Source of the DNA: Actinomycetes bacterium
Lineage (GTDB): Bacteria > Actinomycetota > CADDZG01 > JAHWKV01
Assembly: GCA_029263075.1 (NCBI GenBank)
Contig: JAJCYE010000108.1
Coordinates: 7,675 to 71,674 of the forward strand
DNA length: 64,000 nucleotides
Direction of reading: 5' to 3'
In this document: positions 1 to 64,000 of the stretch, one piece after another
How positions within the stretch are numbered: position 1 is the first letter of the stretch
Layout: each line of letters opens with the position of its first letter
Notes under the pieces: generated by a model
What the model was told of the DNA's origin: nothing
What the model saw: the letters and a program-made list of their open reading frames with translations, nothing else
Database searches by the model: none
Program-made: the position numbers and the translations under genes

Positions 1-311
1 TGCGGATGTACGAAAGGCGGGGGTTGATCGAACCGCAGCGTACGCAGGGCAACAGCCGGCGGTACTCCGAGGAGGACGTGGAACGCCTTCGCCGGATCGC
101 CGAGCTTACCCAGGAACACGGTCTCAACCTTGCCGGGGTCCGCATTGTTATGGAGTTGGAGCGGCAGGTTGAGGAGCTCGGCAAACGCCTGGAGCGGTCC
201 AACCGCCGGCTGGCCGCGGCCGAGCGCAAGCTGCAAGAAGCCCGTCAACAGGGCCGGCCCCGTGGGGTGCTGGTGCGCCTGGCAGACGTGGCAAGCATTT
301 TCGATAGATAG
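1..311 (+). CDS. hspR: MerR-family heat-shock repressor HspR (5' partial, runs off window start)
   Basis: MerR HTH N-terminus (RTQGNSRRYSEEDVERLRRIAEL) plus coiled-coil tail. It lies directly upstream of clpB, as in actinobacterial HspR regulons. Confidence 0.7.
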   Translation, partial: RMYERRGLIEPQRTQGNSRRYSEEDVERLRRIAELTQEHGLNLAGVRIVMELERQVEELGKRLERSNRRLAAAERKLQEARQQGRPRGVLVRLADVASIFDR

Positions 312-360
312 CTGTTCAGTTGAAGGCAGTCCTTGAGGATGGGCTGGAGGTGAAGAACCG

Positions 361-2964
361 ATGGATATGAACAAACTGACTCACAAGTCTCAGGAGGCAC
401 TGGCCCGGGCGGCTGAACTCGCCACTGCGAACAACCACCAGGTGATCGCCCCCGAACACCTGATGAAGGCGCTGGTGAGCGACCCGGCGGGCGTTGTGTT
501 CGGGCTGGTCCAAAAGCTCGGTGTGACACCGAAGGTCCTGCAGGACCGGGTGGACGACGCGCTGAGCCGCATGCCGAAGGTCTACAGCTCGGGCGGTCAG
601 GCCCGGATGTCGCAGGATCTCAGCCGGGTTCTGGAAAAGGCGTTCCACGAAGCCGAGCAACTTACCGACGACTACGTCTCCGCGGAGCATCTGTTGCTGG
701 CCCTGGTCGACGGCGCCGCCGGACTCAAGAAAATGTTCAAAGAATTCAACATCGACCGGGACTCGGTCCTGGCCGCCCTGGTCGATGTGCGCGGCTCTCA
801 GAGGGTGACCTCGCAGAACCCGGAGGAGACCTACAAGGCCTTGGAGAAGTTCGGCCGGGACCTGACGGACGCCGCCCGCAAGGGCAAGCTGGACCCGGTT
901 ATCGGCCGGGACGATGAGATCCGGCGAGTTATCCAGGTCCTGTCCCGCCGGACCAAGAACAACCCGGTCCTGATCGGTGAACCCGGGGTAGGCAAGACGG
1001 CAATCGTTGAAGGAATTGCCAACCGAATCGTCGACGGCGATGTTCCCGAAGGTATCAAGTCCAAGCGGATCATCGCCTTGGACCTGGGCGGAATGGTTGC
1101 CGGCGCCAAGTACCGGGGCGAGTTCGAGGAACGGCTCAAGGCCGTCCTCAAGGAGATCGCGGACAGCCAGGGCGAGATCATCACCTTCCTGGATGAGCTC
1201 CACACGGTGGTCGGAGCCGGAGCCGCCGAGGGGGCGGTGGACGCCGGCAACCTGCTCAAGCCGATGCTGGCTCGGGGGGAGTTGCGGATGATCGGAGCCA
1301 CCACACTCGACGAATACTCCAAACACATAGAGAAGGACCCGGCGTTGGAGCGGCGGTTTCAGCCGGTGGTGGTCGGCCAGCCTTCGGTGGAAGACACCAT
1401 TGCAATCTTGCGGGGACTGAAAGAACGCTACGAAGTGCATCACGGTGTCCGGATCCAGGACGCGGCGCTGGTGGCCTCGGCGGTTCTGTCGGATCGCTAC
1501 GTGACCGCCCGCTTCCTGCCCGACAAAGCCATCGACCTGATCGACGAGGCGGCCAGCCGGCTTCGGATCGAGATCGACTCGATGCCGGTGGAGATCGACG
1601 TGGTGGAGCGGCGGGTCAAGCAGTTGGAAATCGAACGAACGGCCCTGCGCAAAGAGACCGATGCGGCTTCCAAGGCCCGGCTGGACAAGCTGGAGGAGGA
1701 GCTGGCCCGGCTGCAGGAGACCTCGACCGCGCTCAAGGCGCACTGGGGACTGGAGAAGGAGGCCATCGACCGGATCCGCCGGATCAAGGCCGAAATCGAC
1801 CAGACCCGGACTTCTGCCGAGCGGGCCGAGCGAGAGGGCAATTTGAACGCCGCCGCCGAGTTGCGCTACGGAAAGCTGGTGGAGCTCAACCGCTCCCTGG
1901 AGGAGGCCAACGCCAAGCTGGACGAACTCCAGATATCCAACAAGATGCTGAAGGAGGAGGTCGACGAGCAGGACATCGCCGAGGTGGTCAGCAAGTGGGT
2001 GGGGATCCCGGTCTCCAAGCTGATCCAGGGCGAGGTGCAAAAGCTGATTCATATGGAGGACGGCCTGCACCAGCGGGTGGTCGGCCAGGACGAAGCGGTC
2101 GCGGCAGTGGCCAACGCCATCCGTCGTTCCCGCTCCGGGCTGTCGGATCCGCACCGGCCCATCGGCAGCTTCATCTTCCTGGGGCCCACCGGCGTCGGCA
2201 AAACCGAGTTGGCCCGGGCGCTGGCCGAGTTCTTGTTCGACGACGAGCGGGCGATGGTCCGGCTGGACATGAGCGAATACCTGGAGAAGCACTCGGTGGC
2301 CCGCCTGTACGGCGCCCCTCCGGGATACGTCGGCTACGAGGAGGGGGGCCAGTTGACCGAGGCGGTGCGCCGCCGCCCGTACTCGGTGGTCCTTTTGGAT
2401 GAGATCGAAAAGGCCCATCCGGACGTGTTCAACTCTTTGCTGCAAGTGTTGGACGACGGCAAGATGACCGACGGCCGCGGACGCAATGTGGACTTCCGCA
2501 ACACCATCATCATCATGACCAGCAACATCGGCAGCGACTGGATCCTCTCCGAGCCCGATCCCGAGCGGATGCGGGAGAAGGTGATGGAGGCGGTCTCCAT
2601 GACCTTTAAACCCGAGTTCATCAACCGGATCGACGACATCGTGGTCTTCCACCGGCTCAGTCGGGAACACATCGCCGATATCGTGCGGCTCCAGGCCCGA
2701 GGGCTGGCCGGCCGCCTGGAGTCCCGCGGTATCGGGATGGTGTTGACCGACGCCGCCCTGGACTACCTGGCGGAGAAGGGTTACGACCCGTCTTTCGGCG
2801 CCCGGCCTATGAAGCGGCTGATCGCCCGGGAACTCGCCGACCGGTTGGCCCTGGACATGCTGCAGGGCAACTTCGGTGAAGGCGACACGGTGGAGGTGGA
2901 CGCCCAAGGCGGGATCTTGACCTTCAGCCGGACGGCCTCCGGCGCGGCCCTCAAGTCGGGGTAG
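361..2964 (+). CDS. clpB: ATP-dependent chaperone ClpB
   Basis: 867 aa with a Clp N-domain and two AAA+ modules. Walker A motifs GEPGVGKT and GPTGVGKT are present, and there is a long middle coiled coil. Confidence 0.95.
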
Positions 2965-3027
2965 CGGGGGCCGCAGAAGAGCCTGGACGGAATTCGGGTG
3001 GGCCGGGAAGTGAAGGTCCACCCGACT

Positions 3028-3080
3028 TCCGTCTCACCTTTTATATCGACCGGGTGGCCGTAGCCGAAATAACGGACCGC
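3028..3080 (+). terminator. Candidate intrinsic terminator downstream of clpB
   Basis: An imperfect GC-rich hairpin (GGGAAGT...ACTTCC) is followed by the T-rich tract tctcaccttttatat. Confidence 0.35.
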
Positions 3081-3137
3081 GAACAGTTGGTGAACGAATC
3101 GGGTCGCGCCGCCTACCGGGCTTGATACGCTAGTGGA

Positions 3138-3509
3138 ATGTCCGCAGAACCTGCCGCAGACGCCCCCGGAGTACGCAAGCTGGTGGCCGAGCCCCAGCGC
3201 CACTCCATCCGCATGACCGCGGATCGGATCCTGGTTATGTCGCCCAAAGAGATTGGCGAACGAAAGAGCCGGGGCGGCATCCTCATTCCGGCGACGGTTG
3301 ACTCGGAGACCAAAAAGGCGGTCTGGGGCGAGGTCGTAGCCGTCGGGCCCATGGTGCGCAGCGCCGAAACCGGCGACCTGGTCCTGTTCGGTCCCGAGAG
3401 CGCATACGAACTGGAGATTCGCGCCGAGGAGTACGTCGTTCTCAAAGAGAGAGATATCCACGCCGTGGCCTCCGGCCGCAGCGAAGGCACCACCGGCCTG
3501 TATCTGTAG
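3138..3509 (+). CDS. GroES/Cpn10-family co-chaperonin-like protein with about 23-aa N-terminal extension
   Basis: GroES signature blocks are present: DRILV, GGILIP, GEVVAVGP, GDLVLF and EEYVVLKERDIHAV. No groEL is adjacent. Confidence 0.65.
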   Translation: MSAEPAADAPGVRKLVAEPQRHSIRMTADRILVMSPKEIGERKSRGGILIPATVDSETKKAVWGEVVAVGPMVRSAETGDLVLFGPESAYELEIRAEEYVVLKERDIHAVASGRSEGTTGLYL

Positions 3510-3534
3510 GCGGCCGGAAGACCCCCGGCGTCGG

Positions 3535-3717
3535 TTAGCCCTCCTTTTGCCGCGGCATTCTTTCCGGGGCGGGGATGGTCGCCTCCGCTTTTCGATCCGC
3601 CCGGGTCTTTTGCATCCGGTCGGCGTGCACCTCCCAATAGTGGCGCCGTACCGCGGGGCCGACCGACCAGCCCTCAGGCACCTGGATGGTGGCCCCGCAT
3701 GTCCTGCACACTGCCAT
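3535..3717 (-). CDS. Small hypothetical CxxC protein (about 60 aa; internal ATG start chosen over the longer ORF)
   Basis: MAVCRTCGATIQVPEGW... with a single CxxC. The ORF lies between the GroES-like and sigma-factor genes. Weak support. Confidence 0.25.
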   Translation of the reverse strand: MAVCRTCGATIQVPEGWSVGPAVRRHYWEVHADRMQKTRADRKAEATIPAPERMPRQKEG

Positions 3718-3898
3718 CTCGACCTCCCGTGAAGTGATTTGCGGCGGGGAAGCGGGACTACCGTATTCAACCGGGGTGACAACTTTTGGGGATCGGCTGT
3801 CACAATGCGGCTCCGGGCGGTGCTGAAAGGGTATGGAGGCAGATTCCGCAACCATCCCCGACTCCGGCCCCTACCTTCGAACAAGGAAGTCCAGGCCG

Positions 3899-4381
3899 AT
3901 GTCTGACGGATTCGAACGGCTCTTCAACGCCGAATACCCGCGGGTGGTCTCCATAGCGAACCGCGTTGTACGGGACCGAGCCGAAGCCGAGGATGTGGCC
4001 CAGGAGGTGTTCCTGGCTTTTTCCCGTAAACACTCGCCTTTTGCCGACTACGCACCGGCCTGGCTTCATCGGGCGGCAACCAACGCCGCTCTCAACCAGG
4101 TGCGGGGCCGGAGGCGCCGGGAGCAGCGGGAGTCGTTCAGTCAGGCCGGCGCCGCAAGCGCCGAGCCCGGTGTCGACGAACTGATCGTGCAGCGGGAGGA
4201 GCAAAGGGCGGTTCGTGAAGCCCTGGCCCGCTTGCCGAAACGTAGTGCGGCCGTTCTGGCGTTGAGATCGAGCGGCTTGACCTATGCCGAGACCGCTGCG
4301 GCGCTCGGGGTGGGGGTCGGGCAGGTTGGAACAATGTTGCGGCGGGCCGAGGCCCGCCTGCTCAAGGAGGTCCGAAAATGA
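3899..4381 (+). CDS. ECF (sigma-70 family) RNA polymerase sigma factor
   Basis: Region 2 (DVAQEVFLAF...WLHRAATNAALNQVR) and region 4 HTH (LTYAETAAALGVGVGQVGTMLRRA) are both present. ATG at 3899 chosen; the longer ORF starts at 3833. Confidence 0.8.
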   Translation: MSDGFERLFNAEYPRVVSIANRVVRDRAEAEDVAQEVFLAFSRKHSPFADYAPAWLHRAATNAALNQVRGRRRREQRESFSQAGAASAEPGVDELIVQREEQRAVREALARLPKRSAAVLALRSSGLTYAETAAALGVGVGQVGTMLRRAEARLLKEVRK

Positions 4382-5532
4382 GGCACATCTCAAAGGGAGC
4401 CCTGCGGCAAATGCTGGACCAGCCGCAATTGTTGGCCCCCAAGCGGCGGGCGCACCTGCAGTCCTGCGCGAAGTGTCGCACCGTGGCGGCGGCCGTGGTG
4501 GCGGATGCGGGACGGGTGGCGGTTCTGATGGAGGGATCGGGCAAGGTAACGGCCGACCCCGCACCGGCACTCAGCGCGCTACGTTCCGGCGGGCTCAATC
4601 CTCTATCGGTGTCATCCGGCAGCCGGAGCTGGCGCTTCGGTTCCCGCCCCATGTTGCGGCCGGTTCTGGGCGTGGCGCTGGTCGGCCTGATGGGCACGTT
4701 GTTGGTGGGGACCGGGGTTGCCGGCAACCTGATCAAAATCTTCGAGCCGGACAAGCTGGTGGCTGTCCCGGTGGATATTCAGACGCTGAGCTCACTGCCG
4801 GATCTGCGCAACTACGGCGAGATCACTATGGTGTCCGAGCCCACGTTTTCGGCCGCGGCCAACATGGCCGACGCGGCCCGGCTGACCGGCCTGACCCTGT
4901 TGGAGCCGGTCAAGATGCCTTCGGGAGTGGGGGTTGAGCGGATTCAGGTTGCGAGCGCCGGTACCGCCTCCTTCACCTTCGACGCTGCAAGGGCACGGGC
5001 CGCGGGCGACGGCAACGCTGTTCCGGACAAGCTCGACGGGAGCAGCCTGTTTCTCCAGGCAGGTCCGTTGGTCGTTCAAACCTTCGGGGGTCCGGCCGAT
5101 CGAGTCGAAGACCTTGCGGTGGCCGAGCAGGCCGCCCGGGCGGCGTCCGCCCCGGAGCAGGTTGATCTGGCAGGGTTGCTATCCAGCCTGCCGGACTTGA
5201 TGATCGTTCAGATGAAGTCGCCCGTAGTTTCATCCAACGGCCCGACGGTGGCCGAGTACCGCGACGCCCTGCTGACGCTTCCCAATCTGTCGCCGGCGCT
5301 CAAGGCTCAGATAGAGGCGGTCGGTGACCCGTCTACCACCCTGCCCCTGCCGATCCCCATCGACCTGGCTTCATCCCGCAGGGTCGACATCAACGGGGCG
5401 GCCGGCCTGGCGGTTGGCGACAACACCGGCGTGGGTAGCGGTGTGGTCTGGCAGTCCGGCGGCGTGGTGCGGGCGGTTGCCGGAACGCTGGCCGAAGACG
5501 AGGTGCTGGCGATAGCACGATCCATGCGCTGA
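4378..5532 (+). CDS. Putative membrane-spanning anti-sigma factor (ZAS-like HxxxCxxC motif)
   Basis: ATGA overlap with the sigma gene stop. The N-terminus carries H-LQS-C-AK-C (HxxxCxxC), then one TM helix (PVLGVALVGLMGTLLVGTGVAG) and an extracytoplasmic domain of about 250 aa. Confidence 0.55.
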   Translation: MRHISKGALRQMLDQPQLLAPKRRAHLQSCAKCRTVAAAVVADAGRVAVLMEGSGKVTADPAPALSALRSGGLNPLSVSSGSRSWRFGSRPMLRPVLGVALVGLMGTLLVGTGVAGNLIKIFEPDKLVAVPVDIQTLSSLPDLRNYGEITMVSEPTFSAAANMADAARLTGLTLLEPVKMPSGVGVERIQVASAGTASFTFDAARARAAGDGNAVPDKLDGSSLFLQAGPLVVQTFGGPADRVEDLAVAEQAARAASAPEQVDLAGLLSSLPDLMIVQMKSPVVSSNGPTVAEYRDALLTLPNLSPALKAQIEAVGDPSTTLPLPIPIDLASSRRVDINGAAGLAVGDNTGVGSGVVWQSGGVVRAVAGTLAEDEVLAIARSMR

Positions 5533-5534
5533 CC

Positions 5535-6455
5535 TTGGTAGAAGCCCTACCGCAAGAAGCCGCAGCCATCCACACCGTAGGCCTGACCAAGGCCTACGGT
5601 GGCGTCCGGGCGGTCAGCGACCTTTCTATGACCGTACCCAGGGGGGAGATCTTCGGCTTTTTGGGTCCGAACGGCGCCGGCAAGACCACCTCGGTGAAAC
5701 TTCTTACCGGTTTGGCGAAGGCCACCAGCGGAACTGCCTGGGTTCTGGGTAAACCGGCGGGAGACGTGGCCAACCGCGCCCGCATCGGCTATCTACCCGA
5801 GCTGTTCCGCTATCAGGCCTGGATGAGCGCGCTGGAGGTCCTACAGCTTCACTGCGAACTGGCGGGCATACCCAAAGCCGGGCGCAAGGCTGAGACCGAG
5901 AACGCCCTGGTCACCGTGGGCCTGGCCGACCGGGCCAACGACCGGGTGGCCACTTTCTCCAAAGGTATGCAGCAGCGGCTGGGGCTGGGAGTCGCCCTGC
6001 TGGGGACGCCCGATCTCGTGTTTTTGGACGAGCCGACCTCGGCGCTTGATCCCGTGGGCCGCAAGGAGGTCCGGGACGTCATCTTGGAACTCCGCGGCCG
6101 GGGAGTCACCGTCTTTTTGAACTCCCACCTGCTCAGCGAGGTACAGCAGGTTTGCGACAGGGTGGCGGTGGTAGACCGGGGCAAGGTGGTGGCGTCGGGG
6201 ACCATGGCCGATCTGTTGGGGCTGGGCGAAATCCGGATCCGAGTGACCGAACTGGACGGGGACGCCATGCGGGCGGCCGCAGGTTTCGGCTCGGCGAACA
6301 AGGACGGGGAGTGGTTGACCGTGGCGGGCGTAACCCCGGAGAGGGTGCCCGACCTGGTTGCGGAATTGGTGCGTTCGGGCGGCCGGATTCACGCCGTAGA
6401 GCGGGGCCGCAAGACCCTGGAGGAGATCTTCATCAAGTTGGTTGAGCGCCCGTGA
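5535..6455 (+). CDS. ABC transporter ATP-binding protein
   Basis: Walker A GPNGAGKTT, signature-like FSKGMQQR and Walker B LVFLDEPTSALD. The ORF track uses a non-ATG start. Confidence 0.85.
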   Translation: MVEALPQEAAAIHTVGLTKAYGGVRAVSDLSMTVPRGEIFGFLGPNGAGKTTSVKLLTGLAKATSGTAWVLGKPAGDVANRARIGYLPELFRYQAWMSALEVLQLHCELAGIPKAGRKAETENALVTVGLADRANDRVATFSKGMQQRLGLGVALLGTPDLVFLDEPTSALDPVGRKEVRDVILELRGRGVTVFLNSHLLSEVQQVCDRVAVVDRGKVVASGTMADLLGLGEIRIRVTELDGDAMRAAAGFGSANKDGEWLTVAGVTPERVPDLVAELVRSGGRIHAVERGRKTLEEIFIKLVERP

Positions 6456-7309
6456 AAAAGATCGCGATTTTCGCCAAGCTGACCCTGCGGGAGTCGTTGC
6501 GAAAGAAGGTCGTGTTGGTCCTGCTGGGCCTAACCGTCCTGGTCATCGTCCTGAGCGCGGTCGGCATGTCCCGCTTGGTGAATACCGGGCTTGCGGGCAG
6601 CTCGCCCGGCGACATCCGGGCCGCCATCTCCTTCGTCCTAATCCTCATCATGTTCGCCTACTCGTTCGTCTTGGCCCTTAGCGCAGTCTTCTTCACGGTT
6701 CCCGCCATCGCCGGGGATCTGGAGACCGGCACTGCGCTTGCCATCCTCAGCCGGCCGGTCAGCCGGGCTCACCTGCTGCTCGGGAGGTGGCTGGGCCTGG
6801 TGGTCCTGACTGCGGCCTATGTTGCGGTGGCCAGTTCCGCCGAGTTCTTGGTGGTCAGGGTGGTGACCGGCTATTCGCCGCCCCACCCGCTGATGTTCAT
6901 CTTCTATATGACCGCCGAGACGGTGGTGATCCTCACCCTGGCGCTGCTCGTGTCGACCCGGTTGGCGCCCGTCGCAGGCGGCGTGATTGTGCTGGGGAGT
7001 TTTATGTTGGCGTGGATGGGCGGGGTGGCGATTTCGCTCGGTCGACAGTTCTCCGTGCAGGCCCTTGAAACCGGGGGGACGGTAACCCGGCTGATGCTCC
7101 CGTCCGACGGTATGTGGAAGGGGGCGGCCTACAGCCTGGAGCCGGCGGCGTTGCTGGCGACCGCCCGGGCCCAGGGCGCCGACGGCATTGCGAACTTCCC
7201 CTTCTTCTCTTTGTCCCCGCCCGCCGGGTCCTACCTCGCCTGGACTGCCGGGTGGATCCTGGCCATCCTGTGGCTTGCGATCTGGAGCTTTAACCGCCGG
7301 GAGATATGA
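6452..7309 (+). CDS. ABC-2 family transporter permease
   Basis: GTGA overlap with the upstream ATPase. Six predicted TM helices in an ABC-2-like topology. Confidence 0.65.
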   Translation: MKKIAIFAKLTLRESLRKKVVLVLLGLTVLVIVLSAVGMSRLVNTGLAGSSPGDIRAAISFVLILIMFAYSFVLALSAVFFTVPAIAGDLETGTALAILSRPVSRAHLLLGRWLGLVVLTAAYVAVASSAEFLVVRVVTGYSPPHPLMFIFYMTAETVVILTLALLVSTRLAPVAGGVIVLGSFMLAWMGGVAISLGRQFSVQALETGGTVTRLMLPSDGMWKGAAYSLEPAALLATARAQGADGIANFPFFSLSPPAGSYLAWTAGWILAILWLAIWSFNRREI

Positions 7310-7356
7310 CCGGCGGCCCACCTTTGGTCGGTTATCCTGGGATTTTGGAGAGGAAA

Positions 7357-8577
7357 ATGAAGCTGGTAACCATCGACGATGTCCGCGAGGCCCAGACCCT
7401 TCTCAAGGGGGTCGCCGACCCGACGCCCCTGGAGTTGTCCCGAGCCGTTTCCGAACGTTGCGGTGGGACCGTCTACCTCAAGTGCGAGAACCTCCAGCGC
7501 ACCGGTGCCTTCAAAATCCGCGGCGCCTACAACCGGATAGCGCGACTGGACGACGCAGAACGGGCCAGGGGCATCGTGGCGGCCAGCGCCGGGAACCACG
7601 CCCAGGGGGTGGCGCTGGCCGCCCAGCTTCTTGGGGTGCAGGCCACCGTCTACATGCCCGAGGGTGCGGCAATCCCCAAGGTTGAGGCCACCGCCCGCTA
7701 CGGCGCCCACGTGGTGTTGGAGGGCCAGATCTACGATGAGGCCTTCCACGCTGCCGAGGCGTACGCCGAGAAGACCGGGGCAGTGATGATCCACCCGTTC
7801 GACCACGCCGACGTCATCGCCGGGCAGGGCACCATTTCACTGGAGATCCTCGAGCAGTTGCCGGAGACCGCAACCATTGTGGTCCCGGTGGGCGGGGGAG
7901 GCCTGATCTCGGGCATCGCCTGCGCCGCCAAGGCCCTGAAGCCGTCGATCCGGATCGTCGGGGTGGAGCCCGAGGGGGCCGCAAGTGTCAGCCGCGCCTG
8001 GGAGAACGGCGCGGTCATCCCACTGGACACCCTTTCGACAGTCGCCGACGGCCTGGCCGCCCGCACTGCCGGAGCCTTGTGCCTGACCCACGTCCAATCG
8101 TTTGTCGACCAGATAGTCACCGTCAACGACGAACAGATCGCCGAAGCGCTCCTGCTGATCGCCGAGCGGGCGAAGATGGTCGTCGAGCCTGCCGGCGCCG
8201 CCGGCGTGGCTGCGCTGATGGCCGGCACCGCAGATGTCAGCTATCCGGTGGTGGTGTTGCTTTCCGGAGGCAACATCGACCCCCTGCTGTTGTTGAGGGT
8301 CATCCGCTACGGCATGGGCACCGCCGGGCGCTTCTTGTCCTTCGCCACCCAACTTCCCGACCGTGCCGGCGAGTTGACCCGGCTGTCGGGCGTGATCTCG
8401 GATTCCGGCGCCAACGTCATAGGCGTGGAGCACCGCCGCGACGGGGTGGCCAACCGTTTGTTGGGCGATGTGGAGATCACCATGCAACTGGAGACCCGTG
8501 GCCCCGAGCACGTCAAAAGCGTTATCGCCATCCTGGAAGAAAACGGCTTCAAGCCGTACGCACTCTCCCTCACCTGA
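7357..8577 (+). CDS. ilvA: Threonine ammonia-lyase (threonine dehydratase) with C-terminal ACT-like domain
   Basis: PLP-lysine motif LKCENLQRTGAFKIRGA and the glycine-rich loop GGGGL. GGAGAGG RBS before the ATG at 7357; an alternative ATG at 7306 overlaps the upstream stop. Confidence 0.85.
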   Translation: MKLVTIDDVREAQTLLKGVADPTPLELSRAVSERCGGTVYLKCENLQRTGAFKIRGAYNRIARLDDAERARGIVAASAGNHAQGVALAAQLLGVQATVYMPEGAAIPKVEATARYGAHVVLEGQIYDEAFHAAEAYAEKTGAVMIHPFDHADVIAGQGTISLEILEQLPETATIVVPVGGGGLISGIACAAKALKPSIRIVGVEPEGAASVSRAWENGAVIPLDTLSTVADGLAARTAGALCLTHVQSFVDQIVTVNDEQIAEALLLIAERAKMVVEPAGAAGVAALMAGTADVSYPVVVLLSGGNIDPLLLLRVIRYGMGTAGRFLSFATQLPDRAGELTRLSGVISDSGANVIGVEHRRDGVANRLLGDVEITMQLETRGPEHVKSVIAILEENGFKPYALSLT

Positions 8578-8664
8578 GGCCGACCGTAAATTAACCTGCC
8601 GGCCATCTGGGGCGGGGGTCCGGCCGGAGGTCTGCTGTTACCCTCGATTGGGTATCCACCGAGT

Positions 8665-9978
8665 ATGGGAGACGATCAAGCGAGCGCGCGCTGCAGAGTG
8701 GTAGTGGTTGGAGGGGGGTTTGGTGGCCTGGAAACCGTCCGTGCCCTTGCCGATGCCCCGGTTGACGTCACCGTCATCGACCGGCGCAATCACCACCTGT
8801 TCCAGCCGCTGCTCTACCAGGTGGCCACAGCTTCGCTCAACCCGAGTGAGATCGCGGCGCCCATTCGCCGGATCCTGCGACAACAGGCCAACGCCGAGGT
8901 CTTTTTGGGCAACGTTGTCGGGGTCGACCGGGCCTCCCGCAAGGTGCTGCTGCTCGACGGTGAAGTGGAGTACGACTATCTGGTCCTGGCGGCCGGCGTA
9001 ACCCACTCCTATTTCGGGCACGACGAATGGGCGCGGTACGCCCCCGGCTTGAAGACCATCACCGATGCCTTGGAGATGCGCCGGCGGATCTTCATCGCCT
9101 TCGAGGCAGCCGAACGGGAGGGGCACCCCGGTCGCCGCGATGCCTGGCTGACCTTCGTGATTGTCGGTGCCGGCCCCACCGGGGTGGAGATGGCGGGGGC
9201 CCTCGCCGAGATCGCCCGGCGTACGCTCCGATCGGATTTCCGGCACATCGACCCCCGCTCCGCCCGGATCATCCTGGTCGAGGGAGCGCCGAGGGTGCTT
9301 CCGGCCATGCGCGAGAGGTTGTCGGTGAAGGCCCGCGCCCAACTGGTGAAGTTGGGTGTCCAGGTGCGGACCGACTCCCAAGTGACCTCCATCGACGAAA
9401 CCGGCGTCAGCATCGGCGAGGACCACATCAGCGCCCGCACCGTCCTGTGGGCGGCGGGAGTATCGGCTTCCCCGCTGGCCGGGACTTTGGGGGTGCCCCT
9501 GGACCGGGCCGGCCGGGTATTGGTGAACCCGGACCTGACGCTTCCCGGTGATGACCGGATCTACGTGATCGGTGACCTGGCGAGCATCACCCAGAAGGGC
9601 AAACCGGTGCCGGGGGTGGCCCCCGCGGCCATGCAGCAGGGTAAGCACGCCGGTTTGAACATAGAGCGGGCCAATGAGGGACTAAAACCCGAGCCGTTCC
9701 ACTACCGCGACAAGGGCACTATGGCGACGATCGGCCGGGCGGCCGGGGTGGCGGACATCGGCGGCCTCCGGCTGTCGGGTGCACTTGCGTGGTTGTGCTG
9801 GCTGCTGGTCCACATCTGGTTTTTGATCGGGTTCCGCAACCGCTTTGTGGTGATGCTGGAGTGGGCCCGCTCTTACCTGACCTACGAAAAACAAGCCCGG
9901 CTGATCACCGGGGAGGTTGAAAACCTCTTATTGGAGCCCGAAGCAGCTGCTCCCACCCGGCCCGACGGCGGAGCTTAG
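8665..9978 (+). CDS. ndh: Type II NADH:quinone oxidoreductase (NDH-2)
   Basis: Two Rossmann GxGxxG motifs (VVVVGGGFGG and VIVGAGPTGVE) and a C-terminal membrane-anchor helix. Confidence 0.8.
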   Translation: MGDDQASARCRVVVVGGGFGGLETVRALADAPVDVTVIDRRNHHLFQPLLYQVATASLNPSEIAAPIRRILRQQANAEVFLGNVVGVDRASRKVLLLDGEVEYDYLVLAAGVTHSYFGHDEWARYAPGLKTITDALEMRRRIFIAFEAAEREGHPGRRDAWLTFVIVGAGPTGVEMAGALAEIARRTLRSDFRHIDPRSARIILVEGAPRVLPAMRERLSVKARAQLVKLGVQVRTDSQVTSIDETGVSIGEDHISARTVLWAAGVSASPLAGTLGVPLDRAGRVLVNPDLTLPGDDRIYVIGDLASITQKGKPVPGVAPAAMQQGKHAGLNIERANEGLKPEPFHYRDKGTMATIGRAAGVADIGGLRLSGALAWLCWLLVHIWFLIGFRNRFVVMLEWARSYLTYEKQARLITGEVENLLLEPEAAAPTRPDGGA

Positions 9979-10010
9979 CCCGGCGGTCGAGGCCGTTCGA
10001 TCGAATCGTT

Positions 10011-11993
10011 CTAGGCCAGCTGTTCGGCCAGCTTCTCCGGGTCCGAGGTGGGAGCTTTGCAGGCGAAGTGTTCGCAGACGAAAGCCGTGGGATTGCCGCC
10101 GATGGCCACCTTGTCCTGCAGCATCGGAGACTCGATCCCCGGCGGCGACCCCGCTACAACCTTGTTGGGCAGGTAGCGGGTCCAGATCTGCTCGATGAGC
10201 GGGTCGGCTTCGGGCCGCCGCCCTACCACCACGATCTCTTTGGGGGTGGACAAGAAGAAGTCCAGCGCCGAGAGGAAGCTGGTGGCTGCCTGCGGGACCC
10301 GGTCCATGTGGGTGGAGGCCAACAACAAGATCTCCTCCGCCCTGGCGGTCAGGCTTTCGTCGCCGGTCAGCAGGGCCAGCCGCTGCATGACAAGCGCCGC
10401 CACCGCGTTGGGGGCCGGGGTGACGCTCTCGACGATCTCCTTTTGGCGCAGGATCAACTTCTCATGGTCGTCGCCCGTTGTGAAAAAGCTGCCTCCCTCC
10501 GGGTCCCAGAACAACTCGATCATCGTGGAAGTCAACTCCCGGGCCTCATGCAGCCACTGCGGGTCGAAGGTTACTTCCCACAGGGTCAGCGTGGCCTCCG
10601 CCAGGTAGGCGTAGTCCTCCAACAAGCCCAGGACCCGGGCCTGGCCGTCCTTGTAGGAGTGCATCAGGCGGCCGTCGGCGTTGCGAGCGGTGTCGAGCAG
10701 GAAACGGGCCGCTTTTGCGCCCTCCTCCACCAGATCGGGCCGGCCGAAGGCGGCCCCCGCCTCGGCGAAGGCGGTGATGGTCAGCCCGTTCCAGGAGGTC
10801 AGGATCTTTTCGTCCCGGGCCGGCCGGACCCGGCGTGACCGGGCCTGAAGGAGCCTGGCTCGGGCTTCAAGCGGGGGGTCGTCGGTGGCCGCGGTAAGGA
10901 TGTTGGTCCCCTCGAAGTTGCCCTGAGGCGTGACCCCGTAGTAGCCGGCGGCCTCGGGCGCCAGCGACTCGATCTCCTCGGCGCTCCAGACATAAAACTT
11001 GCCCTCGTGGCCCTCAGAGTCGGCATCTTCGCTGGCGTAGAAGCCGCCGGAGGCGTCCTGCATGTCCCGGGTGAGGTAGCCGAGGGTCTCCTCGGCGACT
11101 CGCCGGTAGAGGGGGGTGTGGTCCCGCTGCCAGGCGCGTATGTAGACGCGGGCTAGCTGGGCGTTGTCGTAGAGCATCTTCTCGAAGTGCGGCGTAAGCC
11201 AGTTGGCGTCCACCGTGTAGCGGGCGAAGCCGCCACCGACCTGGTCGTAGATGCCGCCGTGGGCCATCTTCTTGAGGGTGGTGCTCACCATCTCGGCCGA
11301 CGTGGCGTCCCCGTCCGCGGCACGGCGGAGGAGAAACTCCAGCACCGGCGGCTGGGGGAACTTGGGCGCCCCGCCGAACCCCCCGTTTTTTCGGTCGAAG
11401 ACCCGGGCGAGGGTGTCCGCCGCCTCGGTCAGCAGCCGGGGCTCCAGGCCGCCCTTGGCCCGGGGGGGACGGTTGGCCTCCCCGATCTTGCGGACCAACT
11501 CTTTGCCCTCTTCCAAGATTGCCGGCCCCTGCTCCCGCCAGGCTCGGCTCACCCCGGCCAGGACCTTGGTGAATGCAGGCATCCCGGGTCTGTCGGCCGG
11601 GGGGAAGTAGGTGCCGCCGTAGAACGGGATGCCCTCGGGGGTGGCCCATACACTCATCGGCCAGCCGCCCTGCCCGCTCAACGCCTGGACCGCGTCCATG
11701 TAGATGGCGTCGATGTCGGGGCGTTCCTCCCGGTCAACCTTGATGCAGACGAAGTTGTCGTTCATCACCTGGGCGGTGTCGGGGTTCTCGAACGACTCCC
11801 GCTCCATGACGTGGCACCAGTGGCAGGCCGCGTACCCGATCGAAATGAACAGCGCCTTGTTCTCGGCCGCCGCCCGCTCCAGCGCTTCCGGGCCCCACGG
11901 GTACCAGTCCACCGGGTTGTAGGCGTGCTGAAGCAGGTAGGGGCTGGTCTCACCGGCTAGCCGGTTGGCGGTCTGGTTCGAGGCTTCAGACAT
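10011..11993 (-). CDS. Thioredoxin-domain protein, DUF255/YyaL family (SPATA20-like; N-acylglucosamine-epimerase-like C-domain)
   Basis: The N-terminus [15 protein letters not shown]...[14 protein letters not shown] is typical of DUF255. 660 aa. Confidence 0.8.
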
Positions 11994-12137
11994 GTTTTAG
12001 CGAGCTTTCATTTGGGTGCCGGGTGTCTTAAACCTAACCCAGGTGGGTGAGCAAAGTTGGTTGATAGGCTGGTCACGTTCCCCCGCGGGGCTACCATCAA
12101 AACGACGCCGCGGGCCGGGTCCAAGAATGGAGTAGTT

Positions 12138-12656
12138 ATGTCACTTGCCGGTTCTGCAGAACCCGCAACACCCACCTTAGAAATCAGTCCCTGGAGCCGG
12201 CGTTTCGGCGCTTGGGCCATTGATTTCGCCATCTTCGCCGCCATCTTCGGCGCCTTCGGGGCCTACAAGGCGCTCACCGAGCTCGATGCCCAGGGACTGC
12301 TGACCGAAAACCCGGATCAGGCGGCAATCGAAAGAGCGATCAACGACCTGACCGGGTACTTCTTCATCTTCGGCCTGGTCGCCACGCTTGTCACCACCGC
12401 CTACTTCATCGTCATGCACGCCGCCGCCGGCAAGACTTTCGGCAAAATGATCTGCGGGATCAAGGTCGTCAAACAAGACGGATCGCCGTGCGACTGGGCC
12501 GCCGCCGGTAGGCGAGCGGTGGTCTACCCTCTCGCCGGAGGCGTGCCGTACGTGGGCACGCTTATTGCTTTGCTGAACGGCTTCTGGCCGCTTTGGGACG
12601 GAAAACACCAGTCTCTGGGCGATAAACTCGCCGGCACTTACGTGGTCAAAAAGTAG
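12138..12656 (+). CDS. RDD family membrane protein
   Basis: WSRRFGAWAIDFAIFAA... followed by an R..D..D pattern. GGAG RBS before the ATG at 12138; the longer ORF starts at 12057. Confidence 0.55.
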   Translation: MSLAGSAEPATPTLEISPWSRRFGAWAIDFAIFAAIFGAFGAYKALTELDAQGLLTENPDQAAIERAINDLTGYFFIFGLVATLVTTAYFIVMHAAAGKTFGKMICGIKVVKQDGSPCDWAAAGRRAVVYPLAGGVPYVGTLIALLNGFWPLWDGKHQSLGDKLAGTYVVKK

Positions 12657-12676
12657 GGTCGCCCGGCCCGGGCGGC

Positions 12677-13597
12677 TTGAGGTCAATGGACATTCGTATC
12701 GGGATGCACGTCCGCGGGTTTGCTGCGGGCAAGCCGGTCGCCGCCGCCGATGCCATAGAGCGCGGCGCCGAGGTGGTCCAATTCTTCACCTCCAACCCAC
12801 GCCAGTGGCGGGTCCCGCCCGTCGACCCCAACTCCGACGCCCTGATGCGATCCCAGATGCGGGACGCGGGGCTGGGCCGGATGTTCATCCACGCCCCCTA
12901 TCTGATTAACCTCGCCTCACCCACCGCCGCCACCCGAGAAGCCTCGTGCCGGACGGTTGAGTGGACGATGCGCCGGGCTGCGGACCTGGGCGTCGAGGGG
13001 GTGGTCGTGCACGCCGGGCACTGCGTCGGGCGGGACCGGGCGGAAGCTGTTGAGGGCACCGCTCAGCTACTGCGCAGGCTGCTTGCCTCAGCTCCCAAGG
13101 GCCCGCGACTGCTGGTGGAGCTCACCTCGGGCGCCAAAGGGGCGGTTGCCGGTGTCCTGTCCCAGGCCGGCGAGTTACTGGACGCCTGTGGCGATCAGCC
13201 GGGCATGGGAATCTGCCTGGACACCTGTCATCTGCACGCCGCCGGGTACGACCTGTCGGGCCCGGAGGGAGTCGACCGGATGGTCGGCGAGGTGGTGCGG
13301 TATGTAGGGCTGGACCGGCTGGGACTGGTCCACGCCAACGACTCCCGCGACCCGCGGGATTCGCGGCGGGATCGCCACTGGCACGTCGGCCGGGGAGAGA
13401 TCGGGGTGGAGGGGTTCCGGGCGTTGGTCGAGCACCCCGGGCTGGCCGGCACCCCGTTCATCTGTGAAACACCGGGTGGGTTGGAGGACGACCGAGCCAA
13501 CCTTGAGGTGCTGAAGTCCCTCCGGGAGGGTCTTCGGGTGGTGTTGAGGGCCGGCGACCCGGGGGCCGGTGTTGAGCAGGTCGCCCGCCCCAACTAG
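12677..13597 (+). CDS. nfo: Deoxyribonuclease IV (endonuclease IV, AP endonuclease family 2)
   Basis: Nfo metal-binding blocks HAPYLINLAS and CLDTCHLHAAGYD. Confidence 0.85.
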   Translation: MRSMDIRIGMHVRGFAAGKPVAAADAIERGAEVVQFFTSNPRQWRVPPVDPNSDALMRSQMRDAGLGRMFIHAPYLINLASPTAATREASCRTVEWTMRRAADLGVEGVVVHAGHCVGRDRAEAVEGTAQLLRRLLASAPKGPRLLVELTSGAKGAVAGVLSQAGELLDACGDQPGMGICLDTCHLHAAGYDLSGPEGVDRMVGEVVRYVGLDRLGLVHANDSRDPRDSRRDRHWHVGRGEIGVEGFRALVEHPGLAGTPFICETPGGLEDDRANLEVLKSLREGLRVVLRAGDPGAGVEQVARPN

Positions 13598-13694
13598 AAT
13601 TGGTACGCAGCAGGCTCGGCCGATGGCCGTTGCTCCTAGTTCTTGATCGTCCGGTCTCGCTCACCGGAGCCCTTCTACTCAAAGGATTGATGTT

Positions 13695-14972
13695 ATGCCG
13701 GGCATCGCGCTCGTAGGAACCCAGTGGGGGGACGAAGGTAAGGGCAAGGTCACCCACCTGATGGCCCACCAGATGGACATGGTCGTCCGCTACTCGGGGG
13801 GAAACAACGCCGGGCACACGGTTATCGTCGGCAAAGAGACCTTCAAGCTGCACCTGCTGCCGGCCGGCATCCTCTACCCGCACATCGTGCCGGTCATCGG
13901 TCCGGGCGTGGTGGTCGACCCCAAAGTCCTGCTCGATGAGATGGATCGTCTGGAGGCCCGCGGCCTGTCGGTAGAGAAGCTGGCGATTTCCAGCAACGCC
14001 CACGTGATCATGCCGTATCACCGGGAGTTGGACGCCCTTATCGAACGCCGCCTGGGCAAACTGAAGCTCGGCACCACCAAGCGGGGCATCGGCCCGGCCT
14101 ACTCGGACAAGGCGTCCCGCATAGGCATCCGGGTCCAGGACCTGCTGGACCCGAAGATCTTTGCGGCCAAGCTCGAGATCAATCTGCGGGAGAAGAACCT
14201 GCTGCTGACCAAAATTTACGGACGGCTTCCGATGAAGATGGATGCAATCCTGGAGGAGTACCTGGGGTTCGCCGACCGGCTGACGCCGCACATCACCGAC
14301 ACGGTGACGGTTGTCCACGAGGCGCTGGAGGCCGGCAAAAACGTGCTGTTCGAGGGGGCCCAGGGCACCATGCTGGACCTCGACCACGGGACCTATCCCT
14401 TTGTCACCTCATCCAACCCGGTTGCCGGGGGCCTGTGTGCCGGGGCCGGGGTGGGTCCGAAGGCCGTCGACCGGATCATCGGCGTGACCAAGGCGTACAT
14501 CACCCGGGTGGGCGAGGGGCCGTTCCCCTCCGAGGACCGGGGGTCGGACGGGCTGGAGATGGTCAACCGGGGCAAGGAGTACGGAGCGACCACCGGCAGG
14601 CAGCGCCGCTGCGGGTGGTTCGACGCGGTCATCGGCCGCTACGCCACCCGGCTGAACTCGCTGACCGAGATCTTCTTGACCAAGGTCGACGTGTTGAGCT
14701 CGTTCGACACCATCAAAATCTGCACCGCCTACGAGTACAACGGCCAGAAGTACGAAAACTTCCCGCCCCATCAGACCATCTTCCACAAGGCGAAGCCGAT
14801 CTTCGAAGAAATGCCCGGCTGGCGCACCGACATCAGCGGCGCCCGTACCTGGGACGATCTCCCGGAGAAGGCACAGGACTACATCCGCCGCCTGGAAGAG
14901 CTGTGCGACGTGCCGATCACCGACATTTCGGTTGGTCCGGAAGCCACGGAAACGGTGTCCCGCCGAGGGTGA
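13695..14972 (+). CDS. purA: Adenylosuccinate synthetase
   Basis: N-terminal P-loop QWGDEGKGK and IGP motifs. 425 aa. Confidence 0.95.
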   Translation: MPGIALVGTQWGDEGKGKVTHLMAHQMDMVVRYSGGNNAGHTVIVGKETFKLHLLPAGILYPHIVPVIGPGVVVDPKVLLDEMDRLEARGLSVEKLAISSNAHVIMPYHRELDALIERRLGKLKLGTTKRGIGPAYSDKASRIGIRVQDLLDPKIFAAKLEINLREKNLLLTKIYGRLPMKMDAILEEYLGFADRLTPHITDTVTVVHEALEAGKNVLFEGAQGTMLDLDHGTYPFVTSSNPVAGGLCAGAGVGPKAVDRIIGVTKAYITRVGEGPFPSEDRGSDGLEMVNRGKEYGATTGRQRRCGWFDAVIGRYATRLNSLTEIFLTKVDVLSSFDTIKICTAYEYNGQKYENFPPHQTIFHKAKPIFEEMPGWRTDISGARTWDDLPEKAQDYIRRLEELCDVPITDISVGPEATETVSRRG

Positions 14973-16234
14973 GAGTCCTTGTCGTTGGGGGCGGGGGCCG
15001 GGAACACGCCCTTGCCTGGGCGCTGGCCCGCAGCCCGTCGGTAACCGAGGTCCACGCCGCACCCGGCAACCCGGGGATCGCCCGCGTGGCCACCTGCCAT
15101 CCGGTTGGCGTTGGAGACATCCCCGGACTGGTCGACCTGGCCGCCCGCCTGGCGGCCGACCTGGTGGTCATCGGCCCAGAGGCGCCGCTGGCGGCCGGCC
15201 TGGCCGACGCCCTTGAACAACGGGGAATCGCCGCCTTCGGCCCCAAAAAGAGCGGCGCCCGGCTGGAGGCGTCGAAGACGTTTGCCAAGCAGGTAATGGA
15301 GTTCGCCGGGATCCCTACCGCCGATGCCCGGACTTTCGAGTCGGCTTCGGCCGCCATCTCCTATGTGCAGGAGCAGGGCGGCCCGGTGGTGGTGAAGGCC
15401 GACGGCCTGGCGGCCGGCAAAGGCGTAACCGTCTGCGACGGCCCGGCCGACGCCAAGGCGGCAATCTTGGAAGCGATGGAGCAGCACCGCTTCGGCGAAG
15501 CCGGCAACACGGTTTTGATCGAGGAGCGAATGGAGGGCCCCGAGTTGTCGATCCTGGCCTTCTGCGATGGTGAATCCGTCCTCCCCCTTCCGGCGGCCCA
15601 GGACTTCAAGCGGTCGCTCGACGGGGACCTGGGGCCGAACACCGGGGGCATGGGCAGCTATTCGCCGGTTCCCGTTGCCACCGATGCGGTCATAGAGGAG
15701 GCGATGGACAAGATTCTCAACCCGGTGGCCGCCCAACTGGGACGGATGGGGCGCTACTACGTGGGGGTTATCTACGCGGGCTTGATGCTGACTCCGGCGG
15801 GCCTGAAGGTGGTGGAGTTCAACTGCCGGTTCGGGGACCCCGAAACGCAGGCGGTCCTGCCCCGGCTGGAGTCCGACCTGGGTGAGCTGATGGCGGCCAC
15901 AACCCAAGGCGAGCTGGCCGGGATGAAGGTGGCGTGCTGCGACCAGGCGTGCGTAACGGTGGTTGCGGCGTCCGGTGGTTATCCGGAGGCAGACCCGCTG
16001 AAGACGGGTTTTGAGATCACCGGGCTGGAGCAAGCCGAGGCCCTGGGGGTACAGATTTTCCACTCGGGCACGGCCGAGAGGGACGGGAAGCTGGTGACGT
16101 CGGGGGGCCGGGTACTGTCGGTGAGCGCCCTGGGCGACGACCTGGCGGGTGCCCGCGGACTGGCCTACCGGGCTTTGGAGGAGATTGGCTTTGAGGGTAT
16201 GAGAAACAGGTCGGACATCGCCTCCGGGTATTGA
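14969..16234 (+). CDS. purD: Phosphoribosylamine--glycine ligase (GAR synthetase)
   Basis: GTG start overlapping the purA stop (GTGA). ATP-grasp fold beginning VRVLVVGGGGREHALAWAL. Confidence 0.9.
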   Translation: MRVLVVGGGGREHALAWALARSPSVTEVHAAPGNPGIARVATCHPVGVGDIPGLVDLAARLAADLVVIGPEAPLAAGLADALEQRGIAAFGPKKSGARLEASKTFAKQVMEFAGIPTADARTFESASAAISYVQEQGGPVVVKADGLAAGKGVTVCDGPADAKAAILEAMEQHRFGEAGNTVLIEERMEGPELSILAFCDGESVLPLPAAQDFKRSLDGDLGPNTGGMGSYSPVPVATDAVIEEAMDKILNPVAAQLGRMGRYYVGVIYAGLMLTPAGLKVVEFNCRFGDPETQAVLPRLESDLGELMAATTQGELAGMKVACCDQACVTVVAASGGYPEADPLKTGFEITGLEQAEALGVQIFHSGTAERDGKLVTSGGRVLSVSALGDDLAGARGLAYRALEEIGFEGMRNRSDIASGY

Positions 16235-16467
16235 AGGCCCGGGTCGGGCCTCATAACGATCCTGGGCGCACCCTCACCGGCGGTCGGCGGACGGCCGGAA
16301 TGCCGGCGGGGTTCACGGCAGAAGGCGGGGGCCCGGTCAATTAGACTGTCGGCAGGTCTTGCCGGGTGATGGGACTTGAACCCCCGGGGTAAACCTTCGG
16401 CTTGCCGGAGTGTCGGGTCTGGACCTCGGACCCAATCGTCGTTGAAGAAGTCGAGCGGAGGAACTAG

Positions 16468-16938
16468 ATGGCAATTCAGCCTTTGGTGGGCATCGTGATG
16501 GGCAGCGCGTCCGATCAACCCAAGATGCAGGCGGCGGAGATCATCCTCGACCGTTTCGGCGTCGCATACGAGTCCAACGTGATCAGCGCCCACCGCCAGC
16601 CCGAGCAGGCCCACGAGTACTCCAAGCTGGCCGAGGAGCGGGGGCTGGAGGTCATCATCGCCGCCGCCGGGCGGGCCGCCCACCTGGCCGGGGTAATGGC
16701 GGCCAACACCGTCCTGCCGGTGATCGGCGTGCCGGTGCACGGCGGGCACCTGGGTGGCGCGGACTCCCTCTACTCCACGGTTCAGATGCCGTCGGGCGTC
16801 CCGGTGGCGACCGTTGGGATCGACCAGGCCACCAACGCCGCCATCCTGGCGGTGCAGATCATCGCCTGCCACAACCCGGATCTCCGCGAGAAACTCCGTA
16901 CGTTCAAGCAGGAACTGTCGCAGGGCCTGAAAGTCTGA
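16468..16938 (+). CDS. purE: N5-carboxyaminoimidazole ribonucleotide mutase
   Basis: VGIVMGSASD and VIIAAAGRAAHLAGVMAA motifs. GGAGGA RBS upstream. Confidence 0.9.
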   Translation: MAIQPLVGIVMGSASDQPKMQAAEIILDRFGVAYESNVISAHRQPEQAHEYSKLAEERGLEVIIAAAGRAAHLAGVMAANTVLPVIGVPVHGGHLGGADSLYSTVQMPSGVPVATVGIDQATNAAILAVQIIACHNPDLREKLRTFKQELSQGLKV

Positions 16939-16977
16939 CCCGATCCCACCCAAAACCAGCTTTCGAGGATCAAGGGT

Positions 16978-17211
16978 ATGTGCGCCGTGGAGATGGGGGA
17001 GGGAGGACGGCTGGTGGTCCCCGCCGAGATCCGGGAGCGGCTGGGATGGTGCCCGGGAACGCATCTGGTCTTCATCGAAAGTCCCACGGGCCTGGTTTTG
17101 TTGAGCCGGGATCAACTGAAGGATCAGGTGCGTACCGAGATGGGGGGTCTCAACCTGGTCGACGAACTTCTGGAGGATCGCCGCTGGGCCGGTTGCGGGG
17201 ACGCTGCCTGA
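16978..17211 (+). CDS. AbrB/SpoVT(MazE)-type DNA-binding protein, antitoxin-like
   Basis: The GRLVVPAEIRERLG looped-hinge helix motif of AbrB/MazE-fold antitoxins. 77 aa, inserted between purE and purB. Confidence 0.5.
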   Translation: MCAVEMGEGGRLVVPAEIRERLGWCPGTHLVFIESPTGLVLLSRDQLKDQVRTEMGGLNLVDELLEDRRWAGCGDAA

Positions 17212-17324
17212 ACTTCTGCCTGACTATCGGCGATCATCTGGATGCTACGGTGTGGACGGCCGATGGGGGCTGGACCGGCAGCCGGATTCGGAACATTCGT
17301 TGGGACTCCTGAAAGGGTGAAGGT

Positions 17325-18629
<1,305 letters not shown>

Positions 18630-18631
18630 AG

Positions 18632-19543
18632 ATGGGCACGAACGCCACCTTCGACCTACCCCTCGAATTGATCGCCACCGGGAAGGTGCGCGACATCTAC
18701 GCGCTGGACGACGAACGCCTACTGTTCGTCACCTCCGACCGCATCTCCGCCTACGACGTGGTCATGAACGAGCAGATCCCCGACAAGGGCCGGGTCCTGA
18801 CCGGGATGACCAAGTTCTGGCTGGAGCGGGAATCGGAGGTACCGAACCACCTGATCTCAATGTCGGTGGCAGATTTGCCGGTAGAGGCGCAGCCGTTTGC
18901 CGACGACCTCAACGGCCGGTTCATGATCGTGCGCCGGCTGAACATGATGCCGGTGGAGTTCGTCGTCCGGGGTTACCTGGTGGGCTCGGGCTGGTCGGAG
19001 TACCGCCGCAACGGGACCATCGCCGGGATGCCGCTGCCCGAAGGCCTGCGTGAGGCGGACAAGCTCCCCGAACCGCTGTTCACTCCGGCCACCAAGGCGG
19101 TTACCGGCCACGACGAAAACATTTCCGAGGACGCAGCGGGTGAAATCCTGGGCGAGGCCCGCATGGCCGAGGCCCGGGACCTTGCGATCCGGCTGTACCA
19201 AGCCGGCGCCGACTACGCCTCATCCCGGGGCATCATCCTGGCCGACACCAAGTTCGAGTTCGGCGTTGACCCCTCCGGCAAAGTGGTGTTGGCCGACGAG
19301 GTCCTGACCCCGGACTCCTCGCGCTACTGGCCCGCGGAGGAGTACAAGCCCGGCACCAACCCCCCGTCGTTCGACAAGCAATACCTGAGGGACTGGTTGA
19401 GCGGCCTGGACTGGAACAAGGAGCCCCCGCCGCCGGCCCTGCCCGTCGACGTGATCACCGGCACCCGCACCCGCTATCTGGAAGCCTACGAGCGGATCAC
19501 CGGGCAAAAATTCGACGACTATATGAAAGAGGTCGGGGCATGA
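18632..19543 (+). CDS. purC: SAICAR synthetase
   Basis: GKVRDIY...SDRISAYDVVM motif. Confidence 0.9.
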   Translation: MGTNATFDLPLELIATGKVRDIYALDDERLLFVTSDRISAYDVVMNEQIPDKGRVLTGMTKFWLERESEVPNHLISMSVADLPVEAQPFADDLNGRFMIVRRLNMMPVEFVVRGYLVGSGWSEYRRNGTIAGMPLPEGLREADKLPEPLFTPATKAVTGHDENISEDAAGEILGEARMAEARDLAIRLYQAGADYASSRGIILADTKFEFGVDPSGKVVLADEVLTPDSSRYWPAEEYKPGTNPPSFDKQYLRDWLSGLDWNKEPPPPALPVDVITGTRTRYLEAYERITGQKFDDYMKEVGA

Positions 19544-19794
19544 CCAGGTTCGCCGCACAGATCAACGTGATGCCGAGGGCCGAGATCTCCGATCCCCAAG
19601 GCCAGACCGTGGAGCGCACCCTGCCTTCCATCGGGTTCGCGGGCATCTCCGGTGTCCGGGTGGGCAAGCGGATCACGCTGATCGTCGACGCCGCCGACGA
19701 AGAATCCGCCCGCAGCATCGTTGCCTCCGCTTCGGAGAAGATCCTGGCCAACCCGGTCATCGAGGACTACGAACTGGAGTTGACCCCCCTTTGA
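19540..19794 (+). CDS. purS: FGAM synthase PurS subunit
   Basis: 84 aa, PurS-like. ATGA overlap with purC. Confidence 0.85.
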   Translation: MTRFAAQINVMPRAEISDPQGQTVERTLPSIGFAGISGVRVGKRITLIVDAADEESARSIVASASEKILANPVIEDYELELTPL

Positions 19795-20498
19795 AACCCA
19801 CCGTCGGGGTGGTCGTGTTCCCGGGTTCGAACTGTGACCGGGACGCGAACTACTCCTTCGATTACCTGGGCGCCGGCACCCGCTTCATCTGGCACCTGGA
19901 GACCGACCTGGAGGGCATCGACATCATTGTGCTGCCCGGCGGGTTCGCCTACGGCGACTACCTGCGCACCGGGGCGATGGCCGCCTACTCGCCGGTGATG
20001 AACTCGGTGAAAGAGTTCGCCGCCTCGGGCAAACCGGTTATCGGCATCTGCAACGGGTTCCAGGTCCTGTGCGAGGCGGGCCTGCTGCCCGGCGCCCTGC
20101 GGCGCAACAGCGGCCTCAAATTCCGTTGTATGCCGGTCAAGATCCGGGTGGAGACGCTCGACTCGCCGTTCACCATGGGTGGCATGTGGCCGGGCCAGGT
20201 TCTGAACGTTCCCATTGCCCACTTCGACGGCAGCTACTACGCCGACGACGAGACCCTGGAGGAGTTGATCGCTTCCCGCCGTATCGCCTTTCGTTACTGC
20301 GATGCCGGGGGCGAGTTGACCGATGAGGCCAACCCCAACGGCTCCCGTCAGCACATCGCCGGGGTCCTCAACGAGCAGCGCAACGTCCTGGGCATGATGC
20401 CGCACCCGGAGAGGGCGGTGGATCCGGCAGTAGGCGGAACCGACGGGCGGCTGATCCTGGCTTCCATCCTTTACTCCTTGCAGCCGGCAGAATCGTAG
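19791..20498 (+). CDS. purQ: FGAM synthase glutamine amidotransferase subunit
   Basis: Class I GATase with catalytic GICNGFQ. Overlaps the purS stop. Confidence 0.9.
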   Translation: MKPTVGVVVFPGSNCDRDANYSFDYLGAGTRFIWHLETDLEGIDIIVLPGGFAYGDYLRTGAMAAYSPVMNSVKEFAASGKPVIGICNGFQVLCEAGLLPGALRRNSGLKFRCMPVKIRVETLDSPFTMGGMWPGQVLNVPIAHFDGSYYADDETLEELIASRRIAFRYCDAGGELTDEANPNGSRQHIAGVLNEQRNVLGMMPHPERAVDPAVGGTDGRLILASILYSLQPAES

Positions 20499-22711
20499 TG
20501 GCCGGCACCGCTGCCGAGGAGCCCCTCCACCGCTCACTGGGGCTCACCGACGACGAATACGAGCGCATCCAGCAGATCCTGGGCCGGGTGCCCAACCACG
20601 CCGAACTGGCGATGTACTCGGTCATGTGGTCAGAGCACTGCTCTTACAAGTCGAGCCGGGTCCACCTCAAGGGGCTTCCTTCCGACGGTCCTCACGTGCT
20701 GATCGGCCCCGGGGAGGGCGCCGGGGTGATCGAGGTCGACGGCGTCGCAGTCGCCATGCGCATCGAGAGCCACAACCACCCTTCGTTCGTCGAGCCGGTC
20801 CAGGGTGCCGCCACCGGCATCGGCGGCGTGGTCCGCGATGTCGTTTCCATGGGCGCCCGCCCAATCGCCCTGCTGGACTCGTTGCGTTTCGGCAACCTGC
20901 CCGGCGACACCGGTGCCGACTCCACCGCCGACCGCAACCGCTGGCTCACCGACGGCGTGGTCCACGGCATCTCCTCCTACGGCAACTGCATCGGTGTGCC
21001 CACGATCGGCGGCGAGATCAAGTTCGAGGCCTCCTACTCCGGCAACCCGTTGGTCAACGTGATGTGCGTCGGCGTGGTGCCCATCGACGGGATCATGCTG
21101 GCGCGGGCCCCCGGTCCCGGCAACGCGGTGCTTCTGCTCGGATCCACCACGGGCAGGGACGGCATCGGCGGCGTCTCAGTCCTCGCCTCCGCCGCGTTCG
21201 ACGAACAAGCGGCCACCAAACGCCCCAGTGTCCAGGTCGGGGATCCGTTTACCGAAAAGCTGCTTATCGAGGGTTCTTTGTCTTTGATCGAGAAGGGCCT
21301 GGTGGTGGGTATCCAGGACCTCGGCGGCGCCGGGTTGTGCTGCGCCACCTCAGAGTCGGCGGCCAACGCCGGCACCGGGATGACGCTGGACCTGGACCAG
21401 GTGCCGTTGCGGGAGCGCAACATGGAGCCTTTTGAGATCCTGACCTCCGAATCCCAGGAGCGGATGCTGGTGATCGTTGAACCGGCCAAGGTCGCTGCCG
21501 CGATAGACGAGTGCACCCGTCTGGGGCTGAGGGCAACCCGGATCGGGGTGGTTACCGACACCGAACGGCTGATCTGCACCCAGGGCGGCGAGGTTGTGGC
21601 CGACGTACCGGCGGCGTCGCTGGGCGACGGCCCGGTTTACCACCGCCCCTTCACCGCTCCCGCTCCCCGTCAGGTGAAAACCGTCGATGCGCCTGGGCCG
21701 GGTTTACCGCCCGACCAGGCTCTGCTGAAGTTGCTGGGCTCCGCCAACCTGGCCTCCAAACGCTGGGTCTGGGAGCAGTTCGATTACCAGGTGATGCTGA
21801 ACACCGTCGCCGGCCCCGGGTCCGACGCGGCCATCCTGCGCCTACCCGGCACCGAAACCCGGATAGCGGTAACCGTCGACGGAAACGGCCGGTACGGCCA
21901 GATCGACCCCCGCGAGGGGGCCCGGCATTCGGTCGCCGAGGCTTACCGCAACCTGTGCGCGGTGGGGGCGGAACCGGTAGCGGTCACCAACTGCATGAAC
22001 TTCGGCAACCCGGAGATCCCCGAAGTGATGTGGCAGTTCGTTGAGGCGGTCCAGGGAATGGGCGACGCCTGCCGGACCCTCCAGACCCCCATCACCGGCG
22101 GGAACGTCTCGTTCTATAACCAGACCCTCAACGAGGCCATCTACCCGACGCCGATGATAGGCATGATCGGGGTCCTGAAGCCGGGCGTCCTGGCGCCTCC
22201 GGTGGGACTTCAGGACGAGGAGGATGTCCTGGTCCTGCTCGGTCGGACCCGGGACGAGTTGGGGGGCAGCGAGTACCAGCGGACGATCCTGGGCACGCTC
22301 GTTGGCCCGCTTCCCGAGTTGGACCTGAACGCAGAGGCTTCGCTGGGCTGGCTGCTTCGGGAACTCATTACCCGCAATTTGCTCAAGAGTGCCCACGACT
22401 GTTCCGAGGGAGGCATTGGGATGGCGCTCGCCGAGATGGTGGCGCAGGGCCGTTTCGGCGCCGAGATCCGGCCGGAACCGGGGCGCGAACTGATCTCCTG
22501 GTTGTTCTCCGAGACCACCGCCCGAGCGGTGGTGGCCGTGGCCCGAGGTGACCTGGCCGAACTGCAGGACCTGGCCAAAGGCATAGGCTCTCCTGTTTTC
22601 GAACTGGGAGTGGCGAAGGGCCGGCAGCTAACCATCCGAGGGATGGAAGACATCCAACTGAGGGACATCAAAGCTGCCTACAACAACGGTTTTTCGCAAA
22701 TGATGGGGTGA
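20498..22711 (+). CDS. purL: FGAM synthase II (large subunit)
   Basis: 737 aa, PurM-like duplicated domains. GTGA-type overlap with the purQ stop. Confidence 0.95.
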   Translation: MAGTAAEEPLHRSLGLTDDEYERIQQILGRVPNHAELAMYSVMWSEHCSYKSSRVHLKGLPSDGPHVLIGPGEGAGVIEVDGVAVAMRIESHNHPSFVEPVQGAATGIGGVVRDVVSMGARPIALLDSLRFGNLPGDTGADSTADRNRWLTDGVVHGISSYGNCIGVPTIGGEIKFEASYSGNPLVNVMCVGVVPIDGIMLARAPGPGNAVLLLGSTTGRDGIGGVSVLASAAFDEQAATKRPSVQVGDPFTEKLLIEGSLSLIEKGLVVGIQDLGGAGLCCATSESAANAGTGMTLDLDQVPLRERNMEPFEILTSESQERMLVIVEPAKVAAAIDECTRLGLRATRIGVVTDTERLICTQGGEVVADVPAASLGDGPVYHRPFTAPAPRQVKTVDAPGPGLPPDQALLKLLGSANLASKRWVWEQFDYQVMLNTVAGPGSDAAILRLPGTETRIAVTVDGNGRYGQIDPREGARHSVAEAYRNLCAVGAEPVAVTNCMNFGNPEIPEVMWQFVEAVQGMGDACRTLQTPITGGNVSFYNQTLNEAIYPTPMIGMIGVLKPGVLAPPVGLQDEEDVLVLLGRTRDELGGSEYQRTILGTLVGPLPELDLNAEASLGWLLRELITRNLLKSAHDCSEGGIGMALAEMVAQGRFGAEIRPEPGRELISWLFSETTARAVVAVARGDLAELQDLAKGIGSPVFELGVAKGRQLTIRGMEDIQLRDIKAAYNNGFSQMMG

Positions 22712-23034
22712 CAACCGGGGAATAGTCCTTAACGCCGCGACGTTTGAACCGATAGGACGGTACAGTCGAAGGGCGGAGGAACTTTTGAAGATCATGGGCA
22801 AAAGGCTCAGCCTCGCCGTTTCAGGTGTCTCCAAGTCTTCATTCCCCCGCCGCATCCGGGGTGAACTCCAACTCCAGGACCGTATGGGCAACGTTTTGCT
22901 CCGCTCCAGCGTTCGCGGTTCCAGATAGGCCGGAAATTTTCGAGTCCGAAGATTTCGTTGGAATTTAGGTGGATGGGCCCTCAGACCTGACGACGGCTTT
23001 CCCACATCGGCTAAGGTGAAGGCAAGGAGATGCG

Positions 23035-24462
23035 ATGACTTCGGGCGACGACAAACCTCATGAGGCGTGCGGAGTTGTAGGTATTTACGCCCCGGGGCAG
23101 GAGGTGGCCAAGCTCACCTACAACGCCCTGCTTGCGCTCCAGCACCGTGGCCAGGAGTCCGCCGGCATAACGGTTGCCGACAACGGGTTGATGACCACCT
23201 TCAAAGAGATGGGCCTGGTCGCCCAGGTCTTCAATGAAAACACCCTCAACTCGCTTACCGGCGATCTCGCCATCGGGCACGTCCGCTACTCCACCACCGG
23301 ATCCAGCGTGTGGGAGAACGCCCAGCCCATCTACCGCCACCACGGCAGGCTCGGTGCGGCGCTCGGGCACAACGGCAACCTGGTCAACACCATGAAGCTG
23401 GCCAGCGACCTGGCGGGTGACGATCGGCGGCCCGGGGACGCCTCCAACGACTCCGACGTCATCGCCCAGATGATCGTCACCTGCGGCCAGCCCAGCGTCG
23501 AAGAAGGAATTCTCGACACCCTTCCCAAACTTGAGGGCGCCTTCAGCCTCGTCGTTTTGGACGACCACGCAGTATTCGGCGCCCGCGACCCCCACGGGCT
23601 CAGGCCCCTGGTCCTGGGTTCGCTCGGGGCCGGCGGCTACGCCCTGGCTTCCGAAACCTGCGCCCTGGACACCATCGGCGCCACGTTTATCCGGGAGATC
23701 GAGCCGGGTGAAATGGTCGTCATCGACGCCAACGGAGTCCGAAGCCACCGGTATGCGGCGGCGACGCCGGCCCTGTGTGTCTTCGAATACGTGTACTTTG
23801 CCCGTCCCGACTCCATCCTCTACGGCAAAAGCGTCCAAAAGGCCAGGTATCAGATGGGTATGAAGTTGGCCGAAGAGAGCCCGGCCGATGCCGACATCGT
23901 CATCCCGGTCCCCGACAGCGGCCGGGGCGCCGCCGCCGGTTTTTCGCAAGCCTCCAAGCTCCCCTACGTCGACGGCTTCGTAAAGAACTCCTACGTCGGC
24001 CGGACCTTTATCCAGCCTTCCCAGGCGGTCCGGCAGAAGGGCATCGGCGCCAAGCTGAACCCGATCGCCCACCTGATCGAGGGGAAACGCCTGGTGGTTG
24101 TGGACGACTCCATCGTAAGAGGCAACACCACCCGCCAGATCGTCAGGATGCTCCGCCACGCCGGGGCCAAACAGGTCCACATGCGCATCTCGAGCCCGCC
24201 CATCAAGTGGCCGTGCTTTTACGGGATCGACACTGCGAACCGGGACGAGTTGATCGGCGGACAGCAGACGGTTGATGAGATTTGCGCCCACATTGAGGCT
24301 GACTCGCTTGCCTACCTGTCCGAGGAGGGGATGATCGAGGGGACCGAGGTTGCGGCCGGCAAGTTGTGCACGGCCTGTTTTTCGTCGAACTACCCGATTC
24401 CGGTTCCGCTGGAAGTCAAGGTCACCAAAAACATGCTCGAAGTAGAAGGCGTTCCACAATGA
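23035..24462 (+). CDS. purF: Amidophosphoribosyltransferase
   Basis: N-terminal CGVVG Ntn nucleophile and a PRPP-binding loop. Confidence 0.95.
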   Translation: MTSGDDKPHEACGVVGIYAPGQEVAKLTYNALLALQHRGQESAGITVADNGLMTTFKEMGLVAQVFNENTLNSLTGDLAIGHVRYSTTGSSVWENAQPIYRHHGRLGAALGHNGNLVNTMKLASDLAGDDRRPGDASNDSDVIAQMIVTCGQPSVEEGILDTLPKLEGAFSLVVLDDHAVFGARDPHGLRPLVLGSLGAGGYALASETCALDTIGATFIREIEPGEMVVIDANGVRSHRYAAATPALCVFEYVYFARPDSILYGKSVQKARYQMGMKLAEESPADADIVIPVPDSGRGAAAGFSQASKLPYVDGFVKNSYVGRTFIQPSQAVRQKGIGAKLNPIAHLIEGKRLVVVDDSIVRGNTTRQIVRMLRHAGAKQVHMRISSPPIKWPCFYGIDTANRDELIGGQQTVDEICAHIEADSLAYLSEEGMIEGTEVAAGKLCTACFSSNYPIPVPLEVKVTKNMLEVEGVPQ

Positions 24463-24481
24463 CGCCTTCGCCGCTGCAGAC

Positions 24482-25543
24482 TTGACCTCCGAACCCCCCG
24501 AGAGCCCCCGCCCCGCCACCTACGCCGACGCCGGTGTCGACATCGAGGCAGGGGAGCGTGCGGTCGAACTGTTCAAAAATCGTGTCCGGGCCACCGACCG
24601 CCCCGAGGTGGTCGGCGGGATCGGCGGGTTCGCCGGGCTGTTCTCGCTCGGGCGCTCCAAATTCAACCAGCCGATGCTGGTCTCGGCCACCGACGGGGTC
24701 GGAACCAAGTTGATGATTGCCCAGCAGATGGGGGTCCACGACACCATCGGGATCGACCTGGTGGCGATGTCGGCCAACGACGTAGTGGTCCAGGGGGCCG
24801 AGCCGCTGTTTTTCCTGGACTACATCGTCACCGGCAAGGTGGTCCCGGAGACCATCGAGCAGATCGTCTCGGGCGTGGCCGAAGGGTGCCTGCAGGCCGG
24901 ATGCGCCCTGCTCGGCGGCGAGATCGCCGAACACCCCGGCCATATGCGGGAGGGCGATTACGACCTGGCGGGTTTTTGTGTCGGGGCGGTGGACGAACGT
25001 AAGGTCCTCACGGGCGCCTCCATGGTGCCCGGCGACGTGTTGATCGGCTTCAACTCGTCCGGCCTGCACTCCAACGGGTACTCACTGGTCCGCAAAGTCA
25101 TTGAACAGAGCTTGTTCGACCTCAACGACCACCCGGCGGAGCTTGGCCGCTCCCTGGGGGAGGAGTTGTTGACCCCAACGATCATTTACTGGAAAGCGGT
25201 GGCGGCCCTCCAGGCCGAAGGCCTGTCCGCTCGGGGTTTTGCCCACATCACCGGGGGTGGGCTTGCTCACAACCTGGGCCGGATCGTCCCGCCGGGTTTC
25301 CAGGCGGTGGTCGAGCGTTCGGCGTGGACCATCCCACCGATCTTCCGGCTGATCGGCTCCGAGGGAGTCTCGGTGCCGGAGATGTTCAAGACCTTCAACA
25401 TGGGGATCGGCATGGTGGGCGTGTTCGACCCCACCGAAGCTTCGCGGGCCCTGGAAGTGGTCACGGGCGCCGGGTACCAAGCGCAGCAGATAGGAGTTGT
25501 GCGAGCCCGCCCGGATGGGGCCCCCGACGTGATCCTGCCCTAG
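24482..25543 (+). CDS. purM: AIR synthetase
   Basis: YADAGVDIEAG and GGIGGFAGLF motifs. Confidence 0.95.
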   Translation: MTSEPPESPRPATYADAGVDIEAGERAVELFKNRVRATDRPEVVGGIGGFAGLFSLGRSKFNQPMLVSATDGVGTKLMIAQQMGVHDTIGIDLVAMSANDVVVQGAEPLFFLDYIVTGKVVPETIEQIVSGVAEGCLQAGCALLGGEIAEHPGHMREGDYDLAGFCVGAVDERKVLTGASMVPGDVLIGFNSSGLHSNGYSLVRKVIEQSLFDLNDHPAELGRSLGEELLTPTIIYWKAVAALQAEGLSARGFAHITGGGLAHNLGRIVPPGFQAVVERSAWTIPPIFRLIGSEGVSVPEMFKTFNMGIGMVGVFDPTEASRALEVVTGAGYQAQQIGVVRARPDGAPDVILP

Positions 25544-25549
25544 AGCGGA

Positions 25550-28051
25550 CTACCAGGCCGGGCTGCCGTCCCCCGAGTGGGGAGCCCAGACCAAGGCCAA
25601 CAGGGGTACCGAGATCCCGGTCTTCTTGGGCTTGATGCTTATTGATTCAAGCGGCTCGGTCATCGGGTCGCTCGATCCGGAGAGTGCTTCGGCGTCGGTC
25701 CGGAACTGGGATTGAAGGTCTGCCAACTGAACTTCCAGCGCCGCCACCGTCTCTTCGGCACGCTTGACGTCGCCCGACTGCTGGACCGCCCGACCGACCC
25801 CGCGGGCCGCGGTGGTGGCCCGGCCCAGGCTCCCCAAGCCGCTCTTGCGGCCGAGGAAGGCCCCCAGCACTGTCCCCCCGATAGAGATAGCAGTCTGCAA
25901 CTTTGCCTGTTTCGCCTGCTCCGCCTCCCTGTCGGTGGCAGCGACCGCCCTTCGGATCCGTTCCTCCAGAGCAGTGGTCTTGGCGGCGTACTTGCGGCGC
26001 AACTCCTCCGCCCCGGCGTCCCGTTTCTCCCGGGCGGCCTGCTGCAGACGCAACCTGAAGTCGGACTCGGACTCGCCGGGGTGGGAGTACTCCTTTAGCG
26101 ATGGGCTGGACAACAGCTCAACCGACTGACTGCCGTAGATCCACCTGGCCAGGTCCTTTTGCCAGCCGGTGAACGACGCCTTCTTCCCGGCAGCGGCGGG
26201 TAGCGCGCCGTAAGCCGCGCCCTCCTCGGGATCGGTCTCCAGGTCCGTCGCCCCCAGCTCGATGGGTTCTGCTCGTTCCCAGTCGACGGGTACCGGCCCG
26301 TCGAACAGCGCTGCGAGCAGGTTGAGGTTTTTGGCCAAGTCCACCCCGGACCGCGTGTCGGTGAATTGCACTGCGGCGACGCCGAAGATCGTGGCCCTAT
26401 AGGTCAGCGGACCGCGGTTGCGGGCGGGCAGGAAAAACTGCGGGATGTCCGGGGGGAGGACCGGGCGGGCCGTTCCCGCCGAGGGGTCCTGCGTGCCGGG
26501 CGCCGCAGGCGTGGCGGTGGGGGCGGGAGCCCCGGGGCCGGGGTTAGGATGCGTGCCGGCTGCGGGAGGGGCTTGCAGTGTGCCGGCCACCCCATCGGCC
26601 GGCGGGGATCCGCCCGCCGGGTTCTTGACCGGATCCATGAGAGTGCGGATCTGGGACTGGGTGATGGGTCCGGCCAAATAGGAGAGGGTCCACCGGGTCT
26701 GGAACACCGCCGGCTCGTCTTCGTGCACGTTGTTCATCAAAAAGACCCGCTTGCCCAGACCGGCGAGCGTCTCTTCCATGGCGCCCCGGTCAAAGGCGGC
26801 GCCGCTGCCTGCGGCGGCGCCCTCAAGACCCTCGAGCACCCGCTGTTTGTCCCGAGCGGTCTGCAGCCTGCCTATCAGCCAGGTCCCGGCGTTCGAGAGG
26901 CCCTTGTAGTCCAGGTCCACCGGGTTCTGGGTCGCCAGCACCACCCCCACGCCGAACGCCCGGGCTTGTTTCATCAACGTAAGAAGAGCCGCCTTGGAGG
27001 GCGGGTTGGCCACCGGCGGGAAGTAGCCGGCTATTTCGTCCATGTAGAGCAGGGCCCGCAGGCTTGTGGTCCCGGACTGGGAGCGGGTCCAGGCCAGCAT
27101 CTCCGATAGGACGAGCGAGACGAAGAACATCCGCTCGGCGTCGTTGAGGTGCGCGATGGACAGGATGGCCAGCCTGGGTTTGCCTTCGGGGGTCCGGAGC
27201 ATCGTCTGGATGTCCAGGGGTTCGCCCTGCATCCACGACTCGAAACTCGGCGAAGCCAGCAGGCTGTTTATGCCCAGTGCCAGCTCGAAGCGGTCCTTGG
27301 CGGGGAAAAAGCTCTCGATCTCCATTACGCCCACCCGGGTCATAGGGGGGTTCTGGATCAACTGGATCAATTCCGCCAGATCCAGCGTGCGGCCCTCCCG
27401 CCAGCAGGTGGTCAGGATCGTGGAGACCAGGATGTGTTCGCGGCTGCGGATGGGGTCGGCCTCAATGCCGGCCAGGGAGAGTAGGGCGCTCACAGTGCCG
27501 GTGACCCGATCGCCCAGGGCCTCGGAGTCCGCAAGCACCGCTGCCGATGGCGGGGCGAAAGATTTGAGCACCGCGACCGGGACGCCTGCCTGGCTCCCGG
27601 GGGTGTAAATCGTCACCTCGGCCGCATCCTTTAGCCGGCGGACCCGCTCCCCGTCCTGTCCCCACTGCTGCAGACCTCCGCGCCAGGTTTCTGCCTGCCG
27701 GGCCGCTAGATCGGGGATCGAAACCCCCTGCGAAGCCGCTTCATCGGCGTTGACCCAGGGTTCGAAGTCCGCCGGGGCGAGATCGGGGAAGGTCAACATC
27801 AAATTGGCCAGGTCGCCTTTGGGGTCGATGAGGATGGCGGGGATGCCGTCGATGGCGGCCTCCTCGATCAACCCCAGGCACAGACCGGTCTTGCCGCTGC
27901 CGGTCATGCCGACGCAGACCGCGTGGGTGGTGAGGTCTTTTGAGTCGTACAGAAGTAGATCGGGCTCGGCCTCGCCGGCCGCCATGTTGTAGCGGCGGCC
28001 CAGGTAAAACGATCCGAGCTTCTCGTAATCGGCATCCATGGCGACCGTCAT
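25550..28051 (-). CDS. HerA/FtsK-superfamily P-loop ATPase (DUF87-like) with long C-terminal Pro-rich linker, extra domain and coiled-coil tail
   Basis: Walker A VGMTGSGKTG, Walker B LLYMDEIAGYF and sensor VVLATQNP are all present. A Pro/Ala-rich low-complexity linker follows, then a coiled coil (ELRRKYAAKTTALEERIRRA...) and a Gly-rich hydrophobic segment. The gene is solo: it is convergent with purM and divergent from araC. Confidence 0.6.
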   Translation of the reverse strand: MTVAMDADYEKLGSFYLGRRYNMAAGEAEPDLLLYDSKDLTTHAVCVGMTGSGKTGLCLGLIEEAAIDGIPAILIDPKGDLANLMLTFPDLAPADFEPWVNADEAASQGVSIPDLAARQAETWRGGLQQWGQDGERVRRLKDAAEVTIYTPGSQAGVPVAVLKSFAPPSAAVLADSEALGDRVTGTVSALLSLAGIEADPIRSREHILVSTILTTCWREGRTLDLAELIQLIQNPPMTRVGVMEIESFFPAKDRFELALGINSLLASPSFESWMQGEPLDIQTMLRTPEGKPRLAILSIAHLNDAERMFFVSLVLSEMLAWTRSQSGTTSLRALLYMDEIAGYFPPVANPPSKAALLTLMKQARAFGVGVVLATQNPVDLDYKGLSNAGTWLIGRLQTARDKQRVLEGLEGAAAGSGAAFDRGAMEETLAGLGKRVFLMNNVHEDEPAVFQTRWTLSYLAGPITQSQIRTLMDPVKNPAGGSPPADGVAGTLQAPPAAGTHPNPGPGAPAPTATPAAPGTQDPSAGTARPVLPPDIPQFFLPARNRGPLTYRATIFGVAAVQFTDTRSGVDLAKNLNLLAALFDGPVPVDWERAEPIELGATDLETDPEEGAAYGALPAAAGKKASFTGWQKDLARWIYGSQSVELLSSPSLKEYSHPGESESDFRLRLQQAAREKRDAGAEELRRKYAAKTTALEERIRRAVAATDREAEQAKQAKLQTAISIGGTVLGAFLGRKSGLGSLGRATTAARGVGRAVQQSGDVKRAEETVAALEVQLADLQSQFRTDAEALSGSSDPMTEPLESISIKPKKTGISVPLLALVWAPHSGDGSPAW

Positions 28052-28128
28052 GTTATCGGTAACGCGAGTTCCGTCCGACCCGGTGACTGAGACTGGGCGG
28101 CCCGGGCGCTTCGTGGCATGATCGGAGG

Positions 28129-28590
28129 GTGACCAGCAGACCCGCCGGGGCGCAGCAACTGCAGGATCTGGTGTGGTTGCGCCGTGTCCGCGACCGGATT
28201 GACCGGGAATACGCCCAGCCCCTGGATGTCGAGGCGCTTGCCCGCGGCGCGCATATGTCGGCCGGTCACCTCAGCCGGGAGTTCCGGCGGGCCTACGGCG
28301 AATCACCGTACTCCTATCTGATGACTCGGCGCATCGAGCGTGCGATGGCTCTGCTGAGACGGGGTGATCTCAATGTGACCGAGGTCTGTTTCCAGGTCGG
28401 CTGTTCGTCGCTGGGAACGTTCAGCACCCGCTTCAGCGAACTGGTCGGGGTGCCGCCCAGCGTCTACCGGCAGGAGTACGCCCAGGCGACCCTGGGTATG
28501 CCTGCGTGTGTGGCGAAACAGGTGACCAGACCGGTCAGGAATCGAGAAGCGCCCGCTCCGGACCCACGCCTAGACTCGAAGCACGCCTGA
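28129..28590 (+). CDS. AraC-family transcriptional regulator (HTH domain only, 153 aa)
   Basis: Dual-HTH AraC signature: GHLSREFRRAYGESPYSYLMTRRIERAMALL...VGCSSLGTFSTRF. Confidence 0.8.
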   Translation: MTSRPAGAQQLQDLVWLRRVRDRIDREYAQPLDVEALARGAHMSAGHLSREFRRAYGESPYSYLMTRRIERAMALLRRGDLNVTEVCFQVGCSSLGTFSTRFSELVGVPPSVYRQEYAQATLGMPACVAKQVTRPVRNREAPAPDPRLDSKHA

Positions 28591-28605
28591 AAGCGGCGCT
28601 CGGCT

Positions 28606-29034
28606 TTGAGAAAGGAGCAGCAGATGCAGCTCAGTATCCATTCGAGTTTCCTCCCGCACAACGACCCGGATGCCGCCCTCGCTTTTTACCGGGACACCCT
28701 GGGTTTCGAGGTCCGTCTCGATGTCGGCTACCAGGGAATGCGCTGGATCACAGTTGGCCCTCCCGGCCAGCCGGGCACCTCGATCGTCCTGTACCCGCCC
28801 GCAGCCAGCCCCGGCGTCACCGAGGATGAGCGCCGCACCATCGCAGAGATGATGGCAAAAGGCACCTTCGGCAGTATTCTGCTGGCGACCAAAGATCTCG
28901 ACGGGGTCTTCGACAAGCTGCAGGCTGCCGAGGCCGAGGTGGTCCAGGAGCCCGTTGACCAGCCCTACGGGGTTCGCGACTGCGCCTTTCGCGACCCCTC
29001 GGGCAACATGATCCGAATCCAGGAGTTGAACTGA
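28606..29034 (+). CDS. VOC-family protein (glyoxalase/bleomycin-resistance fold)
   Basis: 142 aa containing LAFYRDTLGFEV and DPSGNMIRIQE. It lies 15 nt after the araC stop. Confidence 0.75.
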   Translation: MRKEQQMQLSIHSSFLPHNDPDAALAFYRDTLGFEVRLDVGYQGMRWITVGPPGQPGTSIVLYPPAASPGVTEDERRTIAEMMAKGTFGSILLATKDLDGVFDKLQAAEAEVVQEPVDQPYGVRDCAFRDPSGNMIRIQELN

Positions 29035-29078
29035 GCGGTCCGGCGGGAGCGCCGGAACCGTCCGAAAATGGAGAATCA

Positions 29079-31469
<2,391 letters not shown>

Positions 31470-31525
31470 GGGGATTTAGGGTCCACCTGGGCGCGCTCCA
31501 CCCCGGGTTGCAGTAGGGGGAGGCG

Positions 31526-31598
31526 TGGCCAGGGCCGGAATCGAACCAGCGACACCGCGGTTTTCAGCCGCGTGCTCTACCGACTGAGCTACCTGGCC
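31526..31598 (-). tRNA. tRNA-Phe (anticodon GAA)
   Basis: Minus-strand sequence GGCCAGGTAGCTCAGTCGGTAGAGCACGCGGCTGAAAACCGCGGTGTCGCTGGTTCGATTCCGGCCCTGGCCA folds into a cloverleaf. Acceptor stem is 7 bp, anticodon loop CTGAAAA, T-loop TTCGATT. CCA is not encoded. Confidence 0.85.
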
Positions 31599-31804
31599 GG
31601 GGGTGGACCTGCACGGCGGGAGTTTAAGACCTCGGCAAACGGGTCCAACGTGCTCAATGAGAATACTACGGGCCGTCCTTGATGCGGGCGACGGAACGAC
31701 CCCGGACGCAGAAACCACCCTTAGTCCAAGGACCTGGCCGCGACCGCTTGGCGGTCGCGGCCTTTTTGCTTTCCGCCGCCGCCCGCCGGGTGTAGCTTCC
31801 TGCT

Positions 31805-33037
31805 ATGGCCAGAACGGTCCGGTTCCGGTTCCTGAGGGGTCTTGAGCCCTCAAACCTGATCGACCTGCCCTGGGACACCCCGCTGGAGGAGTGGCAGCAT
31901 GCTTCGTTGGTCCACCCGACCCGGGGGCAGAGCCGCCACGTCGTACGATTTGTGAGCGACGGCGACCGCACCTTCGCCCTCAAAGAAACCGACGAAAAGC
32001 GGGCCCGTACCGAGTACGACCTCCTGAGGGAGATCCGGGAGGCCGGCCTGCCGGTGGTCGAGGCCGTTGGTTTGGTAACCGGGCGGCGCACCTCGGACGG
32101 TGACGACCTGGACGGGGTCCTGGTGACCCGGTTCCTGGACTACTCCCTGCCGTTTCGCTACCTTTTCGGCCGGGAGCAGGGGGCGCCGTTGAGCGCCAAA
32201 CTTATCGACGCGGCGGTCGTGCTGCTGGTGCGGCTGCACGTCGAGGGCTTTTACTGGGGCGATTGCTCGTTGTCCAACCTGCTGTTCCGGCGCGACGCGG
32301 GCGCATTGATGGCCTACCTGGTCGATGCTGAGACCTCCCAGCACCGCACGCCGATTCCCGAGGGCATGCGCCAGCACGAGTTGGAGGTGGCGCGGGAGAA
32401 CTTTGCCGGTGGTTTGTTGGACCTGTCGGCTGAAGGAAAGTTGCCGGCAGAGGTTGATATTTTCGCCACCGTCAACCTGCTGTCCGAGCGCTACGAACAA
32501 CTTTGGAGCGAGTTGACCGGGGTAACCGAGATAGATGCCCGTGAGCGGCATCTGATCGATCAGCGCATCCGGCGGCTGAACAAGATGGGCTTCGACGTCG
32601 AAGAACTGATAGTGGAAGCCGACCCCTCGGGCGACCGCATGCGAGTGGTCCCCACCCTGGTGGAGGAAGGGCACCACGCCCGGGAACTCAAGCGCCTGAC
32701 CGGGCTGAATGTCCAAGAGAACCAGGCGCGCCGGTTGTTGAACGACATCGCCTCTTACGGCGCCTACCTAAGCCGGACCGAGGGCCGGGTCCCGCCCCCT
32801 GCGGTGACCGCGGCCCGGTGGATCTCCGAGGTCTACGGACCCATAGTCGCCCGGATTCCCAAAGAACTGCAGGGGCGTCTGGAGCCGGCCGAGTTGTTCC
32901 ACGAACTACTTGAGCACCGTTACTACCTGTCGGAGGCGGCGGGGTACGAGGTGGACAACGACGCCGGTCTTGCTTCGTATATAGAGAACGTGCTTCGTTT
33001 CCGCCCGGTGGAGCGAGCACTCTTCCCCGACGAGTAA
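31805..33037 (+). CDS. Kinase-fold protein, DUF4032-like (PhoP-regulatory-network YrbL-like N-domain)
   Basis: Kinase-like segments RHVVRFVSDGDRTFALKE and DCSLSNLLFRRDAGALMAYLVDAETS (catalytic-loop/DFG-like). Family assignment is from memory. Confidence 0.5.
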   Translation: MARTVRFRFLRGLEPSNLIDLPWDTPLEEWQHASLVHPTRGQSRHVVRFVSDGDRTFALKETDEKRARTEYDLLREIREAGLPVVEAVGLVTGRRTSDGDDLDGVLVTRFLDYSLPFRYLFGREQGAPLSAKLIDAAVVLLVRLHVEGFYWGDCSLSNLLFRRDAGALMAYLVDAETSQHRTPIPEGMRQHELEVARENFAGGLLDLSAEGKLPAEVDIFATVNLLSERYEQLWSELTGVTEIDARERHLIDQRIRRLNKMGFDVEELIVEADPSGDRMRVVPTLVEEGHHARELKRLTGLNVQENQARRLLNDIASYGAYLSRTEGRVPPPAVTAARWISEVYGPIVARIPKELQGRLEPAELFHELLEHRYYLSEAAGYEVDNDAGLASYIENVLRFRPVERALFPDE

Positions 33038-33147
33038 CCCTGGGTAACGAACCGTTTGCAACTCGATCCGCCGAGGTCCACAATTAACCAAACGGATCAA
33101 CGAAAGTCTTCCATGTAGCGCTGGCTCTGGAGGCGGTTTGAGAGATC

Positions 33148-34476
33148 TTGGCGGCGTTTGGTGAGCGGGGCCCCGGTCGGCGGCCGTCCCCGTTGATCAG
33201 CCGTCGGGTAGCCTGCCTGCTCTGCGTGGTTCTTGTTGGTTCGGTTCTGGCCGCTTGCGCCGAGGCCAGCGGTCCCCCGACGCTCAACTGGTACATCAAT
33301 CCGGACAACGGTGGTCAGGCGGATTTGGCCGACAAGTGCGGCGCAAGGTCTGACGGGGCCTACAGCATCAACGTCTCGGTCCTGCCCAACGACGCCACCG
33401 CCCAGCGGGAACAACTGGTGCGTCGCCTGGCGGCCAAGGACTCCTCCATCGATCTGATGAGCCTGGACCCCCCGTTCATCCCGGAGTTCGCCGCCGCCGG
33501 TTTCCTGCGGCCGTTCTCCGAGGCGGAGGCGGGGGAGTTTACCGAAGGGGTCCTGGAGGGCCCGGTGGATTCGGCAACCTGGGACGACGAGTTGGTGGCC
33601 GCTCCGTTTTGGGCCAACACGCAATTGTTGTGGTTCCGCAAATCGGTAGCGCAGCGCTCGGGGCTGAACCCGTTGACCACCCGGGCCACTTGGGAAGATC
33701 TCATTGCGGCCGCCGAGAGGGCGGGTGCTTCGGTTGAGATCCAGGGCAACCGTTACGAGGGGTACATGGTGCTGCTGTCGGCCCTGATCTCCTCGGCCGG
33801 TGGGCAGATCCTGGTCGACCCCGAAGCCGGCAAGGACGTAAAAACCTCCATCGACTCCGATGCGGGCCGGCAAGCGGCCGCGGTCGTGAGCCGGCTGGCC
33901 AACTCGGACGCCCGCAACCCGGCCATTTCGACCTCCGATGAGGAGGCCGCCCGGGCGGCCTTCCAGTCCGACCGGGGTGGGTACATGGTCAACTGGCCCT
34001 ACGTCTACGGAGCGGCCCAGGAGGCGGTCGAGGCGGGTTCGCTATCCCAGTCCGTTCTGGACGACATCGGCTGGGCCCGCTACCCCCGGGTCGACGAGAG
34101 CCTGGAGAGCCAGCCCCCGCTCGGAGGGATCAACATTGGAATAGGCGCCTACAGCGAACACCATGATCTGGCGCTCGACGCGGTCCGCTGCATCACCTCG
34201 CTGGAGAGCCAGACCGAATACATGGTGGGGGCGAAGAACCCGGGCGCTCGGGCGGCGGTCTACGACGACCCCGAGGTCCGCCGGATCTTCCCGATGGCCG
34301 ACCTGATCCGGGAGTCGATCAACGCCGCGGCCCCCCGGCCGAAGACCCCCTACTACACCGACGTTTCCACCGCGGTGGTCCGCAGCTTCCACCCGCCGAC
34401 CTCGGTGGACGAGGGGTCCCCTGAGCGGGCGGCGCAATTGATAGTCGACGTCTTGAACGACCGGGTCCTACTGTGA
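33148..34476 (+). CDS. Sugar ABC transporter substrate-binding lipoprotein (family 1 SBP)
   Basis: Signal peptide with lipobox LAAC. Size and placement upstream of two permeases and an ATPase fit a family 1 SBP. Confidence 0.8.
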   Translation: MAAFGERGPGRRPSPLISRRVACLLCVVLVGSVLAACAEASGPPTLNWYINPDNGGQADLADKCGARSDGAYSINVSVLPNDATAQREQLVRRLAAKDSSIDLMSLDPPFIPEFAAAGFLRPFSEAEAGEFTEGVLEGPVDSATWDDELVAAPFWANTQLLWFRKSVAQRSGLNPLTTRATWEDLIAAAERAGASVEIQGNRYEGYMVLLSALISSAGGQILVDPEAGKDVKTSIDSDAGRQAAAVVSRLANSDARNPAISTSDEEAARAAFQSDRGGYMVNWPYVYGAAQEAVEAGSLSQSVLDDIGWARYPRVDESLESQPPLGGINIGIGAYSEHHDLALDAVRCITSLESQTEYMVGAKNPGARAAVYDDPEVRRIFPMADLIRESINAAAPRPKTPYYTDVSTAVVRSFHPPTSVDEGSPERAAQLIVDVLNDRVLL

Positions 34477-35399
34477 ACGTGGAGGCGCCCCCCGGACCGG
34501 ATGCCCCGCGCAAAGCGCTGGCCAGCGATCGTGCGGTTTCTGAACGTCGCCTCGGTTGGAAGTTGGTTGCGCCGGCGGTGTTCATGATGCTGCTGGTCAC
34601 CGCCTACCCGATGATGAACGCTCTTTACCTGTCGCTGTTCAGCTACCGGCTGACCGACCCGGCGGGCAAAGAGTTCGTCGGCCTCCGCAACTACGCGGTG
34701 GTGTTGGGCGACAGTTTGTGGTGGCAGGACGTTTTCACCACGGTGACGATCACCGTCATCACGGTGGTGGTTGAACTGATCCTGGGCTTCGCCTTCGCCA
34801 TGGTCATGCACAAAATCGTCTTCGGGAAGCGGGAAGTCCGCACCTCCATCCTCATCCCCTACGGGATCATCACCGTGGTGTCGGCGTTCGCCTGGCGCTA
34901 CGCCTTCGCCCTGGACTCGGGGTTCGTCAACGAGTGGTTCAACCTGGGCGACAAGTCCTGGTTCGGGGAGCGCTGGAGTTCACTGGCGGTGATATCGCTC
35001 TCTGAGATCTGGAAGACCACGCCGTTCATCTCGCTGTTGCTGCTGGCCGGGCTGGCTCAGGTGCCGGATGTGCTGCAGGAGGCGGCGCAGATCGATGGGG
35101 CGTCCTGGTCCCAGCGGCTGACCAAGGTGACTCTGCCGAACATGAAGGCGGCCATCCTGGTCGCGGTGTTGTTCCGCACGCTCGACGCCTACCGGCTATT
35201 CGACAACGTCTTCATCATGACCTCGGGAGCCCAGCGGACCGAAACTGTCTCCTTCCTGGCCTACCGGCAGATGATCAGCCGGACCGCGCTCGGGTTGGGT
35301 TCGGCGGTGTCGGTGCTGTTGTTCTTGTCGGTGCTGTTGATTGCGGCCGGCTTCATCAAGGGGTTCAAGGTCGACCTCAGCCAGGTGAGGGGCGGATGA
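34473..35399 (+). CDS. Sugar ABC transporter permease (MalF/SugA-like)
   Basis: EAA loop AAQIDGASWSQRLTKVTLP and 6 TM helices. Overlaps the SBP stop. Confidence 0.85.
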   Translation: MNVEAPPGPDAPRKALASDRAVSERRLGWKLVAPAVFMMLLVTAYPMMNALYLSLFSYRLTDPAGKEFVGLRNYAVVLGDSLWWQDVFTTVTITVITVVVELILGFAFAMVMHKIVFGKREVRTSILIPYGIITVVSAFAWRYAFALDSGFVNEWFNLGDKSWFGERWSSLAVISLSEIWKTTPFISLLLLAGLAQVPDVLQEAAQIDGASWSQRLTKVTLPNMKAAILVAVLFRTLDAYRLFDNVFIMTSGAQRTETVSFLAYRQMISRTALGLGSAVSVLLFLSVLLIAAGFIKGFKVDLSQVRGG

Positions 35400-36220
35400 A
35401 AAGGCGCGAAGGTCCATGGACCATCCTCGGTGCGGTTCTCATCATCGCCTGGGCGCTGGCGCCGGTCGTGTGGATCATCTCCTTGTCCCTGAAGGCCGGC
35501 GACGACATCAACAACAACAAGTTCTGGCCCACCAAGTTCAGCACCGAGAACTACGAAACTGTGTTCAACACCCCCCTGTTCACCAGCGCGCTGCGTAACT
35601 CGATAGGGATTTCATTGCTGGCCACGGCACTTTCGGTGGCCATCGCCACGGTCGCTGCCTACGCCATCGCCCGGCTGGACTTCCCCGGCAAAAAGACGGT
35701 GCTGTCGATAGCGCTCGCCATCGCCATGTTCCCGGCGGTCTCTTTGGTTGGACCGCTGTTCAACATCTGGCGGTCGGTCGGCCTGTACGACACCTGGCTG
35801 GGCCTGATCATTCCCTACATGTCGTTCACGCTGCCGCTGTCTTTGTGGACCCTGTCCGCCTTCTTCCGGGAGATCCCGTGGGAGATGGAGGAGGCGGCCC
35901 AGATGGACGGTGCCACCCCGTGGCAGGCGTTCCGCAAGGTGATCGTCCCGCTGGCCGCGCCGGGGGTGTTCACCGCCGCCATCCTGGCCTTCTTCTTCGC
36001 CTGGAACGACTTTGTTTTTGGCATATCGCTCACATCGACCGACGCCGCCCGCCCGGTGCCGGCGGCGCTCGCCTTCTTCACCGGGGCTTCGCAGTTCCAG
36101 CAACCGGCCGGCGCCATCTCGGCGGCCGCGGTCGTGGTGACCATCCCGGTCGTGGTGCTGGTCCTGCTCTTCCAGAAAAAGATCGTCGCCGGGCTCACCA
36201 ACGGCGCAGTCAAAGGATAA
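35396..36220 (+). CDS. Sugar ABC transporter permease (MalG/SugB-like)
   Basis: EAA loop [19 protein letters not shown]. Overlaps the upstream permease stop. Confidence 0.85.
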
Positions 36221-36233
36221 GGAGTACTCCTTA

Positions 36234-37415
36234 ATGGCATCGATAACCGTGAAGAACGTATTCAAGGAGTACGGCGACGGCTTCAAGGCGGTGAACGACA
36301 TCAGCCTGGAGATCGCCGACGGGGAACTGATGATCCTGGTGGGGCCGTCGGGGTGTGGAAAGTCGACGCTGCTCCGCATGATCGCCGGGTTGGAGGACAT
36401 CACCGCCGGGGACCTGATGATCGGCGGGGAGCGGGCCAACGAGAAGGCGCCCCGGGACCGCAACCTGGCGATGGTGTTCCAAAACTACGCCCTCTACCCG
36501 CACCTGACCGTCTACGAGAACATCGCTTTCCCCCTCAGGCTGAACGGCAAGTACTCCGACGAACAGATTCGCGCCAAGGTCGATGAGGCCGCCGACACCC
36601 TGGAGCTGAAGGAGCACCTGGAGCGCAAGCCCAGCCAGCTTTCGGGCGGGCAGCGCCAGCGGGTGGCCATGGGCCGGGCGATCGTCCGGGAGGCCGAGGC
36701 GTTCTTGTTCGACGAACCGCTGAGCAACCTGGACGCCAAGCTCCGGGGACAGATGCGGACCGAAATTTCCCGCCTGCAGCGGCGAATGGGGATCACCACG
36801 GTGTATGTCACCCACGACCAGACCGAAGCGATGACCCTGGGAGATCGGGTGGCGGTCCTGCGCAAGGGGGTCCTGCAGCAGGTCGACACCCCGCGGGAGT
36901 TGTACACGCGGCCGATCAACCTGTTCGTGGCAGGGTTTATCGGTTCGCCCCCCATGAACTTCGTCCCGGCCTCCATCGCCGGCCGGACCGTCACCCTCCC
37001 GTTTGTTTCGTTCGATGTTTCCCAGGAGGTGGCTACGGCCCTGGGAGAGCGGGAGTTGATGATCGCCGGCATACGCCCGGAGCACTTCGAGGATGCGGAC
37101 ATGATGGATGAGGGCAAACTTGCGCAGTCGGTGACCTTCACCGACCACGTGGATGTGACCGAGTGGCTGGGCAACGAGCTATTCGCCTACGTGCCGTTCG
37201 AGACCACCGCCGAGGTCCACGAAAACTTGAAGGGGCTGGCTCGGGAACTGGACAGCGAGTCGCTGCGCACCCAACTGGTGGTGGCGCTCGACGCCGCCAG
37301 CCGGATCGGAGACGGGCAGGACGCGAAGTTGGCCTTCGACCCCTCCAAGATGCACTTTTTCGACCCGGCTTCAGGCGACAACCTGACCCGGGACCTGGCG
37401 GTAGTAGCCCACTGA
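36234..37415 (+). CDS. Sugar ABC transporter ATP-binding protein (MalK/MsiK-like)
   Basis: [17 protein letters not shown] and [10 protein letters not shown] motifs, with a C-terminal TOBE-like regulatory domain. Confidence 0.9.
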
Positions 37416-37426
37416 AGGGGGCCTCG

Positions 37427-38995
37427 TTGCAGGGCCCGGCGTCACGGGCCTGGTGGCGCTCGGCCGTCATCTACCAGATCTACCCCCGGTCGTTCGCCGA
37501 CGGGAACGGTGACGGGGTCGGGGACCTGGAAGGCATCGTCGGCCGGCTGGAGTATCTGGCGTGGCTGGGTATCGAAGCCGTCTGGATCTCCCCGTTCTAC
37601 CCCTCGCCCATGAAGGACTTCGGCTACGACGTTGCGGACTTCTGCGATGTCGACCCGATCTTCGGGGACCTGGGCACCTTCGACCGGTTGGTGGAGGAGG
37701 CCCACCGGCTAGGGATCCGGGTCCTGGTCGACCTGGTCCCCAACCACTCCTCCGACCAGCACCCCTGGTTCATCGAGTCCTGCAGTTCCCGGGACAACCC
37801 GAAGAGGGACTGGTACATCTGGCGGGACTCGCCGCCGGACCGGCCCCCCAACAACTGGATAGGCGCCTTTCTCGGTAGACCGGCCTGGACTTGGCACGCG
37901 GCAACCGGCCAGTGGTACCTGCATCTGTTCCTGCCCGAGCAGCCCGACCTCAACTGGGCCAACCCGCAGGTCGAGGAGGCGATGCACGACGTGGTCCGCT
38001 TCTGGCTCGACCGGGGAGCCGACGGGTTCCGCATCGACGTGGCCCACGCGATCGGCAAGGATCCGGCGCTGCCCGACTCGCCTCCCGAGCTGGTGCTGGA
38101 CCCCCGGGCGTCGGTCCACGACGATCCCGCCACCCACCCGCTGCTGCGCCGCCTGAGGGCGATGGTCCAGACCTATCCCCAGAACCCGGTGCTGGTCGGG
38201 GAGGTCCACCTGGTGGATACCGTCAAGATCGGCGAGTACTACGGCAACGACGACGAGTTGCACCTGGCCTTCAACTTCCCGGCCCTGTACGCCGACTGGA
38301 CCGCCGAGGCGTGGAAGAAGCAGCTTGCCGACGCCGACGCGGTGTTCGGACCGGTCGACGCCTGGCCCACCTGGGTCCTCAGCAACCACGACGAGCCCCG
38401 CCATCGCACCCGGTACGGCTCGGAGGAGCGGGCCCGGGCGGCGGCGGTGCTGCTGTTGACGCTGAGGGGCACGCCGTTCATCTATGCCGGGGAGGAACTG
38501 GGCCTGGAGGATGCGGTGATCCCGCCCGAGCGCAAGGTGGATCCCGGGAACCGGGACGGGTGCCGGGCCCCCATTCCCTGGGATCCGTCTGCTGATCACG
38601 GCTGGGGGCCGGACCCGTGGCTGCCCTTCCCGCCGGAGCCGGAGACCCGCAACATGGAGTCCCTGAAGGAGGACCCGGAGTCGATCCTGCACCTGTACCG
38701 CCGGCTGCTGAAGCTGCGGCGGGAGACGCCGGCGCTGAACCTGGGCAGCTTCAAGGTACTCGAGTCGCCGGAGGGGACCCTTCTTTACCAAAGGGAGCTC
38801 GGAGGCGACCGGATCTTCGTGCTGGTGAACTTCTCCGATGCCGAGGTTTCATTTGGCGATGGGCGGGCCTCAGGTGTTCAGATCCTGGTCAGCACCTACG
38901 GCGCCGGCTCAGGCGGCGAAGGCAACATCGATCTCGTTCCCGCCTCAGGTGCCGTGGTGTTCCGATCGGCCGCCCAACCCGGGAAGCCGGCCTAA
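37427..38995 (+). CDS. GH13 alpha-glucosidase / oligo-1,6-glucosidase-like
   Basis: GH13 regions are present: DLVPNH, GFRIDVAHAIGK, GEVH and SNHDEPR. N-terminus begins WWRSAVIYQIYPRSF. TTG start at 37427 with AAGGGGG RBS is an inference; the longer ORF starts inside malK. Confidence 0.8.
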   Translation: MQGPASRAWWRSAVIYQIYPRSFADGNGDGVGDLEGIVGRLEYLAWLGIEAVWISPFYPSPMKDFGYDVADFCDVDPIFGDLGTFDRLVEEAHRLGIRVLVDLVPNHSSDQHPWFIESCSSRDNPKRDWYIWRDSPPDRPPNNWIGAFLGRPAWTWHAATGQWYLHLFLPEQPDLNWANPQVEEAMHDVVRFWLDRGADGFRIDVAHAIGKDPALPDSPPELVLDPRASVHDDPATHPLLRRLRAMVQTYPQNPVLVGEVHLVDTVKIGEYYGNDDELHLAFNFPALYADWTAEAWKKQLADADAVFGPVDAWPTWVLSNHDEPRHRTRYGSEERARAAAVLLLTLRGTPFIYAGEELGLEDAVIPPERKVDPGNRDGCRAPIPWDPSADHGWGPDPWLPFPPEPETRNMESLKEDPESILHLYRRLLKLRRETPALNLGSFKVLESPEGTLLYQRELGGDRIFVLVNFSDAEVSFGDGRASGVQILVSTYGAGSGGEGNIDLVPASGAVVFRSAAQPGKPA

Positions 38996-39243
38996 CCGGC
39001 GGGAGTTTCGGGGTCGTCGCGCTTGTCGACCTCAATGGTCCACTTGCCGGCCAGCGCCCCCACGGCACCAACCGCAGCCAGCACCGGCGCCGCGATCGCT
39101 CCGACAATACCGATGGTCACCGGTATTTCGATCACAGTTTGGCCCTGGTCGTTCTTGATGACTATCCGGCGAACGTTGCCCTCGTGGATCAGTTCCTTGA
39201 CCTTTTTGACGAGATCCTGGCTGTCGTCAAACTCAAACTTCAT
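38992..39243 (-). CDS. DUF4342-like small membrane-associated protein
   Basis: LVKKVKELIHEGNVRRIVIKNDQGQTVIEIPVTIGIVGAIAAPVLAAVGAVGALAG pattern. Family assignment is from memory. Confidence 0.5.
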   Translation of the reverse strand: MKFEFDDSQDLVKKVKELIHEGNVRRIVIKNDQGQTVIEIPVTIGIVGAIAAPVLAAVGAVGALAGKWTIEVDKRDDPETPAG

Positions 39244-39305
39244 CTGACTCCTTCCGTTTGTGGTGGGCCTCTAGGCTACCGGTAGCAATCACCCGGGTTT
39301 CGTAG

Positions 39306-39350
39306 CACGAAAAAGCCCCTGCGAGCACGATGGCTCCCAGGGGCTTCTCC
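39306..39350 (-). terminator. Rho-independent terminator-like hairpin (minus strand) about 60 nt upstream of the DUF4342 start
   Basis: On the minus strand GAAGCCCCUG...CAGGGGCUUUUUCGUG forms a 7-8 bp GC stem followed by U5. Confidence 0.5.
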
Positions 39351-39618
39351 TAGGCGTCCGCTCCTGGAGAACCCAGGGAGACCGACTTTGAACTGCGCGG
39401 GCGACGGGCTTCGATCCCGCGACCTTCACCTTGACAGGGTGACGAGCTAACCGTGCTGCTCCACGCCCGCAGTGCTGTCGCCAACTATCCTAACGCTACT
39501 CGGGGCCACCCCTGTGGGGAGCATCCGATCCCAGGCACATTTCGACCCCAAGAACCCAGCAAACGTGGTGCAGTGGGCCCCGGATTGACTGTTGCGAGCG
39601 GCCGAACCAACCGGCCGG

Positions 39619-40248
39619 TTACTGCCCACCCGGCGATGGGTGCCACGCCGGGTACGGAATGCCGGCCAGCCGGTTGATCACGTAGCCCTGTGCCACCAGC
39701 AGCACGACCGCGACCATCAGGACTGCGATCTGCTGGGGTTCCCGGAGGATCCCCAGGGAGATAATTAGCGTGGTCGCCCCGGCAGGGGGATGCGGAACTC
39801 GAAGCCACACCATCGCACCGCTGGTGAGACCCAGCGATAGGGCGGCGGCACCCACCCGCGCTCCGGTGACGCTGGCGGCAAGCGCCGGCAGGGCGTCGGT
39901 CAACCCGAAGACCACCAGCGACAGGTACCCGGCGGCGGCGCCGATCAGGTGACCGCCGATGGTATTGCGCGGAGAGGAGGCCGGCAGCATTGGCGTGTAG
40001 AACAGCAGAAAAGCGGTGGGCCCAAGCGAGGGGAACACGAACGGCTCCCCGGTGACGTAGGCGACGAACGCCATTGCGCCGATCGCGATGAGCCCATTGA
40101 CGAAGGCAAACATCCCGAGCACCACTCGAGAGCTGTGCCGTTGCGTGAGCACCGGCAGGCGCATCCGGTGGGCAAGGCCGAACACGATCGCGGCCATGTC
40201 CCCACCGATCGGACCGGGTCGCTCCGGTGGATCGGAGGGCGGACTCAC
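39619..40248 (-). CDS. HPP-family membrane protein (family of plastid/cyanobacterial nitrite transporters)
   Basis: The literal HPPAGAT motif and 4-5 TM helices. The 4-bp overlap with the upstream small TM gene makes it the last gene of the Mo-enzyme operon. Confidence 0.7.
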   Translation of the reverse strand: MSPPSDPPERPGPIGGDMAAIVFGLAHRMRLPVLTQRHSSRVVLGMFAFVNGLIAIGAMAFVAYVTGEPFVFPSLGPTAFLLFYTPMLPASSPRNTIGGHLIGAAAGYLSLVVFGLTDALPALAASVTGARVGAAALSLGLTSGAMVWLRVPHPPAGATTLIISLGILREPQQIAVLMVAVVLLVAQGYVINRLAGIPYPAWHPSPGGQ

Positions 40249-40490
40249 CTCAGGTACCGGTAGAAGGCAGCCGCTCCGGCCGCCAGCAGGACCGAGAAAC
40301 CCGCCGTGATCCAGGCGAGTCCGGCATCATGCGCCAGCAGGGCATCCAGGCCCACCGTCAACAGGAAGATCTGCAGAGAGAGCAGCACCACGACGAACAC
40401 CCCCACGGCAACCGAGACCTCACGGCTTGCCCGGGCCCTCTGCGGCCGGGGAAGGTGAGGCTCCCGATGCTGATGTCTTGACGGGCTCAC
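40245..40490 (-). CDS. Small hypothetical membrane protein (2 TM)
   Basis: 81 aa, translationally coupled on both sides (4-bp overlaps). Two hydrophobic helices. Confidence 0.4.
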   Translation of the reverse strand: MSPSRHQHREPHLPRPQRARASREVSVAVGVFVVVLLSLQIFLLTVGLDALLAHDAGLAWITAGFSVLLAAGAAAFYRYLR

Positions 40491-41020
40491 CTAGACCTCT
40501 CCCCCAGGGCGGCGAGTGCCCACACCATCCCATCCTCCCTCAGCTCCACGTCGATTCGACCCAGCGGCCGTTGCGGCGGCCCGGACAGGACCTCCCCGGT
40601 ATCGGCGTCGAAGTGGCCTTCGTGGCACGGGCACTCCACTCCCCCAGACTCCGGGGAGAAGTAGACGACGCAACCCAGGTGGGTGCACTTCTGGCTGAAG
40701 GCCCGCAGCCGGCGTCCCGGGAGGTGGAAGAGGATGGCGGGGTCGGCTCCGGTCGGATAGTTGAACAGATGGGCCTGGTTCTCGGGCAGCTGGTCGAGGG
40801 CGACGATCGGGCGAGGCTCCCCCCGGTTGACCGATCGCAGCGAAGCCCACACCGCAACCCCCACGTTGCCGGCGGCGAAGCCGCCGCACGCTAGGACGAG
40901 GTAGCGCACGAACTCCCGGCGGGTCACCTCATCCTCGCCGGCCGACGTGTACGGGAAGTCCCGCCGCCACACCGGATCCGGCGGGGGCGGGGCCTGTCCG
41001 CCGCCTTGCGGATCGTTCAC
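40487..41020 (-). CDS. Tat-exported, membrane-anchored Rieske [2Fe-2S] protein (high-potential type)
   Basis: Twin-arginine motif TRREFVRYL followed by a TM helix. Rieske boxes CTHLGC and CPCHEGH carry the extra disulfide cysteines typical of bc1/b6f/arsenite-oxidase Rieske proteins. Confidence 0.85.
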
Positions 41021-41697
41021 TCCCCGGACGCCATCTCATTCAGCCCGAACGGGTCGTCCTGCCATGGGCGCTCCCCGTCGCCGGCGGTGACATCAATCGA
41101 CCCCGGAGCATCGGCGACCGTGTGCACCTTGGTGGCCACGTACTGGTTGCCGAACCACCACTCGTTGACGAGCGTTCCCTGCCGGGTGGCGGCAAACTCC
41201 TCGGGGGTGCCGAACCACAACGCCTCGCTCGGACAGACCGACGCGCACATCGGCTTCAGTCCCACCGAGGAGCGGTCGTAGCACATGTCGCACTTCATCA
41301 TCTGGTCGAATTCGGACACGTACTTCGGAACGCCGAATGGGCAGGCGAGCACGCAGTTCGAGCACCCGATGCAGCGCGGCTTGAGCGACGACTGCACCAC
41401 CCCGTCCTCGTTCTGCTTGATCGCGTCGGTCGGGCAGACCTCGGCGCAGGTCGGATCTTCGCAGTGCATGCACACCATCGGCGCGGTCTGGGTGCTGGCC
41501 GCCCGGTCGACCTCGTCCAGGTGGATCATCGAGTGGCCCCGATGGGTGCCGCACTCCTCGCACGCCTGCACGCAGGCGTTGCAGCCTATGCACCGGCTCT
41601 GGTCGATGACGAAGATGTTTTCGCCGAAGGCATCCTGGCGCGGCGGGCGCGGGGGCGGCTTGCGGCCGATGGACACCGGGACGACGTGACCGGTCAT
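41017..41697 (-). CDS. 4Fe-4S ferredoxin-type electron-transfer subunit (DmsB/HybA/NrfC-like)
   Basis: Four CxxCxxCxxxCP-type cluster motifs ([47 protein letters not shown]...CASVCP). Confidence 0.85.
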
Positions 41698-43925
41698 GGC
41701 TCCTCCTTCGGTTCGACCAGATCCATCTCCCGCTCGTCGATCACCGCCGAGCCGGGAGGTCCAACCCGCTCCAAGCGCACCGCCGAAACCTTGAACTCGG
41801 GAATCTTGGATAACGGGTCGAGCGCCCGGTTGGTGAGTTGGTTGGCCGCCCGGTTGCCGGCCCAGTGGTAGGGGATGAAGATCGTGTCCGGGCGGATGGT
41901 GGATACCACCCTGGCGGGCAGCGTCATCGAGCCCCTTCGGGAGGTCACCCTCACCTGGTCGCCGGTCTCGATCCCGTGCCGGCCGGCAAGGTTGGGATGG
42001 ATCTCACACAGCGGCTCCGGGTACTGGGCGACCAGGGGGCCGATCCGCCGGGTCTGGGTGCCCGACAGATACTGGCTCACCACCCGGCCCGTGGTCAGCC
42101 ACACCGGATAGTCGGTGTCGACCACCTCCGCCGGGGGCCGGTAGCGCACCGGGTTGAACCTGCCCCGCCCGTCCTCGGTGTAGAAGAGCCCTCCCTCATA
42201 GAGGCGCCGGATGCCCGGGTGGCCCTCCTCCGGGCAGGGCCAGAACACCCCGAGCTCCTGTTCGATCCGTTCCCAGGTGATGCCGTAGTAATCGGCACTG
42301 CCGCCCTTCGAAGCCACCCGCAGTTCGTCGAACATCTCCCGCGACGAGGAGTACGGGAAATACTTGCCCTTTCCGAGGCGGCGGGCCAGGTCGCATAGGA
42401 TCTCCCAGTCCAGTCGAGCGTTTCCCGGCGGCGACTTCGACGGGTTGAGCTTGATCACCCGCCCTTCCAGGCTTGTCGACGTTCCTTCGTCCTCCTCGTG
42501 CAGCGACCCGGGCAGAACGATGTCGGCGTGGAACCCGGTCTCAGGTAGGAAGAAGTCGATGATGGCGTAGAACTCCAGCTTGTCGAGTGCCTCTTTGGTG
42601 AACCTCGTGTCGGGCAGCGAGACGACCGGGTTGAAGCAGATCGACAGCAGTCCTTTGATCTCGCCCCGGTGGATCGCCTCCACGATCTCCTGAGCGGTCA
42701 GCCCTTTGCCGGGGATCTCGTCCACCTCACAACCCCAGACCGACGCAACGTAGGCTCGATGTTCGGGGTTGGTGATGTCGCGGTTGCCCGGGAGCTGCTC
42801 GCACTTGTGCCCGTGCTCCCGGCCACCCTGGCCGTTGCCCTGCCCGGTGATGGTCGTGACCCCGCAGCCTGGCTTTCCGTACTTACCGGTGGCCAGGCCG
42901 AGGTTGATGCATGCCCACACGTTCTCCACCCCCTTGGTGTGGTGCTCAAGCCCGCGGGCGTGCAGCAGCATCCCGGTCTTGGAGGTTCCCCACCACTCCG
43001 CCGCCTGCTCGATGCGGCCGGCCGGCACCCCGGTGACCCCCTCCGCCCAGCGGGGGGTGTGGTCCTTGACCGCCTCAGCGGCGGCCTCAAATCCCGTGGT
43101 GTGGTTGTCGATAAAGTCGTGGTCCAGCCAGTCCCGCTCGATGAGAACGTGCAGCATTGCACCCAGCAGCGCCGAGTCGGTCCCCGGGCGGAGCCCGAGA
43201 AACAGATCTGCGGTTCGGGCGGCCGGCGTGACCCGCGGGTCGGCGAAGATCAGCTTCGCCCCGTTGTCCCGGGCGCGCCAGATCCAGCTGGTGGTAATCG
43301 GGGCACACTCGGCGATGTTGGCGCCGATGACGAACACCACCTCGGCCAGCGGGATGTCGCTCCATGGGTTGGATGCCCGGTCAATCCCCAAAGCCTTCTT
43401 GTTCGCCACTCCGGCCGACACCATGCACAGCCGCCCGTTGTAGTCCAGGTTGGCTGTTCCCAGCGCCAGCCGGGCGAACTTGCCGATCATGTAGGACTTC
43501 TCGTTGTTGAGCGAGACCCCCGACAGCATGGCGAACGAGTCCTGCCCGTGAGCCTGCTGGATCCGGCGGATCTCGTTGACCGTGCGGTCCAGGGCGTGGT
43601 CCCACGACACCGTGCGAAACCCGTCGACCGAGCCCGGGTCCCGCTCCAGCGGATCGAGCAGGCGATCGGGGTGGGCGTTCTGCAGGTAGCGCTTCACCCC
43701 CTTGGGGCAGAGCTTGCCCTGATTGAAGGGGAACTCGTACCAGGGTTCGAAGCCGACCACCTCGTCATCTTTGACCTTGAGCTTGATGCCGCACTGCTGT
43801 CCGCAGAAGCAGCAGTGGGTCTTCACCTCCCGGTCGGCCTCTACCCCGGCGTTCCACCCCCCGGGGGGCTCCTGGTTCAGGTGTGGCCCGTAGCGGGCAA
43901 CCAGCTCCTGCTCGGTGAGCGGCAT
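41694..43925 (-). CDS. Molybdopterin oxidoreductase catalytic subunit, NasC/NarB-type (nitrate-reductase-like); no Tat signal
   Basis: N-terminal Fe-S motif [10 protein letters not shown], a [12 protein letters not shown] block and a C-terminal MGD-binding domain. No RR signal, so cytoplasmic. ATG at 43925 chosen; the ORF-track GTG start at 43991 would overlap the upstream gene by 58 bp. Confidence 0.8.
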
Positions 43926-43933
43926 CTTTGCCA

Positions 43934-44968
43934 CTATCCGAACCCCCCAACCGCCCGCCCCTGCGCAAAAGCCACCATGAGGCGGCGGCACTTGGGGCAG
44001 TTGTCCTGATAGCTACCGCCGCCGCCCTCGAGGTCGTAGTCGAAACCCACCTGCGGCAGCACCTGTTTAAGATCGCCCATCTGCAACTGGGAAGCGAAGG
44101 GCTCACCGCACCGGGAACACATCTGCTGCGCCCCATCGGCCCCCTCCCGCTTGTAGTAAGCCGCTCCCAGGTGAGCCGGGCGCTGGAAGATGTGAAACAG
44201 CTTGCCGAACGGGATGTACATAAGGCCGAGGATCACCGTGAGGGCATGCACGGTGTTGAGGAAGACGTAGAACCTGCCCCCCATCCACAGGTTGGAGGCG
44301 GTCAGCGCCAGACCGGTCACGGACACCGCGAATAGACCAGCGAGGGCCAAAAAGTCGTTCGACCGCTCCACCGCCAGCGCTCCCGGGTCCCGCAACCGGC
44401 GGGAGAGGAAGATGAAGACCCCCGCCAGCACCAGCACGGCGGAGATGTCCAGCAGGTGGAAGTTGACCCATCCGACAAAGCTGCGGCTGTCGAAGGTCAT
44501 AGTGCCGAGGCCGCCGATGAAGGTCCGGTACTGCCGGCCGTTCTGGCCGACCGACTCGAAATGCAACAGCCCGAAGGTTAACGGGAAGGTCACGAGCGCC
44601 GCCAGCACGCACCCCCAGAAGATGAGCTGATGCGCCAGCCAGCGGGCGCGGGAGCGGCCCCAGATGAACGACTGCAGCAGCAGCTTGTTGACCACCAGGC
44701 CGGGGACCGCCGCGGCGTTGCGAGCCCTGGCGCCCGGCTTGAGAAAGGCACTCCAGGCCCGGCGGTGCAGGCGGGCGGTGGGAGGTCGCCGGAGCCAGAT
44801 CAGGTATCGGTAGACCACACCGAAGATGGCGAACAGCGTGCCGAACAGGTAGCCGACGAGGGCGGCGTCGAACCAGCGCAAGTTGCCGCTACCGAACAGG
44901 GCGATACCGAGTGCTACTGCCACTGCCAGGATGCCCCAGGTAGCAGCCCGTCGATCGATTCTGGCCAT
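43934..44968 (-). CDS. NarI-like (nitrate reductase gamma-like) dihaem cytochrome b membrane subunit with C-terminal CxxC...CxxC zinc-ribbon
   Basis: About 6 TM helices. His pairs sit in two helices (AHQ...LLH about 22 apart; NTVH...LFH 18 apart), like NarI haem ligands. C-terminal soluble tail has CSRCGEPF...CPKCRR. Confidence 0.5.
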
Positions 44969-45072
44969 TTGGTTGCGACCTCCCGTCGGGGAATGTCTGC
45001 TCCAACGTGGTTACCCTAGCAATGGCTCCGACCGTCCGCCAAACCCGGCCGCTACCCGAGGCAGCCTCACGC

Positions 45073-45927
45073 TCAGGGCCAGGCTGCACTCAGCAGCGGA
45101 GTGGGCAGCGGACCGGTTCCACTGTTGGTTAAAGCGAGCACGGATGAGTCACCGGACCTAATGTCCGCGGCTACCGTCACCGACCCGGGCCCGCTGTCGG
45201 ACGACGAACCGGAGGAGGTCACCACCCGGTAGGCGGGCGGGGTGGGGATCGCGGCATCGGTCGGAGAGGGCAATGCAGCCCGCACGTCCAAAAGCGCGGA
45301 CCCCGGTTGCTCCCACCTTGCGGTGGCCTCCAGTTTTCCGCTGCGAGTTGGGTTCATCTCGAACGAAGGACACCCCCGCGGGGCGCAGGCTGCGTCCTGG
45401 GGGGCCGGGTCCAGGTTGGGCAGCTGGAACAGCACCGCCCGGTCGGCGGCGGTGTAGGAAAGGGCAACCTCCTGCAGGTCGACCAGGGTGGAGCGCCCGG
45501 CGAGTGAGATCTCGGCTCCCCTGATACCGGGGGCGACCGGGAGGTCGATTGGACTTCCGGCAACCGGGAGGACGCACAGCCTGCTGGGCGGAACGCTGGC
45601 GGGATCGGTGACCGAGCAGACGGTGACCGACTTCAACTCCTGGTCGATCTCGCCGGTGAGGGTGATTCTAATGTTGGGTGTGGAGGGGTTGACGAGAATC
45701 CGCACGCTGTTTCCGCCCTTTTCCGCACCGACCTTGAGCCTGAGTCGGTGAATTCGCACGGTGGTCTGGGCGTCCTCGTTGACCGATTCGGCCACGGCGG
45801 TGGGGGACACGGACGCTGCTCCCTTTTCCTGGCGGGCTGCTGCTCCGCCGGTGCGTGCGCCACCGCATGCCCCCAGAAGCAGGGTAAGGGTTGCGGCCAC
45901 TGCTAGGAGATTTCGAAAAGGGACCAC
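45073..45927 (-). CDS. Hypothetical lipoprotein
   Basis: Signal peptide plus lipobox LLGAC. Located upstream of the Mo-enzyme operon on the same strand. Confidence 0.5.
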   Translation of the reverse strand: MVPFRNLLAVAATLTLLLGACGGARTGGAAARQEKGAASVSPTAVAESVNEDAQTTVRIHRLRLKVGAEKGGNSVRILVNPSTPNIRITLTGEIDQELKSVTVCSVTDPASVPPSRLCVLPVAGSPIDLPVAPGIRGAEISLAGRSTLVDLQEVALSYTAADRAVLFQLPNLDPAPQDAACAPRGCPSFEMNPTRSGKLEATARWEQPGSALLDVRAALPSPTDAAIPTPPAYRVVTSSGSSSDSGPGSVTVAADIRSGDSSVLALTNSGTGPLPTPLLSAAWP

Positions 45928-46074
45928 CAGGCAAAGCTACCCGGCGCCTCGGGTCGGGCAAACTTCGACCGGCGAACCACGGACGCCGGAGGGGGGTTTA
46001 GTTCTTTGAGATCTGGGGAGACTTGCCAGAAGTGTTGTGCCCCAGCAGCACCCGTTTCCTTAAGGAGGGAATCA

Positions 46075-46572
46075 ATGGCGCAGACCGCCGCAAGAGTTGA
46101 CACCGCAACGCTACGAAGCTACCTGACCGACCACCTTGCAGGTTCGGTCCTGGGTGTCGGGGTTGCCGAAAAGCTTGCAGAGCAAAACGCAGGCAACGAG
46201 TTCTTCCAGCAGCTCGTGAAAGACATCAAAGAGGACCAGGATGCGCTCGAGCGCCTTATGGAAAAGGTCGGCGCCGAGGAAAACCCCGTCAAGAGCGTGG
46301 GTGCCAAGGTTGCCCAGTCGATCGGTACCGGCTTCTCCGGCGCCGGCAGTTCGGGTGCCGCCGGTGAAATGGGTGGCGTTCGTGAGTGCGAGGGCCTGAT
46401 GATGGGAATCACCGGCAAACTGTGCCTGTGGACCACCTTGAAGGAGATCTCCGACTCCGACGAGAGGCTGGCGGGGTTCAACCTCGACCGTCTGATTCAA
46501 AACGCCACCGACCAGCGCGCCGGCGTGGAGGCCGAGCGACTCAAGATGTCCAGGAAGGCCTTCCTGCGCTGA
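46075..46572 (+). CDS. Hypothetical protein (helical, possibly ferritin-like/DUF892-like)
   Basis: GGAGGG RBS before the ATG at 46075. No confident family assignment. Confidence 0.4.
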   Translation: MAQTAARVDTATLRSYLTDHLAGSVLGVGVAEKLAEQNAGNEFFQQLVKDIKEDQDALERLMEKVGAEENPVKSVGAKVAQSIGTGFSGAGSSGAAGEMGGVRECEGLMMGITGKLCLWTTLKEISDSDERLAGFNLDRLIQNATDQRAGVEAERLKMSRKAFLR

Positions 46573-46617
46573 TACCCTGGCCCTAGTGAGGGCCGATACA
46601 TCAACGCCAGCCGATCC

Positions 46618-49599
46618 GTGACCTTGCTGGACGATGAGGTCACGGATCTTGCGCGCCGGATCGCCGAGCTGGGCGCCGGCGAGCAGGCCAGGGTCTTCAA
46701 CATGTCCTGGTGGAGCGAGCGCATGCTGGAGTGGGCGATGGCGCACCCGGTGTTCAAGACACGGCTCTTCCACTTTGTCGACGCTTTTCCGGCGCTTGAA
46801 TCCGACGACAGCGTCGTGCGCCATTTGGAGGAGTACTTCGAGGGCGTCGAGATCCCATCCCAACTCAAGCTCGGCCTGGATCTGGCCGACCGGGTCCCCC
46901 TCGGCAAGGCGACCTCCGCCCTGGTGGCCCGCCGCAACATCAAGCGGATGGCCCGGCAGTTCATCGTCGGCGAGTCGCCGCACGACGCCGAGGACGACCT
47001 CCGAAAACTGTGGGGCCATGGGAGCAGCTTCACCGTAGACCTGCTGGGGGAGAAGACCATTTCCTCCGGTCAGGCCGACGCCTACGCCGCGCGGGTTCTG
47101 GAGATGCTGGAGGCGCTGTCCGCCTCGACCCTGAACTGGGAAGCGCAAAGCCACCTGGAGCGGGACGACGTTGGGCCCCTGGCGCGGGTCAACCTCAGCG
47201 TCAAACCCACTGCCCTGGGTCCCAAGTTCTCTCCGCTCACCGCCCAGGAGGGCCTGGAGGAGGTGAAGGGGCGCCTGAGGCCGATCCTGCGCCGGGCCCA
47301 GGCGCTGGGCGCCTTCATCAACCTGGACACCGAGCACTACGACGTGAAGTCCCTGACCTACCGGCTGGCCCGGGAGTTGTGGGGGGAGCCGGAGTTCGAG
47401 GGGATGGAGGGCGGGGTCGTCGTCCAGGCCTACCTCAAGGAGTCGGCGGATGACCTGCGGGCGCTCATCGACTGGTCCGCCGCCCGCTCCCGCCCGTTCA
47501 CGGTCCGGCTGGTCAAGGGGGCCTACTGGGACACCGAAACCGTGGTCGCCCGGGCGGAGGGGTGGGCAAGTCCGGTGTACGAGCACAAAGCCCAGACCGA
47601 CCTGAACTACGAGCGGTGCGTGAGGATGCTTCACGACGCGCACGGCAGGATCAAAGCCGCCTTCGCCAGCCACAACCTTCGGTCGCTGGCCTACGCGGTG
47701 GCCTACGGACGGGAACGAGGGATCCTGGACCGGGGCTACGAGCTGCAGATGCTCTACGGGATGGCCGAGCCCATCCAGCACGCGATTCGCAGCCTGGGGC
47801 TGCGCTTGCGGATCTACGCCCCGGTAGGCGAGCTGATCCCCGGTATGGCCTACCTGGTTCGCCGCCTGCTGGAGAACACATCCAACGAGTCGTTCATCCG
47901 GCACCGCTTCGCCGAGAGCTGGTCGCTGGAGCAGCTGGTCGCTCCGCCGGCCGCCCTTGACCTGCCGGAGGTGGAGCGCACCACCGCTCGGCTGCCGACC
48001 GATCCCGATTCCCCGGGCATTTACGCGCCTGAGGCCTTGGCGGAATGGCGGCAGCCCGGGGTGGTCGAGGAGTTCGGCGAGCAGGTGGCCCGGCGCTCAC
48101 AGGAGCTCGGCCTGGAGGTGCCGGCGGTCATTGCCGGCCGCGAGGTGTGGACGAGGCGTTCAATCAGCTCGGTCGATCCCGCGGACCAGTCGACCGAGGT
48201 CGCCCGGTCGGCTGCTTGCGGACCACAGGAAGCGGACGGAGCGGTTGCATCGGCGCTGGCGGCCTGGCCCGGGTGGAGCCGGACCCCGGCCCCGGAACGG
48301 TCGGCGGTGCTGTTCCGTGCCGCCCACTGGATGCGGGAGCGCCGGGGGGAGCTGGCCGCACTGGAGGTGTTCGAGGCGGGCAAGCCGTGGAAGGAGTCCG
48401 ACGCCGACGTCTGTGAGGCGATCGACTTCTGCGAGTACTACGGCCGGGAGATGCTCCGGCTGGACCGGGGAGGTCTCGTCCAGTCGCCGGCGGGTGAGCG
48501 CAACCTGATGACCTATGCCAGCCGGGGGGTCGGGGTGGTTATCGCCCCGTGGAACTTTCCTCTGGCCATCCCGATGGGGATGACCGCAGCCGCGCTGGCT
48601 GCCGGGAATGCGGTGGTTCTCAAGCCGGCCGAGCAGACGCCCGGCGTCGCCTGGCAGCTCGTCCGGGCATTCACGGCGGCCGGGCTGCCCGACGGGGTTC
48701 TCAACTTCCTTCCCGGGTACGGCGAGGAGGTCGGGCCGGCACTGGTTGAGCACCCGGACGTCTCGTTTGTCACTTTCACCGGGTCCCGGGAGGTCGGGCT
48801 GGGAATTGTGGAGGCGGCAGCCAGGCACCGGCCCGGTCAGAGGCAGGTGAAACGGGTGGTGGCCGAGATGGGGGGCAAGAACGCAATCATCGTAGATGCG
48901 GACGCCGACCTGGACCAGGCAGTCCCGGGCATCCTCCACTCCGCCTTCGGCTACGCCGGGCAGAAGTGTTCGGCGGCCGGCCGGCTGATAGTGCTCTCCT
49001 CGATCTACGACCAGACGGTTGACCGGCTGGCGGAGGCGGCGAAAGAGTTGATCATCGGGCACCCCCGCCGGTCCGGGGTCACGGTGGGGCCGCTGATCGA
49101 CAATGAGGCTCACGAGCGGGTCCGGGGCTGCATTGAGCAGGGCCGCAAGCAGGGCCGGGCGATCCTGGTTCGCAACGACGTACCGGACGCCGGGTGGTTC
49201 GCCGGCCCGGCAATCTTCGACGGGCTGGAGCCCGGCTCGGACCTGGTGCGGCAGGAGATCTTCGGACCGGTGCTCACCGTGCTGAAGGCCTCGACCTTCG
49301 ACGAGGCGATCCGGCTGGCCAACGACACCGAGTACGCCCTGACCGGCGGTCTGTACTCCAGGCTGCCTTCGCACCTCGAAAGGGCGGCTGCCGAGATGCG
49401 GGCGGGCAACATCTATCTCAACCGGCCGATTACCGGGGCGATCGTCGGCCGCCAGCCGTTCGGGGGCTACGGAATGTCGGGTGTCGGCTCCAAGGCCGGA
49501 GGGCCCGACTACCTGTTGCAGTTCTTGAACCCACGGGTGGCCACCGAGAACATGCTTCGCCAGGGATTTGCCCCGTCGGAAGAAGCGGGGGGCGTCTGA
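46618..49599 (+). CDS. putA: Bifunctional proline dehydrogenase / delta-1-pyrroline-5-carboxylate dehydrogenase
   Basis: N-terminal PRODH barrel plus C-terminal ALDH domain, with catalytic Cys in FGYAGQKCSAAGR and EMGGKNA. Confidence 0.9.
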   Translation: MTLLDDEVTDLARRIAELGAGEQARVFNMSWWSERMLEWAMAHPVFKTRLFHFVDAFPALESDDSVVRHLEEYFEGVEIPSQLKLGLDLADRVPLGKATSALVARRNIKRMARQFIVGESPHDAEDDLRKLWGHGSSFTVDLLGEKTISSGQADAYAARVLEMLEALSASTLNWEAQSHLERDDVGPLARVNLSVKPTALGPKFSPLTAQEGLEEVKGRLRPILRRAQALGAFINLDTEHYDVKSLTYRLARELWGEPEFEGMEGGVVVQAYLKESADDLRALIDWSAARSRPFTVRLVKGAYWDTETVVARAEGWASPVYEHKAQTDLNYERCVRMLHDAHGRIKAAFASHNLRSLAYAVAYGRERGILDRGYELQMLYGMAEPIQHAIRSLGLRLRIYAPVGELIPGMAYLVRRLLENTSNESFIRHRFAESWSLEQLVAPPAALDLPEVERTTARLPTDPDSPGIYAPEALAEWRQPGVVEEFGEQVARRSQELGLEVPAVIAGREVWTRRSISSVDPADQSTEVARSAACGPQEADGAVASALAAWPGWSRTPAPERSAVLFRAAHWMRERRGELAALEVFEAGKPWKESDADVCEAIDFCEYYGREMLRLDRGGLVQSPAGERNLMTYASRGVGVVIAPWNFPLAIPMGMTAAALAAGNAVVLKPAEQTPGVAWQLVRAFTAAGLPDGVLNFLPGYGEEVGPALVEHPDVSFVTFTGSREVGLGIVEAAARHRPGQRQVKRVVAEMGGKNAIIVDADADLDQAVPGILHSAFGYAGQKCSAAGRLIVLSSIYDQTVDRLAEAAKELIIGHPRRSGVTVGPLIDNEAHERVRGCIEQGRKQGRAILVRNDVPDAGWFAGPAIFDGLEPGSDLVRQEIFGPVLTVLKASTFDEAIRLANDTEYALTGGLYSRLPSHLERAAAEMRAGNIYLNRPITGAIVGRQPFGGYGMSGVGSKAGGPDYLLQFLNPRVATENMLRQGFAPSEEAGGV

Positions 49600-49706
49600 G
49601 GGCGGTTTCGTCTATCTGCGTTCGACGCTCGCGGGAACCGCCCCGGGTTTTCTAAAGTCGAGGGCGGTTTCGCCTATCTGCGTTCGACGCTCGCGGGAAC
49701 CGCCCC
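49598..49706. repeat. Tandem direct repeat, 2 x 47 bp (one mismatch, period 62 bp), each unit an imperfect hairpin
   Basis: Unit GAGGGCGGTTTCG[T/C]CTATCTGCGTTCGACGCTCGCGGGAACCGCCCC occurs at 49598-49644 and 49660-49706. Copy 2 contains the stop and last codons of the P450 gene; copy 1 starts inside the putA stop. Confidence 0.85.
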
Positions 49707-51071
49707 TTGCGGGCGGAGGGTGATACCGGTGAACAGCTTGACCGGGCCCTGGGGGGTGGTGACCTTGAAGTTTTGCATCAACAGGGCGGTCACGACCGCC
49801 GCCTCCAGCATCGAAAAGTACTGCCCTATGCACGCCCTGGGGCCGCCGCCGAACGGGAAGTAGGCGTAGCGGGGGCGGGCCTTCTCCCGGTCCGGGGTGA
49901 ATCGCTCCGGGTCGAACTTCTCCGGGTCCTCCCAAAAGCCGGGATGCCGGTGAGTGGCCCAGGTGCTGCAGAAGACGCTTTTACCGGCCGGGATGTCGTA
50001 ACCGCCGATGGTGTCGCCGTTCGTGCAGAACCGGGGGATCCCGTAAGCGGCCGGGTACAGGCGCATCGCCTCTTTGATGACCATGGTGGTGTACCGCAGG
50101 GCCATCACGTCCTCCAGGGTGGGTTCGGTCCGCCCCTGCAGGACCCGGTCGACCTCGGTGTGCAGATAGGACTGGATCTCGGGGTTCTGGCCCAGAAGGT
50201 GCAGGGTGAAGGTCAGCGAGGTGGCAGTGGTCTCGTGGCCCGCCAGTAGAAAGATCAGAACCTGGTCTCGAACCTCTTTGTCGTCCAGGCCCCGGCCGTT
50301 CTCCGGGTCGGTGGCCTGCAGCAGCAGGCCCAGCAAGTCCTCACCCTCGGCCGGTTGGGCCCGCCGGGCGGCGATCAGGTCGTCCACCACGTTGTACAGC
50401 GCCTGCTGGTACCTGAGGGCTCTGCGGTTGGCGGGGGTCGGCCAGGTCTCGGGAAGCGTGAGCGGGAAGATGGCCCTCTGGATCGCCCGTTCGCTGAGGA
50501 ACGGGACGGTTTCCCGGATTACGGGGACCGCACTCTCCACGTCGGCGCCGAACAGGGCGGTTCCCACCACCGAGAGGGTGAGCCGGGCCATCTCGTCGTT
50601 GAGGTCGACAGTGGTGCCTGAGTCGGCGTAGCCGCCCCATCGCTCGACTGCCTCACGGGTCTCTGCGGCCATCATCGGCACGTAGGAGGCAACCCGGCGG
50701 TGGGTGAAGATCGGCTGGATCATGCGCTTCTGGCGCTTCCACTCATCGCCTTCGCTGGTAAGAAGGCCGTCGCCGAGCAGGTGGCGAAGTTCGCTGTAGA
50801 CGCCGTCGTCCTTGACATATCCGGCAGTTTTGGAGGTAAGGACCTGCTGGATGTGGTCGGGGTGGAATACGCCGAACGCCTCTTCCTGGAACTTCCCGCC
50901 CGGGCCGACGGTGAACCGGACGACATCCCCGTACTCGAGCATCGCCCGGTGGACCGTGCCCAGCATGTCGTTTTTGAGGTCCAGGGCAGAACCGAGGAGC
51001 GGTGACCCCTTCGGCCCCGGCGCCGTCCGGCGAGCACCCGACTCCTGCAGTTCTTCGGTCTTCACCGCCAT
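49674..51071 (-). CDS. Cytochrome P450
   Basis: Haem-binding loop FGGGPRACIG, ExxR (EAMRLYP) and the I-helix AGHETTA. GGAGGG RBS before the ATG at 51071. Confidence 0.9.
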   Translation of the reverse strand: MAVKTEELQESGARRTAPGPKGSPLLGSALDLKNDMLGTVHRAMLEYGDVVRFTVGPGGKFQEEAFGVFHPDHIQQVLTSKTAGYVKDDGVYSELRHLLGDGLLTSEGDEWKRQKRMIQPIFTHRRVASYVPMMAAETREAVERWGGYADSGTTVDLNDEMARLTLSVVGTALFGADVESAVPVIRETVPFLSERAIQRAIFPLTLPETWPTPANRRALRYQQALYNVVDDLIAARRAQPAEGEDLLGLLLQATDPENGRGLDDKEVRDQVLIFLLAGHETTATSLTFTLHLLGQNPEIQSYLHTEVDRVLQGRTEPTLEDVMALRYTTMVIKEAMRLYPAAYGIPRFCTNGDTIGGYDIPAGKSVFCSTWATHRHPGFWEDPEKFDPERFTPDREKARPRYAYFPFGGGPRACIGQYFSMLEAAVVTALLMQNFKVTTPQGPVKLFTGITLRPQGAVPASVERR

Positions 51072-51161
51072 GGCGGCCCTCCTAACCACGACATCAGAGA
51101 ATGCAACATAGATTAACGTCATGTTACGCCCCGGTGGAGGAAAGTCAAGCCGTAGAAGGGA

Positions 51162-52106
51162 GTGACCTGCTTTGTTTCTGGGTACCTCTGGCTCATGGCA
51201 CAACAGATCAGGGGTGGAAATCCCCTTGGGTCCCCGGGCCCGATACCCACCAAGACCGATGCAGCGGGGGGCCCGGACTCACCTCTTGACCTGTCGCAGG
51301 GCGATTGGAAGGCAACCGCCAAGCGCGTGATGAAGGAGTTCAAGCAGGATCGGGTGACCATGGTCGCCGCCTCGTTGGCCTTCTACTTCTTCCTGGCCGT
51401 GTTTCCGGCGTTGATCGCCGCCGTGGGCGTCGTCGGGCTGATGGGGCTGGGTCCCCAGATCATGAATTCGTTGAACGAGTCGATCGGAACCACAATTCCG
51501 GGAGGAGCGGGTGAGATCCTGACCACTGTGATCGAAAGCGCCCAGGCGGCCTCAAGAGGCAGCTCCGTGATGGCGGCGATCATAGGTGTTGCGATCGCTC
51601 TATGGAGTGCCACCGCCGGCATGAACGCACTTCAGCAGGGTCTGGATGTGGCCTACGACGTCCCCTCGGAGCGGCAAAGGCCTTTCCTGAAGGCTCGGGC
51701 CGTCGCTTTGTTGCTGGTTCTGGCAACCGGAGTCCTCGCCCTCCTTCCTTCACCGTTCTTCGCGGCCGACGGGGTGATCTGGTCCGTGCTCGGCTGGTTG
51801 GTCATGGTGCTGACGGTCATGACCCTGCTTGCCGTCTATTACTACGTTGCCCCCAACCGGGACAAGCCGAACTGGAAGTGGGTGAGCCCGGGCGGGATCG
51901 TCGGCACAGTCCTGTTCCTTATGGCATCGGGCGCCTTTTCGGTCTACGTCGGTAACTTTGCGAAGTACGGAGAGACCTACGGTCCTCTGGCCAGTGTTGT
52001 GGTCCTTTTGTTCTGGCTCTACCTCAGCAGCATGGCCATCATGCTCGGCGGCGAATTAAACGCCGAGCTGGAGCGGCAAACCGCCATGCGGGAGGGCCGG
52101 GTTTAG
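51162..52106 (+). CDS. YihY/BrkB (virulence factor BrkB / RNase BN-like) family membrane protein
   Basis: MVAASLAFYFFLAVFPALIA signature and 6 TM helices. An alternative ATG lies at 51195. Confidence 0.75.
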   Translation: MTCFVSGYLWLMAQQIRGGNPLGSPGPIPTKTDAAGGPDSPLDLSQGDWKATAKRVMKEFKQDRVTMVAASLAFYFFLAVFPALIAAVGVVGLMGLGPQIMNSLNESIGTTIPGGAGEILTTVIESAQAASRGSSVMAAIIGVAIALWSATAGMNALQQGLDVAYDVPSERQRPFLKARAVALLLVLATGVLALLPSPFFAADGVIWSVLGWLVMVLTVMTLLAVYYYVAPNRDKPNWKWVSPGGIVGTVLFLMASGAFSVYVGNFAKYGETYGPLASVVVLLFWLYLSSMAIMLGGELNAELERQTAMREGRV

Positions 52107-52151
52107 GGGCGGTCGTTGCCTGCGCCCGGTGCAAACCGCTAGGGTCGGAAT

Positions 52152-53075
52152 ATGAACCCCGTCGCCGATTGGCCAACGCTTGCCTTCGACGATTGGGCCG
52201 ACACCAAACACACCCTCCACCGCTACGTGCAGACCGTCGGTAAGATCCGCATGGCCCTCGCGCCCTATCGAAACCACTGGTGGCACGTAACCCTCTACGT
52301 CGATACCCGCGGACTCACCACCGGGCCGATGCCCCTGCCCGATGGCCGCGCGGCTGAGATCCGGTTTGATTTTGTGGACCACCGTCTGGTCGTTCTCACC
52401 AGCGATGGCGAAGACCGCTCGTTCACCTTGCACCACGGCCTGGCGTGTATGGACTTCTACCGTCAGACGTTCGACGCGCTGGCGTCCCTGAGCATCCGGG
52501 CCGGCATCCACCCGGCCCCTTTCGATCTACCGGGGCCGCTGCTTTCTGAGGACTCCGATCACGACGCCTACGACCCGGATGCGGTCCATCGCTACTGGAC
52601 CGTCCTGCGCCGAACCGCTGAAGTCATGGACCGGTTCGGCGGCCGGTTCATAGGAAAGCAAAGCCCGGCCCACCTTTTCTGGCATAGCTTTGACCTTGCG
52701 ATGGCCCGTTACTCCGGCCGCCCCGCCCCGCCGCGTCCGGGAGCCGACCCGGTCACGGCTGAGGCGTACTCCCATGAGGTGATCGCTTTCGGGTTCTGGC
52801 CGGGTGACGACAAGGTGCCGGCGCCGTCGTTCTACTCCTATACCGCTCCCGCGCCGCAAGGCCTGACGGACCAGCCCCTGCAGCCCGCTCCGGCGTTTTG
52901 GAACGAGGAGGCGGGCACCGCCTATCTGCCCTACGACGACGTTCGCAGCGGCACCGCACCGGAAAGAACCCTTATGGAGTTCTTCGAGAGCGCCTATCTG
53001 GCCGGGGCGACGACCGCGCGATGGGACATCGAGGCCTTCACCGCTTCCCGCGATTTAGAGGAGAAGAAGACATGA
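52152..53075 (+). CDS. Conserved hypothetical protein (possibly DUF5996-like)
   Basis: The N-terminus WPTLAFDDWADTKHTLHRYVQTVGKIRMAL...NHWWHV resembles a family of conserved hypotheticals I recall from actinobacteria. No functional motifs seen. Confidence 0.5.
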   Translation: MNPVADWPTLAFDDWADTKHTLHRYVQTVGKIRMALAPYRNHWWHVTLYVDTRGLTTGPMPLPDGRAAEIRFDFVDHRLVVLTSDGEDRSFTLHHGLACMDFYRQTFDALASLSIRAGIHPAPFDLPGPLLSEDSDHDAYDPDAVHRYWTVLRRTAEVMDRFGGRFIGKQSPAHLFWHSFDLAMARYSGRPAPPRPGADPVTAEAYSHEVIAFGFWPGDDKVPAPSFYSYTAPAPQGLTDQPLQPAPAFWNEEAGTAYLPYDDVRSGTAPERTLMEFFESAYLAGATTARWDIEAFTASRDLEEKKT

Positions 53076-53665
53076 AGAGATCCAGGCTGCTCGTCGCATG
53101 GTTGATTTTGCTCCTGCCCCTGACGGCAGCCTGCGCCGGCGAGGACCCGGTGGTTGCGCCGTCGCCCACCGTCTCCGCCACGGCTGCGGAATCTCCGGCC
53201 GGGGACCCGCTGATCCTGGGAGAGGGGTCGACGGGGACCGGGATCGAGTACACCCTGGTCCTGGTGCCCGGTGACCCGGTATGCGTCCAGTTGCGGCAGA
53301 CCAACGGCGAGGGCGATTTCATGCTCTGCGACGAGCCTTCCGGCCAGGATTTCAACGGCGACCAGAGGCTTCGCTACGCGTTCGGTGGCTTGAACCCGGA
53401 ACAGGTTCCCAAGTTTGTTATCGGCATCACCGCCGAGGACGTGGAGCGGGTAGAGGTAAACCTGGCGGAGGGTGAGAGCCCGGCGGTGGCCACCCAGTCT
53501 TCACCGGCGGTGCCCGAACGGCGGTTTTTTGTTGTGATGCTCAGCCCGGAGCCGGCGCAGCATGTCCTGGCGGTCCGGGGCCTGGATGCCGCAGGTTCCA
53601 CGGTCGCCGGATTCAGCCTGGGTGAGCCGGGGGAGGGCTCGCCATCGCCCTTGCCCACCGGGTGA
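53072..53665 (+). CDS. Hypothetical lipoprotein
   Basis: ATGA overlap with the upstream stop. Signal peptide plus lipobox LTAAC. Confidence 0.5.
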   Translation: MKRSRLLVAWLILLLPLTAACAGEDPVVAPSPTVSATAAESPAGDPLILGEGSTGTGIEYTLVLVPGDPVCVQLRQTNGEGDFMLCDEPSGQDFNGDQRLRYAFGGLNPEQVPKFVIGITAEDVERVEVNLAEGESPAVATQSSPAVPERRFFVVMLSPEPAQHVLAVRGLDAAGSTVAGFSLGEPGEGSPSPLPTG

Positions 53666-53674
53666 CCGGCGGGC

Positions 53675-54316
53675 TCAGGTAAACGCCACCATCAGCCCAG
53701 CCGCGGCGGCCGGCAGAACGGCGTTGTCGACCCCGCCCGCAAGCACGCCCTCCAGGGCGGTCAGGATCAGTGCCGCCGCCAGCGCCGCGGCCATCGAGCC
53801 GGTATGCAGACGCCCGGAAACGGCCAGGGTTCCGGTTGCCAGGACCGCAGTGGACACGAAGAAGACGGCACTGCCGGTGAATGTCTTGTGTGCCCCGAGG
53901 ACCGAATATCCGCGCCGGCCCCAGCGGCCGCCGGCCAGGGCGGCTAGAGCGTCGCTGACCGCCATCACCAGCACCCCGAAGGTGTAGGGAACCGTAGCGG
54001 GGAACAGTGCCGCCGCGAGCCCGACCCCCAGCGGGAAGTACACCTCGCCCAGGGTGGTCCTTTCCGCGCGGTGGACCGAGGCGAAGATGCCCAACTTGCG
54101 GGAAACGACCATGAAGGGGATGAACAGTACCGCCACGACGACCACCGACCGGAAGGTCATGAACAAAGGCAGGAAGGCCGCTAGGACGCCGCAACTCAGA
54201 TGAGCCAGCTTGCGGGCAAGCTCCGCCGTGGCCCGCTGGCGGCGGGACAAGACCTCAACCACCGCAAGCAAGCCGATGAACCCGGCCGAGGCGGCCAGGA
54301 TAGCGGCCGGCTCCAC
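53675..54316 (-). CDS. Integral membrane protein, possibly polyprenol/phytol-kinase-like (CTP-dependent kinase family)
   Basis: Six hydrophobic helices, with RKLAHLSCG and SDALAALAGGRWGRRG motifs reminiscent of the dolichol-kinase/CdsA superfamily. Low certainty. Confidence 0.35.
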   Translation of the reverse strand: MEPAAILAASAGFIGLLAVVEVLSRRQRATAELARKLAHLSCGVLAAFLPLFMTFRSVVVVAVLFIPFMVVSRKLGIFASVHRAERTTLGEVYFPLGVGLAAALFPATVPYTFGVLVMAVSDALAALAGGRWGRRGYSVLGAHKTFTGSAVFFVSTAVLATGTLAVSGRLHTGSMAAALAAALILTALEGVLAGGVDNAVLPAAAAGLMVAFT

Positions 54317-54418
54317 CGCTATGTCCTTTTCTCGAAAACCCGCTCCGCCGCTTCAACGTCGGCGGCGGATCCGACGATCACCGGCACCGCATTGACCGCC
54401 GGCACCGGGGACTCAGGT

Positions 54419-54589
54419 TTATTTGCCGGTGACCGGCTGATCCGTGGCAAACCCGCCGCCGCCGAAGTTCTTCATTACCACCCCGTCGTTACGGACCATG
54501 TCCTTGCCGCACTTGGGGCAGGGCTCGGTGCCGGATGAGTCGTCCTCCATCATGTCCAAACCGCAGTCCTCGCATCTAAAGTTAGCCAT
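54419..54589 (-). CDS. FmdB-family zinc-ribbon protein
   Basis: MANFRCEDCG...CPKCG, two CxxC pairs, 56 aa from the internal ATG. Confidence 0.6.
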   Translation of the reverse strand: MANFRCEDCGLDMMEDDSSGTEPCPKCGKDMVRNDGVVMKNFGGGGFATDQPVTGK

Positions 54590-54717
54590 CGGTGCTCCTT
54601 CGCAGCTCGGTGTCCGTCTGCAAATCATGCCACTTTGTTTGAGTCCAAACGCTTGCCCCGACCCGCCCGGCGGGGTCATTGTGGATGAAGACGACTATTT
54701 TCAAAGGAGGCGGCCAT

Positions 54718-55189
54718 ATGGTCAGCGACGCAACAAGAGGTCCGGTCCGGCGTCTGACGGTGGTGGTGTTTGCCGCCCTTGCTGCGGTGGGGTGTGCGCA
54801 GGATCCGGCGCTCGAGGAGTCCCCGACGCCCTCGGTGACGGCGCCGGCCTCCCCAACCGCCCAGACCTCGCCGGCGCAAACCTCAACCGCCTCCCCGGCA
54901 CCGCAGCCGGACAAGCTGACCAGCCCTGAGGGACGCCGCCCGTCACCTGTTCGACGCCTGGAAGGCCGGTGACCGCACCCTGGCCCTGAGGTTCGCCAGC
55001 GAAGCCGCGGTGGAAAACGTCTTCTCCCGTCCTTACACCGGCCCGGACCCGGAGTTCATGGGGTGCGATCACGAGGTCGACCACTACTTCTGCCGGTTCC
55101 GTTACGAGGGCGGTTCCACGACCTACCGGGTGGATGGCGGAAATTCGGCGGGTTACGAGGTGACCGAGGTGACCCAGACCGCCGACTAG
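54718..55189 (+). pseudogene. Lipoprotein gene interrupted by a +1 frameshift near 54926-54972 (pseudogene or assembly error)
   Basis: Frame A (54718-54972) encodes a lipoprotein N-terminus (lipobox AAVGC, RBS AAAGGAGG). The next frame continues with a coherent protein-like stretch (AARHLFDAWKAGDRTLALRFASEAAVENVF...HYFCRFRYEGGSTTYRVDGGNSAGYEVTEV) to the TAG at 55187. Confidence 0.45.
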
Positions 55190-55679
55190 ATCTGGGTCCG
55201 GATCCGGATCCGATCCTTTGCCGCCGCATCCAGCTGCTCGAGGGTCATGTCGAATCGTTTCTGCAGCAGGCGCACTGCGATCTTTTCTCCCTGATTACGG
55301 TTGACGAATTTCCGATGTCCCCATTCAAGGTCCTCCAGTTCCTCGTCGGTCTGCTCGGCGGCGAACGACTCCGGGAAGTCGAGAACCGCCGGCTCCCCGA
55401 ACCGTTCGGTCAGGTGTGAGAACGCGGCGCCGCTGATCGCATAGTCGGCGTGCGACATGTTGGGAAGACCGGCCCACGATTACCATCAGGGACTCCTCCT
55501 CCAGCACGCCGGGATCCCGGCGGATCAACTTGTCGACCCCTATTATGGCAATCAATAACTCCTTGAGTGCGCCGAACTCCGGCGGCCGGGCGTCACTGTT
55601 CTGCCGATATCTGATCCCTTCCCCGCCTTCGGCTTCGAAGACGAGCCGGGACTTAAATCGTTATCGTGGGTACTGACAT
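55186..55679 (-). pseudogene. Hypothetical gene broken into three frames by two frameshifts (probable pseudogene)
   Basis: AAAGGAGG RBS plus ATG at 55679 gives MSVPTITI then a stop. Frame +1 continues protein-like (FKSRLVFEAEGGEGIRYRQNSDARPPEFGALKELLIAIIGVDKLIRRDPGVLEEESL); frame +2 carries MSHADYAISGAAFSHLTERFGEPAVL...TQI. Confidence 0.4.
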
Positions 55680-55691
55680 AGCCACCTCCTT

Positions 55692-56207
55692 TCATCCGCT
55701 GATCACCCCCCGGTTGCCAACTTCCCTCGCGGATCTCCTAGGAGGGACCCGGTTTGTTCGAGACGCCGTTGTTATGCAACTGACTATGGCAATCTCTGCA
55801 TTGTTAGTGCTGATCAGCCAGTAGGACCCAGCTGGAACCTCGAATGGAGTGAAATCATTCTCTACTACGCGAAAGTTCACCAAAGCATTGGACGGTCGGT
55901 TTCTCACAGCATCGAAGTCCTTCGGAGACCCCTCACCGACGTATAGACGTGTCGTTCCGACCTCGGATTCGCCGACATGACCGTGGCTGAATCCATACGC
56001 CGTGGCGTACAACTCTCCCCCTGTGGTGGTGAATCTAGCGGGCTCACCCCATGGCTGCCCAAGTTCAACCCGAGCCATTCCACCCGGACCGCACTCAGGA
56101 ACTAGGCCGGTCTTCTCGGGATCATCCCCGCATCCGGAAAGGAACAACAAGATCGCGAGCGCCCACGCTCCCCTCGTTCGCGTTCGGTCCCTCCGTGGTT
56201 TGGTCAC
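55692..56207 (-). CDS. Hypothetical lipoprotein (island gene)
   Basis: Signal peptide plus lipobox LSGC. Lower-GC codon usage. Confidence 0.5.
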   Translation of the reverse strand: MTKPRRDRTRTRGAWALAILLFLSGCGDDPEKTGLVPECGPGGMARVELGQPWGEPARFTTTGGELYATAYGFSHGHVGESEVGTTRLYVGEGSPKDFDAVRNRPSNALVNFRVVENDFTPFEVPAGSYWLISTNNAEIAIVSCITTASRTNRVPPRRSAREVGNRGVISG

Positions 56208-56294
56208 GGGCCTTCATCCAGATTCAGCGTCTCTGAAACCACACTACCCGTGAGACGACTCTTCACGGTTACTTGCAGCGAATCTGAAGCTTGG

Positions 56295-56855
56295 TCAAGG
56301 ATCGGAAGGTGAATAAGTACACCGGCCGTCAGCGTCGGCATTAAGCGTAATGAACTCATCGATCCCACCGTAGGAGACGTCCACCTTCTCAACGCCTGGG
56401 TTGCCTTGCCCGTCTTCAAAGCAGCACACGTAGATACCATAGGTTTCGCCTTCAGTTGGTGAACCCGGATACCTAACCAGCTGCTCACGCCCCACGCCGA
56501 CCCCACCAGCACCAATTCCATTCAGCCGAAACGCATGGACCCCTGCTGGAGCACTCGGCATCGTGACCGTGGCCTCAACTACACCGGATTCGTTGGCCAC
56601 CACCGAGCCCAGAACGGTGGGATCGGAGTGGAGACTTACGTCGACTTGGCTGCCGGGGCTGAAACCTCCGGCCAAAATGGTTACTGGGCTTCCGGCCGTT
56701 GTGTCGAAAGGAGCATTTCTGAAGCCCTGTCCGTCGAAGGTCGGTTCACTGGCTGATTTAAAGGCCGCTTGCGAACCGCACTGCTCCGAGCCTCCGTAGG
56801 TCTTTAGCACTTCGCAAGCCTGAATAGCGTGGCCCTCGAGATGGGCACACCTCAA
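56295..56855 (-). CDS. Hypothetical Cys/Gly-rich protein (island gene)
   Basis: 186-aa ORF just downstream of the membrane-protein gene. No recognised domain. Confidence 0.35.
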   Translation of the reverse strand: MRCAHLEGHAIQACEVLKTYGGSEQCGSQAAFKSASEPTFDGQGFRNAPFDTTAGSPVTILAGGFSPGSQVDVSLHSDPTVLGSVVANESGVVEATVTMPSAPAGVHAFRLNGIGAGGVGVGREQLVRYPGSPTEGETYGIYVCCFEDGQGNPGVEKVDVSYGGIDEFITLNADADGRCTYSPSDP

Positions 56856-56874
56856 TTGAGGGGTAGTCGCTGCG

Positions 56875-57576
56875 CTATAAGAATTGCTCTATACGTACGG
56901 GGACAGTTGACGTCACCTTAATAGATACGATCGTTAACTCCTCGAGTGGAAAGCCCTCTAGCTCCACGTTGTCTAACCCTTTCGTAGCGACGAATTTGCA
57001 GTTTTTGTCCTGGTTATTCGCCGAAGAGTCTCGAACCTCATCCACCCATCCGCTCATCAGCTCTCTTGCATCATTGCATGTTTCTTTGACGCCGGAGGAG
57101 GTCTGCCAAACGATTTTGGCTTCAGGGAACTGATCTGCCCTGCCCCCAGAGGACCTCGTCGTCCAGTTCGATGAGGCTGGGAAACTTTCTGCTACGCGAA
57201 GCTGGAGCTCGTAGGGCTCGCGAAGAAGCTTCTCCCTAAGGTCAAGGGCCGAATTGGCCATGAATATCGATGGGATCGCTAGCAAAAGGGCAATAGCGGC
57301 TGCCCAAATGCGCAGTCTTCTGTAAATGAGTCCAGCGCCGACGACCATTAGGCCAAGCAAAACAAGGCCAAGAGGAAAGTAGAGCTTCGAAGTAACTACT
57401 TTGCCAACTTCGTCGGCGTAGCTGACGCCTGGCTCGGAGAGGATCACAATCGACCGCACCATTGCTCGACCGGTCAAGAATCCGGAGATGAGAACCACCA
57501 GAGCAGAAAACGCCAAAGCGGCCCACGCAGCATCGAAGCGCCGGGCTGGCGGCGCGATTCCTCCCGAAGTGATCAT
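56875..57576 (-). CDS. Hypothetical membrane protein (3 TM + C-terminal soluble domain), translationally coupled to the giant gene
   Basis: 4-bp overlap with the stop of the 1614-aa gene. Three hydrophobic helices at the N-terminus. Confidence 0.5.
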   Translation of the reverse strand: MITSGGIAPPARRFDAAWAALAFSALVVLISGFLTGRAMVRSIVILSEPGVSYADEVGKVVTSKLYFPLGLVLLGLMVVGAGLIYRRLRIWAAAIALLLAIPSIFMANSALDLREKLLREPYELQLRVAESFPASSNWTTRSSGGRADQFPEAKIVWQTSSGVKETCNDARELMSGWVDEVRDSSANNQDKNCKFVATKGLDNVELEGFPLEELTIVSIKVTSTVPVRIEQFL

Positions 57577-60500
57577 GGCTGACTCTCCTCCACCACGCTT
57601 ACTAGAGCGGAATGCATCATTGAGTAACCGAGGGCATTCGGATGAAACGTTCTGTCGTCAGCTATGAGGTTGACCCACGCTGGTTCAGGTTGATGAAGTG
57701 CGTCATAAACGTCCTGAGGATCGTTGTTAGGCGTCAGTCCTGTGATCCACTCTTCGGGATTACAAACCTGATGATCATCGAACAGACCTTCCCCGATAAT
57801 GGCTGGCTCAGAGGAAAAGCCGCCACTTACTAGCTCGCCCCCAGATCGCACGATCTGGATGTTTTGAGCGTAATCCTCTGCGTTCACCGTGCTTACGGCG
57901 TCAATGATCACTGCATTAAATTGGGCGAACCGCGCACGTAGCCAATCTATCTCCTCAACACTTAGTAGCCCATCTCCCATGCACCGAACCGGTGCTATTC
58001 CCGGGGGAACGGGAACTGGCACGACATCGATTCTTTTGTTCTCATTGGTGAACATTTGAGGGTACGTAAAGACAATCAACTTAGCTTTCTCAGCCTTGTT
58101 GAGAATGTCTCTGTAGACGTCGGTCAGGTCATCCTCCATGCCGGCTATCTCAGTCGTTAGGTCCCGCGGTCCCCCAGGCTCGAACTGGGGTCGGCAGTCT
58201 CCCGGCCGCAGGCATGCATCGAGAACGTCGATCCAACGCAGATCGTTTCCACCCACCGAGATTGTCACGAGTTCGGTGTAATCCGGCAGGTCTTGGATCT
58301 GGCCTGGTATTTCAGTGGTCCAGTTACCTGCGCATGCCTTGAACTCAAAATCCCAGTCACTTTGACCTGCAGCGAGGAGCGGCCCGTATGCCTTACTCGA
58401 TCTCTTGCAGTCGTCGGCGTTGTTGTCCCAATCATAGGGACCAGCACCCTGGCCCGAGGAGAACGAATCACCAAGCGCCCAATAGGTGAACTGGTGAGGT
58501 GTGATGGGTTCCGAGGGCAGTGAAGGTTCCCCTTGACCGAGGTCGCTTTCGGCAACGACAGTGAACGTATACGCCATCCCATTAATGAGTCCGGTCACGT
58601 TGCTGGACGTAGCGTCTGGATCACTGATGGATAATCCAGCACATTCACAGACCGGATTGGAAATGATCGTGTAACCGGTGAGAGCGGCTCCATTCATAAG
58701 CTTCGGCGCATCCCATTCGATTAGAGCCGACGCGATTCCCGATGAACCTCGGACGTTCGTCGGTGCTTCCGGAGGCTCACGATCCGTCTCCGCCTGAGCC
58801 GGGAGTGATCGGTCGCCAATTCCTCTGCCATTTTCCGCAACGATTTCAAGCGTGTAGGTTGTAGCCGGATTCAATCCCTCAATGATCGTTGCGTATGTGG
58901 TGCCAGAGACTGATTTCCCCGTGCACTGGGAGCAGCTCGGAGAAACCTCTACTTTGTAAGCCGTAATGGGACCTCCATTGTCGCCAGGTATCCCATCTCT
59001 GAGGGGTGGCGGGTCCCAGCTGACCGTCGCTCTACGCAGGCCGCCAGATGCCTGGACGTTCACAGCCGCGAAGGGCTTTCCCGCAAATGACCCGCTGTCG
59101 GAGGCAGGTGAGTGATCACTGATGCCGAACTGGTTGGACGCCTGGACGGTGAAGAAGTACGGAGTCCCGTTAATCAGCCCGCTTACAGCCATCTGGGTGG
59201 TGGATGCTCCAACCGCTTCACTTCGAACGATCGCCTGCGTTGTCTCCCGATAGATGTTCACGGTATAGCCGGTAATGGAGCTGCCGTTGTCGCCGGGAAT
59301 GCCGTCTCTGGGTGCTGGCGGAGACCACGAAACCGTGGCTTCCTCACCAACGATCGTCGCGGTCGGCTTGGCCGGCGCAAACGGCACGCCGAGCGGGCTG
59401 ACCGTGTTCGACTGGGCAGACTCCGGACTGGCAACGATAAACAGCGTTGTAGCGATCACTTTGAAGTAGACCGGAGTTGCGTTTGGAAGATCGGTGATCG
59501 TCGCCGAGGTCGTTGCCGAGGTCTTCGGGGGACCGACCACAGCGCCATCAGATGCTCGGTAGGTCTTCACCGTATAACCGGTCACCAGCGGGAGGATCCC
59601 GCCGACTGAGGGGGCATTCCATGTGACCGTGGCCTCCCCGTCGCCCGCGGTAGCTTGAACGTTGGTCGGCGTGAGGATGTCCGCCGATTGAGTTACCGCA
59701 TTTGCCGAGGGGCTTGAGGCAGCACCGGGCGCAAGGATTCCGCCAATTACGTTCATCGCCGCAACCACAAACTTGTAGGTGTGGTCAGCAAGCAGGCCCT
59801 CGAAGTGCGCCGTGTTGGAGGACAAGCAGCTCCCCGCGCACTCAATCGGCGCCGGGCTTGGGCCGCCCCCCTGGTCGATCGCGGTGATAAGCATCTTGGT
59901 GATGGGTGAGCCGCCGTCGTCTGTCGGAGAGGTCCAAGTGACCTTGGCCATCTCAACCATACCGGTGCCAGTAACGTCGGTGGGAGCAGACGGACGTTGC
60001 GCAGCAATGACTACAACTGCGTTGGTTCCTGCAGCCGTCGCACTGTGGCTGACGGTGTTGGTGGCATACACGTAGAACCTATAGGTCGTGCCGGCCGTCA
60101 GATCGTCGAAGAAATCCTCCGTGCAGGTTGCGCAGGGGGTGCTGTATTTGTTCGCGTACTCAAGGGCCCCATTGGACAAGACCCTAAAGACGTAGACGAC
60201 GTGGACGCCCATGGTGGCGCCGCCGGTGCTCGACGATAAGGTCCAGCTCACTTTGACTCTACCGTCGGGCTGAGCGGTGGCCACTGCGTTTGTCGGAGGA
60301 CTTGGAATGGTCTTGGGCGTGACCGTGTTGGTTGTTGCTACCGTCCCCCATTGTCCGGCGTTGTAGGGAAAGATGTAGAAGAACTGGCTGGCGTTGGGCA
60401 GACCGGTGAAGCTGGTGGAGGTACAAGGCCCCGGGCTACATGAAACGGCCTTGCCGTCCCCCGATGGAGTGTTGTTGGCGTAATAGGGGTACACGGCATA

Positions 60501-62417
60501 AAGCAGCACCGGCGACCAGGGGTTTGTTGGTGCGGCGCCCCAATTGACCGTGACTGTTCCGTCCGGGTTGGCGGTAGCCGTCGCGTTTGCGGGTGCGCCG
60601 GGGACGCTGGCGCCGGGAACCGTGATCGTGCGGCATCCACCCCCTAGCAACGGGTTGGTCCCAGAGCCCGCAATATTCATGCCGTAGAAGCAGACGTTGT
60701 GGGTGCCGGGTGCGGCCGAGATCACGGCGCTGAAGCCGTGATTGTCGCCATAGCCGGGATAGTGGAGCCCAACGTCGGGGCGGGAGGTGTTGGCGTCGAG
60801 CACAACAAGTTTAGAACCCACGTAGATGTGGACCTGGGTCGAGGCGGCGGTGTCTGGGTCGATGACCCAGCCCCTGACCCGGATTCCTCCCGCAACCGGA
60901 GTCGACTCGTCGACGCTTCCGATCGGGTCACCCGTCGGGCCGGCCGTGCTGTAGTCGACCGACAGGTAGGGACCATTGCCGGCCTCAAACGACAGGTACT
61001 TTTTGTACTGGTTGTTGTCGGCTTCATTGGGGGCCCTGAACGAGAACGATCCTGCAGTCTGTCCTTCGGCAGCCATCTGCGCCACCTGCGGGGTGACCAC
61101 CCAGTGGGCCAGGCGGTTGGGACACGCGCCGCTGTGCCAGCCTCCGGTCGCCTGGTTGGAGTCGATGGAAGCTCCCGGGAAGGTCGTCATCGACGATCCG
61201 CTCCAGGGCTGGGTCACCCGGTAGACCGGGCCCGGACCGACGTTGCAGTTCCATGAATGCTCTTCGACGGCGTACAGGGTGGCGGAGTTGATTTGTTTGC
61301 CCGCCAGGGGTGCGGTATCGAAATGAGCGTAGGACTGCCCGATATGAACCCCGCCGTCGTAGGTGCCGACCTTGAGCTCGGGGTCGGCTGAGTTGTTGCG
61401 GGTGAAGTTGCGCATGACGTAGGTGTCATCGCCCCAGGTTCGAACCGCATGGATCTGGGGGTCCACGGTGACCGGCCAGACCCTCTCAGGGCTGCTGAGC
61501 CACTCCCGGCCCCGGTCTAGAGAAACCTCCAGCGCCACCCCGTCTTTGTGCGGGATCAGCGCATAGTCCACTGCGGTCGACACCGCAGACTCACCGGAGC
61601 GGGGGTCCAGGTTGGAGTCGAACATGAATCCATGGGGGGTCCGGGCCCACTCGTCACCCTTGGAATCCTTGTAGACGACATCGCCGTTGGCCTCGATCGA
61701 GGCCGTCAGGCCCTGAAGGATCAGAGGAAAGACAAACCGGGTGGGGGCATCGGGCGAGGAGAGGATCAGATCCTCTTTCAGGCCGTTTCTTTGTGAGGTG
61801 AGCCGGACATCGGTGAACTTTTTGACGTTGGAGTAGGTGACGGCGTCCTTGGCGACCTTGCCTTTGACCTTGGCGGCCTGATCGATGCCGAAAGAGACCG
61901 AGTGCGTGGAGTCGAGCTGAAGCTTGGCAAGGGTTTTAGCATTGGAGTAGTCCGCGATCTCCAGCCCAAAGCTGTTGGCCTTGTTCTTCAGCTTGCCTCC
62001 GGCAACCGGGGTAAGGGTGGAGTCGATCTCGACCCACTTACCATCCTTCTCAAAGTTGACGGCGTCTGAGTACAGGCGGGTCTCGAACTGGCCGGGCTTG
62101 GTGCCCGAGAAGGTCCTGGACGAAGCCGTCCGCTTCTCGATCAGTTCTTTGTTGGGGGTCCACGCCTCAACCGGAGGCGGGGTCTTGGACGGTTCGATCG
62201 GATACGCCTTGGGCGAGGTATCGGTGACATCTGGGGGCAGGACCAGGGCCGGCGCGCCTTTGGGCAGGGACTTCGGTGAGCTAACCTGGGTCGGCTCTTC
62301 AAGAGCCGAGGCCGTGGATGGGGTTAACCCCAGCAGCATCGACATCAACATGATCATCAGCGTGATTCTGCTGATCTGTGCGCGTGAGGTTGAAGCCCGG
62401 CGATACTTCCTTGGCAT
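57573..62417 (-). CDS. Giant secreted multidomain protein: signal peptide, N-terminal beta-rich domain, array of about 8 fibronectin-III-like repeats, C-terminal SGNH/GDSL hydrolase
   Basis: Signal peptide ...STASA/LEEP. Repeated FN3-like blocks (GSPITKM, VTGYTVKTY, GSSITGYTVNIY, GGPITAYKVEV, LTGYTIIS). SGNH blocks YWALGDSFSSG (GDS), ISVGGNDL (GxND) and a DxxH-containing tail. Confidence 0.8.
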   Translation of the reverse strand: MPRKYRRASTSRAQISRITLMIMLMSMLLGLTPSTASALEEPTQVSSPKSLPKGAPALVLPPDVTDTSPKAYPIEPSKTPPPVEAWTPNKELIEKRTASSRTFSGTKPGQFETRLYSDAVNFEKDGKWVEIDSTLTPVAGGKLKNKANSFGLEIADYSNAKTLAKLQLDSTHSVSFGIDQAAKVKGKVAKDAVTYSNVKKFTDVRLTSQRNGLKEDLILSSPDAPTRFVFPLILQGLTASIEANGDVVYKDSKGDEWARTPHGFMFDSNLDPRSGESAVSTAVDYALIPHKDGVALEVSLDRGREWLSSPERVWPVTVDPQIHAVRTWGDDTYVMRNFTRNNSADPELKVGTYDGGVHIGQSYAHFDTAPLAGKQINSATLYAVEEHSWNCNVGPGPVYRVTQPWSGSSMTTFPGASIDSNQATGGWHSGACPNRLAHWVVTPQVAQMAAEGQTAGSFSFRAPNEADNNQYKKYLSFEAGNGPYLSVDYSTAGPTGDPIGSVDESTPVAGGIRVRGWVIDPDTAASTQVHIYVGSKLVVLDANTSRPDVGLHYPGYGDNHGFSAVISAAPGTHNVCFYGMNIAGSGTNPLLGGGCRTITVPGASVPGAPANATATANPDGTVTVNWGAAPTNPWSPVLLYAVYPYYANNTPSGDGKAVSCSPGPCTSTSFTGLPNASQFFYIFPYNAGQWGTVATTNTVTPKTIPSPPTNAVATAQPDGRVKVSWTLSSSTGGATMGVHVVYVFRVLSNGALEYANKYSTPCATCTEDFFDDLTAGTTYRFYVYATNTVSHSATAAGTNAVVVIAAQRPSAPTDVTGTGMVEMAKVTWTSPTDDGGSPITKMLITAIDQGGGPSPAPIECAGSCLSSNTAHFEGLLADHTYKFVVAAMNVIGGILAPGAASSPSANAVTQSADILTPTNVQATAGDGEATVTWNAPSVGGILPLVTGYTVKTYRASDGAVVGPPKTSATTSATITDLPNATPVYFKVIATTLFIVASPESAQSNTVSPLGVPFAPAKPTATIVGEEATVSWSPPAPRDGIPGDNGSSITGYTVNIYRETTQAIVRSEAVGASTTQMAVSGLINGTPYFFTVQASNQFGISDHSPASDSGSFAGKPFAAVNVQASGGLRRATVSWDPPPLRDGIPGDNGGPITAYKVEVSPSCSQCTGKSVSGTTYATIIEGLNPATTYTLEIVAENGRGIGDRSLPAQAETDREPPEAPTNVRGSSGIASALIEWDAPKLMNGAALTGYTIISNPVCECAGLSISDPDATSSNVTGLINGMAYTFTVVAESDLGQGEPSLPSEPITPHQFTYWALGDSFSSGQGAGPYDWDNNADDCKRSSKAYGPLLAAGQSDWDFEFKACAGNWTTEIPGQIQDLPDYTELVTISVGGNDLRWIDVLDACLRPGDCRPQFEPGGPRDLTTEIAGMEDDLTDVYRDILNKAEKAKLIVFTYPQMFTNENKRIDVVPVPVPPGIAPVRCMGDGLLSVEEIDWLRARFAQFNAVIIDAVSTVNAEDYAQNIQIVRSGGELVSGGFSSEPAIIGEGLFDDHQVCNPEEWITGLTPNNDPQDVYDALHQPEPAWVNLIADDRTFHPNALGYSMMHSALVSVVEESQP

Positions 62418-63197
62418 GAAACGCCCCCTGTTCCAATTATTGGTTGCCTACCTATCGGCAGGAAAGGCCATACCTAAAGGGTGCGCCCAAACTTTGGTAA
62501 GAAACAGTGCCGAATGGCAGGTGAAATGTGGTCCATTCGGACCTATGGGCGGAGCGGGCCCGACCTACTCTCAGAAATTCGTGTCTGCAGTGTCTCAATG
62601 TCCAAAACCTGTTCGTTCCGAACAGGCGCTCTTAGACCGCGTCTCAAAAGCCCTTCGTTTTTGCAATTTGTCCTTATTCGTTGAGGGCTGAAACCCAGCA
62701 CCGAACGACCGAGCTAGTCGCTTGCCAACCTTTCCCGGGGGCTTGAGTAGGATCGCTAGGAATCGACAGTGTGTCTGGGTCAATCTCCTCCTGGGCCTTA
62801 CTTAAACGGTCATAAGCCAGATAAGCGGTACCGCCGACTGCGATAACGCCGACCACCACCCAAGCTGCTGGAGTCAGCGTTCACGGAGCAATTATTGCCG
62901 CTGGGACCATTCCTGTTAGATCGGAGCAATTAACGGGGTCACCGAAGCTGGTCATAGCTGTTGGCTGAGCCGCCGGGAACGGGATCGACTTGCAGGAACC
63001 GGCCCATTGTGGGGTCGTACTATCCGTGACTTATGGACCATGTGGCCCGTGCGAGAATGGGTTTCACCAGAATGAGCATGCTTCGGCCGCCATGAGGCAA
63101 CCGATAATCCAGCAACCCCGCTCGCCGAAACATGCTGCAAATTCTAGGCGGTTGCCCACCGGATTTGAAGGGCCAATCTACGTGCGATAGTTGGGCG

Positions 63198-63482
63198 ATG
63201 AACAACGAAATCGAGGTCGTTCACAACCCGGCCGCCGGACGCTATCAAGCGGTGGTGGACGGGCTGACCGCCGAGCTCACCTACCGCCTGCAGGGGGACC
63301 GGATGCTCGCAACCCACACCGGCGTGCCTCCGGCCATCGAGGGGCGGGGCATCGGTTCCGCACTGGTCCGGGCGGCGGTGCAGGATGCCATGGCCCGGGA
63401 CCTGACCATCGTGCCGTTGTGCTCGTTCGTTGCCGGCTGGCTTGACCGGCACCCCGAGGTGCAGGTGAAGAGGGAACGATAG
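63198..63482 (+). CDS. GNAT-fold N-acetyltransferase (small YjdJ/Acetyltransf_CG type)
   Basis: 94 aa from the internal ATG. EIEVVHNPAAGRYQ...GRGIGSALVRAAV is typical of this GNAT subfamily. Confidence 0.55.
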   Translation: MNNEIEVVHNPAAGRYQAVVDGLTAELTYRLQGDRMLATHTGVPPAIEGRGIGSALVRAAVQDAMARDLTIVPLCSFVAGWLDRHPEVQVKRER

Positions 63483-63484
63483 CG

Positions 63485-63901
63485 GTGGCCGACGGTGACC
63501 TGGTTCTTCGCCCGATCGGACAAGTCGAGTCGACCCTGGTCGACCCGGCAGATGCACCCAAGCAGGGCGATGAGGGAGCGCCGGACGCCTCGATCGTATT
63601 CGACCAGGAGTTCGGCCAGGGTCTCCGCAACCTGAAGCCGGGCGACGACGTGGTGGTGCTCACCTGGCTCGACCGAGCCGCCCGGGACGTGCTGGTGGTG
63701 AGGCCCCGCAGCGACCCGGCGCGGGCGGAGCAGGGCGTGTTCAGCACCCGGTCCCCGGCTCGCCCGAACCCCATCGGGCTGCACCGGGTGAAGATCCTGG
63801 CACTCGACGGGCTGCGGATGAGGGTCGGCAGCCTGGAGGCCGTGGACGGCACCCCGGTGTTGGACATCAAGCCGGTGCTGCGGGGGGTCGACGAACGCTG
63901 A
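63485..63901 (+). CDS. trmO: tRNA (t6A37) methyltransferase TrmO/TsaA (YaeB family)
   Basis: RSPARPNPIGLHRV...VLDIKPV motif. GTG start. Confidence 0.8.
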   Translation: MADGDLVLRPIGQVESTLVDPADAPKQGDEGAPDASIVFDQEFGQGLRNLKPGDDVVVLTWLDRAARDVLVVRPRSDPARAEQGVFSTRSPARPNPIGLHRVKILALDGLRMRVGSLEAVDGTPVLDIKPVLRGVDER

Positions 63902-64000
63902 ACGATGCGGACGCGATAGTCGTCGGCGCCGGCCACAACGGGCTGGTTGCCGCCTGCTACCTGGCCCGGGCGGGCCTGTCGGTCCGGGTCCTGGAGCGCC
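63898..64000 (+). CDS. FAD-dependent oxidoreductase (phytoene-desaturase-like), 5' fragment running off the window; start codon uncertain
   Basis: N-terminal dinucleotide-binding motif VVGAGHNGLVAACYLARAGLSVRVLE. Confidence 0.45.
   Translation, partial: MNDADAIVVGAGHNGLVAACYLARAGLSVRVLER

What the first reader, a model, noticed from the sequence alone, without database searches (positions are those of the whole stretch)
39619..44968. Six-gene translationally coupled operon for an atypical membrane-bound molybdoenzyme: NarI-like dihaem b, Nas-type catalytic subunit, 4Fe-4S subunit, Tat-exported Rieske, small TM protein and HPP protein
All six minus-strand genes are linked by 4-8 bp overlaps or gaps, so they are almost certainly one transcription and translation unit. 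The catalytic subunit has the Cys motif and [12 protein letters not shown] block of assimilatory NasC/NarB-type nitrate reductases and lacks a Tat signal, so it should face the cytoplasm. It is nevertheless wired to a membrane dihaem cytochrome b and a DmsB-like ferredoxin, as in respiratory complexes. A periplasmic high-potential Rieske protein is also present. The only Rieske-containing nitrate reductase I know of is the haloarchaeal pNar (NarB/NarC), whose active site faces outward. I do not recognise this subunit combination as a described bacterial system. It may be a quinol/Rieske-linked cytoplasmic nitrate (or other oxyanion) reductase. The downstream HPP protein could export the nitrite product.
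Basis: partly seen in the sequence, partly recalled or inferred. Interest (0 to 1): 0.8.

Follow-up and report, generated by a model that had tools for sequence, protein, structure and literature searches.

The report
Undescribed membrane-bound nitrate reductase with Rieske subunit
This operon encodes a widespread but unnamed five-subunit membrane complex that most likely reduces nitrate inside the cell, built from a novel mix of parts (a nitrate-reductase-like molybdenum enzyme, an iron-sulfur wire, a NarI-fold membrane anchor, an outward-facing Rieske protein and a tiny membrane protein) plus a probable nitrite channel.

Summary
Six tightly packed minus-strand genes (39619-44968) encode a NarI-fold anchor, a Mo-bisPGD catalytic subunit, a four-cluster FeS subunit, a Tat-motif Rieske protein, DUF6755 and an HPP protein.

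The first five form a conserved unit. FeS and Rieske genes follow the MopB gene in 58 of 59 related loci that are long enough. These span Acidimicrobiia, Acidobacteriota, Planctomycetota, Gemmatimonadota and Deinococcus, and at least 584 species genomes carry the anchor.

The MopB is its own clade: 58-88% identical within the family, but only 29-36% to NasA, NapA or FdhF. Its active-site motifs are the Nas/Nap type, not the Fdh type.

Context points to nitrate. HPP, SLAC1/TehA or NarK-like genes sit beside the core in 50 of 55 loci. Ten loci fuse NarK to the anchor. NO-stress genes lie nearby in 33 of 80.

No MopB carries a Tat motif, while every Rieske does.

Best reading: a Nar-like redox loop built around a Nas/Nap-like enzyme facing the cytoplasm, with an added outward-facing Rieske centre whose role is unresolved.

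RefSeq names are generic or wrong, and I found no paper on it. I rate it a new variant of a known kind, of high interest. No function has been tested experimentally.

The parts
43934..44968 (-). Membrane anchor, 344 aa: six TM helices, N- and C-termini in the cytoplasm, NarI/EtfD fold. It has a three-strand sheet inserted on the outer face (residues 135-160) and a cytoplasmic C-terminal domain with four Cys (C284, C287, C324, C327).
   Evidence: - Pfam Nitrate_red_gam 19.2 bits, below the cutoff.
- NCBIfam TmcC, QmoC and HmcE weak hits.
- AF2 model pLDDT 94.5.
- H113, H241 and H259 conserved at 99-100% in 109 sequences; H171 82%.
- H241 and H259 align to NarI H187 and H205.
- N-in topology is supported by N-terminal NarK fusions in 10 loci.
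41694..43925 (-). Catalytic Mo-bisPGD subunit (MopB), 743 aa. It has an N-terminal [4Fe-4S] motif (HCCFCGQQC...LCPKG), the predicted Mo ligand Cys in RLCMVSAG, and no signal peptide.
   Evidence: - Pfam Molybdop_Fe4S4, Molybdopterin and Molydop_binding.
- NCBIfam NasC 783 bits (cutoff 1100) and Fdh-alpha 573 bits (cutoff 666).
- Family members 58-88% identical; NasA, NasN, NapA and FdhF 29-36%.
- Cys-Met and TGQ...GGRE motifs as in Nas/Nap, not Fdh.
- 0 of 79 homologues have an RR motif.
41017..41697 (-). Electron-transfer subunit, 226 aa, with four Cys groups for four [4Fe-4S] clusters (DmsB/FdnH/PsrB type). It has no signal peptide and no TM helix.
   Evidence: - Pfam Fer4_11 and others.
- NCBIfam DmsB, FDH-beta and HybA about 100 bits, all below cutoffs.
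- PDB FdnH 1kqf_B E 2e-26 and PsrB 2vpw_B.
- Conserved directly after the MopB gene.
40487..41020 (-). Rieske [2Fe-2S] protein, 177 aa. In order it has a conserved cytoplasmic N-tail (PVWRRDFP), a twin-arginine motif TRREFVR, one TM helix and an outward-facing Rieske domain with CTHLGC and CPCH boxes.
   Evidence: - Pfam Rieske.
- Best NCBIfam hits are b6f PetC and actinobacterial QcrA; NirD scores only 19 bits.
- PDB hits are b6f and bc Rieske proteins and AioB.
- An RRxF motif plus TM helix is present in 57 of 57 homologues.
- CPCH is present in all 57. The CxHxxC box was seen in the 37 that match C.H.GC plus 11 of the remaining 20 that I inspected.
40245..40490 (-). DUF6755 small subunit, 81 aa, a two-helix membrane hairpin with no conserved His, Cys or Met. 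It is probably a structural subunit.
   Evidence: - Pfam DUF6755 28.6 bits against a cutoff of 27.
- Found directly after the Rieske gene in 54 loci, including Acidobacteriota, Planctomycetota and Deinococcus.
39619..40248 (-). HPP-family membrane protein (209 aa from GTG 40248, or 192 aa from ATG 40197). It is an accessory anion channel or transporter, a candidate nitrite or nitrate path.
   Evidence: - Pfam TM_HPP 94 bits.
- Present at this position in 17 of 80 loci. SLAC1/TehA (19 loci), NarK-like MFS (24 loci including fusions) or CLC occupy it elsewhere.
- An HPP protein transports nitrite in cyanobacteria and chloroplasts (Maeda 2014, as cited in PMC7438415).

Best explanation
The locus encodes a five-subunit membrane-bound nitrate reductase of an undescribed architecture, plus an HPP anion channel. 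I use 'anchor' for the NarI-fold membrane subunit.

Shown by the data:
- The five core genes form one conserved unit.
- The catalytic subunit is a Mo-bisPGD enzyme of its own clade with a Nas/Nap-type active site and no export signal.
- It is followed by a four-cluster FeS subunit.
- The anchor has the NarI fold, with its termini and a 4-Cys domain in the cytoplasm.
- The Rieske protein carries a conserved Tat-type motif, an uncleaved-looking TM anchor and bc-type cluster boxes.
- Anion transporters and NO-stress genes travel with the unit.

Inferred:
- The MopB and FeS subunits sit on the cytoplasmic face of the anchor, as NarGH sit on NarI.
- Quinol, probably menaquinol in this actinobacterium, is oxidised at the outer face, at a site formed by the anchor and the Rieske domain. 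Protons are released outside.
- Electrons cross the membrane through the anchor's haem(s) b, then run through the four [4Fe-4S] clusters and the MopB's own cluster to the molybdenum.
- Nitrate is brought in by a NarK-like carrier or a channel and is reduced to nitrite.
- Nitrite leaves through HPP, or through SLAC1/TehA, NarK or CLC in other lineages.
- The net effect is an electrogenic redox loop like that of NarGHI.

The nearby genes fit a nitrite-producing, dissimilatory or redox-balancing role better than pure assimilation. The exact job of the Rieske centre is the least certain step.
For: One conserved unit:
- FeS and Rieske genes follow the MopB gene in 58 of 59 loci with enough sequence. 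DUF6755 follows in 54.
- The anchor family is in at least 584 species genomes and has 1095 clusters at 50% identity.

Nitrate-type active site:
- RLC-M-VSAG and [11 protein letters not shown] match Nas/Nap.
- The His after the Cys/Sec ligand is replaced here by Met (Fdh motif RVCH/RLCH). The Arg before GQ in Fdh is replaced by Thr. That these two Fdh residues are catalytically essential (FdhH His141, Arg333) is from my own knowledge.
- NasC is the best-scoring curated model, at 783 bits.

Nitrate and nitrite context:
- An HPP, SLAC1/TehA or NarK-like gene is present in 50 of 55 loci that extend far enough.
- The NarK-like domain (TIGR00886, 222-243 bits) is fused to the N-terminus of the anchor in 10 loci.
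- RIC/YtfE is in 27 loci. Group III truncated haemoglobin (2ig3, E 2.5e-7), NnrS-like and Rrf2 genes also occur.
- Crp/Fnr-like, Usp and CLC genes are further neighbours. NIR_SIR and NirB families are not among the 25 commonest families in the neighbours scanned.

Cytoplasmic orientation:
- 0 of 79 MopB proteins have an RR motif.
- NarI-fold anchors with solved structures (NarI, EtfD) hand electrons to or from cytoplasmic FeS modules.
- The anchor's conserved H113/H259 pair and 4-Cys domain lie on the cytoplasmic side.
- A transporter fused to the anchor only makes sense if the substrate is used inside the cell.

Rieske outside:
- An RRxF motif plus TM helix occurs in 57 of 57, and the disulfide-type boxes are conserved.
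Against: - There are no experimental data of any kind. Substrate, cofactors and orientation are all inferred.
- The MopB is only 31-34% identical to bona fide Nas enzymes and 31-36% to FdhF. It groups beside Fdh in a rough NJ tree.
- Only three of NarI's four haem ligands are conserved. The closest structural neighbour, EtfD, has a single haem with its quinone site on the cytoplasmic side. An outer-face quinol site and a complete transmembrane haem wire are therefore not assured.
- A Rieske centre is not needed for a Nar-type loop. Its partner or acceptor is not encoded in the unit.
- In arsenite oxidase a Rieske Tat signal exports a signal-less MopB, so hitch-hiking export is not excluded (from my own knowledge of AioAB).
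- The window itself has no NarK, RIC or regulator gene within 64 kb.
Confidence: 0.55

Rival explanations
1. The parts and orientation are as in the best explanation, but the complex works like a bc complex. Quinol oxidation at the outer face is bifurcated.

One electron goes to the Rieske centre and on to an outer-face acceptor such as a cytochrome c, a cupredoxin or NirK. The low-potential semiquinone electron goes through the haem(s) b and the FeS chain to the Nas-like molybdenum site. Nitrate would replace the Qi-site quinone as the sink of the b-chain.
For: - The Rieske is the bc/b6f type, with a Tat anchor and disulfide boxes, in every family member.
- It is strictly co-conserved with a b-type anchor.
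- Nas-type enzymes normally take low-potential donors such as ferredoxin or NADH (my own knowledge). Plain menaquinol may therefore be a poor donor.
- In Iamia, a NirK-like multicopper protein and a cupredoxin gene lie directly upstream of the operon.
- Multicopper oxidase genes occur near two Acidimicrobiia loci.
Against: - No cytochrome c, cupredoxin or other Rieske acceptor is part of the conserved unit.
- The anchor is not a bc-type cytochrome b and has no PEWY-like Qo signature that I could recognise.
- After CPCH the sequence is EGxF. It lacks the Ser/Tyr hydrogen-bond donors typical of high-potential Rieske centres (the interpretation rests on my own knowledge).
- The stoichiometric coupling of two sinks is unproven.
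Confidence: 0.2
2. The enzyme faces outward. MopB, FeS and Rieske assemble in the cytoplasm and are exported together by the Tat system on the Rieske signal, as AioA rides on AioB. The anchor then feeds them quinol electrons on the outer face, giving a Nap-like or pNar-like periplasmic nitrate reductase.
For: - The only Tat-type motif in the unit is on the Rieske protein, and it is universally conserved.
- AioB is among the PDB relatives of this Rieske.
- Haloarchaeal pNar combines a Rieske protein with an outward-facing nitrate reductase (my own knowledge).
Against: - NarK-like nitrate/nitrite carriers are adjacent in 24 loci and fused to the anchor in 10.
- The NarI fold, the cytoplasmic haem ligands and a conserved cytoplasmic 4-Cys domain point to a cytoplasmic partner.
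- The Rieske N-tail before the RR motif is itself conserved (W-R/K-x-D-F-P), which suggests a retained cytoplasmic contact.
- No NapD- or TorD-type export chaperone family appears among the recurrent or commonest families in the neighbours scanned.
Confidence: 0.12
3. The complex is simply the assimilatory nitrate reductase of these lineages. It is a Nas enzyme that draws electrons from the quinone pool through a membrane module instead of from NADH or ferredoxin, and the nitrite goes to a NirA or NirBD enzyme encoded elsewhere.
For: - NasC is the best curated model match.
- Iamia has a NIR_SIR-type nitrite/sulfite reductase and a FocA/NirC channel about 8 kb upstream.
- Most carriers are aerobic heterotroph lineages (the physiology is from my own knowledge).
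- Mycobacteria use the respiratory NarGHI for assimilation (my own knowledge).
Against: - Only 1 of 80 loci has a NIR_SIR gene nearby by tblastn.
- Nitrite reductase families do not appear among the 25 commonest families in about 300 neighbour proteins.
- The recurring neighbours are nitrite and NO-stress genes, anion exporters and Crp/Fnr, Usp and Rrf2 regulators. Those are typical of dissimilatory nitrate reduction.
Confidence: 0.2
4. The complex acts on a different substrate or runs as an oxidase. Electrons would flow from a cytoplasmic substrate (nitrite, formate, or another oxyanion such as chlorate, selenate or tellurite handled in reverse or forward) through FeS and haem b out to the Rieske centre and on to high-potential carriers.
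For: - The MopB is about as close to FdhF (31-36%) as to Nas (31-34%) and joins Fdh in a rough NJ tree.
- An outward-facing Rieske is a natural exit to high-potential carriers.
- SLAC1/TehA belongs to the tellurite-resistance/dicarboxylate transporter family.
Against: - The positions of Fdh's His and Arg are occupied by Met and Thr, while the Nas/Nap-type Cys-Met and GGRE motifs are invariant in the family.
- Known nitrite oxidoreductases belong to the NarG-type clade, not this one (my own knowledge).
- The neighbours are NarK-like carriers and NO-stress genes.
Confidence: 0.06

Closest known systems
Respiratory nitrate reductase NarGHI (E. coli type)
- Two of the anchor's conserved histidines align with NarI H187 and H205.
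- NarK-type transporters are linked to the unit.
   Different: - The catalytic subunit is not NarG (TIGR01580 45 bits against a cutoff of 1084). It is about 740 aa and has a Cys-Met ligand motif instead of NarG's Asp (the Asp ligand is from my own knowledge).
- The FeS subunit is a short DmsB/FdnH type, not NarH (38 bits against 524).
- The anchor has six TM helices, an extra outer sheet and a cytoplasmic 4-Cys domain, and lacks the H66 equivalent.
- No NarJ is present.
- A Rieske protein and DUF6755 are added.
Assimilatory nitrate reductases NasC / NasA / NarB
   Same: - Best curated HMM match (NasC, 783 bits).
- Same size, no signal peptide, the same FS0 motif type, and the Cys-Met and GGRE active-site motifs.
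   Different: - Below the NasC cutoff of 1100 bits.
- Only 31-34% identical to Sinorhizobium, Rhodobacter and Mycobacterium Nas enzymes, while family members from different phyla share 58-88% with the window protein.
- No NADH or ferredoxin module and no linked nirBD or nirA.
- It is embedded in a membrane complex.
Haloarchaeal pNar (NarGH with NarB Rieske and NarC cytochrome b)
   Same: A nitrate reductase is genetically combined with a Tat-motif Rieske protein and a membrane b-type cytochrome. My description of pNar is from my own knowledge.
   Different: - pNar uses a NarG-type subunit with its own Tat signal facing outward, and a bc-type cytochrome b.
- Here the MopB has no Tat motif (0 of 79).
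- The anchor is NarI fold, not cytochrome b.
- NarK fusions imply a cytoplasmic site.
Rieske/cytochrome b complexes (bc1, b6f)
   Same: - The Rieske has the bc/b6f-type boxes (CxHxxC and CPCH), a Tat-type anchor and an outward-facing domain. Its best hits are PetC and QcrA.
- It is paired with a haem b membrane protein.
   Different: - There is no cytochrome b family protein and no cytochrome c1, f or QcrC.
- Rieske HMM scores are far below the family cutoffs (45.7 against 250).
- The b-type partner is wired to a molybdoenzyme.
Arsenite oxidase AioAB and iodate reductase IdrAB
   Same: A signal-less MopB is paired with a Tat-signal Rieske small subunit. AioB is among the PDB relatives.
   Different: - AioA and AioB HMMs score well below their cutoffs (145 against 359, and 33 against 96).
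- Aio has no four-cluster FeS subunit and no NarI-fold anchor.
- Aio lacks a Cys ligand (my own knowledge).
- The gene neighbourhood here concerns nitrate, nitrite and NO.
Mycobacterial EtfD and other NarI-fold anchors (HdrE, DsrM, QmoC, TmcC)
- Weak QmoC, TmcC and HmcE HMM hits.
- These are membrane haem b domains serving cytoplasmic FeS modules.
   Different: - EtfD carries its own HdrD-like FeS domains and a single haem, and reduces menaquinone (PMC13083937).
- Here the anchor is a separate protein with three or four conserved histidines, a 4-Cys domain, and Rieske and MopB partners.

Membership tests
NarGHI respiratory nitrate reductase | NarG-type catalytic subunit (about 1200 aa, type II DMSO reductase family) | tested here: not met
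   TIGR01580 narG scores 44.9 bits against a cutoff of 1084. The protein is 743 aa.
NarGHI respiratory nitrate reductase | NarH-type beta subunit (about 500 aa) | tested here: not met
   TIGR01660 narH scores 38.2 bits against a cutoff of 524. The protein is 226 aa and its closest PDB relatives are FdnH and PsrB.
NarGHI respiratory nitrate reductase | NarI gamma subunit: the fold and four haem-ligand histidines (H56, H66, H187, H205) | tested here: inconclusive
- H241 and H259 align with H187 and H205.
- H113 is the likely counterpart of H56.
- No His occurs at the position I infer to correspond to H66. That position is Ala, Ser or Gly in 109 sequences.
NarGHI respiratory nitrate reductase | NarJ assembly chaperone in the operon | tested here: not met
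   None of the six genes matches a NarJ or TorD family. None appears among the recurrent or commonest families in the neighbours scanned.
Assimilatory nitrate reductase NasC/NarB/NasA | Scores above the curated family threshold and groups with characterised Nas enzymes | tested here: not met
   - NasC NF047855 scores 783.5 against 1100, and haloarchaeal NasA 380 against 1000.
- Identity to annotated Nas enzymes is 31-34%.
- The family forms a separate clade.
Assimilatory nitrate reductase NasC/NarB/NasA | Nas/Nap-type active site (Cys ligand followed by Met, and the TGQ...GGRE Arg) | tested here: met
   The alignment with Sinorhizobium, Rhodobacter and Mycobacterium Nas, Agrobacterium NapA and two FdhF proteins shows these motifs.
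Assimilatory nitrate reductase NasC/NarB/NasA | Soluble enzyme with an NAD(P)H or ferredoxin donor module, linked to nirBD or nirA | tested here: not met
   - The partners here are a membrane anchor, a four-cluster FeS subunit and a Rieske protein.
- A NIR_SIR gene is near 1 of 80 loci.
- Nitrite reductase families are not among the 25 commonest neighbour families.
Periplasmic nitrate reductase Nap | Tat signal on NapA, and NapB/NapC cytochromes c | tested here: not met
   - NapA models score 238-253 bits against cutoffs above 900.
- 0 of 79 MopB proteins have an RR motif.
- No cytochrome c gene is in the unit.
Formate dehydrogenase (FdhF / Fdh-alpha) | Sec or Cys ligand followed by His, and an Arg before GQ (FdhH His141 and Arg333) | tested here: not met
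   - The family has Cys-Met and Thr-Gly-Gln at these positions.
- TIGR01591 scores 573 against a cutoff of 666.
Haloarchaeal pNar (NarGH-NarBC) | Tat-exported NarG plus a bc-type cytochrome b (NarC) plus a Rieske (NarB) | tested here: not met
   Only the Rieske feature is met. The MopB is not NarG and has no Tat motif, and the anchor is NarI fold.
Rieske/cytochrome b complexes | Cytochrome b subunit and a c-type or f-type cytochrome | tested here: not met
   No Cytochrome_B or cytochrome c family hit occurs among the six proteins.
Rieske/cytochrome b complexes | bc-type Rieske: CxHxxC and CxCH boxes, Tat-type N-terminal anchor | tested here: met
   - The window protein has CTHLGC, CPCH and TRREFVR followed by a TM helix.
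- The RR motif and CPCH are conserved in 57 of 57 homologues. The CxHxxC box was confirmed in the members inspected.
- Family HMM scores are below the cutoffs.
Arsenite oxidase AioAB | AioA and AioB family membership | tested here: not met
   TIGR02693 scores 144.8 against 359, and TIGR02694 scores 32.6 against 95.65.
HPP family (PF04982) | Pfam gathering threshold | tested here: met
   94.1 bits against 27.2. Transport of nitrite by this particular protein has not been tested.
DUF6755 (PF20540) | Pfam gathering threshold | tested here: met
   28.6 bits against 27. RefSeq names the Deinococcus homologue 'DUF6755 family protein'.

The most novel reading that the evidence does not exclude
The complex is a previously unrecognised class of energy-converting enzyme, a 'Rieske/NarI-type' quinol oxidase. 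A bc-like bifurcated quinol oxidation at the outer face sends one electron to the Rieske centre, for outer-face acceptors such as cupredoxin, NirK or cytochrome c. The low-potential electron crosses the membrane to a cytoplasmic Nas-like nitrate reductase.

Nitrate would then replace the Qi site of a bc complex. If so, a large share of the 'assimilatory nasA/narB' genes counted in soil and marine surveys of Acidimicrobiia, Acidobacteriota, Planctomycetota and Gemmatimonadota would belong to a respiratory enzyme.
Probability: 0.2. Interest if true: 0.9.

Novelty: new variant of a known kind. Interest (0 to 1): 0.75.

Why it matters
Prokaryotic nitrate reductases are taught as three kinds: Nar, Nap and Nas. 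This unit would be a fourth architecture, with Nas/Nap-like chemistry, Nar-like wiring and an added outward-facing Rieske centre.

It is not rare. The anchor occurs in at least 584 species-level genomes of abundant soil, freshwater, marine and wastewater lineages.

Annotation pipelines currently give its genes generic or wrong names. One example is 'MFS transporter' for the anchor. Its MopB scores best against the NasC model, so marker-gene surveys probably count it as assimilatory nasA/narB. That is my inference, not something I tested. If so, such surveys would misassign nitrite production and its NO and N2O consequences.

Mechanistically, it raises a clear and testable question about why a Rieske centre is attached to a NarI-fold haem protein. 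Cultured carriers exist for testing it, including Iamia and Deinococcus strains.

Tried and rejected
Literature:
Seven looked for this system (DUF6755; Acidimicrobiia, Rieske and nitrate reductase; HPP, Rieske and molybdopterin; NarI-like and Rieske; 'novel nitrate reductase'; PGAP product names). None found a paper describing this subunit combination.
- The candidate papers I opened were unrelated.
- Only open-access text is covered, so absence is not proof.

Searches that failed or added little:
- The sequence search of the anchor against PDB found nothing. A fold search was needed.
A 9-sequence alignment worked.
- A longest-ORF gene caller merged frames in these high-GC loci. I replaced it with a codon-usage log-likelihood caller trained on the core genes, which closely reproduced the Iamia annotation, with a few start sites differing.

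Checks on the window and its neighbours:
- tblastn of the accessory genes (RIC, SLAC1, NarK, YwiC, Rrf2, NnrS, NirK-like, NIR_SIR, FocA) against the window found none within 64 kb.
- The window's immediate neighbours are not found in any related locus, so they are not part of the system. They are the 284-aa lipoprotein-like ORF at 45073-45927, the 188-aa ORF at 46006-46572 and DUF4342 at 38992-39243.

Alignment and modelling limits:
- MAFFT placement of NarI helix II against the family was unreliable. The H56 and H66 correspondence is therefore given as inference only.
- A concatenated multi-subunit AlphaFold run was considered and dropped. The tool returns no inter-residue distances and accepts only window or database sequences.

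Rejected readings:
- Formate dehydrogenase, because of the active-site residues.
- A stray bc-complex fragment, because of the co-conservation.
- Arsenite oxidase, because of the HMM scores and the context.

Full report
**1. What is in the sequence**

The ORF listing shows six consecutive minus-strand ORFs between 39619 and 44968. They are, in order:
- A 344-aa membrane protein (43934-44968).
- A molybdopterin oxidoreductase. Its longest ORF runs from 43991, but the ATG at 43925 gives 743 aa. Independent gene calls on two 100%-identical metagenome contigs use the same 743-aa start.
- A 226-aa FeS protein (41017-41697).
- A 177-aa Rieske protein (40487-41020).
- An 81-aa protein (40245-40490).
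- An HPP protein (39619-40248).

The junctions are tight. There is an 8-nt gap, then an ATGA overlap preceded by AAGGAGG, then two GTGA overlaps. The last junction is either a GTGA overlap or, if HPP starts at ATG 40197 as other gene callers prefer, a 47-nt gap.

Consensus promoter and terminator scans find nothing above shuffled expectation inside the cluster. A tRNA-Asp gene follows about 150 nt downstream.

Pfam and NCBIfam confirm the domains.

**2. The individual proteins**

*Catalytic subunit.* It has the three MopB Pfam domains. Its best curated matches are all below their thresholds:

| Model | Score (bits) | Cutoff (bits) |
|---|---|---|
| NasC | 783 | 1100 |
| Fdh-alpha | 573 | 666 |
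| Haloarchaeal NasA | 380 | 1000 |
| NapA | about 250 | above 900 |
| NarG | 45 | 1084 |

- The closest solved structures are cytoplasmic formate dehydrogenases and monomeric NapA.
- A tblastn search against 72,556 plasmids shows a sharp gap. Four records are 60-80% identical, for example Deinococcus sp. NW-56 at 66.8%. All 858 others are below 60%, and those listed are at most 37%.
- I aligned it with annotated NasA (Sinorhizobium, Rhodobacter), the Mycobacterium bifunctional Nas, Agrobacterium NapA and two FdhF proteins.
  - Family members from five phyla are 58-88% identical to the window protein. All the references are 29-36% identical.
  - The family is a separate clade in an NJ tree.
  - It has the Nas/Nap-type motifs RLC-M-VSAG and [11 protein letters not shown].
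  - Formate dehydrogenases have Cys/Sec-His and R-GQ at these positions.
- None of 79 homologues has a twin-arginine motif. All share a conserved signal-less N-terminal extension of about 35 residues.

*FeS subunit.* It has four Cys groups and is the DmsB/FdnH/PsrB type.

*Anchor.*
- The sequence search against PDB finds nothing.
- An AlphaFold model built on 35 diverse homologues is confident, at pLDDT 94.5.
- It has six TM helices, a three-stranded sheet on the outer face and a cytoplasmic C-terminal domain with four Cys.
- In 109 family sequences H113, H241 and H259 are 99-100% conserved, and the four Cys are 97-100% conserved.
- A family HMM aligns H241 and H259 with NarI H187 and H205. 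H113 sits where NarI H56 would be, which is my inference.
- The position I infer to correspond to H66 is never His. H171 (82%) or H136 (79%) might supply the missing ligand.
- EtfD shows that NarI-fold domains can carry a single haem (PMC13083937). 'Dihaem' therefore remains open.

*Rieske protein.*
- Its best hits are b6f PetC, actinobacterial QcrA, the Thermus Rieske and AioB. NirD scores only 19 bits.
- All 57 homologues have an RRxF motif followed by a TM helix, and the CPCH box.
- The CxHxxC box is present in the 37 that match C.H.GC and in 11 of the remaining 20 that I inspected.
- A conserved W-R/K-x-D-F-P tail precedes the RR motif.
- After CPCH comes EGxF. The Ser and Tyr that raise the potential in bc1 Rieske proteins are absent. 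That interpretation rests on my own knowledge.

*DUF6755.* It is a two-helix hairpin with no conserved metal ligand.

**3. Related loci**

*How common the anchor is.*
- It has more than 3,600 close relatives in the 90%-clustered database. Most are unnamed and some are called 'MFS transporter'.
- It has 1,095 relatives among the 50%-identity representatives.

*Who carries it.* The best 80 loci come from Acidimicrobiia, Acidobacteriota, Planctomycetota, Gemmatimonadota, Deinococcus, Armatimonadota and Myxococcota. By identity, the window organism is an Iamia-like member of the Acidimicrobiia.

*Gene order.*
- I used tblastn and a codon-usage gene caller, which closely matched the Iamia annotation.
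- The order anchor-MopB-FeS-Rieske-DUF6755 is conserved.
- FeS and Rieske are present in 58 of 59 loci with at least 1.8 kb after the MopB gene.

*Anion transporters beside the core.* The next gene varies, but it is almost always an anion transporter:

| Transporter | Loci |
|---|---|
| HPP | 17 |
| SLAC1/TehA type | 19 |
| NarK-like MFS (TIGR00886, 222-243 bits) | 24, including fusions |
| CLC | 4 proteins |

- At least one of HPP, SLAC1 or NarK is present in 50 of 55 loci that extend far enough.
- In 10 loci, most of them labelled Acidobacteriota (Acidobacteriaceae, Bryobacteraceae, Terriglobia, Vicinamibacterales), the NarK-like domain is fused to the N-terminus of the anchor.
- That fusion fixes the anchor's N-terminus in the cytoplasm and ties the complex to nitrate and nitrite transport.

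*Other recurrent neighbours.*
- RIC/YtfE di-iron protein in 27 loci.
- Group III truncated haemoglobin in 11 loci (2ig3, E 2.5e-7).
- YwiC-like, Rrf2, NnrS-like, Crp/Fnr-like, Usp and MarR genes.
- Assimilatory nitrite reductase genes are not enriched. tblastn finds a NIR_SIR gene in 1 of 80 loci, the Iamia one.

**4. How it most likely works**

*Evidence for a cytoplasmic catalytic site.*
- The MopB has no signal.
- NarK is linked or fused to the anchor.
- The anchor has the NarI fold, with its conserved haem ligands and 4-Cys domain on the cytoplasmic side.
- Both structurally characterised relatives of the anchor serve cytoplasmic FeS modules.

These points place the MopB and FeS subunits on the cytoplasmic face.

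*Evidence for an outward-facing Rieske.* The Tat-type motif, the TM anchor and the disulfide-type boxes place the Rieske domain outside.

*Proposed mechanism.*
- The simplest mechanism is a Nar-like redox loop.
- Quinol is oxidised outside, at a site shared by the anchor and the Rieske centre.
- Electrons cross through the haem(s) b to the FeS chain and the molybdenum.
- Nitrate is reduced inside, and nitrite leaves through HPP. An HPP protein transports nitrite in cyanobacteria and chloroplasts (Maeda 2014, cited in PMC7438415).

*What is shown and what is inferred.*
- Shown: the gene unit, the folds and motifs, and the context.
- Inferred: the substrate, the orientation, the number of haems, the quinol site and the direction of electron flow.

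*Rival explanations.* The rivals are detailed in their own section:
- A bc-like bifurcation in which nitrate replaces the Qi site. This is the most interesting one.
- Tat hitch-hiking export.
- A purely assimilatory role.
- A different substrate, or an oxidase direction.

**5. Comparison with known systems**

The complex works like NarGHI but fails the membership tests for NarG, NarH and NarJ. It passes only the fold test for NarI.

Its active site is Nas/Nap-like. However, it falls below the NasC threshold, forms a distinct clade, and lacks Nas partners and context.

With haloarchaeal pNar it shares only the presence of a Rieske protein. With bc complexes it shares only the Rieske type. It is not AioAB.

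Paracoccus NasG shows that Rieske-type proteins also occur in Nas systems, but NasG is a soluble ferredoxin (PMC3475470).

**6. Novelty**

RefSeq gives the genes generic names. In Deinococcus sp. NW-56 these are 'MFS transporter', 'molybdopterin oxidoreductase family protein', '4Fe-4S dicluster domain-containing protein', 'Rieske 2Fe-2S domain-containing protein' and 'DUF6755 family protein'.

The small subunit is still a DUF in Pfam. No NCBIfam model reaches its cutoff for any subunit. My full-text searches found no description.

I therefore rate it a new variant of a known kind: a Mo-bisPGD nitrate reductase complex with an undescribed subunit composition. The caveats are that only open-access literature could be searched and that no function has been demonstrated.

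**7. Verdict**

| Item | Rating |
|---|---|
| Observation | confirmed |
| Interest | 0.75 |
| Confidence in the full mechanistic statement | 0.55 |
| Confidence that it is a nitrate reductase | about 0.7 |
| Confidence that the five genes are one conserved complex | above 0.9 |

Noticed in passing
window 39395-39470 (-), and about 39305-39345 (-): A tRNA-Asp(GTC) gene lies about 150 nt downstream of the HPP stop on the same strand. A GC-rich hairpin with a T-run follows it. The operon transcript may read into the tRNA or end before it.
   Followed up: partly
L003 10001-11044; L084 7762-8874: RefSeq/PGAP names the NarI-fold anchor 'MFS transporter' (Iamia WP_219941908, Deinococcus WP_104992190). 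This is probably annotation transfer from the NarK-anchor fusion proteins found in 10 loci, most of them labelled Acidobacteriota (for example L058 6747-9029, 760 aa).
   Followed up: yes
L003 8250-9907: In Iamia sp. SCSIO 61187 a NirK-like multicopper protein and a cupredoxin gene lie directly upstream of the operon. A NIR_SIR reductase and a FocA/NirC channel lie about 8 kb upstream. tblastn found this combination in only 1 of 80 loci. A Pfam scan found multicopper oxidase domains in two Acidimicrobiia neighbour proteins.
   Followed up: partly
L048 and L049 (Chthonomonadaceae); L066: Two loci have anchor-MopB without adjacent FeS or Rieske genes. One locus has the order FeS-Rieske-DUF6755-anchor-(390 aa)-MopB-NarK. 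FeS, Rieske and DUF6755 therefore seem to move as a block.
   Followed up: no
L004, L016, L028, L053: MAGs labelled Burkholderiales, Ardenticatenales and Chthoniobacterales carry copies 64-82% identical to the Acidimicrobiia anchor. One labelled Heliobacteriaceae carries a copy resembling those of the Acidobacteriota and Planctomycetota loci. These contigs are probably mis-binned.
   Followed up: no
window 56000-60000; 57573-62417 (-): This region has lower GC (0.555-0.587 against about 0.65 elsewhere). It holds a 1614-aa protein with five fibronectin-III repeats and a GDSL lipase domain. It may be horizontally acquired.
   Followed up: no
L029 (Microthrixaceae), second gene of the locus as called (the '>MopB' entry upstream of the core): A second, different MopB (753 aa, N-terminal CPLCEAMC motif) lies a few genes upstream of the conserved unit.
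   Followed up: no
window 45073-45927 (-) and 46006-46572 (+): A 284-aa lipoprotein-like ORF lies 104 nt upstream on the same strand, and a 188-aa ORF lies beyond it. Neither has a Pfam match or a homologue in any related locus. They do not belong to the conserved system, although the first could be co-transcribed with it.
   Followed up: partly

Follow-up and report, generated by a model that had tools for sequence, protein, structure and literature searches.

A Rieske protein within a molybdoenzyme operon

The stretch of DNA analyzed here, 64,000 nucleotides long and referred to as the window, encodes a Rieske [2Fe-2S] protein with a twin-arginine (Tat) motif next to the genes for a ferredoxin and a molybdoenzyme (Table 1), and the question that this locus raises is what a Rieske protein does in such company and by which route electrons would cross the membrane. 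A preliminary description of the sequence had reported a ferredoxin subunit and a MopB enzyme as its neighbors and had assigned the locus to a molybdoenzyme operon rather than a bc-type complex. Both neighbors are present as described, and no operon protein matches a cytochrome b family, leaving the Rieske protein without a bc-type cytochrome b partner in the operon.

Table 1 Coordinates of the operon genes and of their motifs, in positions of the window
Feature	Position	Strand	Details
Gene 1, NarI/TmcC/QmoC-superfamily membrane subunit	43934..44968	(-)	344 aa
Gene 2, Mo-bisPGD catalytic subunit MopB, Nas/Nap type (putative)	41694..43925	(-)	743 aa
MopB FS0 site	43788..43817 and 43698..43715	(-)	four Cys; KLCPKG in the second segment
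MopB Mo-ligand Cys	43413..43433	(-)	within RLCMVSA
Gene 3, electron-transfer ferredoxin (Fer4)	41017..41697	(-)	226 aa, DmsB/FdnH/PsrB type
Fer4 4-Cys groups	41560..41592, 41434..41472, 41341..41373, 41233..41292	(-)	four groups
Gene 4, Rieske [2Fe-2S] protein	40487..41020	(-)	177 aa, GTG start
N-terminal motif W18-R-R-D-F-P23	40952..40969	(-)	about 10 residues ahead of the twin arginines
Twin-arginine motif T33-R-R-E-F-V38	40907..40924	(-)	direct reading of the sequence
Residue 39 (R)	40904..40906	(-)	follows TRREFV
Hydrophobic helix, residues 40-62	40835..40903	(-)	22-residue stretch; AlphaFold2 helix 34-61
Rieske box I C112-T-H-L-G-C117	40670..40687	(-)	ligands C112, H114; disulfide Cys C117
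Rieske box II C130-P-C-H-E-G-H136	40613..40633	(-)	ligands C130, H133; disulfide Cys C132
Gene 5, DUF6755	40245..40490	(-)	81 aa, two-TM hairpin; PF20540 E 1.7e-6
Gene 6, HPP-family membrane protein	39619..40248	(-)	PF04982 8.7e-27

The Rieske open reading frame has a third-position GC content of 0.85, matching the real genes alongside, and its product matches Pfam Rieske PF00355 (E 7.7e-10). Homologs numbered 2368 in a word-indexed search and 7097 at E<=1e-3 in an exhaustive search, and 93 sequences with 30-78% identity were aligned as a family. The protein is arranged as a conserved N-terminal PxWRxDFP motif predicted to be cytoplasmic, the Tat motif, a single transmembrane helix, a linker of about eight residues and a small Rieske head. 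Within the N-terminal motif and just behind it, W18 and F22 are each conserved in 67/93 members, P23 in 72/93 and E/D29 in 86/93. The twin arginines are kept almost without exception (R34 in 93/93, R35 in 92/93), F37 is found in 79/93 and R/K at position 39 in 69/93, so that R39 of the window protein fills out the S/T-R-R-x-F-L-K consensus after TRREFV. Loss of the Tat motif on closer alignment, which the preliminary description had named as a possible outcome, is not seen. PF10399, the model of the Rieske Tat-signal region, gives sub-threshold matches in 35/93 members, and the window protein scores E 0.011. The motif together with its conservation is best read as a Tat export signal, and the helix behind it, whose best 19-mer averages 1.6 on the Kyte-Doolittle scale across the family, is predicted to be an uncleaved signal anchor. 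The numbers of K+R on the two sides of the helix are nearly equal in the family (3.1 vs 2.5), and its orientation is therefore read from the RR motif alone.

The cluster ligands and disulfide cysteines (C112, H114, C117, C130, C132 and H133) are invariant in the 93-sequence alignment, and box II is otherwise invariant or nearly so. An AlphaFold2 model of the protein (mean pLDDT 91.1) shows a long helix at residues 34-61 and a Rieske beta-domain at residues 70-173. Its closest solved folds in Foldseek are AioB (8cgs_B, E 1.3e-9, TM 0.76), chains of which top the list, and the bc-type Rieske protein of Chlorobaculum (8hn2, TM 0.80). As such, the Rieske assignment of the preliminary description, with its Tat motif, helix, CTHLGC and CPCHEGH boxes and disulfide cysteines, is borne out by the alignment and the model alike.

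In its CTHxGC and CPCH boxes and its two disulfide cysteines the protein agrees with the bc1/b6f-type fold (PetC, QcrA, PetA), and at the sequence level it has the twin-arginine signal anchor of that type as well (TRREFVR plus a 22-aa helix). It nevertheless misses the curated cut-offs for PetC (45.7 vs 250), actinobacterial QcrA (42.4 vs 275) and proteobacterial Rieske proteins (38.1 vs 97.4). The small subunit of arsenite oxidase, an identity that had been left open, is excluded: the AioB model TIGR02694 gives 32.6 bits vs a cut-off of 95.65, the AioA model TIGR02693 gives 144.5 vs 359 on MopB, and MopB has a Cys ligand to Mo and a four-Cys FS0 site. A NasG/NirD ferredoxin is ruled out by the model scores (19.3 vs 74.65 for TIGR02378, and E 0.076, far under threshold, for Rieske_2 PF13806), the transmembrane helix and the RR motif. 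A ring-hydroxylating dioxygenase ferredoxin, the JGI name of some members, is a misfit in disulfide, Tat motif, helix and gene context. The protein is confirmed as a real Rieske protein of the bc/Aio type that is neither an orphan nor part of a bc complex.

These features bear on the possibility that the RR motif is not an export signal and that the helix has its N-terminus outside, with the Rieske head in the cytoplasm between the inner heme and Fer4. The mean net charge, about +1.0 after the helix vs -0.1 before it, would suit this arrangement, as would the lack of signals on all other redox subunits and the service of soluble Rieske ferredoxins such as NasG to cytoplasmic Nas enzymes (PMC3475470). 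We nonetheless regard it as very improbable, given a near-perfect consensus match whose RR persists across 93 sequences down to 30% identity, invariant disulfide cysteines that are typical of extracytoplasmic Rieske proteins, a box I (CTHLGCVV) of the b6f/bc type, and NirD/NasG and Rieske_2 scores far under threshold.

One attribute of the preliminary description is not borne out by the sequence. It had called the protein a high-potential Rieske, whereas G135 and F137 stand where bc1 has Ser and Tyr, whose hydrogen bonds raise the potential of the bc1 Rieske cluster; the same residues tune AioB (PMC3758308). With Gly and Phe replacing both donors, we would expect a potential nearer to those of AioB or menaquinol-type Rieske proteins, +130 to +225 mV (PMC3758308), and predict about +100 to +200 mV for the cluster.

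Gene order and conservation of the operon

The Rieske gene is the fourth of six, in the order NarI/TmcC-like, MopB, Fer4, Rieske, DUF6755 and HPP. The NarI-like, DUF6755 and HPP genes are absent from the preliminary description. Each of genes 2-6 shares 4-nt overlaps with its neighbors, and the operon is translationally coupled: the Fer4 stop overlaps the Rieske start (GTGA), DUF6755 overlaps the Rieske stop by 4 nt, and HPP overlaps DUF6755 by 4 nt, although gene calls in other genomes start HPP later (192 aa). The mechanical MopB frame reaches 43991, while homologs and gene calls begin at MPLTEQ (43925). A scan of the operon for promoters and terminators yielded nothing exceeding chance, and elsewhere in the window the neighbors are housekeeping genes, with no nitrite reductase or other nitrogen genes.

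The co-occurrence of this Rieske type with MopB in other genomes, a check that the preliminary description had proposed, is strict. The order NarI-like/MopB/Fer4/Rieske/DUF6755 is constant in 80/80 genome loci retrieved and recurs in three distant clades with 39-47% Rieske identity, while the genes that flank the conserved module differ between loci; DUF6755 follows Rieske in essentially all loci of sufficient length. The metagenome search for distant Rieske relatives used a single-protein query. Apparent Fer4-Rieske fusions (P0172, P0202, P0184, P0214, P0166) proved to be frameshifted read-throughs. The six-gene set is widespread among Actinobacteria of soil and water, and cultured carriers of the module include Actinomarinicola tropica, Iamia sp. 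SCSIO 61187, Ilumatobacter and Desertimonas flava. Current database names for the partner subunits range from "ubiquinol-cytochrome c reductase iron-sulfur subunit" through "hypothetical protein" to "MFS transporter".

An anion transporter lies directly after the module in 68/69 loci, belonging to HPP in 27 and to TDT/SLAC1 in 41, and one distant clade has a NarK-type MFS nitrate/nitrite porter with the module. The TDT-family transporter matches TIGR00816 (tellurite-resistance), and the family also has sulfite-efflux members. In one clade the module neighbors are an Fnr/Crp regulator, hemerythrin and DUF2249, which we read as fitting O2- or NO-responsive nitrate reduction. No gene for an outer-face electron acceptor occurs in any locus examined. 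As for HPP, PMC7438415, citing Maeda 2014, implicates the family in nitrite transport.

A Nas/Nap-type molybdoenzyme with a four-cluster ferredoxin

The Mo-ligand Cys of MopB sits in RLCMVSA, which aligns with RLCMASA of D. desulfuricans NapA; at this place formate dehydrogenases show RL(U/C)H. RLCM(V/A)SA combined with a four-Cys FS0 site is a feature of NasC/NarB-type enzymes, and the signature is kept in the distant clades. Among NCBIfam models, NasC scores highest (783 bits vs a cut-off of 1100), followed by Fdh-alpha (573), NapA (253 vs 904, and 238 vs 930 with a second model), AioA (at the score given above) and NarG (44.7 vs 1084). A best model that is NasC and yet falls under its cut-off marks MopB as a distinct subfamily and leaves its substrate less than certain. 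By signature, MopB is a putative Nas/Nap-type nitrate reductase. Formate dehydrogenases are its best PDB sequence matches, but their Sec/Cys-His in place of the Cys-Met of MopB rules out that identity.

Across N-termini from more than 60 loci neither MopB nor Fer4 shows a signal peptide; the conserved N-terminus of MopB has no Tat or Sec signal and no RR or hydrophobic stretch. MopB is likely cytoplasmic, and a periplasmic NapA identity is rejected on the same absence of a Tat signal of its own and on NapA scores far under the cut-offs. Fer4 lacks a transmembrane helix as well as a signal peptide, and its four Cys groups would bind four [4Fe-4S] clusters. It matches Pfam Fer4_11 (2.3e-21) and, under the cut-off in every case, the NCBIfam models for DmsB and FDH-beta (~1e-29); its best PDB match is FdnH (96 bits).

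A putative dihaem membrane protein as a candidate wire

Gene 1 encodes a membrane protein whose best HMM matches are TmcC, QmoC and HmcE, all far under the equivalog cut-offs. The QmoC and TmcC models match 45/45 members of its family (1e-9 and 5.7e-9), as does PF02665 (NarI), with a best E of 1.8e-5, the window protein reaching 19.2 bits against a cut-off of 22.9. AlphaFold2, run from a shallow alignment, gave a poor model (pLDDT 56.5) with which Foldseek returned noise, and neither the profile search nor the search with this model found PDB relatives; the NarI-like assignment consequently follows from these weak HMM matches.

Hydrophobic segments and K/R-rich loops predict six transmembrane helices with both termini inside. 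All clades, including those at 43-47% identity, retain four histidines (H113, H171, H241 and H259), which are predicted to serve two bis-His hemes b, H113 with H259 at the inner face and H171 with H241 at the outer. The C-terminal cysteines C284, C287, C324 and C327, invariant in the family and kept at 43-47% identity, would form a cytoplasmic, zinc-ribbon-like domain. Most of the predicted non-membrane mass lies on the cytoplasmic side, in a 50-aa loop with 12 K/R and the 85-aa Cys4 domain. The four histidines and this cytoplasmic mass fit a transmembrane wire with a cytoplasmic docking face. The preliminary description had suggested an electron route across the membrane that is not described for Nas or Nar enzymes. 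This stands insofar as we found no description of one; the operon does, however, contain a candidate for the route in the NarI/TmcC-like dihaem protein that heads it.

A proposed membrane-spanning quinol:nitrate reductase

The reading that we favor, and in which we place about even confidence, is that the Rieske protein is a fixed subunit of a five-subunit, membrane-spanning, Nar-like quinol:nitrate reductase that travels with a dedicated anion transporter. MopB and the four-cluster Fer4 would remain in the cytoplasm, docked on the large cytoplasmic face of the dihaem protein much as NarGH docks on NarI. The Rieske protein would be inserted via Tat with its conserved N-terminal peptide remaining inside, and its helix packing with DUF6755 and the dihaem protein, while a short tether would hold the [2Fe-2S] head on the outer face beside the outer heme. 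Menaquinol would be oxidized on the outer face at a site made by the Rieske head and the outer heme, and electrons would pass through the two hemes across the membrane to Fer4 and on to Mo for the reduction of nitrate, with HPP, TDT or NarK moving nitrate or nitrite over the membrane. The sequences themselves establish the gene set and how well it is conserved, the motifs, the missing signal peptides and the nitrate-reductase signature; in this scheme we infer the topology, the quinol donor, which way the electrons run and precisely what the Rieske cluster does. Linkage to a transporter is typical of cytoplasm-facing Nar and Nas enzymes, not of periplasmic Nap and Aio, and we count the transporter in 68/69 loci, with the signal-less MopB and Fer4, in favor of a cytoplasmic catalytic module.

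A loop of the NarGHI kind works without a Rieske protein, which leaves the function of this subunit in the favored complex unexplained: it may share in oxidizing quinol, buffer electrons, or take them from a donor outside. A bolder version, which we consider doubtful, holds that DUF6755, the Rieske protein and the NarI-type dihaem protein make up a new kind of quinol-oxidizing module unrelated to bc cytochrome b. The Rieske cluster and the outer heme would share the oxidation of quinol in a Qo-like manner, and low-potential electrons would be pushed across the membrane into a Nas-type reductase.

The Fer4 and Rieske genes lie side by side with coupled translation, and the two proteins could therefore touch, which counts against a reading that splits them between the two faces of the membrane. 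The Rieske Tat signal might instead export a folded Fer4-MopB-Rieske trimer, so that the catalytic unit would sit outside, tethered by the Rieske helix, with the dihaem protein as its link to either the quinone pool or a donor in the cytoplasm. We judge this Aio-like "hitchhiking", the main rival of the favored reading, possible though unlikely. It would be in keeping with the GTGA overlap of the two genes, with the place of AioB chains at the head of the Foldseek list and with a monoderm's need for an uncleaved anchor to keep an exported enzyme. The long conserved stretch ahead of the Rieske RR motif is reminiscent of hydrogenase small subunits, proteins that likewise take a partner along. 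AioB bears the Tat leader for a signal-less AioA (PMC3758308) and is the only Rieske protein known to bring a signal-less MopB through Tat; 10.1101/2023.11.02.564894 presents partner export on one signal peptide as an established Tat mode. Against it, the transporter of 68/69 operons would have no obvious use beside an outward-facing enzyme, and the membrane subunit conserves both heme sites along with a large Cys4 domain on its cytoplasmic side. With the reductase outside, moreover, a transmembrane wire would dissipate proton-motive force rather than build it. MopB resembles Nas rather than AioA, the face with its FS0 site is where a four-cluster subunit, not a Rieske protein, usually docks, and the Rieske model is no more similar to AioB than to the Chlorobaculum bc-type Rieske protein.

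The direction of flow and the substrate are open to a further alternative, in which cytoplasmic MopB oxidizes an imported substrate such as nitrite and electrons leave by the hemes and the outer Rieske cluster to a high-potential chain, or in which the substrate is chlorate, selenate or tellurite. The score of MopB under the NasC equivalog cut-off and the tellurite-resistance and sulfite-efflux members of the TDT family leave room for it, and the membrane potential would favor outward electron flow. In Aio, the sole characterized MopB-Rieske enzyme, the Rieske cluster is the electron exit (PMC3758308), and HPP proteins have been linked to nitrite uptake (PMC7438415). We hold this alternative to be improbable all the same: the Cys-Met context of MopB is identical to that of NapA and its best model is NasC, one clade has the NarK-type porter and the Fnr/Crp regulator, no locus encodes an outer-face acceptor, and five ordinary four-Cys [4Fe-4S] sites would be an unlikely path at +430 mV. 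We know of no nitrite oxidizer in these lineages.

Implications

A full-text literature search, including the term "DUF6755", found no published description of the complex, and the Acidimicrobiia genome papers are silent on it. Soils, fresh water, the sea and activated sludge all harbor abundant Acidimicrobiia. Surveys of nitrate reduction score NarG and NapA markers and would miss this enzyme or file it as "assimilatory NasA". Should the complex prove to be a nitrate reductase that is bound to the membrane and linked to quinol, the reading of nitrate turnover by these groups changes, and its Rieske protein would be the first to work with a NarI-type rather than a bc-type cytochrome. Were the new quinol-oxidizing module also true, Rieske-assisted quinol oxidation would have been invented twice independently, and Nar and Nap would be joined by a third class of nitrate reductase that conserves energy. 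The cultured carriers make the complex testable.

Comparison with known systems

Arsenite oxidase AioAB and iodate reductase IdrAB resemble the window system in that a small Tat-signal Rieske protein is encoded with a signal-less Mo-bisPGD enzyme, and A. faecalis has the same disulfide; IdrAB, too, is a MopB enzyme with a Tat-signal Rieske small subunit. AioA, in contrast, carries a [3Fe-4S] cluster, and its Mo lacks a protein ligand, whereas the window MopB has a four-Cys FS0 site and a Cys ligand in a NapA-like context. Aio also lacks a four-cluster ferredoxin, a heme b membrane subunit and a transporter.

The membrane subunits of Tmc, Hmc and Qmo of sulfate reducers, the best HMM matches of gene 1, are dihaem wires between a redox module on the outer face and an iron-sulfur module in the cytoplasm. 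The outer partner there is a multihaem cytochrome c and the inner one is CCG/HdrD-like, while in the window system they would be the Rieske protein and the molybdoenzyme. NarGHI follows a three-part plan that the window system would share, with a Mo subunit, a subunit of four clusters and, as the counterpart of gene 1, an anchor of the NarI family whose two pairs of His bind two hemes. In the window system, too, the catalytic part probably faces the cytoplasm, and the operon is linked to a nitrate/nitrite transporter. NarG, however, has an Asp ligand and a His-Cys3 FS0 site, unlike the Cys ligand of the Nas/Nap-type MopB. The window ferredoxin is half the size of NarH and lacks its [3Fe-4S] site, the anchor differs from NarI in its six predicted helices and Cys4 tail, and the complex would have two additional subunits, Rieske and DUF6755, with no narJ in the operon.

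Rieske proteins have been found beside nitrate reductases before. Haloarchaeal nar clusters include a Rieske/cytochrome b pair, narB and narC (PMC4683180), and in these and the Methanoperedens clusters quinol oxidation is thought to feed nitrate reductase (PMC4683180; PMC8301774). There NarC, a bc-type cytochrome b, is the partner of the Rieske protein, and the outward-facing NarG-type enzyme carries a Tat signal of its own. The window operon has instead a NarI/TmcC-type membrane partner, no bc-type cytochrome b and a signal-less MopB. NasG of Paracoccus denitrificans is a Rieske-type [2Fe-2S] protein that passes electrons to NasC (PMC3475470), and the likeness extends to NasC, the best model for MopB. 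NasG is nonetheless soluble and NirD-like, without Tat motif, helix or disulfide, and its electrons come from NADH via NasB, in contrast to the membrane-bound system of the window. The haloarchaeal nar Rieske protein and NasG are thus precedents for a Rieske protein beside a nitrate reductase, but they are different in kind from the one described here.

Operon organization

Six closely spaced minus-strand genes make up the operon. The Rieske gene comes fourth, and its third-position GC of 0.85 is similar to that of the real genes around it. From gene 2 to gene 6 each successive pair overlaps by 4 nt, the Fer4 stop and the Rieske start lying in a common GTGA.

Features of the operon and of the Rieske protein (window positions)
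Feature	Position	Strand	Description
Gene 1, NarI-like	43934-44968	-	membrane protein, 344 aa
Gene 2, MopB	41694-43925	-	Mo-bisPGD enzyme, 743 aa
Gene 3, Fer4	41017-41697	-	226 aa, four 4-Cys groups, DmsB/FdnH/PsrB type
Gene 4, Rieske	40487-41020	-	177-codon ORF, GTG start
Twin-arginine motif T33-R-R-E-F-V38	40907-40924	-	direct DNA reading
Hydrophobic stretch, residues 40-62		-	22-residue, direct DNA reading
Rieske box C112-T-H-L-G-C117	40670-40687	-	direct DNA reading
Rieske box C130-P-C-H-E-G-H136	40613-40633	-	direct DNA reading
Gene 5, DUF6755	40245-40490	-	two-helix protein, 81 aa
Gene 6, HPP family	39619-40248	-	membrane protein

The rest of the window holds no further nitrogen-cycle genes; its housekeeping genes include those for ClpB, purine synthesis, NDH-2, PutA and a P450. 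Upstream, the operon is immediately preceded on its own strand by a 284-aa ORF (45073-45927, -) whose N-terminus, LLLGAC, resembles a lipoprotein signal; neither Pfam nor NCBIfam matches it, and other genomes do not keep it beside the module. Among the housekeeping genes are an 833-aa protein with a weak HerA-like ATPase match (25550-28051, -) and a 796-aa ABC-type ATPase with a weak STAND-NTPase match (29079-31469, +). A 1614-aa ORF (57573-62417, -) combines five fibronectin type III domains with a GDSL lipase domain and is followed by three ORFs with no Pfam match (55692-57576, -); GC is 0.555-0.587 at 56-60 kb against ~0.65 elsewhere in the window, and 55692-62417 (-) may be an acquired surface-protein island.

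The Rieske protein and its family

Pfam recognizes a Rieske domain in the 177-aa protein (E 7.7e-10), and relatives number 2368 in a word-indexed search and 7097 at E≤1e-3 in an exhaustive one. In an alignment of 93 full-length relatives (30-78% identity) none of the four cluster ligands varies, nor does either disulfide cysteine. Of the twin arginines, all 93 sequences have the first and 92 the second, with Phe at +2 in 79 and Arg/Lys at +4 in 69, such that the N-terminal motif reads as the S/T-R-R-x-F-L-K Tat consensus; the Pfam model of the Rieske Tat-signal region gives below-threshold matches in 35 of the 93. About 10 residues ahead of the twin arginines lies a P-x-W-R-x-D-F-P motif, absent from the preliminary description, whose W, F and P are each conserved at ~70-77%. 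The AlphaFold2 model (mean pLDDT 91.1) consists of a single long helix (34-61), a linker of ~8 residues and a compact beta-domain. The boxes, disulfide cysteines, Tat motif and helix of the preliminary description are therefore all borne out by the DNA, the 93 relatives and the model. Because the Tat motif is both present and conserved, the protein is probably exported via the Tat pathway, and the strict conservation of motif and disulfide would place the Rieske head on the outer face. A non-exported, cytoplasmic head is permitted by the net charge around the helix, but it sits so poorly with the invariant Tat consensus and disulfide that we regard it as very improbable.

In a fold search of the model, the nearest solved structures are AioB, the small subunit of arsenite oxidase (E 1.3e-9, TM 0.76, 25% identity), and a Chlorobaculum bc-type Rieske (TM 0.80, rmsd 1.9 Å); the next matches are Kuenenia Rieske proteins, dioxygenase ferredoxins and bc1/b6f subunits. 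Scores on all curated family models fall far under their cut-offs, and the protein therefore belongs to a separate Rieske subfamily. A bc-type subunit is ruled out by these scores and by the absence of a bc-type cytochrome b, as the preliminary description had held; AioB, an identity that it had named as one that would refute its claim, by score and by the nature of the partner enzyme; and NasG/NirD by the membrane anchor, the Tat motif and a below-cut-off score. In bc1 Rieske proteins, hydrogen bonds from Ser and Tyr to the cluster, together with the disulfide, are held to raise the potential to ~+300 mV, and AioB proteins lie at +130 to +225 mV (PMC3758308). The corresponding positions here are Gly135 and Phe137, the Phe being nearly invariant, and the potential is thus expected to fall low within the "high-potential" class, a term that overstated the case when first applied to this protein.

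Conservation and distribution of the module

Scanning one genome per species gave 80 loci, the majority of them from Acidimicrobiia; cultured Desertimonas flava is represented, as are MAGs assigned to Ilumatobacter, Aquihabitans and Microthrix. In every sufficiently long locus the order NarI-like, MopB, Fer4, Rieske, DUF6755 is kept while the flanking genes vary, and it is unchanged in assemblies carrying identical proteins; a co-occurrence of this Rieske subtype with MopB genes is what the preliminary description had proposed to look for. Directly after DUF6755, on the same strand, an anion transporter gene follows in 68 of the 69 genome loci with at least 1.5 kb beyond the Rieske gene (27 HPP, 41 TDT/SLAC1). 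More distant relatives were followed one by one: the P0164 locus has all five genes and HPP, the P0147 locus has MopB-Fer4-Rieske-DUF6755 and then a TDT/SLAC1 transporter, and the P0139 locus, on a short contig beginning just upstream of the Rieske gene, has Rieske-DUF6755 and a TDT/SLAC1 transporter. One family member comes from Ktedonobacterales (Chloroflexota), and P0219, a lone gene of 33% identity in an unrelated context, marks the edge of the family.

The soil-metagenome clade of P0141 (38 loci) carries all five genes, at 43% (NarI-like), 55% (MopB) and 59% (Fer4) identity to the window proteins, often followed by a hemerythrin-like gene and then a TDT or NarK-type MFS transporter. The hemerythrin-like gene directly follows the module in many distant soil-clade loci (L089, 1-3700; L094-L124, past the DUF6755-like gene). 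One long contig of this clade encodes a NarK-type porter (TIGR00886, 246 bits) and a Crp/Fnr regulator, with DUF1858/DUF2249 upstream. Together these neighbours hint at O2- or NO-responsive control.

MAGs labelled Burkholderiales, Binatia and Thermodesulfobacteriota (loci L005, L046, L080, L060) also contain the module, with Rieske genes 66-82% identical to that of the window, which suggests either contamination during binning or a recent horizontal transfer. Long Rieske "fusion" proteins from a 50%-identity library (P0172, P0202, P0184, P0214, P0166) proved to be no true fusions: in noisy assemblies, frameshifts cause read-through of the overlapping genes for Fer4, Rieske and DUF6755.

The catalytic and membrane subunits

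The best family model for MopB is NasC (783 bits, under the NCBI cut-off of 1100), followed by Fdh-alpha (573), NapA (253), AioA (144) and NarG (45), and among solved structures cytoplasmic formate dehydrogenases give the best overall alignment. At the Mo-ligand position MopB has RLCMVSA, the counterpart of RLCMASA in Desulfovibrio NapA, where formate dehydrogenases read RL(U/C)H; FS0 has four cysteines. Its N-terminus is conserved across more than 60 loci with neither twin arginines nor a hydrophobic core, and Fer4 likewise has no signal peptide. By sequence, MopB carries the Nas/Nap active-site signature, falls short of the NasC equivalog score and is without the signal of NapA. That the same architecture runs as an oxidase, or acts on another oxyanion, is quite unlikely: the ligand context is identical to that of NapA, NarK is linked to the module, and no outer-face acceptor is encoded.

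The gene 1 product is named "hypothetical" in most sources and "MFS transporter" in some, the latter likely a mis-annotation that hides the complex; NCBI records of the homologues P0289 and P0344 (Iamia sp. SCSIO 61187 and a TPA MAG) carry that name. PF02665 (NarI family) matches 45/45 scanned family members (best E 1.8e-5), the window protein lying just under threshold, and the QmoC and TmcC models match all 45 at up to 1e-9. Hydrophobic segments and Lys/Arg distribution predict a six-helix protein whose two ends and two long K/R-rich loops lie on the inside. H113, H171, H241 and H259 are conserved across every clade, two near each membrane face in this topology, as would be expected of a membrane-spanning pair of bis-His haems. 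C284-x2-C287 and C324-x2-C327 are universally conserved in the C-terminal domain, predicted to be cytoplasmic and of metal-binding type. The structure prediction is of low confidence (pLDDT 56.5), which renders a fold search on it meaningless.

Proposed arrangement and electron route

Most likely the arrangement is Nar-like and the catalytic module faces the cytoplasm, as four independent observations indicate. MopB and Fer4 have no signal peptide, the membrane subunit resembles a transmembrane two-haem wire with nearly all of its non-membrane mass in the cytoplasm, and an anion transporter is almost always in the operon. To our knowledge, such a transporter is needed by cytoplasm-facing Nar/Nas systems and is not carried by periplasmic Nap/Aio. 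Moreover, an outside reductase fed by a transmembrane wire from inside would waste proton-motive force. The Rieske Tat signal could instead carry the folded ferredoxin-MopB module outside, a reading favoured by the precedent and similar fold of AioB, the long conserved region ahead of the RR motif and the Fer4-Rieske gene coupling. We consider such export doubtful: it accounts for neither the transporter nor the conserved inner haem site, nor for the membrane subunit's cytoplasmic domain.

In the Nar-like arrangement, a short linker would keep the Rieske head near the membrane, the Rieske helix would be packed against the predicted dihaem protein and DUF6755, and the conserved N-terminal peptide would be on the cytoplasmic side at the ferredoxin docking place. 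In the simplest electron path, menaquinol would be oxidized on the outer face at a site common to the Rieske cluster and the outer haem, and electrons would pass through the two haems across the membrane to the four [4Fe-4S] clusters, FS0 and Mo, where nitrate would be reduced, and the transporter would exchange nitrate and nitrite. The sequences themselves establish the gene set, its motifs and conservation and the nitrate-reductase signature, whereas topology, electron donor, flow direction and the part played by the Rieske cluster are inferred. The Rieske cluster and the outer haem may oxidize quinol jointly, possibly in a Qo-like split that supplies a Nas-type enzyme with a low-potential electron. 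Alternatively, the cluster may serve as a buffer for the second electron or take up electrons from a donor outside the cell, as has been proposed for iodate reductase. The preliminary interpretation is thus partly supported: the unusual placement of the gene is confirmed, but the putative dihaem wire of gene 1, which would provide the transmembrane route, was overlooked, as were DUF6755 and the transporter, and Tat-borne export of the partners was not considered.

Comparison with known systems

The placement of the Rieske gene is real, conserved and apparently undescribed: the full-text literature covered, which takes in few subscription journals, yielded no description of the gene set, DUF6755 included. 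The complex is a predicted nitrate-reducing system that is widespread, open to experimental testing and probably mis-annotated, and its Rieske subunit is unexpected. Precedents near nitrate reductase are the Rieske/cytochrome b pair encoded in haloarchaeal nar clusters (PMC4683180; PMC8301774) and Paracoccus NasG, a soluble Rieske-type ferredoxin (PMC3475470), both different in kind from the present module. In its predicted working the complex resembles the complex iron-sulfur molybdoenzyme group (NarGHI, FdnGHI, PsrABC), yet it fits no defined family, and whereas NarGHI works without a Rieske protein, this complex has one.
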